Assembly (NCBI GenBank): GCA_038078835.1
Contig: JBBTQI010000003.1
Location: 2,196-66,195, forward strand
Length of the DNA stretch: 64,000 nucleotides
Direction of reading: 5' to 3'
From: Patescibacteria group bacterium
GTDB lineage: Bacteria > Patescibacteriota > UBA1384 > XYA2-FULL-43-10 > 1-14-0-10-43-13
The position numbers and the translations under genes were made by a program. Numbering within the stretch: the first letter of the stretch is position 1; every line of letters starts with the position of its first letter. A model generated the notes under the pieces. It searched no databases. It had not been told where the DNA came from and saw only the letters and a list, made by a program, of their open reading frames with translations. Positions 1-64,000 of this stretch are shown here, piece after piece.

Positions 1-1779
1 GAACCAGCGCCGGCGCATCATTGATACCATCGCCAACCATTGCCACTCTCTTGCCGGCTTGCTGCAATTCTCGAACTTTATCCTGCTTGTGCTCCGGTAA
101 AACTTCGGCAAAGAAGGTTTTGATGCCAAGTTCGCGCGCAACCGTGGCGGCCACCGCCTGGGAATCACCGGTGATCATAGCCGTCTCCACCCCCATTGCC
201 CCAAGCGCGCGAATCGCCTCCCGCGATTCCGGCCGGATTTGATCGGCCAGAGTGATAACGCCGACAATATCCCTACCCCTGATAACGTAGATGATTGATT
301 CGCCGCGGTCCTCGGCTTGCTTGATCGGCTCCCGCAGAAGAGAGGGAACCTCGATCTTAAGCCCCTCAAGTAATCTTGGGCCGCCAACGGACACCCTGGC
401 TCCGGCGACTTTGCCCTCAATGCCGCGGCCGGGCAAAGCCCGAAAGTCAGAGGCCGCCGGAATTTCAACCCTCTCCCCCTTGGCTTTTTGAACGATAGCC
501 TGCCCGACAGGATGCTCTGACATTGCTTCAACTGCCGCCGCCAGCGCCAAAATATCTCTGGCTTGCTCTGATTTTACCGGAACAACACCGCCAACCCCCT
601 GTTCACCCCGTGTCAGTGTCCCGGTCTTGTCAAAAAGAACAATATTGATCTCCCGCGCCGCTTCGAGTGCCAACCGCTCGCGGACAAGCATACCGTTCTT
701 GGCGCCAAGTGTCGTCGAAATTGCCACAACCAGCGGAACAGCCAGGCCCAGAGCGTGCGGGCAGGCAATCACCAGCACTGTTACCGCTCTCTCCAGAGCA
801 AAACCCAAGGAAGCACCGGCCAGAAGCCAGCCGGCAAAGGCAAAGAGTGCAACCGCCAGAGCAACAATAGTGAGATAAAAAGCCGCTCTGTCCGCCAAAA
901 CCTGAGTTCGGGAACGGGAAGATTGCGCCTCAAGCACCAGAAGGGTAATCCGACCCAGAGCGGTATCCTGGCCGGTTTCGGTAACCCTGACCTGAAGGGC
1001 GCCATCAATATTGATTGTACCGGCAATCGCCCTGTCTCCAACCTCCTTGGCAACCGGTTTCGACTCGCCGGTAATGGCCGCTTCGTTAGCACTCGAGACA
1101 CCCTCAATTACCTTGCCATCAGCCGGAAAACGCCCTCCCGGCCTGACCAGAATAATATCACCGGCTCTCAGATCCGAAACCGGAATTCTCTGTGTTTCGC
1201 CGTCAACGACTTTCTCCGCCGTATCCGGCAAGAGTTTGGCTAGCTCCTTCAGCGCTCCCTCCGCCGCCCCGATCGAGCGCATCTCCAGCCAGTGGCCCAG
1301 GAGCATCACCGAGATCAAGGTAGAGAGCTCCCAAAAAAACTCGACGCCAACAATGATAAAAGTGGTCGCCAAGCTATATCCGTACGCCGTGATGATGGCC
1401 AGCGAAATAAGCGTCATCATCCCCGGCTGCCGGCTTTTAAGCTCCGAGGCAGCACTTCGAACAAAAATGGCGCCGCCATAAAAGAAGATAACGGAGCCCA
1501 AAATAGCCGGGATAAGGTCGGAGCCGGGAAAAGCGGGCGGAGAGAAGCCAAAAACACCCTGGATAAAGGGCGAATAAGCGAGCACAAACAGCGTTAAAAT
1601 CAAAACAATCCGGAAGCGCCGCCGGAAAAGTTCGGCGCTGTGACCGGCGTGCTTATCATGTGCCGGATGAGGTGTCTCTACATCCCGTCCGTGCCGGGCG
1701 TGTGACTCGTGTTCGACCCGATGATTATTTGCCGGTATTACCTGCCCGCGGTTGTGGTTATGATGGTCTTCTGCCACCT
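1..1779 (-). CDS. Heavy-metal P-type ATPase, CopB-like (P1B); the 3' end runs off the window start
   Basis: Reverse-strand translation gives a His-rich N-terminus (VAEDHHNHN...), a CPH motif (LVIACPHALG), DKTGTLT at rc ~610-630 and GDGINDAP at rc ~140-170. A GTG start near 1779 with an upstream AGGAAAAAGG is inferred. The ORF track does not list it because the stop lies outside the window. Confidence 0.8.
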
Positions 1780-1784
1780 TTTTC

Positions 1785-2078
1785 CTACTTGTCTAGCTGA
1801 CCGAGAATCTCTTCGACCTCTCGACTGCCGGATTCAAGTTCTTCTGCCTGCTCTTTATCATATTTCAAGAGAAGGGCCTGAAACTCGCCAACATGCTCCT
1901 TTTCCTCCTTGGCGACATCCAACAGAACGGTTTTGATTCTTTCATCACTCGCTTTGGCCGCCATCTGTTCATAGAAACTGACAGCGTCCAGCTCGGCGAT
2001 GATGCCGGCCCGTAAAATCTCTGCGTCAACCGTCCCCCGATCAACACCGTCAATATTGATTGGCAACTGCGACAACAT
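1785..2078 (-). CDS. Small ferritin-like diiron-domain protein (EncFtn / rubrerythrin-like)
   Basis: About 97 aa with ELDAVSFYEQ...KEEKEHVGEFQALLL, i.e. E..Y and ExxH metal-ligand spacing typical of encapsulated-ferritin-like proteins. Start taken at the internal Met (rc ATG at 2076-2078) preceded by GGAAGAGG. Confidence 0.55.
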   Translation of the reverse strand: MLSQLPINIDGVDRGTVDAEILRAGIIAELDAVSFYEQMAAKASDERIKTVLLDVAKEEKEHVGEFQALLLKYDKEQAEELESGSREVEEILGQLDK

Positions 2079-2136
2079 CCTCTTCCTTTCGCTTAATTCT
2101 CTACTTTTAATTATATCACAGCCGGAACACCTCAAC

Positions 2137-3363
2137 CTACAAATTACCACGATGCTTTTCGGCGGCGATGATCCGCTTAATCGCGATAGCGTAGGCGGCA
2201 GTGCGAAGATCAATCTTGTTTTTGTGCTCTTTGGCACACGCATTAACCCGATTCCAGGAGCCAAGCATCATCTTCTTGAGCTTGGCCCGCAAATACTCCT
2301 CATCAAGAATATTGCCGGTGCGGTTCTGCGCCCATTCAAAGTAGGAAACAACCACACCGCCGGCATTGGCCAGAATATCCGGCACAACGGTAATGCCGTT
2401 GGAGAAGAGAACATCATCAGCATAAAGGTCGACCGGACCGTTAGCCAGCTCAATAATATTTTTAGCCTTGATTCGAGCCGCATTCTTTTCGGTAATCTGA
2501 TTTTCAAGAGCAGCTAGGACTAAAACGTCCACCGGCAATTCTAAGAGCTCTTCGTTGCTGATCTTGTCGGCATCGTGATAAGCGGCCACATTGCCCTGCT
2601 CATCCTTGATCTTCAGCAGGTTGGCCACATTTAATCCATTTTTATTATGGATCCCGCCCTTGCTGTCTGAGGCCGCCGCCACATTGTAGCCATCTTCCGA
2701 GATCATATGGGCAAAGTGAGCACCGGCATTGCCAAAACCCTGGATGGCAACCGTTATCTGCTCCTTATTCTTTCTGATTTTCTTAACTAACTCTTTAAAA
2801 ATAATATAGCCGCCCTTGGCGGTCGAGTCGGCTCGAAGAGCAATCCCGCCAAGCTCGACGGGCTTGCCGGTAATCATACCCGGCTCGTGATGGCCAACCT
2901 GCTTTTCGTATTCATCCAGCATCCAGGCCATAATTTGCGGATTGGTATAAACATCGGGGGCCGGCACGTCTTTATCCTGCCCGACATATTTAGAGAACGC
3001 ACGCATATAAGCGCGGCTAATCGCCTCAAGCTCTTTCTTATCCCTGCCCTTCGGATTAATCCTCACTCCGCCCTTGGCGCCGCCGTAAGGCAAACCGGCA
3101 AGCGAGTTTTTGAGGCTCATCCAAAAGGCCAGGGACTTGATCTCATCCTCGCACACCTCGGGGTGAAAACGAATCCCGCCCTTGCCCGGTCCGAGAGCAT
3201 TGTTGTGGATAATGCGCCAGGCCTGATAGCTCTGGCCATTGATCTTGAGTTCGGCTTTATTGATTTGGCGCGATTTGGCTAAATAGTCAATCTCGCTCTG
3301 GTTCAAACCAACGATTTGTCCCACCTGCTCCAGGCGCCTAATAATCGTTTCGAATGTCGACAT
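2137..3363 (-). CDS. gdhA: Glutamate dehydrogenase (Glu/Leu/Phe/Val dehydrogenase family)
   Basis: GGAKGGVRINPKG catalytic-lysine motif and GFGNAGAH NAD(P)-binding motif, 408 aa. Confidence 0.9.
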   Translation of the reverse strand: MSTFETIIRRLEQVGQIVGLNQSEIDYLAKSRQINKAELKINGQSYQAWRIIHNNALGPGKGGIRFHPEVCEDEIKSLAFWMSLKNSLAGLPYGGAKGGVRINPKGRDKKELEAISRAYMRAFSKYVGQDKDVPAPDVYTNPQIMAWMLDEYEKQVGHHEPGMITGKPVELGGIALRADSTAKGGYIIFKELVKKIRKNKEQITVAIQGFGNAGAHFAHMISEDGYNVAAASDSKGGIHNKNGLNVANLLKIKDEQGNVAAYHDADKISNEELLELPVDVLVLAALENQITEKNAARIKAKNIIELANGPVDLYADDVLFSNGITVVPDILANAGGVVVSYFEWAQNRTGNILDEEYLRAKLKKMMLGSWNRVNACAKEHKNKIDLRTAAYAIAIKRIIAAEKHRGNL

Positions 3364-3377
3364 CTTTGGCCCTCAAG

Positions 3378-3719
3378 TTAATTATCAATAACACTCTTGA
3401 GCTCTGCAACAATATCATCCTTAGGACGCACGCCGATAATCTCCTTGGCAACCTCGCCGCCCTTAAAAATCTTCATATTGGGAATGCTCATAATTTTATA
3501 CTTATGAGCAAGATCCTGGTTTTCCTTCTCTTCAACGTTTAATTTGACAATCTTCGCCTTTCCGGCAATCCCCGGCTCTCCGGCAACCTCATCCAAAACG
3601 GGGGCCATCATCTGACAGGGCATACACCAGGGCGCCCAAAAATCAACCAGGACCGGCACATCCGACTCGAGAACTTGAGCCTCAAAATCCTTGGCGCCGA
3701 TCTCCACCGCCTTTGCCAT
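3378..3719 (-). CDS. trxA: Thioredoxin
   Basis: WAPWCMPCQ (WCxPC active site), 113 aa. Confidence 0.9.
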   Translation of the reverse strand: MAKAVEIGAKDFEAQVLESDVPVLVDFWAPWCMPCQMMAPVLDEVAGEPGIAGKAKIVKLNVEEKENQDLAHKYKIMSIPNMKIFKGGEVAKEIIGVRPKDDIVAELKSVIDN

Positions 3720-3763
3720 TACTCTCCTTTCGTTAGCTTTTCCACCCTCCCAATATACCAGCC

Positions 3764-5110
3764 TTAATTTTTGCCGGTCAATGGGGAACTGCTAATAGTG
3801 CCGCCGCCGAGGACAACCTCCCTGTCATAAAACACCGCCGCCTGGCCGGGAGTAATAGCCCGGATCGGGAGATCAAACCGAATTGTTAAATCAAAGTTTG
3901 GCGAGATGCTCGTATCGAGACTTGACGAGATATTGTTCGAAGCCTCAAGCTGAGAACCATAAACCATTGCCGGCTCTGCCGGACTTCGGTATCTTATCTT
4001 TACGCCGACCTTAATCGGAAGTTTAGGAACTTCGCCGATCCAGTGAACATTACTAACTTTGGCTTCATCTGAATACAAATCATCCTTATCGCCAACGTAA
4101 ATTTCGTTCTTCTTAACATCTTTACCAATAATATAATACGGCCCGCCGCCATCTTTGATATCAAAACCATGCCGCTGGCCAATAGTATAATACCAAGCCC
4201 CGTCATGCTCCCCTAACGTACGACCGTCGATGCGCTTTACCAAGCCTTTCTTCGGTTTAATGTAGTCTTTTAGAAATGACTTCATTTTGAGAGGCCCGAT
4301 AAAGCAGACTCCCTGGCTATCTTTCTTTTCAGCCGTTGGTAAATCAAATTTCTTAGCCAGTTCCCGAACCTCCGGCTTGGTATAATCGCCAATTGGAAAA
4401 AGAGTGCGTTCTAAGTGGCGTTGTTTAAGGGTGTAGAGAAAATATGATTGGTCCTTATTCTTATCAACCGCCTGGCAAAGTTCATAAATGAACGACGAAC
4501 CACCTAACGACGAACAACGAATATCATTATCCTCACCCCTGCCCTCTCCCGTCACACCAGGAGAGGGAGTTCCTTCTCCCTCTGGGAGAAGGTTAGGATG
4601 AGGGTTGTGAATCTGTTGTCCATTTGTCTGCTGTCCATTTATGACATTTATGCGAGCATAATGTCCCGTGGCCACATAATCAGCCCCTTCGGCCATGGCT
4701 TTATCAAAAAACAAGCCGAACTTGATCTCCTTATTGCACATAATATCCGGGTTGGGGGTAATTCCAGCCTTGTAAGCCTCCAGCATGTATGTTGCGACCT
4801 TTTCGCCGTACTCTTTGGTAAAGTCCCAGGTCAAGAGCGGAACGCCCAGCTTGGCCGCAACTCTCAAAGCGTCCCGACGCTCCTCTTTCCAAATGCAACC
4901 GGGGACCGCCGGGTTGGGGACTGTCGCCCATGGCGACTGTCCCCTTGACTTCGGACTTTTATCCCCCGTAGCCTCGGCGGAGGGGGACCAAAACTTCATA
5001 AACACGCCCACGACAAAATAGCCCTGTTCTTTCAGCAAGACCGCCGCAACAGAGCTGTCCACCCCGCCGCTCATCGCCACATAAACCTTTTTCTGCTTCT
5101 TCGTATCCAT
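3764..5110 (-). CDS. mnmA: tRNA-specific 2-thiouridylase MnmA, carrying in-frame repeat insertions
   Basis: PP-loop YVAMSGGVDSSVAAVLL. Start moved to the internal Met MDTKK (rc ATG at 5108-5110). About 449 aa versus a typical ~360 aa, because of in-frame palindromic repeat insertions at 4531-4608 and 4917-4945. Confidence 0.85.
   Translation of the reverse strand: MDTKKQKKVYVAMSGGVDSSVAAVLLKEQGYFVVGVFMKFWSPSAEATGDKSPKSRGQSPWATVPNPAVPGCIWKEERRDALRVAAKLGVPLLTWDFTKEYGEKVATYMLEAYKAGITPNPDIMCNKEIKFGLFFDKAMAEGADYVATGHYARINVINGQQTNGQQIHNPHPNLLPEGEGTPSPGVTGEGRGEDNDIRCSSLGGSSFIYELCQAVDKNKDQSYFLYTLKQRHLERTLFPIGDYTKPEVRELAKKFDLPTAEKKDSQGVCFIGPLKMKSFLKDYIKPKKGLVKRIDGRTLGEHDGAWYYTIGQRHGFDIKDGGGPYYIIGKDVKKNEIYVGDKDDLYSDEAKVSNVHWIGEVPKLPIKVGVKIRYRSPAEPAMVYGSQLEASNNISSSLDTSISPNFDLTIRFDLPIRAITPGQAAVFYDREVVLGGGTISSSPLTGKN
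4531..4608. repeat. REP-like palindromic element, family 1 (CCCTCACCCC..CCCTCTCCC / GGGAGAGGG), composite copy inside mnmA
   Basis: cctcacccctgccctctccc...ggagaggg...ccttctccctctgggagaagg. It is in frame in mnmA (encodes HPNPLPEGEGTPSPGVTGEGRG). Confidence 0.6.
4917..4945. repeat. Palindromic element, family 3 (GGGGACTGTCCCC pair), inside mnmA
   Basis: ggggactgtcgcccatggcgactgtcccc; the same element occurs in iscS and nifU. Confidence 0.6.
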
Positions 5111-5278
5111 ATCCGATGAATTATACCGGAAAACCTGCCATGAGTCCATGTAAGAAATAAAAAGGGCTACCCGTATGGTGGCGGACAGCCCTTTTGCGCG
5201 TCGACCGCCTTGCGGCGGTGAATCCAAGGATCAAATGGCAAGGAGCCAAAAGTTCAAAGGATTCAAGAAATCGAGGCT

Positions 5279-6208
5279 CTACTGCGGGAGGAAGCCCGAG
5301 GCAGAGCCGTAGCGGGCACCGTAGCCGCCGACCCCGTACGCGCCGAACCTGACCCTGCCGTCGCAGAAGAGGAAGAAGAACGGCGCGTAGCCGAAGCGGC
5401 CATCGGCTCCCAGAGCAAACTCGTCACCGGGGAGATCCTCGTGGAGCTGCTCCCTGCGAACGAACCGCTCGGGATGCGTCAACGCGATGGCGCCGCCAGC
5501 CAGGCTGCCGAGGCCGTACTCGTTGACCACGAAGGTCTCGCGGGCCCGGCACGTGGACTTGCCGCGGTGGCGCAGGCCGAGCTGGGCGGCGATGACCAGG
5601 ATATCGCCCCCCGTCTGTACCTCAATGATGCGCTCCATGGCTTGCGCCGTGCGAGCGTGCATCCGCAGGTAGCCGGGCGTGATCTGGCCGTCGCGGTAGT
5701 TGTAAAACGGACGCGAGGCCTTGATCTGCGCCAAGGTCAAGAGAATGGCCTGGCAATACTGCTCTGCCGGATCCTTGACCTTCGGGAAGTGCGCCCTGGC
5801 CAGGGCGCCGATCGACGGGATGGCAAACCACCCCTCGGCGCCTTCCGGAAGCTCGGGCAGACGTGCCGCGTAGTCGAGGGCTATCGCCGTGTCGAGGCAG
5901 GGGAAGATCTCGGCGATCATCCTGATCTGCTCGACGATCGGTTTCGGACCCTTGTACTCCGGCGGGTAGACGTAGTTCGACCTGACAACCTCACTGGCGT
6001 ACTTGTTACCCGAGCGATTTTCGGCGATGAAGGCGGTGATCAGGTCGACCAACCCAGGCGTGTTGTTGATACGCTGGGCTTCCTCTTCGGTAAGCCGCGC
6101 CTTGTTGTACGCGGCTTCGACGACCGAAACGAACTTGTGACCCTTCGGGTCTCGGGACGTGACAGACGGAGCCAATGTTGCCATCGGAGCCATCTCCTTT
6201 CGTTTCAT
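5279..6208 (-). CDS. Hypothetical protein on a ~65% GC island (probable horizontal acquisition)
   Basis: A 309-aa ORF whose GC content is visibly higher than the flanking ~50% GC DNA. It has no palindromic-repeat insertions and no recognisable motif. The true start may be an internal Met. Confidence 0.5.
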   Translation of the reverse strand: MKRKEMAPMATLAPSVTSRDPKGHKFVSVVEAAYNKARLTEEEAQRINNTPGLVDLITAFIAENRSGNKYASEVVRSNYVYPPEYKGPKPIVEQIRMIAEIFPCLDTAIALDYAARLPELPEGAEGWFAIPSIGALARAHFPKVKDPAEQYCQAILLTLAQIKASRPFYNYRDGQITPGYLRMHARTAQAMERIIEVQTGGDILVIAAQLGLRHRGKSTCRARETFVVNEYGLGSLAGGAIALTHPERFVRREQLHEDLPGDEFALGADGRFGYAPFFFLFCDGRVRFGAYGVGGYGARYGSASGFLPQ

Positions 6209-6336
6209 GCGGGGGTTCGTAGCTGTCCCATGAGTGGAACAAGCGTACTACCAATCAACCATGACTGGCAAAACGCTTGTTCCAAAAAACCGCAATAACG
6301 TGGCTACTATACACCATCATTAGACTTCTGTCAAGG

Positions 6337-6389
6337 TTGACAACCGTTAAAGCATAGTGCTAATCTAATAACAGACTAATTTAGTCTGG
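6337..6389 (+). promoter_or_regulatory. Putative sigma70 promoter (TTGACA-N18-TAATCT) plus a palindromic operator upstream of the rrf2-iscS-nifU operon
   Basis: ttgaca at 6337-6342 and taatct at 6361-6366, followed by the perfect palindrome cagactaatttagtctg at 6373-6389. This fits an Rrf2/IscR-type autoregulatory site. Confidence 0.4.
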
Positions 6390-6443
6390 ATTTGTGTGAT
6401 ATTTGTTATTAGATATTTGGATAATTCGTTATTCATTCCTGAT

Positions 6444-6833
6444 ATGCGCATCTCGACCAAAACCTACTATGGCCTGCGAGCGATGATCAACCTCGTTCGG
6501 AAAGAGGAGGTTTCTCCGATCGCCGATATCGCCTTTGAGGAAGATATCCCTTTTGCTTTTCTCGAAAAGATCTTTCAGCAACTAAAGCGCGCCGGATTAG
6601 TCAGGTCAAAGAAGGGATCACTAGGCGGCTATGAGTTAGCTCGATCTCCTAAGGAAATTACAGCCGGACAAGTCTTTGAAGCGTTGGGGGAAGAGGTCAT
6701 TTCCTCATTCTGTCCCGGCGATTCGAGCTGCTCCAGGCTTAATTCTTGCGGAACCAAGGACTTCTTGTCTAAACTAGAATCTTCGATCGGCCAAACTCTT
6801 GATTCAATGACACTAGAAAGACTGGCTAACTAA
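6444..6833 (+). CDS. Rrf2-family transcriptional regulator (IscR-like)
   Basis: N-terminal MRISTKTYYGLRAMINL... wHTH, conserved GGYELAR, and three C-terminal Cys (CPGDSSCSRLNSC). Start taken at the ATG at 6444. Confidence 0.8.
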   Translation: MRISTKTYYGLRAMINLVRKEEVSPIADIAFEEDIPFAFLEKIFQQLKRAGLVRSKKGSLGGYELARSPKEITAGQVFEALGEEVISSFCPGDSSCSRLNSCGTKDFLSKLESSIGQTLDSMTLERLAN

Positions 6834-6834
6834 A

Positions 6835-8088
6835 ATGAAACACATTTATCTTGATCATTCAGCTACAACGCCGCTCGATCCGAAGGTTCTTTCGGCGATG
6901 ATGCCGTACTTCGGCGACAACTTCGGCAATCCGGGATCCTTGCACTCGTTCGGTGTTGAGACCAAGAAAGCAATCAACGACGCGCGCAAAAACATTGCCG
7001 CTTTTTTGGGCTGCGATGAATCCGAGATTATTTTCACCTCTGGTGGATCAGAATCAGACAATCTGGCCATTCGAGGACTCGTATCACGTAGCAAAGGGGA
7101 CTGTCCCCTAAAGGGGACTGTCCCCGAGAACGCCAAGAAGCCCCACATTATCACGTCGGCGTTTGAGCACAAGGCTGTTTTGGATACAGTTAAATCGCTT
7201 GAAAGGGAGGGAATAATCAAGGCTACCTATATTAAACCGGGCGCGGACGGAGTTATTAAAGTTGATGATATTAAAAATGCCATTCGCGATAACACTGTTT
7301 TAGTCTCGATTATGTACGTCAATAACGAGATCGGCACCATCCAGCCAATCCGTGAAATTGGTAAGGTCATTTCCGGGCTTAATTCTAAAATCGAAAATCG
7401 AAAATCAAAAATCTATTTCCACACCGATGCCGTTCAGGCCACGGAGTTCTGTCCGATAAATGTCCGTGATCTCGGCGTCGATCTGCTCTCCCTCTCCGCC
7501 CACAAAATCCACGGTCCCAAGGGCGTTGGCTTACTCTATGTCAAATCAGGCACACTTCTCAAGCCAGAGATTACCGGCGGCGGACAGGAGAGAGGGTTCC
7601 GCGCCGGAACGGAAAACGTTCCCGGTATTGTTGGGTTTGCTAAAGCAATATCATTAATTAGCAGCTCAAATCCCAAAGTCATACCCCCCCTTTCTAAGGG
7701 GGGGCGAAGAGAGGTTGAGAAGCTTCGCGACAGACTTATCGACGGTATCTTGGAGCGGATTCCCGGCTCGATTTTGAATGGTGATCGTGACCATCTGGCG
7801 CCGCATATTGCCAATATCAGTTTTATTAATGCCGAAGGCGAGGCTATCCTTTTAAACCTCGATTTTCTGGGTATTGCTGTTTCGACCGGTTCGGCCTGCA
7901 CTTCGCGCACGCTTGAGCCCAGCCACGTTTTAACCGCGATGGGTATCCCGCCCGAGCAAGCCCATGGTTCTATTCGGTTCTCCTTGAGCCGGAACACAAC
8001 CGAGGCAGAGATTGATCGAGTACTGGATGTCCTGCCGGGTATCATTGAAAAATTGAGGACAATGAGCCCATTTGACACAAATGGATAA
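6835..8088 (+). CDS. iscS: Cysteine desulfurase (IscS/NifS family), carrying in-frame repeat insertions
   Basis: PLP-lysine motif SLSAHKIHGPKG and a C-terminal active-site Cys region (GSACTS). In-frame insertions at 7097-7125 (GGGGACTGTCCCC pair), a microsatellite at 7383-7409 (aaaatcgaaaatcgaaaatc) and the palindrome cccccctttctaaggggggg near 7683. Confidence 0.9.
   Translation: MKHIYLDHSATTPLDPKVLSAMMPYFGDNFGNPGSLHSFGVETKKAINDARKNIAAFLGCDESEIIFTSGGSESDNLAIRGLVSRSKGDCPLKGTVPENAKKPHIITSAFEHKAVLDTVKSLEREGIIKATYIKPGADGVIKVDDIKNAIRDNTVLVSIMYVNNEIGTIQPIREIGKVISGLNSKIENRKSKIYFHTDAVQATEFCPINVRDLGVDLLSLSAHKIHGPKGVGLLYVKSGTLLKPEITGGGQERGFRAGTENVPGIVGFAKAISLISSSNPKVIPPLSKGGRREVEKLRDRLIDGILERIPGSILNGDRDHLAPHIANISFINAEGEAILLNLDFLGIAVSTGSACTSRTLEPSHVLTAMGIPPEQAHGSIRFSLSRNTTEAEIDRVLDVLPGIIEKLRTMSPFDTNG
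7097..7125. repeat. Palindromic element, family 3 (GGGGACTGTCCCC TAAA GGGGACTGTCCCC), inside iscS
   Basis: Direct and inverted pair; encodes GDCPLKGTVP in frame. Confidence 0.6.
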
Positions 8089-8257
8089 CTAATTCATCCA
8101 AATGACTAATGACGAATAATATAACCCCCTACGCCCATCCTTCTCACACCCCACCCGACCTTCCCGCAGACAGGGGAGAAAACAAAAGAAGGAGAAAATC
8201 TGAATTAGTCATTCGTCATTTAGACCAATTCGTTATCCATTTGTGGTCAGGAGTTTG

Positions 8258-8710
8258 ATGGAACAGTATTCAAAAACAGTCTTAGAGCACTTTTATAACC
8301 CGCGCAATGTCGGGGAAATTGCCGATGCCGACGGCGTTGGCGAGGTGGGCAATCTTCGCTGCGGCGATGTTATGTACGTCTATATCAAAGTAGAAAGGCG
8401 AAAGGCGAAAGGCGAAAATGGTGCAAGGGGACTGTCCCCAAAGGGGACTGTCCCTGGATTTGCCGAAGAAGAATACATTAAGGACATTAAATTTAAAACC
8501 CTGGGCTGTGCGGCGGCCATTGCTTCGACCAGCATTATGACCGAGATGGTTCGAGGTATGAGCTTAGACGAAGCAATGAGGATCACGCGCGACGACATCA
8601 ATGATGCCCTGGGAATTCTCCCCAAACAAAAATACCACTGCTCTATCCTCTCGGCCGACGGTATCCATAAGGCAATCGAAAATTACAGGGCAAAAAAGCA
8701 ATTTAGCTAG
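8258..8710 (+). CDS. nifU: Fe-S cluster assembly scaffold (IscU/NifU N-terminal domain)
   Basis: FYNPRNVGEI...GDVMYVYIKV...LGCAAAIASTSIMTEMV conserved Cys ligands. Start at the ATG at 8258 preceded by AGGAG. Carries a family-3 repeat and a (aaggcg)n microsatellite in frame. Confidence 0.85.
   Translation: MEQYSKTVLEHFYNPRNVGEIADADGVGEVGNLRCGDVMYVYIKVERRKAKGENGARGLSPKGTVPGFAEEEYIKDIKFKTLGCAAAIASTSIMTEMVRGMSLDEAMRITRDDINDALGILPKQKYHCSILSADGIHKAIENYRAKKQFS
8427..8453. repeat. Palindromic element, family 3, inside nifU
   Basis: ggggactgtccccaaaggggactgtccc; encodes RGLSPKGTVPG. Confidence 0.6.
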
Positions 8711-8754
8711 TTAGCGTTTTAGCTAATTTGCTAACGCACTAATTTGCCAACATG

Positions 8755-11052
8755 CTATTTGGGCCATTCGGCAATCATGATGGACTCGACCAAATCAGGA
8801 GAGATCTCTCTTAACTCCTGCCAAACTGCCTCCGTCACAAAGGGCATAAAGGGATGAAGCATTATAAGGGTTTCGGATAGAACTTTGACGAGAGCTTTTT
8901 TAGTGTTTTTCTTGATCTGCTCATCGCTATGTTTATCAAAATATATCTTTGTCTCCTCGATATATATATCGGCGAACGTGTGCCAAAAATAGTCGTAGAG
9001 TTTCTCCCCAGCTAAAGAGAATTTGAAATCACTTAGTAACCGTGTTGTCTCTTTCTTAAGAGATTCGTGTTCGTTAAGCATTCTTTGATTTTCCACGGTA
9101 TGCTTTCCGCCTTCGATGAAATCTAAATCAGATAGTTTGTCAGTGCCAATTACACCCGTCTTGAGGTCGCCTTCTGAAACCCGAAGGATAACGTAGCGCG
9201 AAGCATTCCAGATCTTGTTGGCAAAGTTGCGCATACCGCGAATCTTTTCTTCGGAGATAATAACGTCGTTGCCGGCAGCAACACCGAAAACCAAAGCCAT
9301 TCGAACGGCATCGGTACCGTATTGTTCTGCTACGCCAAGGGGATTGATAACATTGCCTTTGGACTTGCTCATCTTCTGCCGATCCTTATCCCGAACCAAA
9401 CCATGTAGAAACACATGTTTAAACGGCACCTTGTCGGTGACATAGAGTCCTAGCATAATCATTCTGGCGACCCAGAAAAAGAGGATGTCCCAACCGGTCT
9501 CCATGACAGAGGTTGGATAGAACTTTTCAAAATCACTAGGCTTTGTTGTCTGGAGAGCGGCAAAGGGCCACTGACCGGAGGAGAACCAGGTGTCAAAAAC
9601 ATCAGGATCAGACACAAGATCAGCACAACCACAATCTGGACATTTTTCTGGTTTTTCCCCTTCTGTCACTATTGGTTTTCCACTAATTTTACTTATCCTA
9701 CCTGGAATTGTTCCCTCTTTTACTGCGGCTCCGTAAGTAATATCTGTAGCGACCTCGTTGCTACAATTTTGACAATACCACGCCGGAATTCTGATTCCCC
9801 AAACAATTTGGCGGGAGATATTCCAATCCCGAATGTTCTCCATCCAGTGAGTAAAGATCTTCTCAAAACGTTTGGTGACAAACTTGACTCTGCCGTCTTT
9901 TACGACTTTTAGAGCATCTTTGGCTAATATCTTGCCTGATTTGCCGGGCTTATTGACGGCAATAAACCACTGTTCGCGTGGCAGCGGCTCGATAACACTT
10001 TGGCACTTATAACAAACACCCACAGAATGGAGGTAGTTCTCATTTCTTTTTTCAACCAACTCATCCAACTCCTCCGCCACAAGAGCGCGAGCCTCGGCAG
10101 TTCTCTTGCCTGATAACCTTTCTATAATCTGGGGTTTTGCTTTGGCTTGTTCCAGATTGGCAAGACGCCCTCTATCATCAATAACCGCCAAAATCTCAAG
10201 GCCATGGCGCTGGCCGATTTCAAAGTCGGTCGGATCATGGGCCGGAGTAACCTTAACCGCCCCGGTGCCGAATTTCATATCAACGGCTTCGTCGGCAATG
10301 ACCGGAATATCGCGGTCTGTTAAGGGCAACGGCACACTCTTGCCAATCAAATCTTTATACCCCTCATCGTTCGGATTAACGGCGATAGCCACATCGCCAA
10401 ACATTGTCTCCGGTCTGGTTGTCGCCACGGTAATCGGGCCATATTTGATATAGTACAATGGATCTTGTCGCTCTTCGTATTTTACTTCAAGATCCGAGAG
10501 TGAGGTCTGGTGTTTCGGGCACCAGTTGACCAGCCTAAAAGCCCGATAAGCCAGGCCGTCGTCATAGAGCTTTTTAAAGGTCTCGTAAACGATCTTAATA
10601 ATGTCGGGGTCGAGGGTAAATTTCTCTCTCTGCCAGTCGCAACTGGCGCCTAGCTTTTTGAGCTGGGCTTCCATTGCCTTCTTGTTTTCCTGAGTGAAAT
10701 CCCACATCATTTGGTAGAGTTCGTCTCTTGGAATTTGGAATCGGCTCTTGCCCTCCTTCTCCAGCTTCTTTTCAAAAACAACCTGGGTTTCAAAGCCGGC
10801 GTGATCGGCGCCCGGCAGCCACAGAGCGGCTTTTCCTTTAAGTCTGGCATACCGGATCATAATATCTTCAAGGGTAACGAAAACGGCATGGCCGATATGA
10901 AGCGAACCGTTGGCATTGGGCGGCGGCATGATAATACTGAATGGTTCGCCCCCTGGATTTACCTCCGGCTTAAAATAGCCCGCTTTCTCCCAGCGTTGGT
11001 ATAGATTCTCCTCAAATTTTTCCGGCTGCCACGCCTTGTCGATCGTTTTCAT
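8755..11052 (-). CDS. valS: Valyl-tRNA synthetase (class I aaRS)
   Basis: HIGH motif PPPNANGSLHIGHA, WLPGADHAGFETQ, and KMSKSKGN. The N-terminus MKTIDKAWQPEK matches the ValRS start (rc ATG at 11050-11052). Confidence 0.85.
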   Translation of the reverse strand: MKTIDKAWQPEKFEENLYQRWEKAGYFKPEVNPGGEPFSIIMPPPNANGSLHIGHAVFVTLEDIMIRYARLKGKAALWLPGADHAGFETQVVFEKKLEKEGKSRFQIPRDELYQMMWDFTQENKKAMEAQLKKLGASCDWQREKFTLDPDIIKIVYETFKKLYDDGLAYRAFRLVNWCPKHQTSLSDLEVKYEERQDPLYYIKYGPITVATTRPETMFGDVAIAVNPNDEGYKDLIGKSVPLPLTDRDIPVIADEAVDMKFGTGAVKVTPAHDPTDFEIGQRHGLEILAVIDDRGRLANLEQAKAKPQIIERLSGKRTAEARALVAEELDELVEKRNENYLHSVGVCYKCQSVIEPLPREQWFIAVNKPGKSGKILAKDALKVVKDGRVKFVTKRFEKIFTHWMENIRDWNISRQIVWGIRIPAWYCQNCSNEVATDITYGAAVKEGTIPGRISKISGKPIVTEGEKPEKCPDCGCADLVSDPDVFDTWFSSGQWPFAALQTTKPSDFEKFYPTSVMETGWDILFFWVARMIMLGLYVTDKVPFKHVFLHGLVRDKDRQKMSKSKGNVINPLGVAEQYGTDAVRMALVFGVAAGNDVIISEEKIRGMRNFANKIWNASRYVILRVSEGDLKTGVIGTDKLSDLDFIEGGKHTVENQRMLNEHESLKKETTRLLSDFKFSLAGEKLYDYFWHTFADIYIEETKIYFDKHSDEQIKKNTKKALVKVLSETLIMLHPFMPFVTEAVWQELREISPDLVESIMIAEWPK

Positions 11053-11087
11053 AGTACTACCAAAATACCATAAATCCACTCGTGATT

Positions 11088-11540
11088 CTACCCTTCCAGC
11101 ATCTCGCTGATCTTGTCGCGGATCTCCTCCAATCGCTTCCTCTCGGCTAACAGTAATCGCTCATCAACCGAATAACCACGTAGTAACAAATTCTTCAGCG
11201 TCTTTGTTGCCCAGATCCGAAACAGAGTCGCTTTTTGGGAATTTACTCGATATCCGACAGACAAAATCGCGTCTAGATTGTAAAATTTAGTCTTATATTT
11301 CTTTCCGTCTTTGGCAGTACATTCCAAAATGGAATGAACTGATTTTTCTTCGAGTTCACTTGATTTAAAAACATTATGCAAGTGCTTTGCAATTGCTGGC
11401 TGATTTACGCCAAAAAGATCAGCCATTTGATTCTGGTTTAGCCAAAGAGTCTCATCCTTCAGGCGAGCCTCAATATAGACCTCACCCTTATAGACCTCAC
11501 CCTTCGGTGAAGTGTAAATGGCAATTTGATTCACTTCCAT
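11088..11540 (-). CDS. RhuM-family (virulence-associated DNA-binding) protein
   Basis: LWLNQNQMADLFGV...KYKTKFYNLDAILSVGYRVNSQKATLFRIWAT resembles the RhuM family consensus. Confidence 0.55.
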   Translation of the reverse strand: MEVNQIAIYTSPKGEVYKGEVYIEARLKDETLWLNQNQMADLFGVNQPAIAKHLHNVFKSSELEEKSVHSILECTAKDGKKYKTKFYNLDAILSVGYRVNSQKATLFRIWATKTLKNLLLRGYSVDERLLLAERKRLEEIRDKISEMLEG

Positions 11541-11549
11541 AGCACAATT

Positions 11550-13013
11550 TTAGCCCAACTCCCAGTTGGCGTCTACTTTAATCTTGCCCCAAGAAGAAAC
11601 ATTGTTTCGCAGAACGTGATAGTAGGCCGCCAGACCAATCATCGCCGCATTATCGCCGGTTAAAGCTATTGGCGGTACCAGAAAATCTACTTTCGACTTT
11701 TCACTTTCAACTTTCAACTTGCTTCGAAGGTGTTTGTTTGCAGCAACGCCGCCGGCCAAAACAACGGTTTTGGGGGTAAATTGTTCAACCGCTCTCATTG
11801 TTTTAGTTACCAGCACATCAACAACTGCATCCTCAAAGGCAGTGGCAATCTCCGCTTTATCGATATCATCAAGACCCTCACCCCTACCCTCTCCCAAAGG
11901 GCGAGGGAGTTTTAAGGAAATCCGACGCTTAACTTCCAGAAGAACAGCTGTCTTTAAACCGGAGAAAGAAAAATTAAAAGTGCCATTGTTAATAATCGGC
12001 CGAGGAAGAACTAATTTGCTTAAGGCTGGAGGCTTAAGGCCGACCTTCGACAAACTCAGGTCGCCCTGAGTGGAAATTGAATGGGCGGAGGCCACATCCT
12101 TCCCGCCTTCAGCCTTCGGCCTTGGGCCTTGGGCTGATTCGCCTTTAGGATCATTTCTAAATTGCTCCGCCAATTTAGAAATGATCGGTCCCCCGGGATA
12201 ACCAAGACTAAGCAACTTGGCCACCTTGTCAAAAGCCTCTCCCGCCGCGTCATCCAGGGTCTGGCCGAGAGTCTCATACTGATCGTGACCCTTCATCAGA
12301 ACAAGCGAAGTATGCCCGCCAGAAACCACTAAAGCCAAAATTGGAAATTTTGGCTCGTCCAAGGCCAAAGGCCCAAGGTCTAAGGTCTTTTCGTCTCGGC
12401 CTTCGACCTTCGACCTTCGACCTTCGACATTTACTCCGCTTAAAGCGGAGTAAATATGTCCTTCGATATGGTTGACGGGAATAATCGGCTTATCCAGCAC
12501 GTAAGCGATCGATTTGGCGGCGTTAAATCCAATCAAAAGAGACCCGATCAACCCCGGTCCCGCCGTTACCGCGATGTGGGTAATCTCATTTTTTAGATAA
12601 TCCTGACTTTCCTGAAAATTACTACCCTCACCCCAACCCTCTCCCTGAAAGGGAGAGGGAGTATTAAAGGTTCCATCGCCCCGTTTCACGGGGAGAGGGT
12701 TAGGGTGAGGGGTTATAATAGATCCGTTTCCTTTATTTTGCATTTTGCATTTTGCATTTTGATTTTTAGCCTGTAAGAGTGCTTGTACGATTACAGGCGT
12801 TATCGCTTCCATATGCGCCCGGCTGGCCACCTCCGGCACTACCCCGCCCGTCTTGGCATGGAGATCGATTTGAGAGCTCACCACATTCGACAAAATGACA
12901 GGCCGAAAGCCTGTCATCCCGGACTTGATCCGGGATCCATCTTTTCCTACCCCAATAACCGCCGCAGCGGTCTCATCACAAGACGACTCGATGGCAAGAA
13001 TTAGAGGGGACAT
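11550..13013 (-). CDS. tsaD: tRNA N6-adenosine threonylcarbamoyltransferase TsaD (Kae1/YgjD), strongly expanded by in-frame repeat insertions
   Basis: LILAIESSCDETAAAVI, HIEGHIYSA, and GGVAANKHLR. Start at the internal Met MSPLILAIESS (rc ATG at 13011-13013). About 487 aa versus a typical ~340 aa. It contains family-1 repeats (11875-11910, 12625-12712), family-2 repeats (12085-12135, 12352-12430) and a (cattttg)n microsatellite at 12738-12762. Confidence 0.85.
   Translation of the reverse strand: MSPLILAIESSCDETAAAVIGVGKDGSRIKSGMTGFRPVILSNVVSSQIDLHAKTGGVVPEVASRAHMEAITPVIVQALLQAKNQNAKCKMQNKGNGSIITPHPNPLPVKRGDGTFNTPSPFQGEGWGEGSNFQESQDYLKNEITHIAVTAGPGLIGSLLIGFNAAKSIAYVLDKPIIPVNHIEGHIYSALSGVNVEGRRSKVEGRDEKTLDLGPLALDEPKFPILALVVSGGHTSLVLMKGHDQYETLGQTLDDAAGEAFDKVAKLLSLGYPGGPIISKLAEQFRNDPKGESAQGPRPKAEGGKDVASAHSISTQGDLSLSKVGLKPPALSKLVLPRPIINNGTFNFSFSGLKTAVLLEVKRRISLKLPRPLGEGRGEGLDDIDKAEIATAFEDAVVDVLVTKTMRAVEQFTPKTVVLAGGVAANKHLRSKLKVESEKSKVDFLVPPIALTGDNAAMIGLAAYYHVLRNNVSSWGKIKVDANWELG
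12625..12712. repeat. REP-like palindromic element, family 1, composite nested palindrome inside tsaD
   Basis: ccctcaccccaaccctctccc-tgaaa-gggagaggg ... ggggagagggttagggtgaggg. The outer arms at 12625-12645 and 12692-12712 are reverse complements. Confidence 0.65.
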
Positions 13014-13032
13014 TAGAGGGGACGGTTCTCTT

Positions 13033-13683
13033 TTAGGCACAGTTTTTCGCTTTCTTTGATTTTCTGGCCACCTTTTCCTGTTCTCGGTATCTTTGATAAT
13101 TACTGCCCCAGATATTTTTACCATAAGTTTGCTCAATAATTTGGTCTACCACCAGTTTTTGATAGCTAATTTGTCTATCTTGTGCATCCTGTCCGATTGC
13201 CTCATAAAGAAAATCGGGGGTGATTAATAAATCTGTTTTACCTCGAACGTAATGGAGATAGCTTGAGTATTTGTAATCTTCCGGCCTTTCTACTAATCTC
13301 GCCCTGACCGGATTAAGTTCAATATACTTTCCGCACTGGATAAAGTAGGCGTCCTTACCGACCGCCTGACTTTTATAGCGATCTTGCCAAAAGTGGCCAA
13401 TCCAATCATAGGACTGCCGATAGTGTTGGAAATAGGCCAAATTTAACTTTTTCATAAAAGTCGAAAAGTCGAGAGCTTTCTTGGTTTGAATTAAAAAGTG
13501 AGTGTGGGTAGGCATCAAGCAATAATGATAAAGGTCAAAAGGATGTTCTGATTTATACCTGCCAATAAGTTCTAAAAAATACAAATAATCATCATCTGAC
13601 CTGAAAACCTTATTCCGGTTGTTGCCCCGGGTCATTATATGATAAAAACTCTGAGATAAAAGAAATCGTCGTGTTCTTGGCAT
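13033..13683 (-). CDS. REP-associated tyrosine transposase (RAYT, IS200/IS605 TnpA-like HUH enzyme)
   Basis: HUH motif CLMPTHTHFLIQ, plus WQDRYKS and YIELNPVRARLV with the catalytic Tyr region, 216 aa. A 12-bp direct repeat (cattagagggga x2) at 13001-13024 lies just downstream. Confidence 0.7.
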   Translation of the reverse strand: MPRTRRFLLSQSFYHIMTRGNNRNKVFRSDDDYLYFLELIGRYKSEHPFDLYHYCLMPTHTHFLIQTKKALDFSTFMKKLNLAYFQHYRQSYDWIGHFWQDRYKSQAVGKDAYFIQCGKYIELNPVRARLVERPEDYKYSSYLHYVRGKTDLLITPDFLYEAIGQDAQDRQISYQKLVVDQIIEQTYGKNIWGSNYQRYREQEKVARKSKKAKNCA

Positions 13684-13789
13684 AACGTAAGTTTACTAGA
13701 ATTCAGTAAAAAGCGAAATATCGAGATAAAAAGAGAACCGTCCCCTTAAGCTCTTAAGCTTATTAACAAAAATCCCTATAAAAATCAAA

Positions 13790-13820
13790 TGGAGCGGCCG
13801 ATCTTCGATCGGCCGCTCCA
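13790..13820 (-). terminator. Perfect GC-rich hairpin downstream of the GC-rich gene at 13857-14639
   Basis: ggagcggccgatc-ttc-gatcggccgctcc, a 13-bp stem, followed on the minus strand by an A/T-rich tract. Confidence 0.4.
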
Positions 13821-13856
13821 AGGGTCCAAGAGGGGGAACCCCAAGCACACAGCGCC

Positions 13857-14639
13857 CTAGGAAGCAAGGACTCCCAGAGGGCGAACCGCCGCGCGGCGCC
13901 AGCGGCCGTCGGCAAAGTTGTAGCTGACGCGCACGAGGCCGCCGTAGTTCGAATCGCCACCGACGAGGCGGTTCGACGCGTCCCCGAAGAACTCCTCGTA
14001 CCAGACCCACGTATCGGTCTGGCCGTCGTTCGCACGGGGGCACATGGCGGGGTATGCCTGCGGGACGATGTTCGCCTCGATAATGGTCTCGAGGCGCATC
14101 CGCTGAGCCGGGAGGCCGAGCAGCTCGGCGACCACCGAACGGAGGTGGTTGTCCCACTCCACGGGCGAGACACCGAAGCGGCTCTCCTGAGGGCCGTACT
14201 CGTACTTGACGAGCTTGCCATCTGCCCGAAGGCGGGCGATCAGCTTGCCCAGGAAGTTGGCGTCGTTTGCGAACATCTGCCGCCCGCCGTCGTACGACGG
14301 CTTGCAACGCGTGTCCACCAGGGCAACGATGCCCTCGAGGCCAACTTCGGTCATCGAAGCCAGCTCGCCGCTGGCGTTGCGCCGCTTGATGTTGCCGGCG
14401 CCGATCTGTTCCCAGAACCAGAACTCCGGCTTCTTCTTCCAGCCCTTGAGGCTGGTCTTAGCGGTAAGCACGAGCTTGGGCAGGAAGTGCACCTCGAGAC
14501 CGAGGGCATTCCAGGCCTTCACGCGCTCTTGGCCTGTGGCCTCGAGCACCTGGCGCATCAGCGCCAGGTTTTGTGTCTGGCCGAAGAATGCCTGGTGGCA
14601 TTTCTCTTCGGCGGCAATGATCTTGCCAATCCAATCCAT
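13857..14639 (-). CDS. Hypothetical protein on a second ~65% GC island (probable horizontal acquisition)
   Basis: Start at the internal Met MDWIGK (rc ATG at 14637-14639). GC-rich versus its flanks and free of repeats. Its C-terminal half shows faint similarity to the 5279-6208 protein (TFVVNEYG versus TWVWYEEFFG; ERIIEV versus ETIIEA). Confidence 0.5.
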   Translation of the reverse strand: MDWIGKIIAAEEKCHQAFFGQTQNLALMRQVLEATGQERVKAWNALGLEVHFLPKLVLTAKTSLKGWKKKPEFWFWEQIGAGNIKRRNASGELASMTEVGLEGIVALVDTRCKPSYDGGRQMFANDANFLGKLIARLRADGKLVKYEYGPQESRFGVSPVEWDNHLRSVVAELLGLPAQRMRLETIIEANIVPQAYPAMCPRANDGQTDTWVWYEEFFGDASNRLVGGDSNYGGLVRVSYNFADGRWRRAAVRPLGVLAS

Positions 14640-14774
14640 GGTCGTTCTCCTCTCTGAAACGTTGCGTTTATGATAGCGCGAACGCTTGCAGCGTACCACG
14701 AGTTGATAGTCTAAGACTATACACTATTTTCCTGTCACTGTCAATGTTTCTGGACTTGATATTTTCTGCTATCC

Positions 14775-15719
14775 TTGAAGTTAATGTCCACCTCTCTTTT
14801 CCAAACCCCCGAGTGGGGGGATTTTAAGTGCCAAACCGGCTGGAGCAAGCAGCATCGCCTTGACGGTATTTTGGTGCTGGAGAAAAAATTACCCCTTGGA
14901 CGGACGATGCTATATTCACCGATGATCAATGAGGCTCAAGGCCGGAGGCTCAAGGCCGGAGGCTTTTTGGAACAGATCAAAAACATCGCTCAAAAGCGCA
15001 ATGCCATATTTTACCGGGTGGAATTCGACACCCCGCTCCCAACCTTCGACCTTAAGCCTTCGACCTTCGGCGCCCGTCGGGCTTTCGAGGAGATGCAGCC
15101 GGAGCATACGCTGATTCTCGATATCACCCAGAGCGAGGAAGAGATTCTGGCTCAGATGAAACCAAAGGGGCGGTATAACATTAAAGTGGCCGAACGAAGC
15201 GGAATCGAGATAACGGAGTCAACTGATCCCAAGGGGCCGGAACTCGACAGCTTTTACACACTCTACGAGTCTATGGCCAAGCGGCAAAGAATTTCCTATC
15301 GAGATAAAAAATACTTCGAGGCTCTACTTGAAATCCTGGGCAAAAAGGATTATGCTCGACTGTACGATGCCTCTGTTAATATTGATGGCAAAACTACTAC
15401 CCTGGCATCAGCCATTGTCGGGAACTTTGATCGGCGGGTGACCTATCTCTTCGGCGGCTCAAGCAATGAACACCGTAATTTGATGGCGCCCTATCTCCTG
15501 CATTGGCAGATAATCAAAGATGCTAGAGCGCAGGGCTGCACTGAATACGACTTGTTCGGTATTGCCCCCAATGATGACCCCAAACATCCCTGGGCCGGCG
15601 TAACGCGGTTCAAAAAACAGTTCGGCGGCCGCGAGGTCCACCTGGCCGGAAACTGGGATCTGGTCTTTAGACCGGTTGAATATCAATCATTCAAGATAGT
15701 CGAGAAAATCCGAAGATAG
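14775..15719 (+). CDS. FemAB-family peptidoglycan interpeptide-bridge aminoacyltransferase
   Basis: FemAB-like architecture: LILDITQSEEEILAQMKPKGRYNIKVAER, then ...YLFGGSSNEHRNLMAPYLLHWQIIKDARAQGCTEYDLFGI. Carries two family-2 repeat insertions (14936-14966, 15041-15072). Confidence 0.8.
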   Translation: MKLMSTSLFQTPEWGDFKCQTGWSKQHRLDGILVLEKKLPLGRTMLYSPMINEAQGRRLKAGGFLEQIKNIAQKRNAIFYRVEFDTPLPTFDLKPSTFGARRAFEEMQPEHTLILDITQSEEEILAQMKPKGRYNIKVAERSGIEITESTDPKGPELDSFYTLYESMAKRQRISYRDKKYFEALLEILGKKDYARLYDASVNIDGKTTTLASAIVGNFDRRVTYLFGGSSNEHRNLMAPYLLHWQIIKDARAQGCTEYDLFGIAPNDDPKHPWAGVTRFKKQFGGREVHLAGNWDLVFRPVEYQSFKIVEKIRR

Positions 15720-16003
15720 CAAGCTATCTCTACTACGAAATTACAAATTCACCGAAGGTACAAATATTACCAGTGTTGCGTAATTAATTGGCGATTCCTC
15801 GAATTGTCATCTCGAATCCGCCAACCGGCGGATGAGAGATCTCCGATGTAGCAGCAAACCAATTCGAAGATTTCTCGCCTCCAAGGCCTCGAAATGACAG
15901 ATTGTGGGCATGATTGCGCAACATTGGTAAATATTACAAAACTACAAATTTGTAATTACGTAAGATTCGTAATTTTGTTCAATTTGTAATTTTGTAGGAG
16001 ACA

Positions 16004-17350
16004 ATGAGAAAAATATTGTCGAAGATATTATCTCAGTCAACCAAGAATAAATATCATAAAATCCAAGCCGATTGGGCGTCTTTTCGTTGTGGCAAGCCGA
16101 GCCGAAAAATTAAGGTTATCGGCGTCACCGGCACCAAGGGAAAAACCACAGTTTGCAATATGATCGCCTCTATCCTTGATGAGGCCGGCATCAGGAACGC
16201 GATGGAGACAACCATCAACACCAAAATCGGCGACCGGCTTATCTCGCACACAACAAAAGCGCGCTGGGTCACTACCCCGCCCGCCGCGGTCCTGCAGAGC
16301 TTTCTGCGCCAAGCGGCTCGGGAAAAGTGCCGCTACGCCATTCTGGAGGTTACCTCGCAAGCAATCGATCAATACCGAACTTGGGGCATTAACTTTGATC
16401 TTCTTGTCTACACCAATCTCTCTCACGATCACCTGGACTATCATAAAACCAAGGAGAATTACCTGGCCGCCAAACTAAAGGTTTTTCAGCAAAATCCCCA
16501 GGCGCGGTTTGTCATCAACGCGGATGACGCCTACTGGAATCGCTTTTACTCCCTATCCGCCGGCGACAAGCTCCTCTATTCAATCAAGCAATCAATCGAC
16601 CACGGCGCCGTCGCCCGCAAAATACTCCTTGGCGCCGCCACCGCCACCTTTACCGTTGCTTACGATAACGGGCAAAGCATCATTCACCTGAGCCTCCCCG
16701 GTATTTTTAATGTCCAGAATGCCCTCGCCGCCTTTTGTGTCGGCCGGGTCCTCCGGCTGGATCCGGAAAAGATAAAGGCGGGACTGGAACAGATCAAGCT
16801 GGTGCCGGGCCGGATGGAATCGATCCGCATCTCACCCAAGCAGAATTTTAGCGTTATCGTCGATTATGCTCACAATCCTGACTCCCTGAAGAATGTTTAT
16901 GAAGCCATCCGTGACGGTATAAAAAATACAGAGGGGAGACTCATCGCCGTTCTCGGCGCAACGGGGCGGCGGGATAAGACAAAGCGGCCGATTATGGGAG
17001 CGCTCGCCGGCGGCTATGCCGATCTTGTCGTCTTTACCAACGAGGATCCTTACGACGAAGATCCGGCGACCATTATGGAGGAGATGGCGGCCGGCATCCA
17101 TAGGGGCGGCCAGCGCAAGTATCAGTGGCACCTTAATCGAAACTACTGGAAGGTACTTGACCGAACCCAAGCAATTCATAAAGCGATCAAGGAAGCACGC
17201 AAAAATGACGTGGTGGTCATAACCGGTAAGGGCGCCGAGGAGGTTATGGCTGTGGGTCAAGATAAATTTGTCCCTTTCTCCGATCGGGCAGTGGTGCGGC
17301 AAGAACTCCTGATGCGCTTTCCAGTCACAAACGGACAACAAACCTCCTAA
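16004..17350 (+). CDS. murE: Mur ligase, MurE-like (UDP-MurNAc-L-Ala-D-Glu:diamino acid ligase)
   Basis: VIGVTGTKGKTTV P-loop, LEVTSQAIDQYR, NLSHDHLDYHKTKENY, VVDYAHNPDSL. Confidence 0.75.
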   Translation: MRKILSKILSQSTKNKYHKIQADWASFRCGKPSRKIKVIGVTGTKGKTTVCNMIASILDEAGIRNAMETTINTKIGDRLISHTTKARWVTTPPAAVLQSFLRQAAREKCRYAILEVTSQAIDQYRTWGINFDLLVYTNLSHDHLDYHKTKENYLAAKLKVFQQNPQARFVINADDAYWNRFYSLSAGDKLLYSIKQSIDHGAVARKILLGAATATFTVAYDNGQSIIHLSLPGIFNVQNALAAFCVGRVLRLDPEKIKAGLEQIKLVPGRMESIRISPKQNFSVIVDYAHNPDSLKNVYEAIRDGIKNTEGRLIAVLGATGRRDKTKRPIMGALAGGYADLVVFTNEDPYDEDPATIMEEMAAGIHRGGQRKYQWHLNRNYWKVLDRTQAIHKAIKEARKNDVVVITGKGAEEVMAVGQDKFVPFSDRAVVRQELLMRFPVTNGQQTS

Positions 17351-17363
17351 CAACGAACATCCC

Positions 17364-18491
17364 TCACTTTAATCCTCTCCCTTTGAAGGGGAGAGGGGAG
17401 GGGGAGGGTTTGGCTTGTGAGCGTTTGCCGTGAAAAGCTTGGTGAACTTCGCGCAGATGCTGATCGGTAACATGGGTATAGACTTGAGTGGTGGTGATGG
17501 AAGAGTGGCCCAAAAGCGACTGGACGCTCCGAACATCGGCGCCGTTAATTAAGAGATCGGTGGCAAAGGAGTGGCGCAAGGTGTGCGGCGATACCTTTTT
17601 AGTGAGACCGGCTTTCCTGGCCGCTTTCTCGACAATACGCTGGACACTTCGAACCGCGAGACGCCCGCCCCGGGGGGAAGAGAAAAGGGGCTCATTATCA
17701 CTTAAGGCCGGAGACCTAAGGCCGGAGACCAAATTGCTATTACCTTCAGCCTTCAGCCTTAGACCTTGGGCTGATTTGCCTTCAGCCTTAGACCTTCGGC
17801 CTTGAGCTGATTCGCCTTGGGCCTTGGGCATGGGGCCTTCGGCATAATTCTTCAACCAATATTTTGCGCTCTCTGAAAGAAAAACGACCCGAAGCTTCTT
17901 GCCCTTACCCAACACGGCAATCTCACCTCGTTCGAGATTTATCTGGTCCCGGTCAAGGGCGACCAACTCCGAGACTCGCACCCCCGTTGAAAAAAGAACC
18001 TCCAGAATCGTCCGATCGCGCAAACCGGAAGTTTTAGCAACATCGACAGACTCTAAAACGCTTCTAAGCTCCTCCGTTTCCAGAAAACTGATCTCGCGAT
18101 CCCCCGTTTTAGCGATAACAACCTTCTCCGGCGGTAAAGTCATAATCCCCCGCCAAGAGAGATAGCGCAAAAAAGCCCTAAGGGCTAGGGCATGATAATT
18201 TTGTGTCGTCTTCTTAAGCTCTTGCCCCTTCTTGTCGCCCAATCGATTGATGTAAAGCCGGTAGTGCCGCACCGTCTCTTGGGTAATCATTTCTGGCATA
18301 AGGCCGGAGGCCACATCCTTTTCGCCTTCGACCTTAGGCCTTTGGCCTTCGGCAACATAATCCTTCAGCCACGTTAAAAAACGATTAAGGTAGCGGTCAT
18401 ATCCGGCAATCGTTAAAGTTGACTGGCCCTTGTCCAGCTCGCAATACTCCAAAAACTCGCGTTTTAATTGAAATAAATCATTCATTATCAT
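17364..18491 (-). CDS. xerD: Tyrosine recombinase XerC/XerD family, carrying in-frame repeat insertions
   Basis: HTLRHSFATDLLINGADVRSVQSLLGHSSITTTQVYTHV (R..HxxR..Y catalytic box). Two family-2 repeat insertions (17697-17835, 18298-18360). The C-terminal tail and stop codon lie inside a family-1 palindrome (17361-17410). Confidence 0.85.
   Translation of the reverse strand: MIMNDLFQLKREFLEYCELDKGQSTLTIAGYDRYLNRFLTWLKDYVAEGQRPKVEGEKDVASGLMPEMITQETVRHYRLYINRLGDKKGQELKKTTQNYHALALRAFLRYLSWRGIMTLPPEKVVIAKTGDREISFLETEELRSVLESVDVAKTSGLRDRTILEVLFSTGVRVSELVALDRDQINLERGEIAVLGKGKKLRVVFLSESAKYWLKNYAEGPMPKAQGESAQGRRSKAEGKSAQGLRLKAEGNSNLVSGLRSPALSDNEPLFSSPRGGRLAVRSVQRIVEKAARKAGLTKKVSPHTLRHSFATDLLINGADVRSVQSLLGHSSITTTQVYTHVTDQHLREVHQAFHGKRSQAKPSPSPLPFKGRGLK
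17697..17835. repeat. GC-rich palindromic element, family 2 (AGGCCGAAGGC / GCCTTCGGCCT theme), inside xerD
   Basis: aaggccggagacctaaggccggagacc...ccttcagccttcagccttagaccttgg...ccttcggccttgagctgattcgccttgggccttgggc. The translated segment KAQGESAQGRRSKAEGKSAQGLRLKAEGNSNLVSGLRSPALSDN recurs in uppP and tsaD. Confidence 0.6.
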
Positions 18492-18608
18492 AAATGGATG
18501 ACTAATTGGTCTAAATAACAAATGACGAATATTCATATCCCCTCTATCTCCCTCCCGCATCGAGTACGGGACAGGCTCTACCTTAGGGGGAGAACCATTG
18601 GTTGTTCG

Positions 18609-19241
18609 TTATTTGGAAAATTCGTTATCCATTTCTGGTTGTGCTGTGGCATACTCCCAATGCCTCTCATATTTATGAACAAAGCGATAGGCCAGAACAC
18701 CGGACAAAACTCCCAGGATGGCGCCGGCGGCAGTATCAGAGGGGTAGTGCAGGCCCGTTCCAATCCGACCCAGCGCCACGCCGAAAGCAAGGATAAGCAA
18801 AGCTATGCCCAAACGACGGTGGCCATAGAGATAAACACTGATAGCAATGGCAAAAACAATATAGGTGTGACTGGAGGGAAATGAGCTCATCCTCTCGACC
18901 GAGAAGAGACTAAGAGAGGGATTAACGATGTCTTCGTGGGTAACAAAGGGGCGGGGGCGGCGCCAAAAAACGAAAATGATCAGGTCGGTCATTGCACCAA
19001 GGCCCATCGCGATGAAGGAGCAGATAAAAGCATTGATTCTTTTGCGCCAGATCAGATAGGTGAAGGAAAGCAGAAAAATCGCCATACCGAACTTGGCAAA
19101 GAAAAAAAAGAGTCGGTAAAACCAGGGATTGCCCTCGCCTAAATTATAGAAGAAATAATAAATCGTAAAATCATAACTACGCAAAGAATCAAAAAAGCTT
19201 TCCATAACCCTATGATAACACTCAGAGAAACCGGTTAGCAA
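18609..19241 (-). CDS. PAP2-family phosphatase (acid phosphatase / undecaprenyl-PP phosphatase-like membrane protein)
   Basis: PAP2 motifs ...RRPRP, SFPSSHT, RIGTGLHYPSDTAAG. The true start may be the internal Met MESFFDSL (~19205). Confidence 0.7.
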   Translation of the reverse strand: MLTGFSECYHRVMESFFDSLRSYDFTIYYFFYNLGEGNPWFYRLFFFFAKFGMAIFLLSFTYLIWRKRINAFICSFIAMGLGAMTDLIIFVFWRRPRPFVTHEDIVNPSLSLFSVERMSSFPSSHTYIVFAIAISVYLYGHRRLGIALLILAFGVALGRIGTGLHYPSDTAAGAILGVLSGVLAYRFVHKYERHWEYATAQPEMDNEFSK

Positions 19242-19261
19242 ATCAGTGTTTCTTTGATAAA

Positions 19262-20170
19262 ATGATAACTATGCAAGAATTCTTTCAGTCTCTGGTAATC
19301 GGCGCCATCCAGGGCATCACCGAATTTCTGCCGATCTCCTCGTCGGGGCACCTGGTCTTGGTCCCTTATCTTTTTGGTTGGGACTATCAGGGTCTCTCAT
19401 TTGATGTCGCCCTTCATTTTGGCACCGCCCTTGCTGTTATTGCCTACTTCCGGCGGGACTGGATAAAGATCATCGCTAAAGGCCTAAGGCTGAAGGCTGA
19501 AGGCAATAGCAATTTGGCCTCCGGCCTTAGGCCTCCGGCCTTAGGCTTTTCCGCTTCCAGCCCTAGGCCTCCGGCCTTAGGCAAAAATTTGCTGTGGCAA
19601 ATTTTAATCGCTTCCATTCCGGCGGCGATTGCCGGCATCTTGATCAACGACTATGTTGAATCAACTCTCCACTCTCCTCTCTTGCTCGCCGCTAACCTGA
19701 TTATCTTTGGCTGGCTTCTCTGGTATGCCGACAAACGAGCTGCCTTCGGCCTTTGGCCTTCGGCCTTCGCCCATTCGATTTCCACTCAGGGCGATCTGAG
19801 TCTATCGAAGATCGGCCTTCGGCACGCCTTGTTTATTGGTCTGGCTCAATCTCTTGCCCTGGTCCCCGGCGTCTCCCGCTCCGGCATCACCATCACCGCC
19901 GCTCGCAGCCTCGGCCTGAATCGGGAAGCGGCAACCCGCTTCTCCTTTCTCCTCGGTACTCCGGCGATTGTCGGCGCCTTTCTCTATAAATTCAAGGATA
20001 TCGATATTGCCCTAATTAACCTTCCCTTTATTGTTGCCACACTGGCGGCAATGGTCTTTGGTTTTCTTGCGATCAAGTATTTGCTACAATATTTAAGAAA
20101 GAGCGATTTCTCCGTTTTTTTGTGGTATCGAGTCGCACTAGCCATAATCGTGCTCTTCGGAGGGAAATGA
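19262..20170 (+). CDS. uppP: Undecaprenyl-diphosphatase UppP/BacA, carrying in-frame repeat insertions
   Basis: N-terminus LVIGAIQGITEFLPISSSGHL, and a C-terminal GVSRSGITITAA motif. Family-2 repeat insertions at 19478-19582 and 19742-19772 encode LRLKAEGNSNLASGLRPPALG and FAHSISTQGDLSLSKIGL. Both peptides also occur in xerD and tsaD. Confidence 0.85.
   Translation: MITMQEFFQSLVIGAIQGITEFLPISSSGHLVLVPYLFGWDYQGLSFDVALHFGTALAVIAYFRRDWIKIIAKGLRLKAEGNSNLASGLRPPALGFSASSPRPPALGKNLLWQILIASIPAAIAGILINDYVESTLHSPLLLAANLIIFGWLLWYADKRAAFGLWPSAFAHSISTQGDLSLSKIGLRHALFIGLAQSLALVPGVSRSGITITAARSLGLNREAATRFSFLLGTPAIVGAFLYKFKDIDIALINLPFIVATLAAMVFGFLAIKYLLQYLRKSDFSVFLWYRVALAIIVLFGGK
19478..19582. repeat. GC-rich palindromic element, family 2, inside uppP
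   Basis: aggcctaaggctgaaggctgaaggc...ggcctccggccttaggcctccggccttaggc. Confidence 0.6.
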
Positions 20171-20872
20171 ATGGCCGAGGAAACCAAGGTAAAACCTGCC
20201 GCAACCGAACCAAAACCAGTGAAGGTTGCGGCAAATGAGCAAAAGATCGATATCAAAAAGTACTTTCCTTTGATCAAGTGGTTAATAATAACCGCAATCG
20301 TTTTAGCTGTTCTCTACTTTGGGACACTGCCTGTCCGCAGCCGCCTCTCGGAAAAGTATCTCAAGCAAGGCGACCAACTCTTGGTTCAAAAACAGTATCT
20401 CTCTGCCGACCTGGCGTACCGGAAAGCCGAGATACTCTCGTCTAAAAACAAAGTAATCAAAGAGCGCCGGCACACTGCCAAAGAAGCGGCAGCCGATATT
20501 AAACTGCTTCTTCCCTTCTGGCAAGAGAAGGGCGAGCTGACTCAACTAAGTCTCTATGATGATGCCAATGCCGTGCCGGCAAATGAAGTTGAAGCAGTCA
20601 GGCTGGCACGCCGCCTGATTGAGCAAAATGAGCCCCAACTGGCGCTGATTCCAACCCAAACCGCCCTGGATATGGATAAAAACTATCGCGACGCCTGGCT
20701 CTACCTTGGCGCCGCCAACCTTCAGGCCGCCAAGATCCTCGAGATCTCCGCCGATGCCCGCAGTCATTACCTTAATCAGGCCAAATCCGCTCTCGAGAAA
20801 GCCCGGGAGCTCGACCCGACCTATAAACCAACCCACGACCTCCTGGCTCAGATCACAGAACCGAAAACTTAA
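20171..20872 (+). CDS. Hypothetical membrane-anchored protein, possibly TPR-like
   Basis: N-terminal TM helix (LIKWLIITAIVLAVLYFG), then a helical region with YRDAWLYLGAANLQAAK... resembling TPR. Confidence 0.4.
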   Translation: MAEETKVKPAATEPKPVKVAANEQKIDIKKYFPLIKWLIITAIVLAVLYFGTLPVRSRLSEKYLKQGDQLLVQKQYLSADLAYRKAEILSSKNKVIKERRHTAKEAAADIKLLLPFWQEKGELTQLSLYDDANAVPANEVEAVRLARRLIEQNEPQLALIPTQTALDMDKNYRDAWLYLGAANLQAAKILEISADARSHYLNQAKSALEKARELDPTYKPTHDLLAQITEPKT

Positions 20873-20899
20873 ACAAGAGTAAGAAAAATAAAGTCGTAG

Positions 20900-21448
20900 A
20901 TGAAAAAAGAGATTCCTAAAAAATTCTTCAATGGAAAAATATGCATTTTTATCGACGCCGCGAATGTTATTTATTCGCTGCGAAATTTGGGTTGGAAAAT
21001 TGATTACAAATTGCTTCAAAGATTCTTTGAAGCGCAGGGTGAATTGGTAGATATTTTCTTTTATACAGCATACTTTGACTCTGATCTCGGCCTGAAAAAT
21101 CTGCTGGAAATGCTTTCCAGAAAAGGTTTCATAATCCGAAGCAAAGAAGTAAAACAAATTAGAACACCTGGGGGTATCATACATAAAGCAAACTGTGACG
21201 TTGAGCTTGCCATGGATGTGATGACGCACTATTCGCGGCTTGATACCGCAGTAATAATGAGCGGTGACAGTGATTTTACGCCCCTGATAAAATTTCTTAA
21301 ATCCAAAAAGAAAAAGGTTGTGGTAATCTCGACTAGAGGACATGTCTCAAAAGAGGTAGTAGAATCAGCAGATATTTTTCTTCATTTCGGCCTCTTTAGA
21401 GATAAATGGGAACTAAAATCAAAGAACCCCGCGAAGCGAGGCTCTTGA
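20900..21448 (+). CDS. NYN-domain (LabA-like, PIN-like) protein
   Basis: ICIFIDAANV...CDVELAMDVM...IMSGDSDFTPL conserved acidic residues of the NYN/LabA family. Confidence 0.7.
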   Translation: MKKEIPKKFFNGKICIFIDAANVIYSLRNLGWKIDYKLLQRFFEAQGELVDIFFYTAYFDSDLGLKNLLEMLSRKGFIIRSKEVKQIRTPGGIIHKANCDVELAMDVMTHYSRLDTAVIMSGDSDFTPLIKFLKSKKKKVVVISTRGHVSKEVVESADIFLHFGLFRDKWELKSKNPAKRGS

Positions 21449-21508
21449 TGAAGTTTCTGTCTAGAGACTAACATGAAGCAACTGTTTCTGTCAAGAGGAA
21501 ATTTTTGC

Positions 21509-23320
21509 ATGACTATAGAGGGATTTAAAAAAGTTGTCTCTATCACTCTCCTTACGGCCACGCTGACCGCCCTTTTGCCAGTGGGACAGATCAATGCTCA
21601 AGAGCCCTCAGGACTCAATCCAGGCACTAACACCGGCCAACCCAAGACCCCAGCACCGCCCGCCGCAACCACGCCGTCACCACCAGATCCATCAGATGAA
21701 ACTAAGTGGGAATATATTGTCAGCGAATCTGGTTCTAACGCTTCAATGGCAGAAGAAAGCTTAAAAGACAAAACGATTAGCGGAAGGGTTTTCCCTACCG
21801 ACCAACGAGGGAAATCTTATTTTGAATATGACAATCAAAAATTATCTGCTTTTATGGTAACTGTAAATTCTTCCGGTAATTTTCCAAAAACGCTCTATCT
21901 TCTTACTGGATACAAGGGCTACTCCGAAAAAGAGGCGATTCTATACATGGCTCTGCCATTTTATTTCTCTGATCAAAGCGGCCTTGTAACTTCCGATAAA
22001 AATACTCTTGCCTTTATGCGAGATCCGGAAAATTATTATATCGGAGACGAAAACACACTCGACTCCGTCTCGTATTTTCAGCCCAATAGTACAATGGGTG
22101 GAAAAAGTCAGGGAAAGGTATTAAAAGAAAAACTCTATAACGGGAGGTACTTAGTCATAATACACTCCAATAATGGGGGGTTAGCCACAGGCAAGGCGCG
22201 AGAAAACATGGCTTACAACTATTTTGGCCTCAGTGCAACCAATAACTTAAATGAAATTAATTACCTGAATCGACTAATCGGTGCCGTTCAGGATAACGAA
22301 GAAATTGATGTTAGAGAGGTGAGACCGAGCACGGGAATTGATGACTGTAAAGATAAGTTTATCACTCCATTAATGAGCTCGGAAACAAACCGCCAAAAAC
22401 TAGCTGATGAGCTCAACAAATACAAAGAACAACTCGAGAAAGCCAACCAAGATAAAAAAGATCGTTATAAAAGCCTGATTAATGCCTATGATGCCATCTT
22501 GGGAGGAAAGAAGGTAACTAAAGATAACGTAAAAAACTTAATCTCCGAAAAGGATGACAAGGAGCTTTATAATACCTTCTATGCCTCTGACGAGGCAATG
22601 AAAGGGCAATATTCGGATCGTAAACCGACAAACAAAATGCTCGCCCAATTTTCAGATTTAACAACCAGTTATGCCGCCAAATTACCGTACTACAAAATGG
22701 ATTATGACAAGGGTGATATCACCACAACTGCCGCCGGAACCGGAACCGGGGCTGTTATATCAATAAGCGCTCTCGCGGCTTCAGCAAAAATAGCAGCTGG
22801 GGCGGCGGCGGCTAACGCCGCAACAGCAATAAATCCTGCAATAGTGTTGGCTGGTAATTCTTCCGGCATAGTGATGACCGGTGCCGCGCTTGGTACAGTG
22901 GGCGGTATTGCTGTTGGTGTAGCAGGAGCATCGGCAACGTATATGACCTATATAATTCAAGAAAGGGTTGCCTTCGCGCATGCCAACCAAGACGCAATAC
23001 GCTTTTATACCAAGATGTCGTTAGCTCTGTATTATGCTTACCAGTGCAACGAGTACAACAAGTGTTTAAAAGCTAACGATGATGATGCGGGTTATGTAAA
23101 TGAAAAAATAATTGCCGATTTAATTGACCACATGAACCAAGCGCAAAAAACAAAAGAGTTGGTCGAAGCCGAATGTAACGTCAGCGAGGGTGGTAAAGTA
23201 GAGGAAATGATTAAGGAAGCGCTTTGTAATCTCCTCCAGATAATTCACAATTTTACTAAATCGGTTTTTGAATTTGGTGCTACCAAGCTCGAGGAGTCAA
23301 TTGGTATCCAAGTTAAATAA
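21509..23320 (+). CDS. Secreted hypothetical protein with a Gly/Ala-rich hydrophobic C-terminal region (first gene of the T4SS-like locus)
   Basis: Start moved to MTIEGFKKVVSITLLTATLTALLPVGQINAQEP (signal peptide). A Pro/Thr linker follows. The C-terminal part has ~70 aa of G/A/I-rich helices (ISISALAASAKIAAGAAAANAATAINPAIVLAG...). Confidence 0.45.
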   Translation: MTIEGFKKVVSITLLTATLTALLPVGQINAQEPSGLNPGTNTGQPKTPAPPAATTPSPPDPSDETKWEYIVSESGSNASMAEESLKDKTISGRVFPTDQRGKSYFEYDNQKLSAFMVTVNSSGNFPKTLYLLTGYKGYSEKEAILYMALPFYFSDQSGLVTSDKNTLAFMRDPENYYIGDENTLDSVSYFQPNSTMGGKSQGKVLKEKLYNGRYLVIIHSNNGGLATGKARENMAYNYFGLSATNNLNEINYLNRLIGAVQDNEEIDVREVRPSTGIDDCKDKFITPLMSSETNRQKLADELNKYKEQLEKANQDKKDRYKSLINAYDAILGGKKVTKDNVKNLISEKDDKELYNTFYASDEAMKGQYSDRKPTNKMLAQFSDLTTSYAAKLPYYKMDYDKGDITTTAAGTGTGAVISISALAASAKIAAGAAAANAATAINPAIVLAGNSSGIVMTGAALGTVGGIAVGVAGASATYMTYIIQERVAFAHANQDAIRFYTKMSLALYYAYQCNEYNKCLKANDDDAGYVNEKIIADLIDHMNQAQKTKELVEAECNVSEGGKVEEMIKEALCNLLQIIHNFTKSVFEFGATKLEESIGIQVK

Positions 23321-23326
23321 GGTGAC

Positions 23327-26161
23327 ATGACAAGACTTTGGCAAAGAAAAATTTTTAAGACTGGAGCAATTTTAACGCCAGCTCTTCTTGTTCTGTTAAT
23401 TCCAAGCATAACTTATGCCATTGAGCCGGTCTGGAAAGTCCTCTCCGACACCACCACAGAGACCAGTTTTGGTTACGCCGTGGCCGAACGATGGAAAACT
23501 GTCCTAAACATGATTAATACATTAGTGGTGGCTGTTCTCATTTTTGTCGCCTTTGCCCAAATTCTCCACCTTAACATTAACACTTATGGCATTAAAAAGG
23601 TTATGCCCAGCTTGATATTTGCCGTTATCGCCGCCAACTTCAGTTTTCTAATTTGCCGTTTCTTAATTGATATCGCCAACATCGCCATGATCGCTCTTAT
23701 CAAACCGGAAGAAGCAAACAATGCCGCAGCTAAATTTACCGGTGCTTTTGGCACCCCTGAATTTCACAATCCTTTCGCCGTCCAGCCTGGAAAAACTCCG
23801 ATAGAATTATTGCTTGATATGATCTTTATGTTGGTCGCCGGAATAATGATGCTGATGCTGGCCTATCTCCTCTTTATTCGCAACTGGATCCTATATTTTC
23901 TGGTTGTTCTCGCTCCCCTGGCCTTTATGGCCACCGTTTTGCCGCAGACCAAAAGTGTTTTCAACCAGTGGTGGTCCAACTTTATCAAGTGGACTTTTAT
24001 GCCCGTTGTTTCGATCTTTTGGATCTGGCTAGCAAGTCTATGGATAACTGATAAAACCTCCGGGCAAGCAATCTATCTGACAACACTATTTGCCTTGGCA
24101 GCGATGTACCTTGCCCTGACAACGCCGTTTAAGATGGGCGGGGCGATTATGGGCCAGTGGGCCGGCCTGGGCAAAAAACTCTGGGGGTCAACCGGCGGTG
24201 CACTCCTGGGAAACGCCGGCGCTCTGGCAAAAGCCAAGGGTCAAAGTTGGCTTGAGTCGCAAGGTGCGGGCGACAAGTGGTATAGCAAGGCTAATCCGCT
24301 TGGCTGGCTAAAAAACTCCAAAGCAAGTTATGAGCGCGTATTGGAACACGAGAAAAAGACCCAAGAGCAGTACCAACAAAAACGCCGGGGGAATCTTCTG
24401 GGGCGCAATAAGAAATGGCAAAATATGTTTGCCGAAGAACAGACGTTTGGCGGCGACTGGGAGATGGCTGAGAAAAAGGCGATGAAAAATCTTCAAGAGT
24501 CGCCAAGGGGCCAAAGGTGGATGAAAGGTCGGGAAGAATGGCGAGCTGAGATGAAAGCCCTGGAAACGGAAATTGCCCATCGCGACAAAGAAGCCGCCCT
24601 AGGGGTCAGAGACGACCAAACAAACGCGGAGTTTTTTAAAAGAATTCTTGTAGCCACCAGACATGGTGCCATTGCCGAGAATGAAATCGCCGAACTTGAC
24701 AAGACTTTATCGGTTAATTTTGCCCGGAAAGAGGGGCCATTTGCAAATGATAAAGACCGGCGATTGTCCGACCTGTACTTTGCCACCCTAACTCGTAGTA
24801 AAGAACTTGACGAAATGGTCACAAAGGCCGACAACGATCGAGTCGAAGCTATACTTGCCGACCAGCTCCATGTCCATGACACCAAAGAAGCAATTGACAG
24901 AGGTACACGAGAATTGCAAAAGTTAAACCAACAAGAAGAAAGAATGCAAGAATTGATGCGGCGCGAACCAGCAAATGCTGCTGAACTAGTTGAACTAGGA
25001 GAGCTTCAACGCCAAGGGGGCGCAAGAAACATAAGGAAAAGTGAAATAGTTAGCGAACAAAACAGTGCTATCGCCAAAGCCCGCACTTTTGTCGAGGAAG
25101 GTATTGAGCAAGGCAAGACCTACCTTGCCGGTATGGTCGAGGGCAATACCATTAGAGGCTTTGCTGGACTAGTTGGCAACGATGAAGATCTAGGGAAACT
25201 AATGGCTTCCCGAGCCGGCAAGCTTATGAGTGCTGAAGTAAAAAGTGATGCCGACAAGTTACTTGACAAGATGACACCGGCAATGATCGCCGAAGAATTA
25301 CAAAACATCAACCCGCAAGTTTTAGAAAATTTTAAACAAGGCCGAAGATACGTCAATGTCCCCCTAGGACCTGAAGAAGGAGACGTGCCCACACTTAATC
25401 GAAAAATTGAAGCTCATGTTTTGGCTCTGGCTAAAGTTGCGCGCCAGGCAAATCACCCCGAGGCGCCCGATGCTCAAGTTGGTCTTGTTGGTATGCTAAC
25501 AGATAACGGCCTAGCCAAAGCAATAAATGCTTACAACAACCGCGTCCAACCTGCAGAACAGATCCAGACAAGAGAAGATCTTATCAGGAAGATGCGAGAC
25601 GGGGGAAGACCCGGAAGAGCCGCCTTTACCGCTGTTGTTAATCAACGTGACGTTGGCCTTCTGGATAATCCATCAGGTTATCTCTCGCTTGGTACGGATG
25701 AGGGGTCAACAGAGACCGCCAAAAGAATTATTCAGACCGTACAGCAGATCGACCCTCCCAACCTCCAGGCGCAAAATCTTAATTATCTCTACACAATAGC
25801 TTCCAAGGCTCACACTCCAGAATTCAGGGATATCGTCAAATTATTAAAACAAAACGGTGAATACACTCGAGAACTCTTAAGAGAAGCGCAAAAATCCCGA
25901 TATTTATTGGCAGCAGAAGAAACTCTGCATCGCGCCGGGATTACTGTTGATCAACACAACACCAGAGAATTAGCCCAGATCATTAAGACTGAACTGAAAA
26001 AGAGTGTTAGGGAGCGTAATCCCGAAGCGATGGTTGGCGGTATAAATAACTACATCCGAGGGAAAAATCCCAACACCAATTTCAGTATCGAGTCTATTTT
26101 GCACGAAACCCAAACACCAAATACGAAAGCAGCGAGTAATCCGACGGAGCCACGCAGATGA
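23327..26161 (+). CDS. Polytopic membrane protein, VirB6/TrbL-like, with a long C-terminal coiled-coil extension
   Basis: The N-terminal ~270 aa contain about six TM helices (LTPALLVLLIPSITYA, TLVVAVLIFVAFAQIL, LIFAVIAANFSFLICRFLIDIANIAMIAL, IFMLVAGIMMLMLAYLLFI, WILYFLVVLAPLAFMATVL, MPVVSIFWIWLASLWI). The next ~650 aa are charged and helical. The call is by architecture and context only. Confidence 0.4.
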   Translation: MTRLWQRKIFKTGAILTPALLVLLIPSITYAIEPVWKVLSDTTTETSFGYAVAERWKTVLNMINTLVVAVLIFVAFAQILHLNINTYGIKKVMPSLIFAVIAANFSFLICRFLIDIANIAMIALIKPEEANNAAAKFTGAFGTPEFHNPFAVQPGKTPIELLLDMIFMLVAGIMMLMLAYLLFIRNWILYFLVVLAPLAFMATVLPQTKSVFNQWWSNFIKWTFMPVVSIFWIWLASLWITDKTSGQAIYLTTLFALAAMYLALTTPFKMGGAIMGQWAGLGKKLWGSTGGALLGNAGALAKAKGQSWLESQGAGDKWYSKANPLGWLKNSKASYERVLEHEKKTQEQYQQKRRGNLLGRNKKWQNMFAEEQTFGGDWEMAEKKAMKNLQESPRGQRWMKGREEWRAEMKALETEIAHRDKEAALGVRDDQTNAEFFKRILVATRHGAIAENEIAELDKTLSVNFARKEGPFANDKDRRLSDLYFATLTRSKELDEMVTKADNDRVEAILADQLHVHDTKEAIDRGTRELQKLNQQEERMQELMRREPANAAELVELGELQRQGGARNIRKSEIVSEQNSAIAKARTFVEEGIEQGKTYLAGMVEGNTIRGFAGLVGNDEDLGKLMASRAGKLMSAEVKSDADKLLDKMTPAMIAEELQNINPQVLENFKQGRRYVNVPLGPEEGDVPTLNRKIEAHVLALAKVARQANHPEAPDAQVGLVGMLTDNGLAKAINAYNNRVQPAEQIQTREDLIRKMRDGGRPGRAAFTAVVNQRDVGLLDNPSGYLSLGTDEGSTETAKRIIQTVQQIDPPNLQAQNLNYLYTIASKAHTPEFRDIVKLLKQNGEYTRELLREAQKSRYLLAAEETLHRAGITVDQHNTRELAQIIKTELKKSVRERNPEAMVGGINNYIRGKNPNTNFSIESILHETQTPNTKAASNPTEPRR

Positions 26162-26595
26162 ATGATAAAGATTTAAATCTAATCATACGCCAATTGATGG
26201 TGCTTGAGGTGGCAGTGGAAACAATCGGCGTCTTGTCCGACCCTGATTATATTAATGATATACTTTTAAGGATTAAAACTCTAAGAGTGCATACTCCCCA
26301 GAAGATAATATCAACACACCAACACCTGCTAGAAACGCTGAATAAGGTCGACAGCCCCACTACGCGCCGTGAACAAATCCCCCCTCTTGTCCGCGATGCT
26401 CTGACACAAGCTGGAGTCGGGACCCAAGTCCCTCCGAGTCAACCCCAAGCCCGCGCTTGTCTACTAAAAACCATCAAAGCAACAGAAGCTTATATTGATT
26501 ATTTCAACGATTACCCCAATCAGCCGATTGATGTCGACAAGGTTAATGAGATAGCCATTAGAAAATTGCTGCGACAAAAGTTTGGGGAGGAATAG
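26158..26595 (+). CDS. Hypothetical protein
   Basis: 145-aa ORF that overlaps the previous stop (ATGA) and sits in the same operon-like run; no recognisable motif. Confidence 0.35.
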   Translation: MNDKDLNLIIRQLMVLEVAVETIGVLSDPDYINDILLRIKTLRVHTPQKIISTHQHLLETLNKVDSPTTRREQIPPLVRDALTQAGVGTQVPPSQPQARACLLKTIKATEAYIDYFNDYPNQPIDVDKVNEIAIRKLLRQKFGEE

Positions 26596-26597
26596 TT

Positions 26598-27740
26598 ATG
26601 ACCGAATTGGAAAAAATTCACTCTGTTGAAGATTATTTCACCACGATCGTTCCGCCGGAGCGAGGCGGGGTCTTGCAGGAAAAATGGCAAGAGTTGCGTG
26701 CGACGGGCAAGATCGATGTTGAGAGTTTAGGCAAGATACCCGATAGCGAGGGACGATTTAGGGTTGTTGAGGCTCTGGCTTCCTTGATTGAAAAAGGTAA
26801 GATCAATGCAGAGGATATCTCCGACCTGATTGAATCCTTCGGCTACGAAGAGAGGAGTTCTATAAATTACAACGGTGCTCATGGCGTGGCCGGATTTTAC
26901 AGCGGCCACGTTCGGGTTCATAACAAGCTTTTTGAGCGCTACGCCGAGGGAGAATTTGCCGGGCAATATCGGCATGAACTCGATCACAATATCGCCCACG
27001 AGATCGCCCACGCCATCATCGAATATGCCGACAAAAGTGAGAATATTCAACTCGCCGCCACTGAAGGATTGGAGACCGAAGTAGAAACCCCTCTCGAGTT
27101 AATTGCAGAAGCTTTAGGAGGCATTGACATTGATGCCGAGTCAATCACTGTGCAGGAAACAAAAGGTGCTCCGGCCGTCAACCGAAAAGAGCGCTTGGCT
27201 GAGGCCTTGGCAGTCTATATCGCTTCCGGCGGAGAAGAAAACGAATTTTTAAGGCGGCGGATCAGTCTTATCCAAAAAGATCATCTGGAAACATTCTTTG
27301 TCGCGCCAGCAAGCAAAGAGCTGAGTTTGACTAACACAATTGCTCAGGCAACCGAAAGAGGAAGAGTATTAATCGCATCGACAAAAGCACTTTTTCAAGC
27401 CATAGACGACAATTGGGAGAGACTAAAAGCCGGCGCTAAATCCGCCGCTCAAGGCGATACTGAGATCGACGGCATCTTTGATCTCTGGGGTCCCGAGAGT
27501 CAGCTAAGCGACTTGACTCAAGCGGCAACATTTTCTCCGGCCGCATCAGCACCGTCTCAACAACCAACGGCACCGGCCGAAAATAAAGCCGCCGGACAGT
27601 CTGGCCGGAAAACAAACTCCATTAGCCATCTTCCCGGCGAAAAGGCGGGGCATTCAAACGAAGTACTAAGCGCCTTGGGGGGATTACTTAAATCTTTTGA
27701 GGAGATAAATCCGATAAAAATTACACCGGCCAGTGTTTAG
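26598..27740 (+). CDS. Hypothetical protein with an HExxH-like motif (possible zinc-metallopeptidase fold)
   Basis: YRHELDHNIAHEIAHAII contains HEIAH. The Ser/Ala/Pro-rich C-terminus is low complexity. Confidence 0.4.
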   Translation: MTELEKIHSVEDYFTTIVPPERGGVLQEKWQELRATGKIDVESLGKIPDSEGRFRVVEALASLIEKGKINAEDISDLIESFGYEERSSINYNGAHGVAGFYSGHVRVHNKLFERYAEGEFAGQYRHELDHNIAHEIAHAIIEYADKSENIQLAATEGLETEVETPLELIAEALGGIDIDAESITVQETKGAPAVNRKERLAEALAVYIASGGEENEFLRRRISLIQKDHLETFFVAPASKELSLTNTIAQATERGRVLIASTKALFQAIDDNWERLKAGAKSAAQGDTEIDGIFDLWGPESQLSDLTQAATFSPAASAPSQQPTAPAENKAAGQSGRKTNSISHLPGEKAGHSNEVLSALGGLLKSFEEINPIKITPASV

Positions 27741-27986
27741 GGGGCGGCATTGCGGAGCGAAATACGTCCTCTCGCCAAAACCAAACGTCCGGATTTTTTG
27801 GCGCTTCTGCTCAAGTGCCCGAGGGCAATACCTGAACTTAAATTGTAGCAACTAACGATAGCCGGACAGAAACCCTACTGTCAAGAGCGAGTAAGCACAA
27901 ATCAACGAGGCCGCCGGTATCAACACCGTCACGTCAAAATGAACCCATAGACATCACATCCGGAAAACGCACTAAAACTATCATTA

Positions 27987-28036
27987 CCCTCACCCTAAAC
28001 CCTCTCCCTTTCGGGGAGAGGGAATAAGAGGGAGTG
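27987..28036. repeat. REP-like palindromic element, family 1, intergenic copy
   Basis: ccctcaccctaaaccctctccctttcggggagagggaataagagggagtg. Confidence 0.6.
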
Positions 28037-28069
28037 CGACCCTGTTGTATGACACCTGTGGTTACTCCC

Positions 28070-28099
28070 TTGACAAATTGGCAGCAAAATTGATATAAT
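28070..28099 (+). promoter_or_regulatory. Putative sigma70 promoter TTGACA-N18-TATAAT upstream of abiEi
   Basis: ttgaca at 28070-28075 and tataat at 28094-28099. Confidence 0.4.
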
Positions 28100-28128
28100 T
28101 TCATTAGATTATTAAAAATGATAATTTA

Positions 28129-28749
28129 ATGAAATACAATCAGCTCAGATTACAGATAAACAAGCCTTATTTCACGCTGGACGATCTGCGCTTGCGGGGA
28201 CTCAAGGTTTACAGCTACCAATTTTCTCTTTGGCAAAAAAGGGGATATATTAAACAGCTCAAGCGCGGCACATATGTCTTTGCGGACAAAGAGGACGAAC
28301 TAGCACCCCCCGAGATCTCCTTTCTTCTCTATCAGCCGAGCTATCTGAGCTTAGAAACAGCGCTAAACCATTATGGGCTGATTCCCGAGATCGTTCAGGC
28401 TCAAACCGCCGTCACCGCCAAAATCAATCGCCGCTTTAAAAACTCTTACGGTTCTTTTATTTATCGGCACTTGAAACCCTCTCTTTTTTTCGGCTACACC
28501 CCCGCGCAGACAAAATACGGAAAATATTTGCTGGCCGAACCGGAAAAGGCCCTGCTTGATTATCTGTATCTAAATTTGGGAAAAATAAATACCCAAAATG
28601 ATATCGAAAACTTGCGCCTGAATTGCCAAATCCTGCGAGAAATCATCACCAAAGGGAAACTTGACCGCTATCTTAAAATATTTGATAGCCGGAAACTCAA
28701 TCGAACAATTAACCAACTCTTAAGGCAATGCTCACCTACGAACAGCTGA
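28129..28749 (+). CDS. AbiEi-family antitoxin / transcriptional regulator (type IV TA system, abortive infection)
   Basis: N-terminal FTLDDLRLRGLKVYSYQFSLWQKRGYIKQLKRGTYVF (AbiEi_4-like wHTH). Overlaps the downstream toxin gene. Confidence 0.7.
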   Translation: MKYNQLRLQINKPYFTLDDLRLRGLKVYSYQFSLWQKRGYIKQLKRGTYVFADKEDELAPPEISFLLYQPSYLSLETALNHYGLIPEIVQAQTAVTAKINRRFKNSYGSFIYRHLKPSLFFGYTPAQTKYGKYLLAEPEKALLDYLYLNLGKINTQNDIENLRLNCQILREIITKGKLDRYLKIFDSRKLNRTINQLLRQCSPTNS

Positions 28750-29504
28750 AAAAATATTATTCCGATGGTCTAGCCGCTAAAATGCCGAAAAATATTTTAG
28801 TGGAGTATCTTCAGTATGAACTTCTTGACTCCCTCTTTAAACAAAAGAGGAGCGAGTTGCTGGTATTTATCGGCGGGACAGCAATCCGAATAATTTATGG
28901 CAGCAGCCGGTTTTCCGAGGATTTGGATTTTGACAACTTTGGCCTGCCGTTTGATGAATTTGAAGAAATTGTGGACAATGCGGGAAAAGATTTAGAGTTA
29001 AAGGGGTTCTCTGCTGAATTGCGCTTTGTCGAGAAGGGCGCCTACCACTGCTATTTAAAATTCCCGGAAATCCTCTATGACAACAACCTCTCCAGCTTGC
29101 TTCAGGAAAAAGTGCTCATTCGCCTTGATACAGTTAATAAAGAGCCCTCTTATCGGCCGGTTATTCATACTCTCAACAAATTTGATGTCTTTCGCAATAT
29201 TTTGGCGGCGCCGGCAGATATTATATTGGCCCAAAAACTGATCACGATTATGGAGCGCAAAAGGGAGAAGGGGCGGGATTTTTACGATGCCAGCTTTCTC
29301 CTTGGTCTGACTAAACCTGATTTTCTCTACATCAAAAAGACGACCGGACTAGCCCAGGATGAATTTGGGGGGAAATTTTTGGAACGTTTGAATCAGCTTG
29401 ATTTCAACTTTTTGGCCAAGGATGTGGAACCGTTTCTGGCCGCCCCGGAACAGTCGGAGCGGATTAAAAACTTTAAAGACTTTGTCGTCCCCCGCCTCCG
29501 CTAA
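28728..29504 (+). CDS. AbiEii/AbiGii-family nucleotidyltransferase toxin (DUF1814)
   Basis: LVFIGGTAIRIIYGSSRFSEDLDFDNF signature of the AbiEii nucleotidyltransferase fold. Confidence 0.75.
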   Translation: MLTYEQLKKYYSDGLAAKMPKNILVEYLQYELLDSLFKQKRSELLVFIGGTAIRIIYGSSRFSEDLDFDNFGLPFDEFEEIVDNAGKDLELKGFSAELRFVEKGAYHCYLKFPEILYDNNLSSLLQEKVLIRLDTVNKEPSYRPVIHTLNKFDVFRNILAAPADIILAQKLITIMERKREKGRDFYDASFLLGLTKPDFLYIKKTTGLAQDEFGGKFLERLNQLDFNFLAKDVEPFLAAPEQSERIKNFKDFVVPRLR

Positions 29505-29520
29505 ACTGTGGCGAGCGGTT

Positions 29521-29549
29521 TTGTTTTGCGTCGAGCGTTTTGCTATAAT
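29521..29549 (+). promoter_or_regulatory. Putative sigma70 promoter TTGTTT-N17-TATAAT upstream of prgI-like gene
   Basis: ttgttt at 29521-29526 and tataat at 29544-29549; GAGGGGAA ribosome-binding site before the ATG at 29581. Confidence 0.45.
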
Positions 29550-29580
29550 CAAACAAGCAGGCTAATTAAGTTGAGGGGAA

Positions 29581-29976
29581 ATGCGCTATAAGGTACCGCA
29601 AAATATTGATATGCAGGACCGGATTTTAGGACCACTAACAATGGTCCAGTTTCTCTATGCCATCATTGGCGGCGGCCTCTGCTACTCCATCTTTATGACC
29701 GTCCCTCGGCCACTCTCTTATGTTTTTGTTGTGCCGCTCGCCCTTTTTACCTTTGCCCTAAGCTTTCTTAAGGTGAACGAGCGGCCATTCTTGGACTTCT
29801 TTCTAGCCGCCATCAACTACTATTCAACCCCCAAAAAGCGGATCTGGCACCACCATGCTGCCGATAACCTCAGTGTCACGATCTTTGAAGCGAAAGCAAA
29901 GAAGAGCGAGGTGCAAACTAAACATATTTCTCACGAGAAGATTGAAGAACTGGCCGGCAAATTAGACCAAACATAA
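29581..29976 (+). CDS. PrgI-family protein (VirB3-like T4SS inner-membrane component)
   Basis: MRYKVPQNIDMQDRILGPLTMVQFLYAIIGGGLCYSIF... then a second TM helix; matches the PrgI family N-terminal pattern. Confidence 0.65.
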   Translation: MRYKVPQNIDMQDRILGPLTMVQFLYAIIGGGLCYSIFMTVPRPLSYVFVVPLALFTFALSFLKVNERPFLDFFLAAINYYSTPKKRIWHHHAADNLSVTIFEAKAKKSEVQTKHISHEKIEELAGKLDQT

Positions 29977-30130
29977 CCAAAGTCAAAATTCAAATGTCAA
30001 ATGTCAAAATGATAAAGGATAAACACAGGGCAATAAGGCTGTAGTGCTAGTAAGGCAGTAGAGTATTTATGGCAGCCCTATTGCTTTACAGGCTTTACTT
30101 GCTTATTATTCGATATTCGGATTTTACAAA

Positions 30131-31189
30131 ATGTCCCAATTTTCAACTCAACAATCAATCGACATTGCCGGGATTAAGGAGGGTGTCGTCATCCTCAAGA
30201 ATGGCGGCTACCGCCTGATCTTTTCGGTGGCGGCAATTAACTTTGCCCTAAAGAGCGAGCAGGAACAGAACTCGATTATTTTCCAGTACCAAAGCTTTTT
30301 AAACTCCCTTCACTTCCCCATTCAGATCGTGATGAGATCCAAGCGTTTAGACCTCGACCCGTATTTGCAAAAAGTCTCCAAGCTGGCCGGAGATCAGCAA
30401 AACGAGTTATTGCGAATTCAAACTGAGGATTACGTCGACTTTGTCGGCAAACTCATCAATATCGCCAACATTATGAAAAAGACCTTCTACGCCGTCATCC
30501 CCTACCAGCCCCTCTCTCTCCAAAACACGGGCGCTCTGGGCAAACTGTTCCGGCGAGAAAAAACGGTGACAGAGCTTAAGATCTCTGAAACGGAGTTCAA
30601 TCATAATATCCAGGAGCTTAAACAGCGCGCCGGCGTTGTCGCCAGCGGCCTGGGCTCGATGGGCCTGCGCTGTGTTCAGCTCTCAACCGAGGAGGTCATT
30701 GAGCTCTTTTATCAAGTCTACAACCCCGAAGAAGCCGGAACGGAGAGAGTCAGCGATGCCGAGAGCCTGACCTCGCCCGTTGTCATTCACAAAAGCGAAG
30801 CGCCCGAAGAAGCCGGAGGTCAAAGGCCGGAAGGTGAAGGCGATAATACGGCCGAGAGCCTAAGGCCGAAGGCCGAAGGGGGTCAAGCTGAAGGCGAAAG
30901 GCCGGAGGCTGAAAGCCAAAGAGAAGAGGTAATTGACAATTCGGCCTCGGTACTGGCGCAACAAAAAGAACAAGCTATGCTCCACCGCCAGGAGATGATG
31001 AAGGAGGGAGAGCGCAATATAGCCCAAGGCCAAAGGCCGGAGGCTGAAGACGACAACACCCCCAATCCGCCACCGGCAACGCCCGAACCAATAACTCAAA
31101 CGCCGAATCAAACCACTACTCAAACAAATCAGCCCGACAACTCGAACCCCGAGGAACAGGATGAAACCCAACAGCACAAGCCCCAATAA
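30131..31189 (+). CDS. VirB4/TraC-family ATPase, N-terminal fragment (split gene) with a low-complexity repeat-derived tail
   Basis: DIAGIKEGVVILKNGGYRLIFSVAAINFALKSEQEQNSIIFQYQSFLNSLHFPIQIVMRS matches the VirB4 N-terminus of Gram-positive conjugation systems. The C-terminal ~130 aa (EAPEEAGGQRPEGEGDNTAESLRPKAEGGQAEGERPEAE...) are encoded by family-2 repeats at 30812-30918 and 31021-31048. Confidence 0.55.
   Translation: MSQFSTQQSIDIAGIKEGVVILKNGGYRLIFSVAAINFALKSEQEQNSIIFQYQSFLNSLHFPIQIVMRSKRLDLDPYLQKVSKLAGDQQNELLRIQTEDYVDFVGKLINIANIMKKTFYAVIPYQPLSLQNTGALGKLFRREKTVTELKISETEFNHNIQELKQRAGVVASGLGSMGLRCVQLSTEEVIELFYQVYNPEEAGTERVSDAESLTSPVVIHKSEAPEEAGGQRPEGEGDNTAESLRPKAEGGQAEGERPEAESQREEVIDNSASVLAQQKEQAMLHRQEMMKEGERNIAQGQRPEAEDDNTPNPPPATPEPITQTPNQTTTQTNQPDNSNPEEQDETQQHKPQ
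30812..30918. repeat. GC-rich palindromic element, family 2, inside the virB4 N-terminal fragment
   Basis: ggaggtcaaaggccggaaggtgaaggc...gcctaaggccgaaggccgaaggg...gaaaggccggaggctgaaagcc. Confidence 0.55.
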
Positions 31190-31592
31190 AGGCTCCCTCC
31201 AATCCCCTCTCCTCCGAGAGGAGAGGGTGAGGGTGAGGAGAAAATTAAGAGTTAACTCAACTCCAGCTGAACAGATAATCTGGCACAAAATAAGATCAAG
31301 ACAATTAAACAACCTGAAGTTTCGGCGGCAACATCACTTTGGAAAATATATCGCCGATTTCTATTGCCCAGAGAAGAAATTGGTAATCGAGATCGATGGT
31401 GATGTTCATGATTTAGAATGTCAGAGAGAGCACGATAAAAAAAGAGGCCATTATTTAACGAGCTTAGGTTTGCGTGTCTTACACATTACCAATGATGAAG
31501 TGAGAAATAATCTTACAGGAGTACTAGAAAGCATCTTGCTGCAACCCCATCCCTCACCCCAACCCTCTCCCTTAAAAAGGGGGAGGGAGTAA
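31161..31592 (+). CDS. DUF559-family endonuclease-domain protein (Vsr/restriction-endonuclease-like fold) inserted between the two virB4 halves
   Basis: RKLRVNSTPAEQIIWHKIRSRQLNNLKFRRQHHFGKYIADFYCPEKKLVIEIDGDVHD...LGLRVLHITNDEV matches the DUF559 consensus. It is flanked by family-1 palindromes at 31194-31228 and 31551-31592. A likely alternative GTG start lies near 31231. Confidence 0.65.
   Translation: MKPNSTSPNKGSLQSPLLREERVRVRRKLRVNSTPAEQIIWHKIRSRQLNNLKFRRQHHFGKYIADFYCPEKKLVIEIDGDVHDLECQREHDKKRGHYLTSLGLRVLHITNDEVRNNLTGVLESILLQPHPSPQPSPLKRGRE
31194..31228. repeat. REP-like palindromic element, family 1, left flank of the DUF559 cassette
   Basis: tcccctctcctccgagaggagagggtgagggtgagg. Confidence 0.6.
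31551..31592. repeat. REP-like palindromic element, family 1, right flank of the DUF559 cassette
   Basis: tccctcaccccaaccctctcccttaaaaagggggagggag; encodes the DUF559 C-terminal tail HPSPQPSPLKRGRE. Confidence 0.6.
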
Positions 31593-31602
31593 TAAGGTTT
31601 AT

Positions 31603-33441
31603 ATGGCAAATCCAGCTGATCAAAATATGACCGCCTCTCCGGATGCGCGAACGATTGCCCAAAGCAATGTCGAGGCGAGAGAAAAAGCATCCAAACTCGC
31701 CTTTTGGAAACAGAACGGCGAGGATTTCTCGCGGGGCGCAACCTCCGTCCGCGATATCATCGCGCCGGCCGCCTTTGTTGTGAACTCAAACTACCTTCAG
31801 ATCGGTCCGCACTATGCCCGCACCCTCTTTGTCTTTACCTATCCCCGCTACCTCGAAACCAACTGGCTCTCGCCCATTATTAATTACGATATTACCGTCG
31901 ATATGGGAATGTACATCCATCCGCTCGAGTCCAAGGATGTAATGCACCAGTTAAAGACCCAGGTCGGCAAACTTGAGTCGACGATGATGATCGAACAGGA
32001 GAAGGGCCAGCCGCGCGACCCGGAGATCGAAACGGCTCTCGGCGACGTTGAGGCCCTACGCGACGTCCTCCAGCGCGGCGAGGTCCGCCTCTTTCAGTTC
32101 GGGCTCTATTTTACACTCTACGCCAAGTCGCTCGAGGAGCTAAAAACCATGACTGAGCAGCTTGAATCTACCCTCGGCGGTCTCCTTATCTACACCAAAG
32201 AGTCGCTCTTTCAGATGGAGCAGGGTTTTACCGCCACCCTGCCCTTAATGCACGACAAACTGGAGATCCTGCGCAACCTTGACACCAGCTCTCTCTCCTC
32301 CACCTTCCCCTTCACCTCCTCTGAGCTGACCCAGGACGACGGCATCCTCTACGGCATCAACCGCCACAACAATTCGCTGATAATATTCGACCGGTTTCAT
32401 CTTGAGAATGCCAACAGCGTCGTCTTTGCCAAATCCGGTTCGGGTAAATCTTACTTTGTCAAGCTTGAAGCCCTGCGTTACCTGATGCTTGGCACCGATA
32501 TCATCATCGTCGACCCGGAGAAGGAGTACAAAACGCTCTGCGATGCCATCGGCGGCAGTTACCTTGACATCTCTCTTAACTCTGATAAACGGATAAACCC
32601 CTTTGATCTGCCCCTGAATCCCAAAGCGGAGGCCAATGAGACGGGCGAGGATGTCCTCCGCTCCAACATCGCCTCCCTTCACGGCCTGATTAATCTGATG
32701 GGCGGCGGCCTCTCGCCGGAGGAAGACGCGATCGTCGACAAGGCGCTCTACGAAACCTATGCCCTAAAGGATATTACCGCCGACCCGGAGAGCCAGAAGA
32801 ACGAACCGCCTCTGCTTCAGGATTTCTACAACGTTCTGGGCAATATGCAGGGCACCGACTCTCTCCGCGCCAAGCTCTCCAAATACACCGAGGGCTCCTT
32901 TGCCTCCCTCTACAACCAGCCGACCAACTTTGAATTGAAGCCCGGTATGGTCGTCTTCTCTGTGCGCGATCTGGAGGAACAGCTCCGTCCCCTGGCGATG
33001 TATATGATCTTAAACTATATCTGGACCAAGATCCGCCAAAATATGCGGCGGCGGATTATGATTATCGATGAAGCCTGGTGGATGATGCAGTTTGAAGATT
33101 CGGCCAAATTCCTTCACGGCCTGGCTAAGCGGGGCCGGAAGTATTACCTGGGCCTGACGATTATCAGCCAGGATGTCGAGGACTTTCTGGGTTCGCGCTA
33201 CGGCAAGGCGGTGGTGGCCAACTCCTCGATGCAGATCCTGATGAAACAGTCCACGGCGTCGATTGACGTTGTCGCCGATGTCTTTAACCTGACCGAGGGG
33301 GAAAAGTACCTCCTGCTCGAATCTGACGTCGGCGAGGGGCTCTTCTTTGCCGGCCTGAATCACGTCGCCGTCAAAGTCGTCGCCTCTTACGCCGAGGATC
33401 AGATCATCACCACCGATCCGAAGCAATTACTCGGAGAGTAA
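31603..33441 (+). CDS. virB4: VirB4/TraC/CagE-family T4SS ATPase, C-terminal (ATPase) portion
   Basis: Walker A VVFAKSGSGKSYF, Walker B-like RIMIIDEAWWMM, and a mid-region DIIAPAAFVVNSNYLQIGPHYARTLFVFTYPRYLETNWLSP typical of VirB4. Confidence 0.8.
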   Translation: MANPADQNMTASPDARTIAQSNVEAREKASKLAFWKQNGEDFSRGATSVRDIIAPAAFVVNSNYLQIGPHYARTLFVFTYPRYLETNWLSPIINYDITVDMGMYIHPLESKDVMHQLKTQVGKLESTMMIEQEKGQPRDPEIETALGDVEALRDVLQRGEVRLFQFGLYFTLYAKSLEELKTMTEQLESTLGGLLIYTKESLFQMEQGFTATLPLMHDKLEILRNLDTSSLSSTFPFTSSELTQDDGILYGINRHNNSLIIFDRFHLENANSVVFAKSGSGKSYFVKLEALRYLMLGTDIIIVDPEKEYKTLCDAIGGSYLDISLNSDKRINPFDLPLNPKAEANETGEDVLRSNIASLHGLINLMGGGLSPEEDAIVDKALYETYALKDITADPESQKNEPPLLQDFYNVLGNMQGTDSLRAKLSKYTEGSFASLYNQPTNFELKPGMVVFSVRDLEEQLRPLAMYMILNYIWTKIRQNMRRRIMIIDEAWWMMQFEDSAKFLHGLAKRGRKYYLGLTIISQDVEDFLGSRYGKAVVANSSMQILMKQSTASIDVVADVFNLTEGEKYLLLESDVGEGLFFAGLNHVAVKVVASYAEDQIITTDPKQLLGE

Positions 33442-33497
33442 CATTGCCGAAGGCTGAAGGCCTAAAATAGTCGCCTTCGGCCTCAAGCAAATTATTA

Positions 33498-34748
33498 ATG
33501 TCTGAAAAACCAAACCAAAATCCTGTCGAGCCGAATCAAACAGTTGAGAACACAACTGAAGTTAAAAACACCGGTCTTTCCATAAAGACAATTTTGATAG
33601 TGGCTATCTGCTCATTCCTGCTCCTCTTTGGCGGCGGAGCCGCCATCGCCGTCCCCCTCGCCTTCCTCGGTCTCGTCGATCCCGGCGAACCCTCACCGCT
33701 TGCGGCAAAGATTTTCGGAAGTAGTGGAGATAATAGTTGCTGGCTATCAGATGATGCATTTAAAGACACAACTACTATCACGGAGGCTGATCAAATAGCA
33801 CGACTGATGGGTAACGACAGGAGACTATCGAATCCCCCAGAACAAAAAGATCGACTTAAAGTGATCATTGATGAGTCGAGAAGAAAAGTGGTCAATGATA
33901 AACAAACCGGCATAAACCCTGCGATCTTGGTTTCTTTTTGGGCGGGAGAACAGGGTTTCAGTTATGATTCTAACGATAAATATGACCCCGATCGCGATAT
34001 GAAAGCTTTTGGTTGTAGTGTCACTGGACCAGGCGTTAACAGCTATCCGTCATTTGAAGGACAAGTAAAATGTGTCCTAGATCAAGTTCAAAATGCAATC
34101 AACAAAGAGGGAAATTATAGGGAACCGGAAATTCCCGGTACCTGGGATCGTCTAATTTATCATTATATCGGCACAGAAGATCAGAAAGTTGCGCTAAAAA
34201 CTTATGGCCATGTCACCACCGCAAGTAATACCAGGATCAAAATATTGAAGAAGCTCGTCCCCGACCAAGTCACCTGTGCGGCAATTCAAGGTGCAAGCAC
34301 ATCAAATAAAATCGTTGGTGCCGCCCGCGGGCAAGTCGGATACAAGACTCAGAAATCAGATTGTGCCATTTACAACGAAAAAACTATCGACGAGAGCCGG
34401 CAGTATCAATGGTGCGTCAGTTTTGTCTCCTGGGTCTATCGCAAAGCCGGGCATAATGTTCCTCTTATGGTCGGTACCGAAGAGATTATGAATTATTTTA
34501 AAAACGAGCAAACGTGGATCGAAAGAAAAGATATTAAATCAGCAAACGATATTAAGGCCGGAGATGTCTTAATTGAAACCAGCGCCTCGAGCAGCAGCGG
34601 CAAGCATGCCGGGATTATTGATATCGAAAACGGCCGCTATTTCACCATTGAGGGCAACACCTCAAAAGATATGGTCGAGCGTCGAGAGATCGGTGATATG
34701 AACGCTTTTGTCAGGAATCTTGTCGACCTCGGCCGGATAAAGGAGTAG
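33498..34748 (+). CDS. Membrane-anchored CHAP-domain peptidoglycan hydrolase (T4SS-associated lytic enzyme)
   Basis: N-terminal TM helix. The C-terminus has QWCVSFVSWVY (catalytic Cys) and GKHAGIIDIENGRYFTIEGNTS (catalytic His), consistent with CHAP. Confidence 0.6.
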   Translation: MSEKPNQNPVEPNQTVENTTEVKNTGLSIKTILIVAICSFLLLFGGGAAIAVPLAFLGLVDPGEPSPLAAKIFGSSGDNSCWLSDDAFKDTTTITEADQIARLMGNDRRLSNPPEQKDRLKVIIDESRRKVVNDKQTGINPAILVSFWAGEQGFSYDSNDKYDPDRDMKAFGCSVTGPGVNSYPSFEGQVKCVLDQVQNAINKEGNYREPEIPGTWDRLIYHYIGTEDQKVALKTYGHVTTASNTRIKILKKLVPDQVTCAAIQGASTSNKIVGAARGQVGYKTQKSDCAIYNEKTIDESRQYQWCVSFVSWVYRKAGHNVPLMVGTEEIMNYFKNEQTWIERKDIKSANDIKAGDVLIETSASSSSGKHAGIIDIENGRYFTIEGNTSKDMVERREIGDMNAFVRNLVDLGRIKE

Positions 34749-34749
34749 A

Positions 34750-36018
34750 ATGAAAAATGATATTTATCAATATCTGAACGCGCGGATATATTTGGCGCTC
34801 TTTGTGATGGTCTCGGCTCTCTTTGGCCTCTACTGGTTTGCGACTCACTCCTACCTCACCATCAAGGTCACGCCGCCGGACGCTATGGTCACGATCAATA
34901 ACGCGCCGGTCTCGCTCTCCGCCGCCGGCAAAATAAAACGGGCTCTCGCGCCGGGCGCCTACTCGCTTCGGATTGAGGCTGACGGCTACGTCGGCTATAT
35001 CGAGGAGGTTGCCCTCAAACGAACTCAGCGCAAAACCGTCTCGGCCAGCCTCACGGAGGCGCCAAAGGTCCAGACTCTGGCGGAATCAGCGAAATTCCTC
35101 TCCGCCGGGCCGGACTTTAACACCATCCACTATCTGGGCGATGATGGCAGAACGCTCTACCGCGCCAAGACAACACTGGAAAACGGCGAGGTCAAACTCA
35201 AAGAGCACCTCCCGATAACCGAGCCGCGGTTCTCCGGCCTTGAGGAGATTGTCTGGTCGCCCGGCAAGGAGCTGGCTCTCCTGCGCAAGAGCGAGGGCAT
35301 CTATCTCTTCGATTTTAAAAAATACGATTTTATCAATCAAACCGAGACATTGTGGGCCAAGAGCGCCGGCAGTCTTGCCTGGTCGCCGGACAACTCCAAA
35401 ATCGCCTATTATTACGCCGACGACAAGGAGAAATCATTAATCTTTACTAATATTGCCAACACCGAACCGGTACGGGTGGCTAATCTGGCCGAGATGAATA
35501 TCGTCAATCCGATTCTGCGCTGGTCGCCGGACTCCGAATGGCTCCTTGTCATACCTCGTAATACTTTTTCATACGATTTAAGCAAAGTTTATGCCTTTAA
35601 CGCCTACAGTCGCTCCTTTATCGAACTGACGGAAACGGGCAGCCAGCTTGACGCCAGCTTCTCGCCGGACGGCAACAGAATCATCTACGGCACGTATTCG
35701 GAGCTCTCCAGCAATCCCGTCACTTCTCTAATATCGATTATGGATAAAGACGGCGCAAACAAACGCTCGCTTAATTTACGCGCCGATATCAGCCGGATGG
35801 CCTGGAAAAAAGACAGTAAAACCTTAGTCGCGGCGACTTATAATCCCTCAAGTCACAAAGAGTCGCTCTTTGGCTTTGACACCGAGAAGAAGCAGAAGAT
35901 TGATTTCTCCGTTAATGCTCTTGATTCGGGTTACATCCGCACTCTGGCCATTTCTGACGACGAAAAGATCATCATTTTTGAGTCGGGGAACGGGATATAC
36001 GGCATCGCAATAGAGTAA
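34750..36018 (+). CDS. Membrane-anchored PEGA-domain plus TolB-like beta-propeller protein
   Basis: TM helix, a PEGA-like LTIKVTPPDAMVTINNAPV...GAYSLRIEADGYV, then repeated WSPD / FSPDG motifs (WSPDNSKIAYY, RWSPDSEWLLV, FSPDGNRIIYG). Confidence 0.5.
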   Translation: MKNDIYQYLNARIYLALFVMVSALFGLYWFATHSYLTIKVTPPDAMVTINNAPVSLSAAGKIKRALAPGAYSLRIEADGYVGYIEEVALKRTQRKTVSASLTEAPKVQTLAESAKFLSAGPDFNTIHYLGDDGRTLYRAKTTLENGEVKLKEHLPITEPRFSGLEEIVWSPGKELALLRKSEGIYLFDFKKYDFINQTETLWAKSAGSLAWSPDNSKIAYYYADDKEKSLIFTNIANTEPVRVANLAEMNIVNPILRWSPDSEWLLVIPRNTFSYDLSKVYAFNAYSRSFIELTETGSQLDASFSPDGNRIIYGTYSELSSNPVTSLISIMDKDGANKRSLNLRADISRMAWKKDSKTLVAATYNPSSHKESLFGFDTEKKQKIDFSVNALDSGYIRTLAISDDEKIIIFESGNGIYGIAIE

Positions 36019-36245
36019 ATCTCAAACAACAAGCACCAAATATCAAATAATTTCCAAATCACAAACCTCAAATAACAAATAAATTCCAGATTGCAATTAC
36101 CAGCTACAAAAGCGTTTGAAAATTAGAGATTGGGACTTGGAACTTATCTAAGATTTGTTATTTGGGATTTAAATTTTACTTGTGGTTTGGTGCTTGGTAT
36201 TTGAGGTTTCTCCGCTTTGGCGGAGAGGAGGGGTTTTGGCAACCG
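36019..36245. repeat. ~220 bp AT-rich MITE-like inverted-repeat element, copy 1
   Basis: ...caagcaccaaatatcaaataatttccaaatcacaaacctcaa...ttacttgtggtttggtgcttggtatttgaggtttctccgctttggcggagaggagg. The arms are imperfect reverse complements. It ends in a small hairpin plus GGAGAGGAGG. Confidence 0.5.
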
Positions 36246-37672
36246 GTCGGCAAAATCGGGAGGAGTACGAGGCCTTAAGGCGCAACCTTAAGGCGGCAAT
36301 CGGGCGGCGGAGTCCGACCGTTTATAGCATTGCCCAAAAGATGAACTCCTTGGGCGTCTCCGACCCCGAGCTGGGACCGATCATTGAAGCCCTCGCTTCC
36401 CGCCAATTCAGCGCTATGGCCGAAGCCCAGCGCCATTTTGGCGTGAAAACACCATCAAACCGCCCTGATTCGGCCAGACCATCGGAATCGCCAGGGAGCG
36501 GAACTGAAACCGGCACTCCCTTTGAAAATGCCGGCGAGGGCATCAAGGCCAAGAAACCGAGTGATATCGGCCGGATCGGACAGGTCGCTAAAAATATCAG
36601 AGACCTGCAAAAGCGAGCTCAAAACTACCTTCGCGCCCTCAAGGCGGCCGGCATTTTGGCCAATCCCTGGACATGGGTGGTGATCGGCATTGCGATTTTA
36701 ATTATCCTAATTATTCTCTTTGTCGTCATTCTCTCGATTGTTTTGAACAAAAACCAGATGACGCCCCATCCCGGCGGCAAATCCCAAGCCCAGGCCGCCG
36801 ACCCCATCGCCGACCGCGAATTTGTCCGGAAATTACTGGCTCTAACCGGAGACCAAGATATTAAAAACGAGGCGATCGCCGGCAACAATAAAAAACTGCT
36901 AACCCAAATCGACGACCTCATTACCGAGATCAGAAAGCCGGAAAACGCCGACCTTCCCGATCGCGACCAAATTAAAAAGGACTATCTCGCCATCAGGGAT
37001 ATCGCTCAAAATATCAGCCCCAGCAATTCCAATAATGCCGCTCTCTACGACCAGGTTATCGCCAAGCTTAAAGAAACAAGAAAATATCTCTCCGCTCCCC
37101 TCGCCGCCTACCCCGGCCCTTCGACCTTGCCGCTAAATTTGCCTCGGGATCAAATTAGAACCGGGAATAGCCTTCACCATTGCACCCGCTGGCGGCCAGA
37201 TCACTGTTTTAAAGGCTCTGGTCACGGCACCTTTGTAATGAACAGTAGCAAGCGCTCCGATGCCGTTGATCTCTCACCCACTACAAAACCTGTCCACGAT
37301 GTCAAAATCATCGCCGTTTTCGACGGCACTATTAAAGATAAAGAGCATGGCGGTGTAGACACCAAGAAAGAGTATTTTTATCTCACCGATACAACTGGCC
37401 AATATAAGGCGGTTTATGCCCACGTTAAGCTCAATGATGGTACAAAAAATGTTAAGAAGGGCGATGAAATCGGCTATATTCTCGACAGTATCGGCCATCT
37501 TCACTTTGAGCTTTACCAAATTACAAAGATCGGTTTGAGGCCATTAAATTATACCGAGGAAGATATTAAAGCTTGCGGCCTGGATAAAAATCCGCTCACT
37601 CCCAACTGCCCCAACGGCCGCCGCATCGGTGATTATTATTGGGATTACCTTACTTTGATTTTGCAGAAATGA
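36182..37672 (+). CDS. M23-family (LytM-like) metallopeptidase with an N-terminal TM helix; start uncertain
   Basis: C-terminal HCTRWRPDHCF...GDEIGYILDSIGHLHFELYQ (M23 HxxxD / HLH motifs). TM helix WTWVVIGIAILIILIILFVV. The listed ATG lies inside the MITE-like element; the real start is probably downstream (for example Met ~36344). Confidence 0.65.
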   Translation: MVWCLVFEVSPLWRRGGVLATGRQNREEYEALRRNLKAAIGRRSPTVYSIAQKMNSLGVSDPELGPIIEALASRQFSAMAEAQRHFGVKTPSNRPDSARPSESPGSGTETGTPFENAGEGIKAKKPSDIGRIGQVAKNIRDLQKRAQNYLRALKAAGILANPWTWVVIGIAILIILIILFVVILSIVLNKNQMTPHPGGKSQAQAADPIADREFVRKLLALTGDQDIKNEAIAGNNKKLLTQIDDLITEIRKPENADLPDRDQIKKDYLAIRDIAQNISPSNSNNAALYDQVIAKLKETRKYLSAPLAAYPGPSTLPLNLPRDQIRTGNSLHHCTRWRPDHCFKGSGHGTFVMNSSKRSDAVDLSPTTKPVHDVKIIAVFDGTIKDKEHGGVDTKKEYFYLTDTTGQYKAVYAHVKLNDGTKNVKKGDEIGYILDSIGHLHFELYQITKIGLRPLNYTEEDIKACGLDKNPLTPNCPNGRRIGDYYWDYLTLILQK

Positions 37673-40600
37673 AAGCGGTTTTCCAAAAATCTATCTGTAT
37701 TCTTCTGGTAATCGGGTCGCTTTTAATTCAAGTGGCGCCGATTCTGTCGTTTCCAACAAAAGTTAGAGCCCAAGAAGACATCGCCAATGAAACAACCAAT
37801 CTTAATGTGGAAACGGTCGGACCAGATGGTGAAATCTATGGTGATGTCCCGCCAGAAGTTAAGGCGTACGAAGAAACTAACTCCATCTATGATCAGATGG
37901 AGAAGCTTTACGACTTTGCCGAGGAAGCCAATTTCCGCGACGATGATCCCACCCGCCTCTCGCCAAGCGATCTCTTTGGCACGAGCGATGCAAGGATAAT
38001 TCTGCGGCAGTCGGATTATCTCAAGGTCAAAGCCCTTTACTGCATCTCGGAGTCGGTCGGGGGGTATCCCGACTACGAGAATGATCTGGCGCTTTTAGCT
38101 AAGGATTCGGGGCGAGACGAGGGCAAGCTCACCGAACTCAAAAACAGCCTGGCTGTGGCTGATCGGGTCGAGTTCAGACGAATTATGCGGGGCACCCTGG
38201 TCAAGTGGGGTGAGAGTTACGATATTAAAGCGAAACTCAAGGATGAGGCAAATCTCCGGACACTTGAGTGCATCACCGGCCTCTCCGGCAACGCGCTGGC
38301 CGAGCTTCGCGCCAGCCAAAAGGAGAAACTGGATCCGATTATCGACGATGCCGTGGAGGGATTGAAGATCGACATTAGAATTATAAAGACCCTCGTTTAT
38401 CTTGTCACACCAAAAGAGAAGGGTGGAGCGGGGCATTATCGTATTCGAGTCCACCGCATCTTTCAGATCAAAGAGCTCTCGACCGAATCCGATGCCATCC
38501 TCGGCCGCAACTTAAAACAGCAAAAGGACGGCACGGCCGCCGATATCGGCCAGGCCGAACGGGAAGGCGCCGATGCCACAATTGAGGATGCCTCCGGCAA
38601 CGCTGTCGCCGATGCCTATCTCGAAGAGATAACGCAAGAAGAGGACAAGGTTGAGGCCAACCGCTCCGCCCACGCCGACGGCCAGGCGGTTGATATTTCC
38701 GAGATTGACGACATTCGCTGCACCGTTGTCGGCCGGCGACGAGTAGGACAAGACAAAGTCGAGAACAAACCGGCCCAGCCCGTCCGACTGTCTTGGCAAA
38801 CCAATGATGGCTACAGCGCCTCCGGCGGCAACAACGCCTATGATCTTATGGAGCTGATGCGGGAAAGCGCCAAGGAAAGCCTGCGCGAGCTGGCCAATGG
38901 TCTCGGCGGCGACATCACCGATTACGAGGGCGACCTCTCCAGGGCCAACCTCGAGGACTTAACCACCCTGATCGGCAAATCGCTCTTTGCCGAGATCATT
39001 AACTCTCCCGGCGCTTTTCTTTCGGGCTACGATGTCGGCGACACGATGGAGAAGCTGGGGTCGATGTATCTGGCCGATTACCTCGGTCTCCCGCGCGAAG
39101 TCTTTGCCGGGCGCGGCATCGAGAGCTTTGACGACATCTCCGTCCTGGTCGGCGAGGCTTCGATTGAAAAGAAGCTGAATCAGCCGATCGGCCTGCTCGA
39201 GCCGATTATGGAGCCCTCGCCTGGAAATAGTCTCTCCGATCTTGAATTTTGGCTGCGCCAGATCGGCCGGCGCAAGATCGCTCTGGAGATGAATTTAAAC
39301 CTAAACGACCTCGTCGATTACTCCGGTGATAAGCCGATATCTCTTCTGGTGGGTCAAAAGGCGATCGAGAAGGGTATTGATCTTCCCCCCGGCTCCTTCA
39401 ATTATCACAGCGCCAGCTTTAACGAGCTCAAAAGTCATATCGGCACGATTAAGGTCCAAGTCATTCAAACCGACCCCGCCTGGGTCGATCGGACGCTTCA
39501 CATTCCTCTCGGTTCAACCAAGAAATTATTGGACAACAAGGATAGCGAGGAGGCTCTGGCCGAATTCATCGCTTTGGTCGGAACCACCCGGATTGAAGAC
39601 ACGGTCAGAGGATTTAAATACCTTGCCGCTCACAGCAGTGCGTACAACCTGCCGGATGACGACTGGGAGAGAGCGGTCAACGGCGACCCTGACGGCCTAA
39701 CTCAGATCGGCATCTTTATGGCCGCCCGCGCTTTTGCCGAGGATAATGACGACTACCAGCGTCTGGCCATCCAGCAATGGATTAATGATGCGGTGAGCGG
39801 CTCTGATAACGGCGCTTGCGTCAATAATCCTTACATTAAAAAGAACGTTGAGATTGCCAAAGCCGAACCCCAGTTGGTTCTGACCGAGAGCGGACAATTT
39901 AAGGAGATCACCATCTCCGAGGACAGCGCCCGCAAGGCCGGTCTGGCCGAGGGCGATCTCTGCCAGATGTTCGGACAGAAGGCCGCCGCCGCCTATGATA
40001 TCTTTGAGCGCATCGGCGAGCGCTATCTCTACTATGCTTTTGTCAACGCTGTCGCCAACGAAGAGAGAGTCAAGGTCGATTTGATGCAGGATCCCGCTTA
40101 CCATATCACCAACACCGAAGTTCTCTTCTACACCACCCGGGTTGAAAAAGCTCAGACGCTCTCCAAGAAGATCAAAAAAGATTGGGAAACGCTCAAGAAA
40201 GACGAGCGCCTAAAAGATGATCCCGAACTGATGAGCGCGCTTGACGAGATCATCGCCGCCTCGGCTGATATCTCCTCCACCCAAACCAATATATCCGGCA
40301 TCAGAGATAAGTCGCGGCAGCTAACCGCCAAGAGCAGCCGGATCAGCGCCCGGCTTCGGCAAAAGAGAGCCGAACTCTCCGATCTCTCCGACCACATTAA
40401 CGCGCTGGTTCGGGACACCCGGGAGCTCTATCGAACAGTGATGGAGTTAATCGAGGGCCAGCCGATTCCGGCCGCCTCGCTCCTGGAGGCCAACCAGATT
40501 AAAACGACCGATTTAAGCCGGCGCGAGAACGGCCGCAACAATAGTAATGTCAAAGTTACGACCGCGCCGACGCTGGTCGCCGCTTTTCTCAAGGGCCGGA

Positions 40601-43600
40601 TCAAGCCGGCACAATTCTTCAAGAAGCTGGCGATATCCAAAGTCGAATCCGAACTCAACCTCCCCAAAAATTCCGTCACCTATTACGTCCAAAACTGGGA
40701 GATCAAAGGGGTCGAGGGTAATAATATCGACGCTTTCTATCAGGCGATCGGCCAGGCCAAAATTGAGGAGAAGCTGGGTCTGCCGGAATTTTATTTCCAG
40801 GGACCGATCTATAAAGATGTTAAGGATTACAGCCAAATTGCCTGCAATGCCATCCAAGACGGCGACAATTGGCAGCTGGCGGTGGATGAACGCTCCGATA
40901 AGCTGTACGGCGAACTTCAAAATTTCTATCGAGAATCGAACAAAACAATCAAAGTTCCAGGAAGCGGCGACAATATCAACATCGACAACGAGAATCAGGT
41001 TTGCGATCTCCTCCTTCGAGCCAAGAGCGGCACGGCCGTCCGCCACCGGGAAGCCAAGCAGGTCTGGCGCGAGATTGAACGGGCCGCTATCTCGATCTTT
41101 CGGCGAGAGCAGAATGAAAAGAACAAAAATACCGACAGCACTATGACCGATGTCGCCAGGAATGTCGATTATCAGAAACTCGCCGACGGCATCAGGGGCG
41201 GCAACAATGATGTTATGCTCCGCTTCGGTCTGGCCGGCAGCCTGGAAGCCGCTTTTAATCAACTTTATTGGTCAGCTAATCCGGGCAGCCGGCAGCGCGC
41301 CGAGAAAATTGATCGTGATCTGGGCATTACCGCCGCCGGCAAAAGTCGATCCACCAACACCCAGGCTCTCTTTACCGGCGAAACTCTTCTCTGGCGCGAC
41401 GGCCAGGATATGCTGACGGAGACGGAGAAAAATTCTCTTGCCGAGAGCGGACTCACCCTCACGCAAACCCTCTCCGGCACAGAGGAATATGCGCGTAAAA
41501 TCGCTCTGTCGGAGGATGTTTTAAACCGTTATCTTCAGGTCCTAAACAACGAGATCGACCTAAACGGTTTTAAGAACTACAAACAGCATCCCGTCTCTTA
41601 TAATTCGACCAATCGCTACCAAAAGGACAGAAGAACCAATGACGACGCCGAGAAGAGCTGCAAGATAACCTACACCAAAAAGGATGGCTTTGAGGTGGCG
41701 GAAAACTCGATTCAGGATGACGCCTATGTCTATGTTGACGCCCAAGGCAAGCCCTACTCCTTCCGCAATAAGGAGGCGGCGGCGGCCTTTATTAAGGGAC
41801 AGGGATTTGAGGAGCAATATTATATCTCGCTCTTAGCTCAATACCTCTATGATCTCGGCCAATATATTCAATCCGAATATGGTCCCTTTAGCCAGGAGTA
41901 CCGCGAGCGTTTCTCGTCGACTGCCCGCGTTCAGGACGCCCTGGAACGCTTCTTGCAGCAGGCGGACATTGACCTCCTGCCCTTTGCGGAAATTATCGAT
42001 AAAGCGGAGGCAAAAAATCATCAATTCACGCCGGAAAACCAGATCCTCTTCGGCAACACTTCTCTCTCTACTCTGCGCAAACTCTTCGGCCAACCTCTCC
42101 TGGCCGACAAACCCCTTCAGCGCTACCGCCATATTGTCGGCTCGGCCGAAGCTAAAAGGATATTGACCGCCACACTCCTGCGCAACGTTGGCATTACAAT
42201 CAATCCCGAAGATTTCGGACCGGAGGATTTCCTGGCCATTCTCTCCGGCGACTACCGCCCCCTCACCCGTCTGGGAGCAACCTTAATCGACAAAAGCATG
42301 GATCTTCCCCAGGGCTCAACCCGGGCGCTCTTTGCCATTCAGTCGCTGGACGATATCACCTGCGTTTTGAGTGATATCGGCGCTCAACGCCTGGGCAAGC
42401 TGGTCGGCCTGAAACGCCTGCCCCTAAACGGCGAGATCGGCGCGCACTATCTCTCCCAGCTCTATCACAATATGGGCCAGGCCAAGATCGAGGAAACTCT
42501 GGGTCTCCCCTACGGCAGTTTCCGCGGCCAGGCTCTCTCAACTTATCCGGGCAGTCCGGGCCTCATCGAGAACATTGGGCACCTTAACTTTGCCCTGGCT
42601 TTTGAAATCCCCCTTGAGGGCGTAATTGAAGGTTCAAATGAGACTATCGCCAGCGCCGCCCTCCAGGTTATCGGCGAGATAATGGGCCAGGCCGCGGTTG
42701 AGAAGTATCGGAAAGCCTCAACAACCAATCTCTTAAAGCTCATTCGCGACAATCTGGCTTACACTACCAGCCGCAAGATCAATTCATTAGAATCTCTCGA
42801 TCGGACAATATATTACCGGGTTTCCGAACTAGTCAAAGCCGATGACAAAAACGGCAAGTTCTGGCAGGGCGATCTTAAAAAAGAAACGGAGGACTTCTTT
42901 GCCCGCCTGCGCTATCTCGACGGCGTCTTTGAGCTTGATTCCCTCTCGGCCGACAGTCGAACCTTCGCCCTCTTTAACGGCAAAATTAAGCCCGACGCTT
43001 ACGCCGAGCGGGTGGCGGCGATGATGGCCCGGCGCTTAACCGCAACCTCATTGGCTAACGCCTTCGGTATTGACGAGGAGGACGCTAAGGACGCTAAGGC
43101 CGCCTATGAGATTATCCGCAACTGGAACAATATCTTTCACTGCTATGATAAAGACTTCAATTCATACTCCGGTCCCATGGGGCTTGACGATGCCTGCGCC
43201 GGCTGGAACCAGAACTGGGGCAAGCTCTATGACGGCTTAAGTAAAATTGTCGATGTCGATCTGGATGACCGGGCCGGCTTGTCGGACGGCAGTATGCGGG
43301 CGATGATCAACAATCCCGAGATCGCCCCCCAGATTCTTCTGGCCAACGGCGCCGCCGATCTGGATGAGAAGTGGGAGCTTGACACACCCTCTGCCGCCGA
43401 TATAACCGGCGCCGTCATTGGCGCTCTCGGCGGGAGTGGTATTGCCGACATTAAAGACGGCACCTTTGCCACCGCCTATACTTCAGCCCTGAATTGGCAG
43501 GCTTATAAAAACTTTACTCCGGCCGAGCGGGCCAACCTGAGCAATGTCCGGAGTTTTTGCGCCAAAAACTACGCCGATCCCGACTTAAATTTGCTGACCG

Positions 43601-45960
43601 CCGCCGAACGGGAACAACTCGAGAGTAAAAGCGGCGACAAGGTTACGCTCGATATTATCCGCGACCGGGCCATCCGCCGCTGTAGCGAAAATTACCGGCT
43701 GGATGGATCGATTGATCCTCCGACCAAACAGGCGGGCAAAAACCGCTATGCCGGACTTCAAAGATATCTTTCCGGCCGCATCTCGGCCAAAATCAGCGAC
43801 GCGACCGGGGGAACAATTAAAATGCCGGCGGCCGACCTCGAACGGCTCGTCTTTGAGGGCGATATGCGCTTTGTGGAGATTGCCGCCGTCTCTTATCTTA
43901 TGAATATTACCGTCAATGACACCGGCGGCAAGGAAAAGGCGCCCAACGGATATATCATAAGCTACGACGATATCAGGCTGGCGATTGTCGGCGACCGGGG
44001 CGCCGAGGAGAGTGCCGCCCTGACTCAGCAATACGTGGCGGCCCAAGGGGTGACCGTGGTGCCGGAGGAAGCCCAGCGGCCCTACGGCGCCACCTGCCCC
44101 GACGGCTCCTCCGATGTCCAGTGTATCGCCCTGACGCAGGACGCCAGCCAGTCTTTAGCCAGGAACCACGGCGATCTGACCAAGGCCAACACCGCCGCCA
44201 TCCGCCACGATAACGGCATCGACCCCAACCTGACCGAGGAGCAGATGAAGGAAGCGATCGCCGCCCGCCAGATCGAGTGGGAGCGCACGGTGGCGGAAAA
44301 AGATTGCCGGCGGATTACCGCAACTATTGATACAACGGAAGCCGGCCAGCAAAACGCCGCCTCGCCTGAAGATGTTGCCGCCTGCCGGCAGGCCATGGAC
44401 GGCCTCAAGCGTCTCGAGGGCGCCGACTTGGAGGGGCGCGGTCAGGCCCGCCAATACTTCCGCGACACCCTGATGTACCGCACTCTGGATATTATGCTCT
44501 GGAAGATGGACCAAAACATCTACCCGGGCTTTGCCTACGATATGATTAAGGGCAATTGGCAAACCCGCATTAAAGCTATTGGTATTTACGTCTTAAACGG
44601 CGCCGAACGAGGCGAGCTCTTCGGCCAAAAACTGCCCGAGTGGGCCAAGGAGGCCGCCGAGATCGGACTGGCAGTCGACTACCTTGTCAACATCAGCGGC
44701 CGCCGCAACGGCGACCGCGTCCTGGATCAATTCATCACCGACAGAAAAGTTTATAACTTCTTCGAAAATAAACTAAGAGACTACTTTCAGGAGCAGTTTA
44801 ACGTCGGCCTGCCGGCCGGCATCCTTGGCGGCGTTCTGATCGGCACTGTCACCAGCGACTGGGGCTTTAACACCGGCAATGAGAATTATAAATTCACCGT
44901 CGGCGGTAAGGAACAGACCTTTGCCACTCTTAAGAACATTATTGAAGAATCAGTCAAGCGAACCATTTTCCGCTGGGCCGATAAAAAACTTAATATACCG
45001 GCCGGCACGATCTACCAAGCCTATAACCTTTATCGCGACATCACCAAGGCCCGCTTCGCTCTCAACAACTTCAACGCGGCCGGCGGCGTGGCTGGAGTCG
45101 GTCTGACCAATGCCGAAAACCTTGCCTCGCTTTCAACCGGCAGTAAAGTGACATACCAAGGCGTAGAGTGGACAAAGCAGGCAGACGGCAACTTTATGGC
45201 TACGGCCGATGGTACGGATACCATTATTGATGCCGATACACTTGGCGAGGCACAAGCAACCAAACAGGGCGACACTCTTAAACAGGGTATCAATGCCGCC
45301 AAGGCCGCCTTTGTTACTTATGTCGTCACAACGGTAGTTAACAAACTCTTCGGCGAGGCGATGGCCAAGTTCGATCAATCCTTAGGATTGGTGCCGGGAA
45401 CAACGGGAATGATTGTTAACACAGCGATCGGCGTCGGCGTCGGTATGGCCTTTGGTATTATGCCCGATCCTTGGTTGATCGGCGCCCAACTCCTTTATAT
45501 CGTTGCGATGAATCTCTTTAGTGTTTACAAAACCGACGTTTACTGTACCGCTGACGGCTTTTACCCCGACAAGCAAGCCGCCCGGCGGACGCAGCAGTTA
45601 AACTCGGCGGTTAATCCGACCGGGCTGGGCATTTGGGACGGCAGCAACACCGACACCCATCGTGATAAGTCGATCGGCGCCGCTCAAGCCCGCGCCCGCC
45701 AGCTTATCGGCGATGTTTTGCAAATGCAGTTTAATCCCTACTTTGCCGATGTTATTCCCAACCAGATAATGACCGGGCGCGAGGAGGATGTTGCCTACTG
45801 GAACGAACTCGCTAATGAAAACTTATGCCGCCGTATGGGGCCGGAGTGGAGTGCTGATGCTGCCGGCGTCTGCACCACCAGCGAAACTCATACCCCGGAT
45901 GAACGCGCCGGAGTATGGGCCAATCCGCAGACAGTCGGGTTTACGCATATCGGTTTCTAG
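37669..45960 (+). CDS. Giant secreted/surface protein (~2764 aa) with internal repeats and a C-terminal hydrophobic anchor
   Basis: Start at MKAVFQKSICILLVIGSLLIQVAPILSFPTKVRAQE (signal peptide). One uninterrupted 8.3 kb ORF. The motif [IL]G[QE]A[KS]IE[EK][KT]LGLPxGxF recurs near 39150, 39355, 40741 and 42473. The last ~120 aa contain two to three TM helices. Confidence 0.6.
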   Translation: MKAVFQKSICILLVIGSLLIQVAPILSFPTKVRAQEDIANETTNLNVETVGPDGEIYGDVPPEVKAYEETNSIYDQMEKLYDFAEEANFRDDDPTRLSPSDLFGTSDARIILRQSDYLKVKALYCISESVGGYPDYENDLALLAKDSGRDEGKLTELKNSLAVADRVEFRRIMRGTLVKWGESYDIKAKLKDEANLRTLECITGLSGNALAELRASQKEKLDPIIDDAVEGLKIDIRIIKTLVYLVTPKEKGGAGHYRIRVHRIFQIKELSTESDAILGRNLKQQKDGTAADIGQAEREGADATIEDASGNAVADAYLEEITQEEDKVEANRSAHADGQAVDISEIDDIRCTVVGRRRVGQDKVENKPAQPVRLSWQTNDGYSASGGNNAYDLMELMRESAKESLRELANGLGGDITDYEGDLSRANLEDLTTLIGKSLFAEIINSPGAFLSGYDVGDTMEKLGSMYLADYLGLPREVFAGRGIESFDDISVLVGEASIEKKLNQPIGLLEPIMEPSPGNSLSDLEFWLRQIGRRKIALEMNLNLNDLVDYSGDKPISLLVGQKAIEKGIDLPPGSFNYHSASFNELKSHIGTIKVQVIQTDPAWVDRTLHIPLGSTKKLLDNKDSEEALAEFIALVGTTRIEDTVRGFKYLAAHSSAYNLPDDDWERAVNGDPDGLTQIGIFMAARAFAEDNDDYQRLAIQQWINDAVSGSDNGACVNNPYIKKNVEIAKAEPQLVLTESGQFKEITISEDSARKAGLAEGDLCQMFGQKAAAAYDIFERIGERYLYYAFVNAVANEERVKVDLMQDPAYHITNTEVLFYTTRVEKAQTLSKKIKKDWETLKKDERLKDDPELMSALDEIIAASADISSTQTNISGIRDKSRQLTAKSSRISARLRQKRAELSDLSDHINALVRDTRELYRTVMELIEGQPIPAASLLEANQIKTTDLSRRENGRNNSNVKVTTAPTLVAAFLKGRIKPAQFFKKLAISKVESELNLPKNSVTYYVQNWEIKGVEGNNIDAFYQAIGQAKIEEKLGLPEFYFQGPIYKDVKDYSQIACNAIQDGDNWQLAVDERSDKLYGELQNFYRESNKTIKVPGSGDNINIDNENQVCDLLLRAKSGTAVRHREAKQVWREIERAAISIFRREQNEKNKNTDSTMTDVARNVDYQKLADGIRGGNNDVMLRFGLAGSLEAAFNQLYWSANPGSRQRAEKIDRDLGITAAGKSRSTNTQALFTGETLLWRDGQDMLTETEKNSLAESGLTLTQTLSGTEEYARKIALSEDVLNRYLQVLNNEIDLNGFKNYKQHPVSYNSTNRYQKDRRTNDDAEKSCKITYTKKDGFEVAENSIQDDAYVYVDAQGKPYSFRNKEAAAAFIKGQGFEEQYYISLLAQYLYDLGQYIQSEYGPFSQEYRERFSSTARVQDALERFLQQADIDLLPFAEIIDKAEAKNHQFTPENQILFGNTSLSTLRKLFGQPLLADKPLQRYRHIVGSAEAKRILTATLLRNVGITINPEDFGPEDFLAILSGDYRPLTRLGATLIDKSMDLPQGSTRALFAIQSLDDITCVLSDIGAQRLGKLVGLKRLPLNGEIGAHYLSQLYHNMGQAKIEETLGLPYGSFRGQALSTYPGSPGLIENIGHLNFALAFEIPLEGVIEGSNETIASAALQVIGEIMGQAAVEKYRKASTTNLLKLIRDNLAYTTSRKINSLESLDRTIYYRVSELVKADDKNGKFWQGDLKKETEDFFARLRYLDGVFELDSLSADSRTFALFNGKIKPDAYAERVAAMMARRLTATSLANAFGIDEEDAKDAKAAYEIIRNWNNIFHCYDKDFNSYSGPMGLDDACAGWNQNWGKLYDGLSKIVDVDLDDRAGLSDGSMRAMINNPEIAPQILLANGAADLDEKWELDTPSAADITGAVIGALGGSGIADIKDGTFATAYTSALNWQAYKNFTPAERANLSNVRSFCAKNYADPDLNLLTAAEREQLESKSGDKVTLDIIRDRAIRRCSENYRLDGSIDPPTKQAGKNRYAGLQRYLSGRISAKISDATGGTIKMPAADLERLVFEGDMRFVEIAAVSYLMNITVNDTGGKEKAPNGYIISYDDIRLAIVGDRGAEESAALTQQYVAAQGVTVVPEEAQRPYGATCPDGSSDVQCIALTQDASQSLARNHGDLTKANTAAIRHDNGIDPNLTEEQMKEAIAARQIEWERTVAEKDCRRITATIDTTEAGQQNAASPEDVAACRQAMDGLKRLEGADLEGRGQARQYFRDTLMYRTLDIMLWKMDQNIYPGFAYDMIKGNWQTRIKAIGIYVLNGAERGELFGQKLPEWAKEAAEIGLAVDYLVNISGRRNGDRVLDQFITDRKVYNFFENKLRDYFQEQFNVGLPAGILGGVLIGTVTSDWGFNTGNENYKFTVGGKEQTFATLKNIIEESVKRTIFRWADKKLNIPAGTIYQAYNLYRDITKARFALNNFNAAGGVAGVGLTNAENLASLSTGSKVTYQGVEWTKQADGNFMATADGTDTIIDADTLGEAQATKQGDTLKQGINAAKAAFVTYVVTTVVNKLFGEAMAKFDQSLGLVPGTTGMIVNTAIGVGVGMAFGIMPDPWLIGAQLLYIVAMNLFSVYKTDVYCTADGFYPDKQAARRTQQLNSAVNPTGLGIWDGSNTDTHRDKSIGAAQARARQLIGDVLQMQFNPYFADVIPNQIMTGREEDVAYWNELANENLCRRMGPEWSADAAGVCTTSETHTPDERAGVWANPQTVGFTHIGF

Positions 45961-46016
45961 TGTAAAGCACCAGAAACCGATTATAAGACCTATATGTCCC
46001 ATAAGTCTTATATGAC

Positions 46017-46289
46017 TTATCCTAAATTAATAATCCTGATTGATTTCACGTACTTCTTCCCCATTTTGGAGTTAATGAGGTCGATCAGCACCTCCTCCTT
46101 CATTTGAAGTTCCTGGGCGGCGGCGGATGAGGCAACGGAAACCTTTAAAATCGCCCGGGAGAAAGATTCGGCCCGAAAAAGATCGTTGCCCTGTTCGTTG
46201 GCCAGAAAGCAAACCTGAGCGCTTAGAGCGGTTTTACCCAAGCCCTTCTTGGCCAGGGTTCCCAGTATAAAATCACCGAGTTTTTTCAT
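46017..46289 (-). CDS. DUF721-family small protein (the small gene typically found next to recF)
   Basis: MKKLGDFILGTLAKKGLGK...LKVSVASSAAAQELQMKEEVLIDLINSKMGKKYVKSIRII matches the DUF721 pattern, and it sits immediately downstream of recF. Confidence 0.5.
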   Translation of the reverse strand: MKKLGDFILGTLAKKGLGKTALSAQVCFLANEQGNDLFRAESFSRAILKVSVASSAAAQELQMKEEVLIDLINSKMGKKYVKSIRIINLG

Positions 46290-46303
46290 AAGTCTTATAC
46301 GTC

Positions 46304-47347
46304 TTATAATTCTATTATTTTTGCCTTCTTTAAAATCTTTTCCGGCAACAGCCCTCGGTCGGCGGCGGTGATAATTGTCTGATGATCGCTGATTAAGCTA
46401 AGCAGATGCTCCCGCCGCTGGGCATCGAACTCTGAAAAAACATCATCAAGGAGAAGAAGGGGTTCTGCACCTTCACCTCCACCCCGGGAGACGCCTTCTA
46501 AGAATTTCAGTTCGGCAACCTTTAGCGCCAAGATGGCGGACTTAATCTCCCCTCTCGAGGCAAAGTTTGCCATATCCCGATTATCCAATAAGAAGATAAG
46601 GTTGTCCGTATGCGGACCAAGATTGGTCCTCTCGTCGGCAATATCGCGGCCGCGAGAGAGGGGCAGATCCCGGACCAGATCGTTCGATCGCCGGTCATAA
46701 TTCAACTTCAACATAACATTATCAGAATTGGCAATAACCGCATAATGATCCGAGATAAAAAGATTCAGATTGTCAACAGCGCTCTGCCGTCTTTGGCCGA
46801 TAAATACACCGAGCCGAATTAACTCGCCATCCCAATAATTCAACTCGGAAACCGCAGCGCTCTTTTGCTTAATCAGACGCAAAAGGCGATTGCGCTGGCG
46901 CCTGATTTTAGTATAGTCAACCAGGGTACGCAGATACTCATAATCGGTTTGGCTGATGAGAATATCAAAAAATCGGCGGCGATCGCCGGGAGAACCGGTA
47001 ATAATCGCCATTGTCTCCGGAGAGAAGATTACCGCCCTTAAGATGCCGACAAGGCCCGTTGTCCGCCGCGGCACGCCCTTGACCCGGACCTTCATTATAA
47101 ACTGCGGTTCTCGGCATAAAACCAAATCCAGATCATCGCCGGTCAGGCGGGCAAAATTCTGGTGATAGTTAATCAAGTTCTGTTTCTTCTCCTCCCGATA
47201 AGACCGGCAGAAGGAGAGCATTGCTATCGCCTCAATAATATTGCTCTTGCCGGCGCCATTCCGACCGGTAATAATAGTAAGAGGAGAGAAATCCAGTCTT
47301 AAGTCCAGATGATTGCGAAAGTTTTGGAGATGAAGAGTTTTAAGCAT
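46304..47347 (-). CDS. recF: DNA replication and repair protein RecF
   Basis: MLKTLHLQNFRNH...ITGRNGAGKSNIIEAI Walker A, and an SMC-like C-terminal LLLDDVFSEFD. Confidence 0.9.
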   Translation of the reverse strand: MLKTLHLQNFRNHLDLRLDFSPLTIITGRNGAGKSNIIEAIAMLSFCRSYREEKKQNLINYHQNFARLTGDDLDLVLCREPQFIMKVRVKGVPRRTTGLVGILRAVIFSPETMAIITGSPGDRRRFFDILISQTDYEYLRTLVDYTKIRRQRNRLLRLIKQKSAAVSELNYWDGELIRLGVFIGQRRQSAVDNLNLFISDHYAVIANSDNVMLKLNYDRRSNDLVRDLPLSRGRDIADERTNLGPHTDNLIFLLDNRDMANFASRGEIKSAILALKVAELKFLEGVSRGGGEGAEPLLLLDDVFSEFDAQRREHLLSLISDHQTIITAADRGLLPEKILKKAKIIEL

Positions 47348-47386
47348 AAGTCTTATATGACCTATAAGACATATGGGTCTTATGGA

Positions 47387-48493
47387 CTAATTATCTATCT
47401 TCAGCGGCATCACTATATATAAATAGTCCCTATCATCATCAAAGCCGAGAACGCCCGAGGAGGAGCCGTCATTAAGTTTGAGTGAGATATTCTTGCTGGA
47501 GACGGCACCAAGAGCATCAATAAGATAACGGGCGTTAAAGGCGATTTCCATCTCTTCGCCGGAGACCTCGGCCGAGACCCTGGAGGTAGCATCGCCCGAC
47601 TGGGCCAGGGCGGAGTTAACAACCAGCTCCGTTTTTTTGGTTGTTACCCGAATGTTGTTAGCCGCATCCTTGGCAAACAACGCCGCCATCTTGATTCCAG
47701 CTAAAAACTCCTTGCTGTCGGCCACAGCCGTGACCTTAAAATCCCGAGGAATGATCTGGTTATAGGGCGGAAAAGCGCCCTCAATCAAGCGCGAGACAAG
47801 ACTGGTTTCCCCGGCTGAAAAGAAGATCTGGTTTTCGGCGGCCGAGATACTGATAACATTAACCTCCGCCTGGCTGGAGATCACCCTCACAACCTCGGCC
47901 ATTGTTTTTGTCGGAACGATCATCTTGCGCTCCGGGACCTCGGTCTCGAGAATTAATTTCTTTTCTGCCAGGCGGTACGAATCAGTGGCCGCCAAGACCA
48001 GGTCCTTGCCGGAAAAGTGGCAGTAAATTCCGGCCAGCGTCGGACGGGTTTCATCGTTGGCCGGCGCGATTATTACCTTCTTGACCGCATCAATAAAATC
48101 CGCCTTCTTTATCCGGCAAGAGAAGTCGGTCGGGATCTCGGGAATTGTGGGGAACTCATCTGCGCCAATTCCGTTAATATTTGCCTCGAAGTGAGCCGAC
48201 TTAAGGTTCAGTTTAAGATCGGTCGCTTTCATCTCGATCGAGTCATCGTTGTTATTCACGATGAAGTCAGCTAATAGGCGCGCCGGCACCGTTAGTTCGC
48301 CCTCGGTCTCAACCTTGCCGCCGACAGTCGTTTTAATTCCTATCTCCAAATCCGTCGCGGCAAGCGTTATCTGTCCCTTTTTTGCCGACAAAAGAATATT
48401 ACTAAGCACCGGCAGAGTTGTCCGTGTTCCAACTACACGTGAAACCTGGTTCAGCGCTCGGGTAAAATTAACTTGTTTGATTGTTGCTTTCAT
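47387..48493 (-). CDS. dnaN: DNA polymerase III beta sliding clamp
   Basis: MKATIKQVNFTRALNQVSRVVGTRTTLPVLSNILL typical DnaN N-terminus; three-domain length. Start at the internal Met (48493). Confidence 0.9.
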   Translation of the reverse strand: MKATIKQVNFTRALNQVSRVVGTRTTLPVLSNILLSAKKGQITLAATDLEIGIKTTVGGKVETEGELTVPARLLADFIVNNNDDSIEMKATDLKLNLKSAHFEANINGIGADEFPTIPEIPTDFSCRIKKADFIDAVKKVIIAPANDETRPTLAGIYCHFSGKDLVLAATDSYRLAEKKLILETEVPERKMIVPTKTMAEVVRVISSQAEVNVISISAAENQIFFSAGETSLVSRLIEGAFPPYNQIIPRDFKVTAVADSKEFLAGIKMAALFAKDAANNIRVTTKKTELVVNSALAQSGDATSRVSAEVSGEEMEIAFNARYLIDALGAVSSKNISLKLNDGSSSGVLGFDDDRDYLYIVMPLKIDN

Positions 48494-48793
48494 CACAATA
48501 CCTTTCGCTAATATTTTCCTGTGGATAACTCCCTGATTTATCCGCAACCCTGTGGATAACTTATGAAAAACTCGTCGCCTGTAAGGGCGCCGGTTTAAGC
48601 CGGTATATTCTTATCCCCGACACCGGGTATTAATCCACATCTTTTCCCCCACCTTTGTCCAGAACTTATCCCCAACCTCCTCCTTTGTTTTTGATATTTG
48701 ATATCTGATATTTGATATTTATCCACTTATCCACAAGCCTTACTATTACTACTATTAAGTATTTATTATCTTTTCAATAAAACAGGGGATAAG
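48494..48793. other. Chromosomal replication origin (oriC) between dnaA and dnaN, with DnaA boxes and an AT-rich unwinding element
   Basis: TGTGGATAA at 48520-48528 and 48551-48559, TTATCCGCA near 48538, TTATCCAC/TTATCCACA at 48719-48735, plus AT-rich (tgatattt)n repeats at ~48690-48725. A further TTATCCACA lies upstream of dnaA at 50228-50236. Confidence 0.7.
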
Positions 48794-50182
48794 TTAACGA
48801 AGAAAAGTGTAAATTCTCTCTTTAATCATCAATATATCATCTTTGACTCGATCGTTTTTATTTAACTCGGATTCAATCTTGCGATAACCGTGAATGACTG
48901 TCGAGTGATCTTTCCCGCCCATAATACGGCCGATATCGGGAAAGGACAACCCGCCCTCGCTTTTGAGTAAAAACATTGCTATCTGCCGCGGCAAAACCAA
49001 CTCTTTTGTTCGGCGTTTTCCCAGGATATCATCTATCGGAACCTTGAAGTGGCGATGAATCTCCCGCATAATGAGATCGGGAGTGATTGTTTGGCGCCGC
49101 TCTTTAATCATCTCCCCCAGAATTTCATTGACGCAATCGGTATCAATCGGGACATTTTTAAGCTCGCATGTCGCGATAATCTTGGTTAGGACCCCTTCAA
49201 GCTCACGAATGGAGGAGTGGATATTTTCGGCGATAAAACGGATTACCTCGGGTTCGATGTGGACTCCGTGCTTGCGCGCCTTATGACGCAGGATAGCCTC
49301 TCGTGTTTCCAGGTCGGGCTGGCTGATGTCGGTCACCATTCCCCCCTCGAAGCGTGTTTGGAGCCTGATTTCAAGTCCTCTGATGGATTTGGGGTGGGTA
49401 TCGGCGGTTAAAACCACCTGTTTTTTGTTTTGGTGTAGGTGATTAAAGGTGTGAAAGAATTCATCCTGAGTGCTTTCTTTGCGGGAGAGGAACTGAATAT
49501 CGTCGATCAGAAGAAGGTCGACATTGCGGTACCGGTCTTTAAAGTCCTTTGCCCGGCCGTGCCCCGCCTCAACGGCGGTGATAAAATCATTAATGAAGGT
49601 TTCGCTTGAGATATACAAAACCTGTTTGCCGGGACTCTTCTCTAAGAAAGCGTGGCCGATTGCCTGAATAAGATGAGTTTTGCCTAATCCCGAGTTGCCG
49701 TAAATAAAGAGCGGATTGTACTGACTGCCGGGACGGCTGGCGACGGCAAGGGCGGCGGCGTGAGCAAGTTGATTTGAGGGACCGACAATAAAATCATTAA
49801 ATTTATAATCCTCGTTCAAATTGTTGCCGATGAGCGACTTTTGCCGGTTGGCATTGACGCGAGCCGGCTCAGAGTTATCCACAGGGCTGTGGATAACTCT
49901 GGATTTTTGAAGGATATTTTTAAACTCCGGCGGGGGTGAGGCGATCTTGAACTTGATGCCGACGACTGTTTCTGTCACCTGCTTTTGCAGGGCGTTTTGT
50001 ATCTCTTTTAAATACTTACGTTTCAGCCAGTTTTCAAAGAAGATATTCGGCGCCCCGATTGTAAAATAACCCTTTTTAAAATCAGCTAAAAAGGCGCCCC
50101 GAAACCAGGTTTGATAGTTGGCTGTTGAGAGCGAAACCTCTAACTCATTCAGAACATTGCGCCAAATTTGGACTAAATCCAT
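48794..50182 (-). CDS. dnaA: Chromosomal replication initiator DnaA
   Basis: AAA+ Walker A GNSGLGKTHL, LLIDDIQF, and a C-terminal DNA-binding domain (...HSTVIHGYRKIE). Start at MDLVQIW (50182). Confidence 0.95.
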   Translation of the reverse strand: MDLVQIWRNVLNELEVSLSTANYQTWFRGAFLADFKKGYFTIGAPNIFFENWLKRKYLKEIQNALQKQVTETVVGIKFKIASPPPEFKNILQKSRVIHSPVDNSEPARVNANRQKSLIGNNLNEDYKFNDFIVGPSNQLAHAAALAVASRPGSQYNPLFIYGNSGLGKTHLIQAIGHAFLEKSPGKQVLYISSETFINDFITAVEAGHGRAKDFKDRYRNVDLLLIDDIQFLSRKESTQDEFFHTFNHLHQNKKQVVLTADTHPKSIRGLEIRLQTRFEGGMVTDISQPDLETREAILRHKARKHGVHIEPEVIRFIAENIHSSIRELEGVLTKIIATCELKNVPIDTDCVNEILGEMIKERRQTITPDLIMREIHRHFKVPIDDILGKRRTKELVLPRQIAMFLLKSEGGLSFPDIGRIMGGKDHSTVIHGYRKIESELNKNDRVKDDILMIKERIYTFLR

Positions 50183-50401
50183 AGCTGGAAAATCCCTTAA
50201 AAAAATAGACAACTCAAATATAGCAAGTTATCCACAGGGTACGTCAATAGAGCGTTGGGCAAGGCATCCATCGTCGCTAAAGTGACTTCTCCTACAAAAT
50301 TACAAATTTTACAAATACTATGGTGAACAGGTTCGAATCAATTTGTAATATTTGTAGTTTCGAAAGATTTGTAATTTTGTAGGATATTTAGGTGTATTGT
50401 G

Positions 50402-50430
50402 TTGACTTTAGTTTTAAGATAAGCTAAACT
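50402..50430 (+). promoter_or_regulatory. Putative sigma70 promoter TTGACT-N17-TAAACT for rpmH (short or leaderless 5' UTR)
   Basis: ttgact at 50402-50407 and taaact at 50425-50430; the ATG is at 50440 with no obvious SD. Confidence 0.35.
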
Positions 50431-50439
50431 ATCTCTGTT

Positions 50440-50574
50440 ATGAAGAGAACATTTCAACCAAACAGACAGCGCCGGGCCAAGAAACACGGCTTTTTAAAAC
50501 GTATGGCCACTCTTAGCGGTCGTCTTGTTATTAAGCGTCGCCGCAACAAGGGCAGATCAAAATTGACAGCATAA
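50440..50574 (+). CDS. rpmH: 50S ribosomal protein L34
   Basis: [44 protein letters not shown] (44 aa). It is below the ORF-track size cutoff and was translated by hand. Confidence 0.9.
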
Positions 50575-50742
50575 ATGTAAGTGTGAAGGTACTAAGCGTG
50601 AAAGGGGAATGAAAGCGCTGACTTAATATCTCACACTTTCATCTGCTATCTTTGCGGCGAGCTTCGGCTCGCTTTTTGATTGGCGTGTTGGTCGAACTTG
50701 TGTTATGATTAGAAAAGGCCGACTTCGGCCTGTTTTCAAGCA

Positions 50743-51090
50743 ATGCTCAAATCAGAGAACCGCCTTAAAAAAGACACGGAGTTTCGTCGGATTTTTCGTT
50801 CAGTCCGCCCCGTCTGCACGACCAATCTTGCCGTGCGGGTCCAGGAGTCACGCACCAATGTGACAAGGTTTGGTTTTGTTATTGGTATAAAAGTTGAAAA
50901 GCTTGCCGTCAGGCGCAATGCTCTGCGGCGGCTTTTCCACCGGGCGGCCAGGGAATTTTTGCCGCTGATTAAAACCTCCCTTAATATCGTTGTCGTGGTC
51001 AAGCAACCCTTTCCCTATCCCTATGGTCCGAATGAAATCAAGCGGCAGTTGGAGGAAGGGCTGAGAAAAGCCGGGGTACTGAAACAATGA
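50743..51090 (+). CDS. rnpA: RNase P protein component
   Basis: Basic protein with LKKDTEFRRIFR...RFGFVIGIKV...VRRNALRRLFH conserved RnpA motifs, downstream of rpmH. Confidence 0.85.
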   Translation: MLKSENRLKKDTEFRRIFRSVRPVCTTNLAVRVQESRTNVTRFGFVIGIKVEKLAVRRNALRRLFHRAAREFLPLIKTSLNIVVVVKQPFPYPYGPNEIKRQLEEGLRKAGVLKQ

Positions 51091-51317
51091 AACAGTTGAT
51101 GCTAAAACTTATTAACCTATATCAACAAACTTTATCCCGCGACCGGGGCTGGAATTTAATTCGATACCCCGGCGGATATTGTAAATATATCCCTCACTGT
51201 TCAGAGTATTGCAAGAGATCGATCGATAAGCGCGGCCTGATTTATGGCGGGATTGCCTCAATCTGGCGGGTGCTGCGCTGCAATCCCTGGAGCGAGGGAG
51301 GGATTGATTTACCATAA
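51087..51317 (+). CDS. yidD: Membrane protein insertion efficiency factor YidD
   Basis: CKYIPHCSEYCKRSIDKRGL...RCNPW conserved Cys motifs; overlaps the rnpA stop. Confidence 0.85.
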   Translation: MKQLMLKLINLYQQTLSRDRGWNLIRYPGGYCKYIPHCSEYCKRSIDKRGLIYGGIASIWRVLRCNPWSEGGIDLP

Positions 51318-51382
51318 ATATTTAGCAATTTAGTATGTTAGCTAATTAGCTGTCTTGCTAACCTGCTAGCAAGCTATTAAAA

Positions 51383-52285
51383 ATGATGGACATTATCAAA
51401 ACAATTTTATATCAGCCCCTGTACAACCTCCTGATCTTTTTGGCGTGGGTGCTTCCCGGCCATTCGTTGGGTTGGGCGATTATCGCTTTAACGATTATTG
51501 TACGCGTCCTGCTTTTGCCCAGCTCGATTAAGGCGGCCAAAGCTCAGGCCAGAATTCAACTGCTTCAGCCCAAGATTATGGAGATCCGCAAAAAGTACAA
51601 GGATCACACCGAGCAGAGCCGGGCGCTTTTTGATCTCTACCGCCAGGAGGGCGTCTCTCAGTTTGGCTCCTGCTTGCCGCTCTTGATTCAGTTTCCGATT
51701 CTGATTGTTTTATACCAGGTTTTTCGTGTCAGTCTCGATACCTCCCAATACTCCCTGCTCTATCCCTTTACACCCCATCCGGCGGCGATTAACACAACTT
51801 TTTCGGGTATCGATCTGGCCGTGCCCGACCCCTGGGTTTTACCAATAGCGGCCGGTTTGAGCCAGTTCCTGTTGTCACGCCTGATGACGCCAAAGCCGAT
51901 TGCTTCCACGGACGGCAAAGAGGATCCCTCTATGCTGATGATGCGGCAAATGAACTACATCTTTCCTTTGGTCACGGTTTTTATCGGCCGAACCTTTCCA
52001 GCGGCGCTGGCGCTATATTGGGTCGCCTCAACCCTCTTTGGCGTTATCCAGCAGATTTATGTTAATAAAAACATCAAAGATCAAAATACCCCTTCTTTCT
52101 CTTCCCCTAAGATAGTGGGAGATGGCGGGGGTATGAAGGGGGAAGGTTTAGTTAAGGAAGAGCCGTCGATTTCCCGGGCCGATAAACCAAAGAAGGATTT
52201 AATGTCCAAGATGGTCCAGCGGCGCCTGGCGAAACAGGAGAAGAAAAGCGGTGTTAGCGTGACCGTAAGGAGCAAAAAGAGATGA
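51383..52285 (+). CDS. yidC: Membrane protein insertase YidC/Oxa1 (short form)
   Basis: ...IIALTIIVRVLLLPSSIKAAKAQARIQLLQPKIMEIRKKYKD...GSCLPLLIQFPILIVLY typical YidC core. Confidence 0.85.
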   Translation: MMDIIKTILYQPLYNLLIFLAWVLPGHSLGWAIIALTIIVRVLLLPSSIKAAKAQARIQLLQPKIMEIRKKYKDHTEQSRALFDLYRQEGVSQFGSCLPLLIQFPILIVLYQVFRVSLDTSQYSLLYPFTPHPAAINTTFSGIDLAVPDPWVLPIAAGLSQFLLSRLMTPKPIASTDGKEDPSMLMMRQMNYIFPLVTVFIGRTFPAALALYWVASTLFGVIQQIYVNKNIKDQNTPSFSSPKIVGDGGGMKGEGLVKEEPSISRADKPKKDLMSKMVQRRLAKQEKKSGVSVTVRSKKR

Positions 52286-52734
52286 ACGAGGCATTAGAGA
52301 TTAAAAAGAAGATAGAGATGCTGGTTAGCCGGCTGGGTTTTGGCGGCGAGGCGATCGTGAAACAGCGCGATCAGGCCTTTCTGGTTCATCTGGCGGTTGA
52401 CACCCCGGCCATCCTGATCGGCCGGGACGGCGAGGGCCTGTATGCTCTCCAACACCTTCTGCGCCTCCTCTGTTTACGGCCGCAGGCAGAGGGAAGCCGG
52501 CCGATAATTCTGGATATCAACGGTTATCGGGAAAAAAAGGAGGATTTTATCACTCAATCGGTAAAGGCGGCGATCGCGGCGGCGGAAGCGACCGGGCAGG
52601 AGCAAATCCTGCCGCCGATGAATTCCTTTGAACGTCGCCTCATTCATGTTTTAGTTGCTAAGCACCCCGGTTTTACGAGTGAAAGTACAGGGGAGGGTCC
52701 GGAGAGGCAAGTGGTGATTAAACCAGCTGGGTAA
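52282..52734 (+). CDS. Jag/KhpB-like RNA-binding protein (KH/R3H)
   Basis: C-terminal R3H-like SFERRLIHVLVAKHPGFTSESTGEGPERQVVI; in the conserved yidC-jag position. Confidence 0.7.
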   Translation: MNEALEIKKKIEMLVSRLGFGGEAIVKQRDQAFLVHLAVDTPAILIGRDGEGLYALQHLLRLLCLRPQAEGSRPIILDINGYREKKEDFITQSVKAAIAAAEATGQEQILPPMNSFERRLIHVLVAKHPGFTSESTGEGPERQVVIKPAG

Positions 52735-52782
52735 GGCCAACCTTGTGATTCCCGTCAATTTCGGGTTTAATAATAGGGAAAC

Positions 52783-52872
52783 GGAAGTGTGGCAGAGCGG
52801 TTGAATGCGCCGGTTTCGAAAACCGGTAGCCGAGCAATCGGCTCAGAGGTTCGAATCCTCTCGCTTCCGCCA
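52783..52872 (+). tRNA. tRNA-Ser (anticodon CGA), class II with a long variable arm, CCA encoded
   Basis: GGAAGTG acceptor stem pairing with CGCTTCC, anticodon stem CCGGT/ACCGG with loop TTCGAAA (anticodon CGA), ~18-nt variable arm, T-arm AGAGG-TTCGAAT-CCTCT, and a 3' GCCA. Confidence 0.85.
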
Positions 52873-52914
52873 TAATCCCATACGTCTCATAGGACATATA
52901 AGTCGTATAGGATT

Positions 52915-54564
52915 ATGCCTGATATTTCCGGCACAATTTACCACCTAAACCGCGAGCAGGAGGAGCGCCATACGCAGGAAATGGCGGCTAAGTTGAATTT
53001 GCCCTATATTAATCTGGTCGGCTATCCCCTGACGAAGGATGTGCTTGATCTGGTCACCGAGGAGATCGCGATTAAGCATCAGATTATTCCTTATCTCAAA
53101 GTCGGCAAGACGGTCAAGGTCGGTCTCGTCCGCCCCGGCGACAAGACAACATCTGACTTTCTGGGACAACACCTAAAGCGACTCGGGGTTGATTTTGCGA
53201 TCTCGGTTATCTCCCAATCCAGTTTTCTCTACGGTATATACTTTTATGACAAGTTAAAGAAGGAATCGGGACTCAAGGCGGAAACGGCCAAGAGAGAGCA
53301 GGAGGAGTCGTTTTCGACCGAAATCAAGGATATCCAAAGCGCCGGCGCGGCGGCAAAAAAGGTGAGCGTGACGCGCCTGCTTGACGTGGTGGTGATGGGT
53401 GCGATCAAGACCAAGGCCTCCGATATTCACCTTGAGCCGGGCGAGAAGGATTTTCTGATCCGCTACCGCGTTGACGGCGTCCTGCAGGATGTCGTGCGTT
53501 TGTCTCTGTCTCAGTTCCACCAGTTGATCTCCCGCATCAAATATCTGGCCCAGCTGCGGATGGATCTCGCCAATCAGCCGCAGGACGGCCGTTTCTCGGT
53601 TAAGGGTTTGGGCGGGGAGAATATCGATTTGCGTATCTCGATTATGCCGACATCCTTCGGCGAGGCGGTGGTGATCCGACTGCTCGGCCAGGAGAAGTCG
53701 ATATTGGAGCTGGACAAGCTCGGTTTCCACCCGGAGGCGCTCTTGGCGATCCGCCAAGCGATCGGCAAGCCCCACGGTATGATTCTCACCTCCGGCCCGA
53801 CCGGTTCGGGTAAATCCTCTACCCTCTATGCCGTTTTGATGGAGTTGAAAAAGCCCGGGGTGAAGATTATCACGCTTGAGGATCCGGTGGAGTATCGGAT
53901 TGAGGGTATCGAGCAAAGCCAGGTCAAACCTGGGGCGGGGTATGAGTTCTCCCAGGGTCTTCGGGCCTCCCTGCGCCAGGATCCGGACATTTTAATGGTC
54001 GGCGAGATCCGTGATGCCGATACCGCCGAAATCGCCATCCAGGCGGCTCTCACCGGCCACCTGCTCATCTCCACTATTCACGCCAACTCCGCTCCGGCCG
54101 TCTTTGCCCGCTTTATCGAGATGGGTGTCAAGCCCTTCCTTCTCTCGGGTTCGATTAACTTGGTGATGGCTCAACGTCTGGTGCGCAAAACCTGTCCTTA
54201 TTGCCGGGAGCAATTTGCCCCCCGGCCGGAGATTTGGCAGGAGATCAAAAACTCTCTTTTGCCAATCAAAGCGCGGCTCGACCAAAAGACCCAGCAGATT
54301 CTAGATAACCCCAAACCGGTCCTTATCCGCGGCCGGGGCTGTGCCCGCTGCAACAACACCGGTTTCCTGGGACGGCAGGTGGTGGTGGAGGTGCTGGTGC
54401 CGGACGAGACGATCGAAGCTCTGATTGCCAAGAGTGCTTCAATCTCGGAATTTGACAAGGCCGCCAGGGGACAGGGTATGATAAGTATGGAACAAGACGG
54501 TTTAATCAAGGTTCTCTCCGGCTCAACGACGGTTGAGGAGGTGTGGAGAGTAACCAAAGATTAG
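52915..54564 (+). CDS. Type II/IV secretion system ATPase (PilB/GspE family)
   Basis: N-terminal GSPII_E_N-like domain, Walker A LTSGPTGSGKSSTLYA, Asp box, MVGEIRD, and a tetracysteine CPYC...CARC motif. Confidence 0.8.
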   Translation: MPDISGTIYHLNREQEERHTQEMAAKLNLPYINLVGYPLTKDVLDLVTEEIAIKHQIIPYLKVGKTVKVGLVRPGDKTTSDFLGQHLKRLGVDFAISVISQSSFLYGIYFYDKLKKESGLKAETAKREQEESFSTEIKDIQSAGAAAKKVSVTRLLDVVVMGAIKTKASDIHLEPGEKDFLIRYRVDGVLQDVVRLSLSQFHQLISRIKYLAQLRMDLANQPQDGRFSVKGLGGENIDLRISIMPTSFGEAVVIRLLGQEKSILELDKLGFHPEALLAIRQAIGKPHGMILTSGPTGSGKSSTLYAVLMELKKPGVKIITLEDPVEYRIEGIEQSQVKPGAGYEFSQGLRASLRQDPDILMVGEIRDADTAEIAIQAALTGHLLISTIHANSAPAVFARFIEMGVKPFLLSGSINLVMAQRLVRKTCPYCREQFAPRPEIWQEIKNSLLPIKARLDQKTQQILDNPKPVLIRGRGCARCNNTGFLGRQVVVEVLVPDETIEALIAKSASISEFDKAARGQGMISMEQDGLIKVLSGSTTVEEVWRVTKD

Positions 54565-54790
54565 ACCAAAAAATCCCAAATTACAAGCACCAAATAACAA
54601 ATAATTTCCAAATCACAAACCTCAAGTAATAAATAAATTCCAGATTTCAATTACTAACTACAAAAGCGTTGAAATTGAAATTAGAGATTGGAACTTGGAG
54701 CTTATCTGAGATTTGTTGTTTGATATTTGTAATTTACTTGTGGTTTGGTGCTTGTTGTTTGAATTTTCTCCGCCAAGGGCGGAGAGGAGG
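54565..54790. repeat. ~220 bp AT-rich MITE-like inverted-repeat element, copy 2
   Basis: Close to colinear with copy 1 (...acaagcaccaaataacaaataatttccaaatcacaaacctcaag...tacttgtggtttggtgcttgttgtttgaattttctccgccaagggcggagaggaggg). Its terminal GGAGAGGAGG acts as the SD for the ATG at 54795. Confidence 0.5.
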
Positions 54791-54794
54791 GATT

Positions 54795-55619
54795 ATGACA
54801 AGGAGGGGACGGAGGAGAAAATTTTCACCCCGGAGATGGCTTATGCTGGGCATTTTTTCGATTCTGGCGGTAGTTTTTGCCGCGAACTTAAATTTGATCT
54901 CCGCTGATACTAGGGCGGCTGATCCGCTCAAAGGGTCCAAGCTGGAGACTGATGTTGACAGTCCGTACGGCGACCGAGTTGTGGCCGAGTTTCCCAATAA
55001 TCGCGACTGCATCTTTTTTAGCGTCAATGCAATTAAAAAGGATGGCGGCGCCTTAACCGGAGAGAAGATGAGAATAGATCTTTTTAACGGCGCTCATCTG
55101 CGGGACGCCTCTTCGCGAGCCGAGATTGATGCCGGCAATCAGAGCACGGGCGGCGGCCAAACCAGATACTGTCTGACCTCCTCGGAGGCAAGGAAGGGAA
55201 CGGTGACGGTGAAGCTGGCGAACTATCCGAGAACCAAGAAAAAATTCAAAGTTAGTTTTAAACCTGTCGGCAAAGTTGCCAACACTACCGACACTGGCAC
55301 CTTCTTTGGCGACCAGGCGGTCACCTTTGCCGCCGAGATCGCGCCTTGGATGACTAATAATATTAAAGAGGCGAAACTGGTTTACTCCTACCGCCGCCGC
55401 TACAACTCCTGGGGGAGATGGAAGAATCGGGCTGAGACCGAGGAGAAGGCGCTCACCTGCATTGACAGCCGCTGCGAGGCGACGATCGGCGGCTATAAAG
55501 ACGGCCCGACCTCTCTCAACCGCGTTAGCAAGGGCCGCTTTACTTATACTTTTCAATTTACCGACGAGAACGGCAAAAGTTTCAAAAAGTCATTTAGAGG
55601 CAAACTAAAATCACCCTAA
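54795..55619 (+). CDS. Secreted hypothetical protein with an Arg-rich N-terminus plus TM/signal helix; paralogue of 60669-62039
   Basis: MTRRGRRRKFSPRRWLMLGIFSILAVVFAANLNLISADTRAADPLKG resembles MAKRRRSRRGFSARTRVRLLIGTAAILLAVVGV...ADADPNLKA of the paralogue. Start taken at the ATG after the MITE-derived SD. Confidence 0.5.
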   Translation: MTRRGRRRKFSPRRWLMLGIFSILAVVFAANLNLISADTRAADPLKGSKLETDVDSPYGDRVVAEFPNNRDCIFFSVNAIKKDGGALTGEKMRIDLFNGAHLRDASSRAEIDAGNQSTGGGQTRYCLTSSEARKGTVTVKLANYPRTKKKFKVSFKPVGKVANTTDTGTFFGDQAVTFAAEIAPWMTNNIKEAKLVYSYRRRYNSWGRWKNRAETEEKALTCIDSRCEATIGGYKDGPTSLNRVSKGRFTYTFQFTDENGKSFKKSFRGKLKSP

Positions 55620-55629
55620 TGCTTACATA

Positions 55630-55673
55630 ATCCACCTGGAAGGTGAATGCGCCCAAACACCTTCCAGGTGGAT
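55630..55673. terminator. Conserved hairpin CCACCTGGAAGGTG-N12-CACCTTCCAGGTGG, copy 1 (terminator-like)
   Basis: atccacctggaaggtg aatgcgcccaaa caccttccaggtggat, directly after the stop of the 54795-55619 gene. Confidence 0.5.
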
Positions 55674-55738
55674 TACTCGCTCGAACTATAACAAAAACCG
55701 CTTCGATCGCGAGCGGTTTTTGCTGTTATCACTAAGAT

Positions 55739-56056
55739 TTAATTAACGGCAGTATTGGCAGTGCCGGCAACGGCGTTGACGATGACGTAAGCCAGAACGA
55801 TGATGATGATGCCGATAATGGCGTTAACCACGCCCTGCTGGCCCTTCTTGGCGGCATCGGGGTTGCCGGCGGCGGTCAAGTAGAGAATGCCGGAGTAGAT
55901 CAGGTAGATAACGGCGATGGCGCCGGCAATCGGCAGAACCACGCTTGTAATAGCGCCGCTGATTAATGGAACAACTCCCTCCTCTCCGCCCTTGGCGGTG
56001 TCCAGGGTTATGTCACTCAAACCCTCATCAGCAAGGGCTCTTTGAACCAAATTCAT
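55739..56056 (-). CDS. Small VirB2/TrbC-like (T4SS pilin-like) two-helix membrane protein, paralogue 1
   Basis: ...VVLPIAGAIAVIYLIYSGILYLTAAGNPDAAKKGQQGVVNAIIGIIIIVLAYVIVNAV. Start at the internal Met MNLVQ preceded by GGAGGAG. Shares the core motif with the four other pilin-like copies. Confidence 0.5.
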   Translation of the reverse strand: MNLVQRALADEGLSDITLDTAKGGEEGVVPLISGAITSVVLPIAGAIAVIYLIYSGILYLTAAGNPDAAKKGQQGVVNAIIGIIIIVLAYVIVNAVAGTANTAVN

Positions 56057-56189
56057 CTCTCCTCCTTTTATTAGGTCTAAATGAAAAATATTGTGCCTGC
56101 GATCGACCCTCGCTCTATGCACACCGCAGGACATGCTTAATAGCTAACTTGCTTTCTAAATCCTACCACACCCCTCAAATCTTTTGCAA

Positions 56190-56513
56190 CTATAATTTTA
56201 ACAAAGTGCCGCGGACGGCCCGGACAATGGCGTAGGACAAAACGATGACGGCGATGCCGATGATGGCATTAACCACTCCTTGCTGGCCCTTTTTGGCGTT
56301 ATCGGGATTGCCGGCGGCGGTGATGTAGAGAATGCCGGAGTAGATGAGGTAGAGCACAGCCAGAGCGCTGGCGATCATTAAGAGAATGTTGACGATGCCG
56401 GTGATGAGGCCGGCAATATTGTCGGTGCCGGTGGCAAAGGCGGTGCCGCCGGAGAGATCGCTGACGGCGTCGCCGGCCGAGGTGGCGGCGCGGCTTGATT
56501 CAATTATCTTCAT
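56190..56513 (-). CDS. Small VirB2/TrbC-like pilin-like membrane protein, paralogue 2
   Basis: ...LLMIASALAVLYLIYSGILYITAAGNPDNAKKGQQGVVNAIIGIAVIVLSYAIVRAV, nearly identical in its core to paralogue 1 (tandem duplicate). Confidence 0.55.
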   Translation of the reverse strand: MKIIESSRAATSAGDAVSDLSGGTAFATGTDNIAGLITGIVNILLMIASALAVLYLIYSGILYITAAGNPDNAKKGQQGVVNAIIGIAVIVLSYAIVRAVRGTLLKL

Positions 56514-56538
56514 TTATCCTCCATGATAACTCACCGCC

Positions 56539-56586
56539 AACCCACCTGGAAGGTGTTTGGCCACACTCACCTTCCAGGTGGGTTGG
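56539..56586. terminator. Conserved hairpin CCACCTGGAAGGTG-N12-CACCTTCCAGGTGG, copy 2
   Basis: aacccacctggaaggtg tttggccacact caccttccaggtgggtt, between pilin-like genes 2 and 3 (downstream of the stop of gene 3 on the minus strand). Confidence 0.5.
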
Positions 56587-56590
56587 AATA

Positions 56591-56932
56591 TCACCCTAAA
56601 AATTTATTTGTTGTCAAGATTGCCACGATGGCGCGGGCGGCCAGGACAAGGATCAAACCCAGGATGGCCCAAGTCAGGGTTTTCTTGGCGTTCTCCGCCT
56701 CCGCCTCGTTTCCTTGCGATTTCACGTACAAAAAAGCGGCGTAAAGAATGTAGATAAAAGCGACCACGGCGGCGGCGTTAAGGGCCATAGTGATAATAAG
56801 CCCGACATAGCCGCCATTCTCACTATTATAAATATCACCAAGACCCTTCTTGGTGCCGTCAAAACCGCGCCCGTCCCAGATGCTCTCGGGTAAACTTGCG
56901 GCGTAAGTTTTTTGAATTAAGAAATCCATCAT
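56591..56932 (-). CDS. Small VirB2/TrbC-like pilin-like membrane protein, paralogue 3
   Basis: ...MALNAAAVVAFIYILYAAFLYVKSQGNEAEAENAKKTLTWAILGLILVLAARAIV. Confidence 0.5.
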   Translation of the reverse strand: MMDFLIQKTYAASLPESIWDGRGFDGTKKGLGDIYNSENGGYVGLIITMALNAAAVVAFIYILYAAFLYVKSQGNEAEAENAKKTLTWAILGLILVLAARAIVAILTTNKFLG

Positions 56933-56952
56933 TTAGAAAAATTTTACTCCCC

Positions 56953-59900
56953 CTACCCCTTCTTCACAAGAGGGATGATGACGCTGGTGGTGAGGCGGAC
57001 GAGGGCGTAGGCCAAAATTAAGACAATGACGCCGGTGACGGCGTAAGTTAAGACCTTTTTCGCTTTGTCGGATTTGCCGGTGTCGCCGCCGGAGGTGATG
57101 TACATAATGCCGCCGGAGATAAGAGCGAGGAGGGAGAGGGTCATTACCAGCCAGTAGAGAATCTCGACGATTCGCACTGCCAGCTCGTAAATACTGTTAA
57201 TCATACTGCCGCCGATCAGCTCATTCGGTTTCAGACCGCCGCCCCCGCCTTGGTCAGGCGGACAAATCGGCTTGCTGCCGTCGGCTGGGTCAGTACAGCC
57301 CTTATTGCTGGCGTTGGGGTCGAGTGTGATCGCCCGCTCGGCCTTGCCGGTGCATCTTGTAACCGTGTCATCGCTTAAATCGGCGATCTCGTTAAGGGTG
57401 TATCCCTCTCCGGAATCGTTGTCGGCATCAATCGCCTCCTCACTATCATCCGATGTTAGCCCCAAGGTTTCACCAGATCTCAGATCGGCGATGATTTTAG
57501 CGCGGGAGGCCTGCGCGCCTCGAGCGATCTGCTTAATCAGCTGGCTTAAGATAATATCGCTATCATCACTGTTGTAACTCTCCTCTTTCAATCCAGTATC
57601 CCCTTTGTCGGTATTAGTGTCATTAGATTGGCCGTCAGTTTGATCATTCACTTTGGTGCTATTGGTATTTGGCTGATCGACCGGTGTTTCGGTCTCGCCT
57701 GTCGGACTCTCCTCCAGACCTGTTGTCGAACCCGCCTCGATTAATCCCCGCTCAATCTCACCAAACGCACTCCGGCAATTCTCCAGCTGATCGATATCAA
57801 TGCCGCGATAGGTTTTAACCCGGATATAGTGAAGGCCGGCCTCACTGTCGCTGTTCGGCCAATCGGTGTAGACAAACTCCTCGGCCTCGCCCTTGTTATT
57901 TTTGTTAAAAGTACAGGCTTTTTTAAGACTCCACTCCTCTTCTTTAAGGTTTTTAAGATCATCGGCGCTGCCTACCTTGGGTGAGATATAAAGCTTTAAG
58001 ACATCACTGACACTCAAGTCATCGGCACGGCGTTTCTCCAGGGGGGGTCTCACTTTGATTTTAGTCATCGCCGCCGCCTGTTTATCGGGATCGGTCGCCT
58101 TTTTAATCTGGCTCGGCGCGTTGATAGAGATGGAACAGCCAAAACAGCCGTTGACCTGGTTATCGTCATTTTCGCCATTCGGTCCGAAAATTTTGAAGTC
58201 TTTTGTCGCTTCACTGATTATTGTTCCACTGTTAGTAATAGTAATCCTAAATTGGTGATTTCCGATTCCAAGAGGACCGCCCTTGTCATTGCCACCGGAA
58301 ACTTGACCGGAGAGCGCCGATGTATGGAATGCGGCATTGAGATCCCAAAGAAACTCACCCTCATAACCGATTGTACCGGCAATAAATTTGGTATCCGCAA
58401 GATAGTTTGGACTATCCTTGGAGATAATTTCTAAAACCGCCGAAAAACCGCCGCCCTTAACTTGACTTAAAATTTTATCATTGGGGTTTACTTTATAAGG
58501 AATGGAGACACTGTTGCCGTAATTGCGGAAGATTTTATCGAAGTTGGAATTTTTATCATCGCGGCCGTCAATATACTCTTTGGTCAAGCGGAAGGAGGCG
58601 GGGGCGGTGATTTTGATCTCGTCGTTGCCCCACTCCTCCAGGGCGTAAGACATATAGCTGTCGTAAATCCGCTGGATGATCTCTTTGTCGTCACTGCTTT
58701 TGGCTTTTCCCAGAGCCTCCTTAAGCAGAGCGGCCGCCTTGGAGTTGGCGCGGGCGTTTTCGTACTTGCCGCCCTCATACCGGCCGGGAGAAGAGATAGA
58801 GCAGATTTGTACTTGTTTATCGAGATTAACCAAGACTTGAACATTGGGATCCTCGCCCTCATTCATGCCCTTGCAGGTGCCAGAGGGCCCGCCGTAGATA
58901 TCGAGCCATTTATAGCTGCCCTGGTCGCGCCAAGCGTAAAAGGTCGGGTTTTTAATCGCGTCTTTAATGGTTTGGATCGACTGATGAGCGTCAACTTTGT
59001 CGCTCAGGTTGTCGCCGGCATTATCCTCAATAAATTTATAGATCTCCTGAATGTAGCCCCAGGTCTTCTCGTCGTTCTTCTGGTCAATGACAATAACCTC
59101 ATCCCGCTTGATCTGACGGGATAGAGTAAGTTCTTCTCCTTCGACCAAATTGAAGGGATAGAAGTAAACTCTCTCGGTTAATTCGGAGATCGCCTTGGCT
59201 TTACTCCGACCGTCTTTGAGCTTGCCGGAGATGCCGCAGAGAACAAAGTTTTCGCCGTTGACGCCGTAAGGCTTGTCAAAACTGCCGCAGTTTTTGAGAG
59301 CGAGATAGGAATTGATATAGGTGCGGAGGTTGTTAATGGAGGCAAGGGCTTTACTGGTATCGCCGCCGGATTCATTATCCTCGGAGGCATCCCGAACCGC
59401 TTCGTACATCTTTAAAATCTTACCGGCAAGAGCGGTGGTGAGCGGCGTTGTTGCCTCCGAAATGTAATAGTTGGCCGCCATTTCCCGGGGGATGACGGCA
59501 TTATCACCCTGGAAGAAGGGCCAGGCTTGAATCGGCATGCCGTTAAAGTGGCCGACGTTTTTAATGTTATTGATATCTTCCTCGGTGAGGCCGTATTTTG
59601 AATATTTGTAAACCAGAAACGAATCGATTGTTTTGTAAGTAACGACCTCGTAAACCCCGTTGGACTCCTGCTTGGCCTTGAGCGCCTCGCCGATGGTGTT
59701 AGACCACCCCTCGGCCTGCTGGTAATCAGTCTGGGCTTCCTTCTCGCCATCAGCTTTATTGCCGCCGCGCTGTTTGGCGCTGGTCATAATCGCCTTGTAG
59801 ATCTTTTGAAGATTTTTCCAGTTGGGACGGGTTAAGGTGTTAACCTCAATCTTGCTGGCGAGATAGGGGTTGGCATTAAGTTTTAAGGTATCGGCACTGC

Positions 59901-60465
59901 CGTCATACTCCGCCTGGTAGATATTAAAGTTGAGAGTTTGCCGCTCCTCCGCTTTTTTGACGTGCTTGCTTAAGTCGTAGAGGGTAAAACCGTTGTACGA
60001 GCTGTAGCTGGCCTGACTTTTGCTTAAGCGCCGGCTAACCTCCTGCATAACGCGGCGGGCATGGCCCTCATTCACCAGGTTTCTCTCGCGGCGGGCGGCG
60101 CTCTGGATATCGCTATAAGTGCCGTAAACCGCCTTCCAGCTGTCATAGAGACGCTCAACCTTCTTGCTCTCGCTATCGTAAATGTCGTCGATGGCACTTG
60201 GCGCCAGGACAATTGGCAGTTCCAGCTGTTTGTTGCTTCTAATAAATTTGGCGGTGGCGTCGTTAGCCTTAATTTTGTCATAATCCTCTTTTGAGAGACG
60301 GTAATAGACAAAATTATCGCCGGCACGGTCATAGGTTTCGTTGGGGTTAATATCGGCGCCGACCTGCAGGCGGGAATAAGCGAGGATTCCGCCGATCATC
60401 AAAAAGAAGGGCAGTGCCAGCAGCCCGCTAAACTTCCAAAATTTTCGGCTCAAACCGAGTTTCAT
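56953..60465 (-). CDS. Large (~1170 aa) membrane-anchored protein whose C-terminal ~70 aa form a pilin-like domain (pilin fusion, candidate tip/adhesin subunit)
   Basis: C-terminus ...LVMTLSLLALISGGIMYITSGGDTGKSDKAKKVLTYAVTGVIVLILAYALV matches the pilin-like core. N-terminal TM helix LLALPFFLMIGGILAY. Start moved to MKLGLS (rc ATG at 60463-60465), because the upstream in-frame extension is encoded by hairpin copy 3. The middle of the protein has no recognisable domain. Confidence 0.55.
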   Translation of the reverse strand: MKLGLSRKFWKFSGLLALPFFLMIGGILAYSRLQVGADINPNETYDRAGDNFVYYRLSKEDYDKIKANDATAKFIRSNKQLELPIVLAPSAIDDIYDSESKKVERLYDSWKAVYGTYSDIQSAARRERNLVNEGHARRVMQEVSRRLSKSQASYSSYNGFTLYDLSKHVKKAEERQTLNFNIYQAEYDGSADTLKLNANPYLASKIEVNTLTRPNWKNLQKIYKAIMTSAKQRGGNKADGEKEAQTDYQQAEGWSNTIGEALKAKQESNGVYEVVTYKTIDSFLVYKYSKYGLTEEDINNIKNVGHFNGMPIQAWPFFQGDNAVIPREMAANYYISEATTPLTTALAGKILKMYEAVRDASEDNESGGDTSKALASINNLRTYINSYLALKNCGSFDKPYGVNGENFVLCGISGKLKDGRSKAKAISELTERVYFYPFNLVEGEELTLSRQIKRDEVIVIDQKNDEKTWGYIQEIYKFIEDNAGDNLSDKVDAHQSIQTIKDAIKNPTFYAWRDQGSYKWLDIYGGPSGTCKGMNEGEDPNVQVLVNLDKQVQICSISSPGRYEGGKYENARANSKAAALLKEALGKAKSSDDKEIIQRIYDSYMSYALEEWGNDEIKITAPASFRLTKEYIDGRDDKNSNFDKIFRNYGNSVSIPYKVNPNDKILSQVKGGGFSAVLEIISKDSPNYLADTKFIAGTIGYEGEFLWDLNAAFHTSALSGQVSGGNDKGGPLGIGNHQFRITITNSGTIISEATKDFKIFGPNGENDDNQVNGCFGCSISINAPSQIKKATDPDKQAAAMTKIKVRPPLEKRRADDLSVSDVLKLYISPKVGSADDLKNLKEEEWSLKKACTFNKNNKGEAEEFVYTDWPNSDSEAGLHYIRVKTYRGIDIDQLENCRSAFGEIERGLIEAGSTTGLEESPTGETETPVDQPNTNSTKVNDQTDGQSNDTNTDKGDTGLKEESYNSDDSDIILSQLIKQIARGAQASRAKIIADLRSGETLGLTSDDSEEAIDADNDSGEGYTLNEIADLSDDTVTRCTGKAERAITLDPNASNKGCTDPADGSKPICPPDQGGGGGLKPNELIGGSMINSIYELAVRIVEILYWLVMTLSLLALISGGIMYITSGGDTGKSDKAKKVLTYAVTGVIVLILAYALVRLTTSVIIPLVKKG

Positions 60466-60518
60466 TGCCAAAAAAGCGATGCTAATGACGAATTTACATG
60501 CGAATGACCAGAATGCTT

Positions 60519-60562
60519 GCCCACCTGGAAGGTGAATGTGCTCAAACACCTTCCAGGTGGGC
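60519..60562. terminator. Conserved hairpin CCACCTGGAAGGTG-N12-CACCTTCCAGGTGG, copy 3
   Basis: gcccacctggaaggtg aatgtgctcaaa caccttccaggtgggc, downstream of the stop (60669) of the secreted paralogue gene. Confidence 0.5.
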
Positions 60563-60668
60563 AACACAGGTGGGCAACAGAAGACTCCCTGGTTGGCGAT
60601 TAACGGTTCGTTTCGTTTATGATTTGTCCGGATGTGCCTATCGGATCATCTTTTATTTTTCACAGGAT

Positions 60669-62039
60669 CTACTCCGCCTTTACTTCCGGCCAGTCGATCT
60701 TGACGGTTTTCTTGTGCGTCTTGCCGTCGCTGGTCTTGAACTTGAAGGTGTACTCGTTAATCTGGCGGACAATGCTTTCCGGGTAAACCTTTCTGATTTT
60801 GTTATTGTTGCGAATTATCTTAATAATATCGCTTGGGACCGTGACCTGTCCGCTAAAAGAAAACGATACATTGGCATATGTCTGTTGGGCAGAGTAGGCG
60901 CCCTTGCCTTCGTTAAAGTTTAAAGTGTGATCATCGGTAATATTTTTTTTGCCGGCGTCGGTGTTGTACTGCCAATTTTGGCCGTCGGTGGTTTCGCAGG
61001 CCGGACAACCGATGATATCTTGCCGCCAGAAGAGATCATATTTTACCTCAAGCGTGGCTTCGGTAATGTCGGCGATGGCGGCCGGATTAACTTTGGCGGC
61101 GTAAAGATACTGGCCGGCGGTTCTGTTTTTGACGGCATCCTGGTCGGTAATATCCTCAACCATAAGATCAGGTGCGACAAAGCTTACTTTAAGGTCGGCT
61201 GATTTTCGGGTATAGTTCTTGAGTTTGACCTTGATCTCTTTGTTTTTTATCTCTTTATCGGAGGTAAAGACCCACTGCGTCTCGCCCGAACTGGTATCAG
61301 CCTCAACCGTCGTGCCCTCCTTGCCCTCCATCCTGACGTTTTGGGGCAGTTCGATGATAACCGGCTGATTGGCGAGGGCGGAATCATCGGCTTTGTAAAA
61401 TCGCGCCGTTACTCTGATGCCGTGTTCCACTTTGCCGGTGTTGTAGCCGGTGGGAGTGCTGTCGTTGTCAAGCGGCGAGGATGTTTCAAATTTGATTTGG
61501 GCATTTTTGAGAATATCCTGTTCACCTGCCGTGGCATCGGGCGTCTCGACGAAGACGGTCTTTATAGTGAATTTGCGGTAAACTTTCGGCTGACCGAGGA
61601 CATTTTCGCCGATCTTAAACCAGAAATAAACCTTCTTGACGCCTTTTTTCTCGGAGGTGATGCACTGATCAAGGGTGCCGTCTCCGGTTGTCGATTCAAA
61701 GGTGCCGGTTTGGCCATTAATAGTGATGTTGGAGCTGTTCTTGGGCGCTTTCATCCAGAGTGTCTGGTCAAAGAGCGGCGACTCTTCTTCGTCCTCAAAA
61801 TCTATGATCGGATTGGCGCAGTCTTTACCGTCGGCTATCGCCTGCAGGGTGGATGACTCTGTGTCCAGTGTGACCCTGGCTGTTTTTAGAAAGGCTTTAA
61901 GGTTGGGATCGGCGTCGGCCGAGGCGGTGTTGTAATTCATTACTCCGACCACGGCCAATAATATCGCTGCCGTGCCGATCAGCAGACGAACTCTGGTCCG
62001 GGCGGAGAATCCGCGTCGCGATCGTCTCCTTTTTGCCAT
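60669..62039 (-). CDS. Secreted hypothetical protein, paralogue of 54795-55619 (Arg-rich N-terminus plus TM/signal)
   Basis: MAKRRRSRRGFSARTRVRLLIGTAAILLAVVGV, start after GAGGAGGA (rc of tcctcctc at 62042-62049). Beta-rich body with no recognisable domain. Confidence 0.5.
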   Translation of the reverse strand: MAKRRRSRRGFSARTRVRLLIGTAAILLAVVGVMNYNTASADADPNLKAFLKTARVTLDTESSTLQAIADGKDCANPIIDFEDEEESPLFDQTLWMKAPKNSSNITINGQTGTFESTTGDGTLDQCITSEKKGVKKVYFWFKIGENVLGQPKVYRKFTIKTVFVETPDATAGEQDILKNAQIKFETSSPLDNDSTPTGYNTGKVEHGIRVTARFYKADDSALANQPVIIELPQNVRMEGKEGTTVEADTSSGETQWVFTSDKEIKNKEIKVKLKNYTRKSADLKVSFVAPDLMVEDITDQDAVKNRTAGQYLYAAKVNPAAIADITEATLEVKYDLFWRQDIIGCPACETTDGQNWQYNTDAGKKNITDDHTLNFNEGKGAYSAQQTYANVSFSFSGQVTVPSDIIKIIRNNNKIRKVYPESIVRQINEYTFKFKTSDGKTHKKTVKIDWPEVKAE

Positions 62040-62062
62040 ATTCCTCCTCTTTTTATAGTGAT

Positions 62063-62419
62063 TTAACAATAAAACAATTTGATAATCGTCGAAGTTGTCT
62101 TTGTCGGATCGGGGAGGGCGAGGAAGCTGAGGATCAGTTTAACCAGCCAGAGCGTGGCTAAGCCGAGGATGGCTCCCAGAAAAATCTCTTTGGCCTCGCC
62201 GATGGCGGTCTGGTTGCCGGCGGAGGTGATGTAGCGGTAGCCGGCATAAATAATCATCAAAACGGCCAGGGCGGAACCGAGCTTTAAGGCAAAGCCATAC
62301 ATATCGGCAATATAGGTGGCGTAAGTGTAGCTGGTGCGGCTGCTGCCGGGAATGCCGACACCGATACCGACACCCTCGGCGGCATACACCTTTGTTAAGT
62401 TTATAAAGTTATTTACCAT
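62063..62419 (-). CDS. Small VirB2/TrbC-like pilin-like membrane protein, paralogue 5
   Basis: ...GSALAVLMIIYAGYRYITSAGNQTAIGEAKEIFLGAILGLATLWLVKLIL. Confidence 0.5.
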   Translation of the reverse strand: MVNNFINLTKVYAAEGVGIGVGIPGSSRTSYTYATYIADMYGFALKLGSALAVLMIIYAGYRYITSAGNQTAIGEAKEIFLGAILGLATLWLVKLILSFLALPDPTKTTSTIIKLFYC

Positions 62420-63801
62420 CCTGTCTTTCTTAAGCTCTCGGTAATGGTGTTGGCGGCGAGGTCGAGAGCGGCTTGGGGTTCCTGGGTATCATTGTTTACT
62501 GCATTGATTGCCAGGCGGAAGGCATCATCAAAGTTGCCGGGGTAGCGGCCCTTGACCAGCGATTTGGCGGTGGCCAAGGAGAGTTTCTCGGGATTATTGC
62601 CTTTGCGCTCATCAATCGAGATATCATAACTTTTGGCTTTGGCGGCAGTGTAGAGACGGGTAGCCGAGTTAAAGCTCTTGGCGGCATCGTCAACCAGAAT
62701 CTTGACCGCCCCCCAAGAGGTGTTTGGCGCTTTGGAGAGGCGATTGACGCCAAAAGCCTGGAAGCGGGTGTAATCAACGATCTTCTCGGCGTCCTGCTCG
62801 ACTTGCGGCACAAAGGCCTTTTTGTACTTAAGATCAGGATACTTTTGGTCAAAATAATTAGCCAGGCCGCTGTAGCCAAAGATCATTGCCGCCTTTCCGT
62901 TGGCGAAGGCCTCAATCTCACTGCCAAGCGAGTCGTTCCAAGTATGGTTATCACTGCCGGGATCGGCAAAGGAGGTGTAGAATTCCAGCGCCCGGCGGCC
63001 GGGGTAGTCGTTGCCGCCCCGGGCGGTGGCGGCCGGCAGATTAAAGGTAGCCAAATTCATCTCCGAGGCGACAACCGGAGTTTCGTTTTGCATCATCAGG
63101 AGATAGAGAATGTCGGGGGCGAGAGTGACGTTGCTGGTGCCGAGCGCGACGCCGGCCCTTTCGATGTCATCGCCATCGGTTTCGGTCAGAAGGTTGGCCA
63201 GCTCGATAAAGTCAGTCCAGTTTGCCGGTATTGTCTTGAGCAGGTTAGAATACTGCGCTTTGGTTTCGGGATCATCTCCGTATTCCTCCTTGATCTCCTC
63301 TTTGGCCGAGTCAAAGATGGCAGGGTTGTAGTAAACCATTAAGGGTTCGGCCGAGGGCGAGAGAGCGTAGATCTGATTGTTAAAATAGACCGATTGTTTG
63401 ACGGCCGGCACAAATTGGCTATCAAGACTCACAGTCTTGGCTAGTGCCGTCGGCATCGGCTGGAGCTTCTCTTTGTGGCGATAGACCCAGTCGTTGGGCA
63501 TCGCCCAGATATCGGGTTTTTGGGTCGAGAGCACCGAGTTCATCACCCGGTTTTCGTAATCGGCATCAAAGGTCTGTTTCTCGTAGACCAGAGCGTAGCC
63601 CTCATATTCACTTTCAAATTTCTTCTCAACCGGCTTCCAGGCATCTTCATCCTCAAAACTCCAGACGACAATCTGCTTGGAGGCCGGATCCTCGGCCGAT
63701 TTCTTTTTGGGGATAATGGTACAGCCGGAGAGCAGGAATGAAAAAAGAACGCCAAAGGCGGTGTACTTAACAATTCGACCGATCTTTTTAGTTGGACTCA
63801 T
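62413..63801 (-). CDS. Lipoprotein, extracellular solute-binding protein (ABC transporter family-1 SBP-like)
   Basis: Lipobox FLLSGC after a signal peptide. Mature body ~440 aa with SBP-like segments (IVVWSFEDEDAW..., KAAMIFGYSGLANYF). Confidence 0.55.
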   Translation of the reverse strand: MSPTKKIGRIVKYTAFGVLFSFLLSGCTIIPKKKSAEDPASKQIVVWSFEDEDAWKPVEKKFESEYEGYALVYEKQTFDADYENRVMNSVLSTQKPDIWAMPNDWVYRHKEKLQPMPTALAKTVSLDSQFVPAVKQSVYFNNQIYALSPSAEPLMVYYNPAIFDSAKEEIKEEYGDDPETKAQYSNLLKTIPANWTDFIELANLLTETDGDDIERAGVALGTSNVTLAPDILYLLMMQNETPVVASEMNLATFNLPAATARGGNDYPGRRALEFYTSFADPGSDNHTWNDSLGSEIEAFANGKAAMIFGYSGLANYFDQKYPDLKYKKAFVPQVEQDAEKIVDYTRFQAFGVNRLSKAPNTSWGAVKILVDDAAKSFNSATRLYTAAKAKSYDISIDERKGNNPEKLSLATAKSLVKGRYPGNFDDAFRLAINAVNNDTQEPQAALDLAANTITESLRKTGW

Positions 63802-63814
63802 ATCTCCCTCTCCT

Positions 63815-63990
63815 GTTCAAAATCCCAAACAACAAATATCAAATAACAAATAATTTCCAATTTTCGAATTTCAAAAACTTTGGACTTTGGTAGTTGAAAT
63901 TTATTTGGGATTTGGTTTTTGGATTTTGTAATTTCCGAAACTTTGTTTTACAAAGTTTCGGCTGTTTCTCTTATAAACTTCGCAAACTCG
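63815..63990. repeat. Diverged third copy of the ~220 bp MITE-like element (upstream of the SBP gene start)
   Basis: aaatcccaaacaacaaatatcaaataacaaataatttccaa ... ttggatttggtttttggattttgtaatttccgaaactttgttttacaaagtttcgg. Shares the 5' arm words and the inverted structure with copies 1 and 2. Confidence 0.35.
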
Positions 63991-64000
63991 CCATTGATAT

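Follow-up and report, generated by a model that had tools for sequence, protein, structure and literature searches.

Described pilin arrays and the locus in groundwater Patescibacteria

Pilin arrays associated with the T4SS are an already known kind of locus in Patescibacteria, described between 2023 and 2025 (PMC10633639, PMC12102498, PMC12857230). Arrays of 2-11 VirB2-like genes were reported in 383 Patescibacteria assemblies, with T4SS genes that often sit close to dnaA and relaxases for the most part missing (PMC12102498), and in Southlakia epibionticum the pilin array is essential (PMC10633639, PMC12857230). The locus analyzed here comes from a Patescibacteria MAG of the Hainich groundwater metagenome and lies within a 64-kb stretch of DNA (the window) that also contains the replication origin. 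Taken as a whole, the region is probably a VirB2-like (PF18895) pilin operon close to the origin of this groundwater member of the Patescibacteria (CPR). Like the described arrays (SEML1_0014-0019 and the "secreted protein array" of TM7x; PMC10633639, PMC12102498, PMC7427843), it has divergent paralogues with the same PF18895 domain in a Patescibacteria host, a position near the origin and dnaA, and Hsp20 and ComF-like neighbors, while the genome encodes a monoderm (MPF_FATA-like) VirB4/PrgI/TrsD set with no relaxase or coupling protein nearby.

The preliminary description regarded this combination of genes as not a textbook operon, which is correct against Proteobacterial textbooks only, as it corresponds to a published Patescibacteria array. 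Nevertheless, there are differences. VirB4 is located 22 kb away, on the other side of oriC, whereas in the described cases the array is inside the T4SS cluster; in further contrast to those cases, the array here contains a 1170-aa modular pilin and an inserted secreted Ig-like protein and has a convergent PilB-type ATPase gene as neighbor. Four details were not found in the array descriptions consulted: a gene for an SBP lipoprotein heading the operon (11/11 loci), four position-conserved pilin classes of which one is modular with a genome-specific large ectodomain, a 9-residue leader ending in Ala in place of a Sec signal peptide in the small pilins, and a 230-nt 5′ element common to the array region and a gene of the T4SS cluster.

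Gene content and synteny of the array

The seven open reading frames of the preliminary description were all confirmed at the coordinates it had given. Read along the minus strand, the operon order is SBP lipoprotein, pil5-type pilin, secreted Ig-like protein, modular pilin, pil3-type pilin, two pil1/2-type pilins, and a terminator. The first gene (62413..63801, minus strand) encodes a solute-binding lipoprotein of the SBP_bac_1 family (Pfam SBP_bac_1, E 9.6e-11; lipobox LSGC), with a weak match to a maltodextrin-binding protein in the PDB, and its last 7 nt are also the first 7 of the leading pilin gene. An orthologue is found directly upstream of the pilin array in all 11 loci (26-59% identity in the nine whose DNA was compared), and the lipoprotein may have a role in the system.

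The small pilins, all encoded on the minus strand, fall into three of the position-conserved classes. The first slot after the SBP gene is occupied by pilin class 1 (pil5-type; 62063..62419, 118 aa, PF18895 34.1 bits), with positional orthologues at five loci (L006, L007, L008, L011, and L015), and class 3 (pil3-type; 56591..56932, 113 aa, 34.2 bits) has them at six (L006-L009, L011, and L015). Class 4 (pil1/2-type) is the most conserved and is represented by pil2 (56190..56513, 107 aa, 40.6 bits), which is 44-57% identical to homologues from many metagenomes, and by pil1 (55739..56056, 105 aa, 43.8 bits), the last gene of the operon. Pil1 is a recent tandem duplicate, with 62% amino-acid identity to pil2 and 81% DNA identity over 172 nt, and the pil1/2-type pilin is likely the major subunit. 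The order SBP, pil5-type, a fusion of a variable protein to a pilin, pil3-type, and pil1/2-type recurs at L006, L007, L008, and L015. The flanking genes (ComF-like, Hsp20, and NTP-transferase) are partly those of the essential S. epibionticum array SEML1_0014-0019, likewise flanked by Hsp20 and ComF-like genes.

Two secreted paralogues were previously described as interleaved with the pilin genes. Their paralogy holds: the similarity is weak but collinear, extending over 124 aa (E 2e-7) and recurring in the leader and at the C-terminal end. However, only Sec2 lies within the array. Sec2 (60669..62039, minus strand, 456 aa) has an Arg-rich leader and is beta-rich and Ig-like, with sub-threshold matches to Big_1 and MG4; a search of 5.8 billion proteins returned no homologue other than itself, no counterpart was found in the related loci, and it is a lineage-specific insertion within the array. 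Sec1 (54795..55619, 274 aa), also secreted with an Arg-rich leader, is encoded on the plus strand, opposite to and outside the array, and has no Pfam or NCBIfam family. Strong Shine-Dalgarno sequences precede the chosen starts of pil1, pil2, sec1, and sec2.

Pilin domains and the modular pilin

The five paralogous VirB2/TrbC-like domains of the preliminary description, in the four small proteins and at the C-terminus of the large one, were borne out by profile searches. All five exceed the PF18895 (T4SS_pilin) gathering score of 26.6 bits, the lowest being that of the large protein (29.4 bits), and nine of ten pairwise BLASTP comparisons among them are positive (E 4e-32 to 9e-5), with no match found between the C-terminus of the large protein and Pil5. 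An HMM built from the five domains found no sixth copy in the 64-kb window. The proposed topology also stands, since every domain has two hydrophobic segments flanking a short polar loop and AlphaFold2 predicts a confident helical hairpin for the pil1/2-type pilin (helices 32-64 and 70-106, pLDDT above 90). In all four small pilins, a polar N-tail of ~30 residues precedes the first hydrophobic helix; across the aligned family, the basic loop (NPDAAKKGQQG) hardly varies (entropy of 0.42 bits) and the N-tail is hypervariable (2.72 bits). A signal peptide had been expected as well, but no Sec-type signal peptide was found in the four small pilins, only the 9-residue leader.

Among 42 close family members, PF18895 was matched in all, DUF6112 in 26, and TrbC/VirB2 in 21 at E ≤ 0.01 (best E 7e-7), the latter being the commonest second match with a named function after DUF6112. 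The window's own pilins reach 16-17 bits against PF04956, under its cut-off of 27.9. Like VirB2, TrbC, and TraA (PF04956; PDB 8cue, 8exh), they are small proteins in which a short basic loop joins two hydrophobic helices, with a presumed N-out/C-out topology, and the mature T-pilin aligns with them collinearly. No direct comparison with solved VirB2-type pilins reached significance, whether by hhalign against A. tumefaciens VirB2 (E 0.015, 3% probability), by profile search of the PDB (E 0.81), or by Foldseek (best match to a conjugative pilus, E 3.4), and structural searches do not separate the hairpin from other transmembrane hairpins. Unlike here, VirB2 and TraA have a long Sec signal peptide cleaved by LepB, and in contrast to Gram-negative T4SS, the host is monoderm and VirB5, VirB7, VirB9, and VirB10 are absent.

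The large protein (56953..60465, minus strand, 1170 aa; NCBI name "MAG: pilin [Patescibacteria group bacterium]") is indeed a pilin fusion, as had been proposed. From the N-terminus, it comprises a leader/anchor and an ectodomain of ~1050 aa, which an acidic low-complexity linker joins to a C-terminal PF18895 hairpin (residues 1090-1157); transmembrane segments are at 9-33, 1095-1125, and 1135-1168. Its start is ambiguous (1170 or 1204 aa), with no obvious Shine-Dalgarno sequence. In the ectodomain, approximately five helix-helix-beta-hairpin repeats precede a region rich in beta structure; AlphaFold2 gives pLDDT values of 70-88 at residues 45-600 and low ones elsewhere, no significant match to PDB folds was obtained, and the three relatives found are all of identical architecture. 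Within this pilin class the large ectodomain differs from genome to genome, and its position is exactly that of the variable N-tail of the small pilins. To our knowledge, neither fusion to a large N-terminal ectodomain nor tandem poly-pilins have been described for VirB2. The concept alone resembles the modular type IV pilins PilB and PilC of Streptococcus sanguinis, which have adhesive modules: a polymerization module joined to a large functional or adhesive module among ordinary pilin genes. The fold is unrelated, however (class-III signal and a single N-terminal helix in S. sanguinis), the assembly machine is different, and the module follows the pilin domain there but precedes it here.

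It is conceivable, though unlikely, that PF18895 hairpins stay embedded in the membrane without an extended pilus, either as channel or stalk subunits of the T4SS or as two-helix anchors of surface proteins. Many family members consist of 2-7 hairpins in tandem or have one or two of them at the C-terminus of an unrelated large ectodomain, and thus resemble polytopic membrane proteins or anchors; the ones with 5-7 tandem hairpins per polypeptide sit awkwardly with a simple helical polymer. The absence of a signal peptide or demonstrated processing site, and the similarity of the hairpin to other transmembrane hairpins in structure searches, agree with such a role, and we know of no T4SS-dependent pilus observed in any Patescibacterium. 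A pilus of a monoderm T4SS is unreported, the possibility being called merely "intriguing" in PMC12857230. Yet the four position-conserved classes, of which one is duplicated and highly conserved, recall filament systems, in which major subunits are accompanied by minor ones, and a hypervariable outward N-tail versus an invariant loop is the pattern expected of a surface-exposed polymer subunit. The resemblance of the family to TrbC/VirB2 and to a pilin-like protein of an ICE (see below) also counts against a purely membrane-bound function, and we favor pilins that would polymerize.

T4SS genes and shared 5′ elements

A Gram-positive-type T4SS is encoded at 29.5-37.7 kb of the window, on the plus strand. 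It includes a PrgI/VirB3-like membrane protein (29581..29976; Pfam PrgI E 6.8e-12), a TrsD-like protein resembling the N-terminal domain of VirB4 (30131..31189; NCBIfam TrsD E 3e-7, VirB4_plasma E 3e-9, CD1110 positions 2-82), and a VirB4-family ATPase of the monoderm CD1110/MPF_FATA type (31603..33441), which passes the NCBIfam equivalog cut-off (conju_CD1110, 367.8 bits against 325) and also matches Pfam TraG P-loop and AAA_10. A membrane-anchored CHAP-domain cell-wall hydrolase follows (33498..34748; Pfam CHAP E 1.5e-6, transmembrane segment 24-61) and is a functional analogue of VirB1/PrgK. The scanned ORFs of the window included neither a relaxase nor a coupling protein, and in none of the 10 related loci does a VirB4 gene lie within 8-10 kb of the array.

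Both parts also match protein models of the Mycoplasma ICE, likewise a monoderm T4SS. Pil2 matches its pilin-like conjugal transfer protein Mbov_0395 over 76 of 80 model positions (E 1e-6), and the TrsD-like protein and VirB4 match the Mbov_0397 VirB4 family, named by NCBI for the same ICE gene series (NF045849, NF045975), with scores under the equivalog cut-offs (28 versus 40 and 264 versus 590). The Mycoplasma genes, carried on an ICE, form a conjugative system; those described here are chromosomal and near the origin, with no relaxase nearby.

A further connection between the two regions is an AT-rich imperfect palindrome of ~230 nt, including the ribosome-binding site and its hairpin, upstream of sec1 (54565..54794, plus strand; dG -75.6 kcal/mol, z -7.1), which matches no Rfam family at the gathering score. 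A copy with 85% identity over 224 nt is located in the T4SS cluster (36017..36235, plus strand), upstream of an M23 peptidase gene (start TTG at 36236) that is followed by the gene for a 2773-aa surface protein, and another copy, which has diverged, precedes the SBP-pilin operon (63819..63934). The array is also interspersed with three REP-like hairpins: copy 1 in the gap where the array and sec1 converge (55628..55675; dG -40.2 kcal/mol, z -7.85), copy 2 between pil3 and pil2 (56537..56586; dG -39.6 kcal/mol, z -6.8), and copy 3, a perfect hairpin (CCACCTGGAAGGTG-N12-CACCTTCCAGGTGG), between sec2 and the large pilin gene (60517..60564; dG -43.5 kcal/mol, z -6.95). An intrinsic terminator, with a GC stem and then a T-run as read from the sequence, follows the last pilin gene (55690..55722, minus strand).

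The neighboring PilB-type ATPase

The adjacent ATPase (52915..54564, plus strand; MshEN and T2SSE domains) is of the PilB/GspE type, as previously stated (Pfam T2SSE E 7e-120; NCBIfam GspE 477 bits, PilB 466 bits, and VirB11 just 42 bits). The unconventional fiber system proposed in the preliminary description, in which VirB2-like hairpin pilins would be assembled by this type IV pilus-type motor, draws on the proximity of the two, since a PilB-type gene adjoins the array in eight of 11 loci, at times only 3-10 nt away. Moreover, the gene is an orphan: no type IV pilus pilin, PilC, PilM/N/O, PilT, or prepilin peptidase was found in the 64-kb window. However, wherever it adjoins the array, PilB is convergent with it and so never co-transcribed, forming in the window its own unit after a tRNA gene, and the SBP-pilin module, which stays together in 11/11 loci, occurs with no PilB gene within 8-10 kb at L012, L013, and L014. 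All eight PilB-bearing loci have the origin-proximal arrangement (jag, yidC, rnpA, dnaA), and the adjacency is thus explained by shared ancestry of gene order. PilB-family ATPases work with a PilC platform and with pilins that have a class-III signal and a single N-terminal helix. That motif is absent from these proteins, as already noted, and was found nowhere in the window; the relatives of the hairpin family are T4SS pilins, a VirB4 system is present in the window, and it is the T4SS cluster that shares the 230-nt 5′ element with the pilin region. A hybrid fiber is thus very improbable. Nothing observed ties the array to PilB, which is best read as a syntenic neighbor belonging to a type IV pilus/competence machine encoded elsewhere.

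That the Pfam name misleads and the small proteins are holins, bacteriocin-immunity proteins, or toxin-antitoxin membrane peptides can practically be dismissed: two transmembrane segments are common to many unrelated families and there are weak sub-threshold matches to TctB, DUF350, and MpPF26, but no holin or immunity family was matched, the PF18895 and TrbC/VirB2 matches run through the family, neither a lysin nor a bacteriocin is encoded in the operon, and synteny is conserved beside the T4SS and the origin, with an essential orthologous array in S. epibionticum.

Proposed assembly and function

In the favored reading, that of a T4SS pilin operon, both tails of the small pilins, the hypervariable polar one at the N-terminus and the short one at the C-terminus, would face outward, and the invariant basic loop would face the cytoplasm or the filament lumen. 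Since the small pilins have no Sec signal peptide, their membrane insertion is probably YidC-type. Extraction and assembly of the pilins would probably depend on the VirB4-containing, monoderm-type T4SS across oriC, with PrgI/VirB3, TrsD, VirB4, the CHAP hydrolase, and a candidate polytopic VirB6-like protein as parts of the machine; the same pilin-T4SS partnership was proposed in the published model for the essential Saccharibacteria T4SS. In the modular pilin, the cleavable-looking N-terminal leader would export the ectodomain. If its hairpin enters a polymer, this ectodomain would be exposed on the surface or at the tip of the filament, where it may act as an adhesin or host-recognition module.

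Composition and gene order of the pilin array

The pilin cluster picked out in the preliminary description is genuine and was correctly spotted. All of the open reading frames that it listed are present where it had placed them, and the five pilin domains that it regarded as paralogous all pass the Pfam T4SS_pilin profile PF18895 (43.8, 40.6, 34.2, 34.1 and 29.4 bits in the profile search, for a curated gathering score of 26.6 bits). Four of these are small proteins, pil1 (55739-56056), pil2 (56190-56513), pil3 (56591-56932) and pil5 (62063-62419), and the fifth, bigC, is the C-terminal hairpin of a modular pilin of 1170 aa (56953-60465), all encoded on the minus strand. Nine of the ten pairwise BLASTP comparisons are significant, with E values from 4e-32 (pil1/pil2) to 9e-5, the pair of bigC and pil5 being the only one with no match. 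An HMM built from the five domains found no further copy within the 64-kb window.

The array holds five pilin domains in 6.7 kb, interrupted by one non-pilin gene. On the minus strand, the order is a gene for an SBP_bac_1 lipoprotein (SBP, 62413-63801), the pil5-type pilin, the secreted protein sec2 (60669-62039), a hairpin, the modular pilin, the pil3-type pilin, a second hairpin, pil2, pil1, an intrinsic terminator and a last hairpin. The genes are tightly spaced: in the window, SBP overlaps the first pilin gene by 7 nt, sec2 lies 23 nt past pil5, and the pil3-type gene lies 20 nt past the modular pilin. The starts used for pil1, pil2, sec1 and sec2 are backed by Shine-Dalgarno sequences; the large gene could begin at either of two positions, giving 1170 or 1204 aa.

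Ten related loci were collected, nine of them by way of small-pilin relatives and the tenth by way of a relative of the large protein, so that with the window 11 loci were compared, each pilin domain of the related loci being assigned to its best-matching window paralogue. The order SBP, pil5-type, large fusion of an unrelated domain to a pilin (X-pilin), pil3-type, pil1/2-type recurs in L006, L007, L008 and L015, and L009 lacks only the first pilin. Given this position-specific orthology, the paralogues are four old, differentiated classes rather than the product of a recent amplification. The sole recent duplicate is pil1/pil2 (81% DNA identity over 172 nt); in full alignment, pil2 is 56% identical to pil1 (62% over the BLASTP-aligned region) and the other domains 22-24%. 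The pil1/2-type, with the consensus AVIYLIYSGILYITAAGNPDAAKKGQQGIINAVIGI, is by far the most conserved class and is likely the major subunit. An SBP_bac_1 gene immediately precedes the first pilin gene in all 11 loci, with SBP identity running from 59% to 26% across the nine loci whose DNA was compared.

Weak, collinear similarity upholds the earlier view that sec2 and sec1 (54795-55619, plus strand) are secreted, Arg-rich paralogues. Both have no counterpart in the related loci and are lineage-specific, and a word-indexed homologue search with sec2 matched only sec2 itself. Their Arg-rich leaders contain RRGFS and RRKFS, a candidate Tat signal. A common leader pattern, made of basic residues with R/K-x-F, a hydrophobic stretch and then N..[GS]A|D[TP], is found in the large protein, sec1, sec2 and several unrelated X-pilin fusions.

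The modular pilin and its exchanged ectodomain

With the word-indexed homologue search, the large protein matched only itself. An exhaustive HMMER search gave 4,447 cluster representatives (E<=0.001), nearly all of them through the pilin hairpin, and only three of them are related in the ectodomain (P0123, E 4e-100; P0124; P0125), sharing the architecture of a hydrophobic N-terminal leader, a large ectodomain and a hairpin at the C-terminus. Fusions are recurrent in the family, with unrelated ectodomains of 300-700 aa joined to one or two C-terminal hairpins, and polyproteins of 5-7 tandem hairpins also occur among PF18895 members (P0126, P0143, P0170, P0181, P0213). Some of the tandem poly-pilins carry Cys-rich C-terminal domains.

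The second pilin slot is filled by fusions of 668-732 aa in L007, L008 and L009, whose ectodomains have no detectable similarity to that of the window; L015 has a 683-aa fusion in the same slot, which lay outside the ectodomain comparison. A conserved slot with an exchanged displayed module is what one would expect for host recognition, and since the ectodomain is swapped among related genomes, the modular pilin is a candidate host-range determinant. The AlphaFold2 model of the 1170-aa protein, built from four sequences only, has a mean pLDDT of 52.8 and is confident at residues 45-600 alone, where about five repeats of two long helices and a beta-hairpin are predicted. A PDB fold search with this model gave nothing significant, the best match being a phage tail-tip protein (E 0.029, TM 0.06).

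Family, fold and membrane insertion of the small pilins

Hydropathy confirms the proposed two-helix topology, with two hydrophobic segments in each domain separated by a short polar/basic loop conserved as NPDAAKKGQQG. In the AlphaFold2 model of pil2 (42-sequence alignment), residues 1-30 form a disordered N-tail, followed by helices at 32-64 and 70-106 with pLDDT >90. Over the 42 family members, the loop is near-invariant (0.42 bits entropy, net charge about +1), and the first nine residues are conserved as M-N-L-I-E-K-x-x-A, with a nearly invariant Ala; the polar N-tail, 13-28 residues long, is hypervariable (2.72 bits) and slightly acidic.

The suggested relationship to TrbC/VirB2 holds in part: 21 of the 42 relatives match PF04956 at E<=0.01, but the window proteins stay below its gathering score of 27.9 (pil1 16.4 bits, pil3 17.5 bits), and pil2, pil5 and bigC have no match to the profile. 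In the PDB sequence-profile search, a sensory rhodopsin transducer and VirB2 appear only above E 0.2 (VirB2, 8cue, E 0.81). An hhalign comparison of the 42-sequence family with Agrobacterium tumefaciens VirB2, its sequence checked against PDB 8cue, is collinear and not significant (E 0.015, 3% probability). Foldseek against the PDB with a small pilin returned as best hit an ion-channel helix pair (E 1.3), with an archaeal conjugation pilin (8dfu) at E 3.4; the fold searches discriminate poorly, as a helical hairpin is too simple. At the sequence level, pil2 matches the NCBIfam model of the Mycoplasma ICE "Mbov_0395 pilin-like conjugal transfer protein" (E 1e-6).

A Sec-type signal peptide was not found in the four small proteins, there being no hydrophobic segment ahead of the hairpin; among the five pilins, only the 1170-aa protein has a hydrophobic N-terminal leader. 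In this respect the small pilins differ from canonical VirB2, TrbC and TraA, which have a long Sec signal peptide cut by signal peptidase I. With no hydrophobic signal, insertion would require a YidC-like route. The sequences suggest N-out/C-out hairpins with the N-tail exposed at the surface, as in VirB2 and TraA, and a short propeptide ending in an Ala-x-Ala-like site may be removed. If they behaved as canonical VirB2/TrbC/TraA do, the small pilins would polymerise with phospholipid into a putative extracellular pilus. In view of the absent signal peptide and the poly-pilins of tandem hairpins, the hairpins may instead have a membrane-resident role without an extended pilus, though this is the less likely reading.

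The neighboring PilB-type ATPase

It had been proposed that VirB2-like pilins and the adjacent PilB/GspE-type ATPase (52915-54564, plus strand) form an unconventional hybrid fibre. The ATPase does adjoin the array, but on the opposite strand and convergently. It is of the true PilB/GspE type (477 and 466 bits in NCBIfam, with VirB11 at 42 bits), and such ATPases act through PilC on class-III pilins. As the preliminary description had stated, the class-III signal is absent: a regular expression for G|[FM]T[LI][IL]E had 0 matches over all six-frame ORFs of >=40 aa in the window, and PilC, PilM/N/O, PilT and prepilin peptidase were not found among the ORFs scanned in the 64 kb. Of the 11 loci, eight have a PilB-type ATPase beside the array, convergent each time and each time together with jag, yidC, rnpA and dnaA. 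No PilB was present within 8-10 kb of the SBP-pilin module in L012, L013 and L014, where the module lies near nusA, tig and clpP, or near glycosyltransferases. The SBP-pilin module thus remains intact at these other genome sites, and the most likely reason why PilB lies beside it near the origin is inheritance of the gene order there. Given the convergent gene, the adjacency missing in 3/11 loci and the failure to find class-III pilins and PilC in the window, a PilB-driven fibre is thus not supported, and the PilB neighbour is probably outside the pilin system. As for holins, bacteriocin-immunity proteins and other alternative families, the family searches supported none.

The T4SS cluster and its genomic setting

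The source proteins have exact matches on Hainich groundwater metagenome contigs, and the large protein is labelled "MAG: pilin [Patescibacteria group bacterium]" at NCBI. The window spans the replication origin, and cumulative GC skew changes direction near 50 kb; recF, dnaN and dnaA lie at 46.3-50.2 kb on the minus strand, and rnpA, yidD, yidC, jag, a tRNA and PilB at 50.7-54.6 kb on the plus strand. A perfect 32-nt palindrome (49870-49901), with two inverted DnaA-box-like motifs TTATCCACA, is found within the 5' part of the dnaA coding region. Amid housekeeping genes there are an IS200-type Y1 transposase (13033-13683) and a tyrosine integrase (17364-18560), and a TsaD-like ORF (11550-13136) matches its profile in four separate stretches, suggesting an insertion or fusion.

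A monoderm-type T4SS cluster occupies 29.5-37.7 kb on the plus strand. PrgI/VirB3 (Pfam, E 6.8e-12), a TrsD-like protein (E 3e-7) and VirB4 are encoded at 29.5-33.4 kb, the last passing the NCBIfam equivalog cut-off of the CD1110 family (367.8 bits, cut-off 325; MPF_FATA-like, Patescibacteria type). The cluster further includes a membrane-anchored CHAP hydrolase, a PEGA/beta-propeller protein and an M23 peptidase, and a candidate polytopic VirB6-like protein is encoded at 23327-26161. Both the TrsD-like protein and VirB4 match the Mbov_0397 VirB4 model of NCBIfam, which, like Mbov_0395, is named by NCBI from one ICE gene series; the Mycoplasma ICE, another monoderm T4SS, likewise pairs a pilin-like protein with VirB4. 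The distance from VirB4 to the array is 22 kb, and VirB4 does not adjoin the array in any of the 11 loci. Relaxase and coupling protein were not found in the 64 kb.

Other features of this region were recorded. A DUF559 (Vsr-like endonuclease) gene (31161-31592) lies between the TrsD-like gene and virB4, and the TrsD-like protein has a long low-complexity tail rich in Pro, Glu and Ala. An AbiEi/AbiEii toxin-antitoxin pair (28129-29504), directly upstream of the PrgI gene, divides the recognisable T4SS genes from two envelope-protein blocks (21473-27740). After the M23 peptidase gene comes a giant surface protein of 2773 aa (37639-45960), which carries an N-terminal signal and matches neither Pfam nor NCBIfam; an equivalently placed gene in L006 shares 53% identity with its C-terminus, and thus it is conserved in the origin-proximal T4SS region. 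The T4SS cluster (21-46 kb, plus) and the pilin operon (55.7-63.8 kb, minus) both read in the direction of the origin (about 50 kb) and so run head-on to replication, whereas highly expressed genes are usually co-oriented with it.

A shared 5' element and dispersed hairpins

The 230 nt upstream of sec1 (54565-54794) contain an AT-rich imperfect palindrome and a small hairpin overlapping the ribosome-binding site, and as RNA would fold at -75.6 kcal/mol (z -7.1). Within the T4SS cluster, the stretch immediately upstream of the M23 peptidase gene (36017-36235) is 85% identical to it, and the M23 start was therefore placed at TTG 36236; the giant-protein gene follows in the unit that this copy precedes. 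A diverged copy (63819-63934) lies upstream of the SBP-pilin operon. Rfam gave no family at gathering score for the element, which may act as a promoter or 5'-UTR control element common to these units. Judging from this common 5' DNA, T4SS-cluster genes, sec1 and the pilin operon may be regulated together. A 23-nt sequence, CCGCCAAGGGCGGAGAGGAGGGA, is identical at 54770-54792 (plus), in the sec1 5' UTR and ribosome-binding site, and at 55976-55998 (minus), in the pil1 coding region, where it encodes AKGGEEG; the pair is possibly a scar left by recombination of the 5' element with a pilin gene.

The perfect hairpin CCACCTGGAAGGTG-N12-CACCTTCCAGGTGG, with an 18-19-bp stem, a 12-nt loop and about -40 kcal/mol, has three copies in the window, all within the pilin array (55628-55675, 56537-56586 and 60517-60564), partitioning it into pil5-sec2, big-pil3 and pil2-pil1. 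In the metagenome scan, a fourth copy was found on another contig of the same aquifer (L010, 1416-1455), between hisS and an unrelated membrane-protein gene, and the hairpin was absent from the four related arrays checked (L006-L009). These two observations speak against a role as pilin-specific regulatory or recombination sites; the hairpin is probably a REP-like element enriched in the array.

Relation to described systems and biological meaning

Arrays of this kind were published in 2023-2025, and the locus is therefore of a described kind and not a new system. Quinonero-Coronel et al. used PF18895 and PF04956 to screen 3,035 Patescibacteria genomes (PMC12102498), a 2025 review regards the systems concerned as the first Gram-positive-type T4SSs with potential pili (PMC12857230), and a pilin array orthologous to that of the window is essential in S. 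epibionticum (PMC10633639). In that species, Hsp20 and ComF-like genes come after the array SEML1_0014-0019, and they likewise flank the arrays of the window and its relatives. The shared 5' element and the published essentiality of the orthologous array indirectly suggest that the pilins may be required for, or assembled by, the T4SS. In the literature consulted on these arrays we found no mention of the coupling to an SBP, of ordered pilin classes, of a modular pilin whose ectodomain is exchangeable, of the short leader or of the shared 5' element, and no account of a VirB2-type pilin of modular build, of minor pilins in a fixed order or of an SBP as partner of a T4SS.

As a tentative and, in our judgment, rather improbable reading, the operon would be an ordered four-class monoderm T4SS pilus set, with a conserved major and three specialised pilins, in which the modular pilin acts as host-recognition adhesin and which is always coupled to an SBP. 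The modular VirB2-type pilin would then expose a rapidly evolving ectodomain, at most about 1050 aa long, as adhesin, and the SBP could link contact between filament and host cell with the capture of host-derived solutes.

A large part of bacterial diversity belongs to the Patescibacteria, which live attached to host cells. In the only species amenable to genetics, this lifestyle requires both the T4SS and its pilin array. Besides correcting the tempting misreading of a PilB neighbour that is probably no part of the system, the locus offers testable details, namely the four-class gene order, the swapped ectodomain, the SBP travelling with the array and a regulatory element in common with the T4SS cluster.

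Follow-up and report, generated by a model that had tools for sequence, protein, structure and literature searches.

The window analysed here is a 64-kb stretch of DNA (64,000 nt) from a Patescibacteria group bacterium, an ultra-small organism of groundwater. Three near-identical hairpins lie in it, all inside 5 kb, in a pilus gene region that adjoins a gene for a PilB-like ATPase. The hairpins and the two features beside them are as follows:

55628-55675, "+" orientation: hairpin copy 1, arms 55628-55645 and 55658-55675 (18 bp), CCACCTGGAAGGTG cores 55632-55645/55658-55671, loop AATGCGCCCAAA
55691-55727: canonical bidirectional intrinsic terminator, AACAAAAACCGCT...AGCGGTTTTTGCTGTT, MFE -18.4 kcal/mol, A and T tracts on both sides
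56537-56586: hairpin copy 2, arms 56537-56555 and 56568-56586 (19 bp), CCACCTGGAAGGTG cores 56542-56555/56568-56581, + strand loop TTTGGCCACACT
60517-60564, "+" orientation: hairpin copy 3, arms 60517-60534 and 60547-60564 (18 bp), CCACCTGGAAGGTG cores 60521-60534/60547-60560, loop AATGTGCTCAAA
60555-60567 and 60568-60580, + strand: 13-nt tandem direct repeat AGGTGGGCAACAC / AGGTGGGCAACAG, read from the sequence

Six occurrences of the 14-mer CCACCTGGAAGGTG in the window, two arms for each of the three hairpins, compare with 0.39 expected by chance, and none of 100 shuffles reached six. The sequence-only reading had described copies with identical 14-bp stems that differ only in the loop. The hairpins are real and their 14-bp core is the same in all, but the stems extend to 18, 19 and 18 bp in copies 1, 2 and 3 with 100% complementarity, and the outer 4-5 bp vary from copy to copy with pairing kept (TAAT/ATTA, CCAAC/GTTGG and TTGC/GCAA, respectively). 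When the loops are compared, each is 12 nt long and fits the pattern AATG-N4-CAAA, with one extra substitution in copy 2 (AGTG for AATG). Copy 2 is inverted with respect to copies 1 and 3, since its loop, TTTGGCCACACT, is the reverse complement of AGTGTGGCCAAA. Each arm is also a mini-palindrome by itself, CACCT-GGA-AGGTG, with a 5-bp stem and a 3-nt loop; each hairpin thus consists of two such units of 13/14 nt, (C)CACCT-GGA-AGGTG, set as an inverted doublet around the spacer AATG-N4-CAAA. Folding of the RNA gave very stable hairpins on both strands, from -32.6 (+) and -40.2 (-) kcal/mol for copy 1 (z -7.8 and -8.4) to -41.5 and -42.6 for copy 2 and -43.6 and -41.8 for copy 3. No degenerate copies were found elsewhere in the window, even at 1-2 mismatches. 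At the gathering score, Rfam recognised only a tRNA across the whole window and nothing at the hairpins, and at E<=1 it added two sub-threshold matches of chance level, neither relevant to them. The 13-nt tandem repeat copies the last bases of the right arm of copy 3 together with its flank, and is likely a slippage or template-switch scar at the border of the element.

All three copies are intergenic. Copy 1 lies between convergent genes, starting 9 nt past the stop of the 54795-55619 gene and ending 15 nt from the canonical terminator. Copy 2 separates pilin gene 3 (56591-56932, minus strand) from pilin gene 2 (56190-56513, minus strand), beginning 5 nt past the pilin gene 3 stop and ending 24 nt before the pilin gene 2 ATG. 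Copy 3 is found between a 466-aa gene (60669-62069, minus strand) and a 1170-aa pilin-domain gene (56953-60465, minus strand), 52 nt before the likely ATG of the latter at 60465. Copies 2 and 3 are intra-operon, immediately upstream of the following cistron. The earlier placement of every copy just past a stop codon suits copies 1 and 2 and is loose for copy 3, because the stop of the 60669-62069 gene is 104 nt away. That open reading frames run through the hairpins as artefacts was also borne out, with the peptide MLPTWKVFEHIHLPGG in ORF 56953-60567 and MITHRQPTWKVFGHTHLPGG in ORF 56523-56744.

Ordinary intrinsic terminators had been thought unlikely from the start, and this judgement stands. 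A search for U-tracts showed no T-tract after the hairpin at any copy on either strand, and the canonical terminator that adjoins copy 1 is not part of the element and serves both pilin gene 1 and the convergent 54795-55619 gene. For these reasons the rho-independent terminator reading was rejected. The further suggestion that the element doubles as a bidirectional terminator finds no support in the sequence, given the same evidence and the intra-operon position of copies 2 and 3. Our terminator scan listed no hairpin copy; it accepts loops of 3-8 nt only, and the hairpin loops have 12 nt.

The exact 14-bp hairpin pattern had no match in the genome contig collection, and doublets elsewhere were found with a relaxed inner-stem pattern. 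About two thirds of its matches were left out as unrelated chance palindromes because the outer CAC/GTG was not conserved. Across the metagenome and genome collections we retrieved 41 distinct exact doublets of the form CACCTGGAAGGTG-N7-23-CACCTTCCAGGTG. Inverted doublets are present in many Patescibacteria and some Chloroflexota genomes, with hosts that include Daviesbacteria, Gottesmanbacteria, Hainich groundwater contigs and Ktedonobacteria/Chloroflexota. For example, the 769,731-bp Daviesbacteria contig JACPDA010000004.1 yielded three exact doublets and 2 compensated variant doublets. Most family members sit in unrelated contexts, housekeeping genes included, and they are often intragenic and in-frame, as in gatB, nadE, GAPDH and the genes for a DinB-family polymerase, an RsmI-like methylase and a GT2 glycosyltransferase, where they typically encode HLEGE-x-HLPGE. 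CACCT/AGGTG is invariant, as is AATG/CAAA apart from the AGTG of copy 2. Compensatory change is evident: both sides were altered in 8 of 21 pairs, which 0 of 500 shuffles reached. Independent projects (JGI, ENA, NCBI and Logan) also have the element at matching gene positions, its loops and flanks having diverged, and on this ground an artefact of sequencing adaptors or of assembly was rejected.

The single unit was found at both ends of IS200-like Y1 (HUH) transposase genes. In one Patescibacteria clade of Y1_Tnp genes, L063, every one of the five loci examined has CACCT-GGA-AGGTG or a compensated variant at each end of the gene, about 15-60 nt away:

L120-122 (Daviesbacteria): exact CACCTGGAAGGTG on both sides
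L119: compensated variants CACCCTCCAGGTG / CACCTGGAGGGTG
L123-124: CACCTGAGAGGTG on both sides
L063/L125: full doublet and CACCTTAAAGGTG upstream, CACCTTAAAGGTG downstream
L032: full doublets on both sides

In L125 the flanked gene and an additional doublet occur together on one contig, and the flanked gene P0064 probably lies on the doublet-bearing JACPDA010000004.1, since its longest contig has the same length, 769,731 bp. The proteins of the clade match Pfam Y1_Tnp ("Transposase IS200 like"). Their sole NCBIfam match is REP_Tyr_transpos (NF047646), at 50-54 bits, below the curated RayT cut-off of 80, and in the PDB they come closest to E. coli TnpA_REP (4er8, E=6.6e-4). By sequence comparison they are most similar to REP-associated tyrosine transposases (RAYTs). 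More than 7800 homologues were seen in metagenomes. No such Y1 gene lies within the 64-kb window. The window does have a RayT of its own (13033-13683), a member of another clade, in which GGGGACGGTTCTC is the flanking sequence at 4 of 4 loci; it was rejected as the cognate enzyme since its clade is flanked by that sequence, not by the CACCT unit. A dispersed miniature element, one of the options in the sequence-only reading, is thus supported, because the palindromes form a family scattered over many Patescibacteria and Chloroflexota genomes and their 13-nt unit flanks a Y1 transposase clade.

A REPIN consists of two short palindromic REP units, inverted and separated by a short spacer, which form one joint hairpin, and in REPIN-RAYT systems the REP unit flanks the gene of the cognate RAYT, a Y1 HUH transposase. 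The hairpins of the window have this architecture, with inverted palindromic arms 12 nt apart in perfect stems of 18-19 bp; the flanking of a RAYT-like gene is found in related genomes, at 5 of 5 L063-clade loci, and not inside the window. In our judgement the three hairpins are probably non-autonomous mobile elements akin to REPINs. Exact repeats whose flanks are unrelated, doublets and Y1 genes on the same contigs, and relatives that lack the motif all argue for this reading. Against it count the lack of a cognate Y1 gene in the window, the different clade of the window's own RayT, the low apparent copy number, the absence of GTAG/CGTC tags, the score of 50-54 bits against 80 and the lack of an empty site that aligns at base level. 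In the mechanism we propose, the Y1 enzyme would recognise the unit folded in single-stranded DNA, cut and rejoin it, and so carry doublets to further sites, which in this window are three spacers between genes at the pilin operon. Two features, the variable but paired outer 4-5 bp and the 13-nt duplication at copy 3, could be explained if the element inserted into short palindromes, or if quasi-palindrome template switching followed its insertion. In transcripts, the hairpins at the 3' ends of cistrons probably behave like E. coli REPs, impeding 3' exonucleases or modulating read-through. Transposition and RNA effects are both entirely inferred.

The location of the hairpins raises the possibility that selection keeps them chiefly as RNA elements of the pilin operon, which would stabilise the transcript between cistrons, offer RNase III-type processing sites or serve as factor-dependent attenuators and so set the stoichiometry of the pilin gene products, with a mobile ancestry being secondary. 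Three copies stand within 5 kb of one gene cluster, each after a cistron with the next Shine-Dalgarno left free; their 18-19 bp stems are long enough for double-strand-specific RNases and are kept by compensatory change, and 3'UTR regulation is reported for E. coli REPs (10.64898/2026.03.23.713779). However, the syntenic pilin operons L117 and L118 of the closest relatives found (PilB 73% and 70% identical) have no copy of the motif at up to 3 mismatches. What they show is absence of the motif only: gene order is shared, the intergenic DNA is unalignable, and no empty site can be aligned at base level because the relatives are too diverged. In addition, copy 2 is inverted relative to copy 3 on one transcript, copy 1 is past the terminator of the operon itself, most family members occupy unrelated loci or coding sequences, and Rfam has no match, so that we regard a primary RNA role as unlikely. 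The earlier idea of a protein-binding or recombination site can be narrowed to a regulator or recombinase site specific to the pilin cluster, with a DNA-uptake signal linked to the pilus machinery as a related option. This reading draws on the clustering beside the PilB-like ATPase and on the perfect conservation among copies. It is very improbable and largely refuted by distribution: relatives' pilin clusters lack the motif, and other members lie in gatB, nadE, GAPDH, dinB and similar genes. A DNA-uptake sequence or operator was rejected on density and distribution, three copies per 64 kb with none else at 1-2 mismatches being far too few for an uptake signal.

A different question is whether the flanked Y1 gene is simply an autonomous insertion sequence of the common IS200/IS605 type, with the doublets as its deletion derivatives (MITE/PATE-like), rather than a domesticated single-copy RAYT with REPINs. 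The Pfam match, the score of the clade under the curated RayT cut-off, the low copy number of the doublets and the more than 7800 metagenome homologues would fit such an element. Yet P0064 keeps one conserved genomic context over 14 contigs, and P0090 does likewise with the same neighbours, a single context per gene in many assemblies. One sequence flanks both sides instead of distinct left and right ends, the IS200 transposase model NF033573 does not match the proteins of the clade whereas the RayT model does, and the doublet loops hold no remnant of the gene-proximal flanks. We therefore judge this origin to be quite unlikely.

If the REPIN-like reading is extended, Patescibacteria and some Chloroflexota might possess a hitherto undescribed system of the REPIN-RAYT type that uses a 13-nt unit and whose doublets colonise housekeeping genes in-frame and persist across species with intact stems, the pilin-operon copies being one face of a host-integrated element. 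We put this forward as a doubtful proposition. Under it, the persistence of in-frame doublets with intact stems would mean that the palindrome is selected at the DNA or RNA level or is neutralised (by translation through it, bypass or removal), and therefore not merely tolerated. Our literature search gave no paper that connects RAYT or REPIN with Patescibacteria or with the Candidate Phyla Radiation (CPR), and the 26 joint occurrences of "rayt" and "Patescibacteria" were in unrelated microbiome papers. If Patescibacteria, with their tiny genomes, have a compact version of the REPIN-RAYT system, the phenomenon would reach a lineage very unlike Proteobacteria, and such palindromes would be shown to live inside essential coding sequences. 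For annotation and alignment, the repeats create false N-terminal extensions and spurious ORFs, as in this window, and insert segments of 12-17 aa into conserved proteins. For the window itself, the result disposes of a regulatory site specific to the pilin genes.

REPIN-RAYT systems are seen as long-lived, vertically inherited "replicators within genomes", mainly in Proteobacteria, with tens to hundreds of REPIN copies per genome. The elements described here resemble them in the short palindromic unit arranged in inverted doublets that form one long hairpin, in the flanking of a Y1 HUH transposase gene with an apparently single context in each genome, in the position of the window copies mostly after genes, and in stems that evolve by compensatory change. 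They differ in their 13-nt unit with a 5-bp stem and 3-nt loop, in a low apparent copy number (three in 64 kb, a handful per Daviesbacteria contig), in hosts from Patescibacteria and Chloroflexota, in an enzyme clade under the curated RayT threshold, and in the many members that are intragenic and in-frame; the extragenic location of classical REPs is true of the three window copies, not of the whole family. The literature compared covers E. coli REP/BIME with TnpA_REP and Pseudomonas REPINs (PMC3116915, PMC5581495, PMC3479197, PMC2817692). In classical REPs the foot of the hairpin bears a conserved tetranucleotide, GTAG or CGTC (PMC3733652, PMC6006769), which is absent both from the three copies (flanks TAAT, CAAC and TTGC) and from the units beside the RAYT-like genes (preceding bases TTGTG or TGTA).

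IS200/IS605 elements and their MITE derivatives (PATEs) likewise combine a Y1 HUH transposase with sub-terminal hairpins in single-stranded DNA and short non-autonomous derivatives. Here, in contrast, no multi-copy autonomous element was seen, the same unit stands on both flanks, tnpB is missing, and the cognate clade gives no match to the IS200 equivalog model. Rho-independent terminators share the GC-rich hairpin downstream of stop codons, but not the 12-nt loop, the 18-19 bp stem without a T-tract or the identical sequence at unrelated sites. Ogata et al. are said to have described, in Science in 2000, Rickettsia palindromic elements (RPEs) of 100-150 bp that lie in-frame in protein-coding genes. 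The likeness is in stop-free palindromic repeats (in the frames used) that lie in-frame in genes of a reduced-genome bacterium and are apparently tolerated. RPEs are longer and are not known to have a linked transposase, whereas the present element measures ~40-50 bp, is tied to a Y1 gene clade and is intergenic in the window. A review of RPEs is PMC10969869. The element is probably of a kind well known in Proteobacteria, a small mobile palindrome spread by a dedicated hairpin-recognising transposase, here in Patescibacteria and with relatives that sit in-frame in housekeeping genes.

Six occurrences of the 14-mer CCACCTGGAAGGTG are present in the window, against 0.39 expected by chance (0/100 shuffles reach six), and they form both arms of three hairpins around the pilin operon, which an inverted-repeat scan placed as follows.

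55628-55645/55658-55675: copy 1, 18-bp arms, 100% complementary, 12 nt between
56537-56555/56568-56586: copy 2, 19-bp arms, 100% complementary, 12 nt between
60517-60534/60547-60564: copy 3, 18-bp arms, 100% complementary, 12 nt between

The sequence-only reading had described identical 14-bp stems in copies differing only in the loop. The 14-bp core is indeed the same in all three, but the stems extend to 18-19 bp, and variation is found not only in the loops but also in the outer 4-5 bp, which are copy-specific yet complementary (TAAT/ATTA, CCAAC/GTTGG and TTGC/GCAA in copies 1-3; chance ~1e-8 for all copies combined, by our own estimate). When oriented by their loops, the copies fit AATG-N4-CAAA, with one extra substitution (AGTG for AATG) in copy 2, which is inverted with respect to copies 1 and 3. 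RNA folding gave -33 to -43 kcal/mol (z-scores -5.8 to -8.4), and no Rfam family matched the hairpins. Every arm is a small palindrome on its own, CACCT-GGA-AGGTG (the unit; two inverted units form a doublet). A CCWGG site (CCTGG/CCAGG) is present in each arm of the hairpin family. A 13-nt tandem duplication adjoins copy 3 (60555-60580). Both this duplication and the outer complementary pairs could be explained if the element had inserted at the centre of short palindromes already in place, if a single-stranded intermediate had primed by fold-back, or if quasi-palindrome template switching had followed insertion.

The contig was recovered from groundwater of Hainich well H43 and belongs to a member of the Patescibacteria (Candidate Phyla Radiation, CPR), with dnaA, rnpA and yidC near the hairpin region. 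The minus-strand operon runs from a solute-binding protein gene through a T4SS_pilin gene and a 466-aa gene to copy 3, and then through a 1170-aa gene, whose product has a C-terminal pilin domain, to pilin 3, copy 2, pilin 2 and pilin 1. Past pilin 1 come a terminator and copy 1; beyond copy 1 a convergent 274-aa gene comes to its end, and a gene for a PilB-like ATPase is found there as well.

55691-55727: canonical bidirectional intrinsic terminator with a 13-bp stem between an A-tract and a T-tract; it separates pilin gene 1 from the convergent gene and is 15 nt away from copy 1

No T-tract follows any of the three copies on either strand, and copy 1 lies outside the operon, beyond this real terminator; the bidirectional-terminator role that had been proposed for the hairpins is therefore unsupported. 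A terminator scan of the window, accepting loops of 3-8 nt only, listed none of the copies. Between dnaA and rnpA, according to the neighbouring genes mapped onto the window, lie a perfect palindrome (49870-49901) with DnaA-box-like TTATCCACA inside (CAGAGTTATCCACAG/CTGTGGATAACTCTG) and, near it, AT-rich inverted repeats (50279-50378). The region 49870-50378 is probably oriC, which would place the hairpins 5-10 kb from the origin. Elsewhere, 19478-19550 holds an imperfect inverted repeat with 27-nt arms and AAGGC/GCCTT-type units (AAAGGCCTAAGGCTGAAGGCTGAAGGC...).

Another option raised, a dispersed miniature element, agrees with what was found in other genomes. A search of public collections for the inner stems, which also brought up many unrelated chance palindromes, recovered a coherent family of the form CACCTGGAAGGTG-N7-23-CACCTTCCAGGTG, represented by 41 distinct exact doublets in Daviesbacteria, Gottesmanbacteria, several Hainich contigs, other Patescibacteria, and Ktedonobacteria and other Chloroflexota, where stems reach ~21 bp. 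Compensatory changes preserve the palindrome in the variants CACCTCGAAGGTG/CACCTTCGAGGTG, CACCTGGAAGATG/CATCTTCCAGGTG, CACCTCCGAGATG/CACCTCGGAGGTG and the CGCC...GGCG forms. In an alignment of six copies with the window-type loop, 8/21 pairs carry two-sided changes (reached in 0/500 shuffles), while neither the CACCT/AGGTG pentamers nor the AATG/CAAA shoulders of the loop vary at all. At up to 3 mismatches the motif is absent from relatives sharing the pilin operon (70-73% PilB identity), whose intergenic DNA is too diverged for base-level empty-site alignment. The pilin-operon spacers of these relatives hold a different short repeat, ..attcttcgag..gcgagaagtc.. / aatcttcgaacgaagcgagaacttcgc (L117 2750-3004 and 3814-3900; L118 12048-12130); in related genomes, equivalent positions may be taken by other small repeat families.

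A candidate enzyme is suggested by gene context. On two Hainich contigs an IS200-like Y1_Tnp gene directly adjoins family hairpins and, with further homologues fetched, the 13-nt unit was found ~15-60 nt from both ends of the Y1 gene in 5/5 independent loci.

L120-122 (Daviesbacteria): exact CACCTGGAAGGTG at either end of the gene
L119: compensated CACCCTCCAGGTG / CACCTGGAGGGTG flanking the gene
L123-124 (Microgenomates): gtaCACCTGAGAGGTGtac on both sides
L063/L125: full doublet and CACCTTAAAGGTG upstream, CACCTTAAAGGTG downstream
L032: full doublets at both gene ends

The segment cacagrtaTTGACAcctt lies after the upstream unit and ahead of the start codon; it looks like a promoter of the Y1 gene, and is conserved in L119, L120 and L123 and slightly diverged in L063. 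The only NCBIfam match of the L063-clade proteins, at a score under the model's cut-off, is to the REP-associated tyrosine transposase (RAYT) model; among solved structures, E. coli TnpA_REP (4er8) is closest to them. Across many assemblies, the Y1 gene keeps a single conserved context per organism. Several doublets lie on a 769,731-bp Daviesbacteria contig, which is taken to carry the unit-flanked gene P0064 as well, since the longest contig recorded for P0064 has exactly that length. Overall, we consider it probable that the hairpins are mobile elements; their transposition chemistry, and any effect on RNA, would be analogous to those of RAYT/IS200 enzymes and E. coli REPs.

The 64-kb window contains no Y1 gene of the L063 clade. 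It does encode a RayT of its own.

13033-13683, minus strand: RayT gene (NCBIfam NF047646, 81.1 bits against a cut-off of 80)
13018-13030 (plus) and 13733-13745 (minus): inverted copies of GGGGACGGTTCTC flanking the RayT gene

Since this clade is flanked by inverted GGGGACGGTTCTC rather than the hairpin unit in 4/4 loci (the window, L128, L129 and L130), its RayT is probably not the enzyme of the hairpins; with its motif it makes up a second RAYT-type system of this genome, distinct from that of the hairpins. On the related Hainich contig L130 (8452-10801), the RayT gene comes right after an MvaI/BcnI-type restriction-modification pair.

In other Patescibacteria, most family copies are embedded well within long ORFs, mainly read as HLEGE-x-HLPGE, and the hosts are genuine genes, though the apparently perfect stem conservation inside genes is partly ascertainment, the search having demanded exact inner stems.

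gatB (loci among L013, L015, L025, L027, L036, L066, L002, L008, L021 and L051): 7-aa gap against T. maritima GatB
nadE (loci among the same ten): 8-aa gap against PDB 2e18
L076 1195-2292, L088 387-1856, L112 6263-7021 and L113 4989-6839: other in-frame hosts, doublets inside

The gatB and nadE insertions are common to several diverged genomes; the other hosts encode GAPDH, a DinB-family polymerase, an RsmI-like methylase and a GT2 glycosyltransferase. The arms have no stop codon in any frame, which explains the read-through ORF artefacts noticed earlier over the hairpins. Separately, the window's tsaD (11550-13136, minus strand) encodes ~490-530 aa against the usual ~340, aligning with E. coli TsaD in four blocks with inserts of roughly 58, 25, 48 and 15 aa. 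One insert is a palindrome with 21-bp arms (12625-12711, CCCTCACCCCAACCCTCTCCC...GGGAGAGGGTTAGGGTGAGGG; translated ...PHPNPLP...GEGWGEG), and is another palindromic repeat family, in frame within an essential gene.

As a feature of the window the hairpins are ordinary in kind; they also point to a palindromic element that may colonise coding sequences across the CPR. A unit flanking a Y1 gene, together with dispersed doublets, is the architecture published for REPIN-RAYT systems (PMC3116915, PMC5581495); the literature searched held no published link of RAYT or REPIN with Patescibacteria or CPR. The hairpin family behaves like REPINs in having both the doublet and the gene-flanking unit, whereas it lacks the GTAG/CGTC tag of classical REPs, is not confined to their extragenic locations and is not established to reach their high copy number, and the cognate-clade proteins score 50-54 bits against the curated RayT threshold of 80. 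With many copies inside coding sequences, the family departs from 'extragenic' REPs and, in its in-frame life within genes, resembles the Rickettsia palindromic elements.
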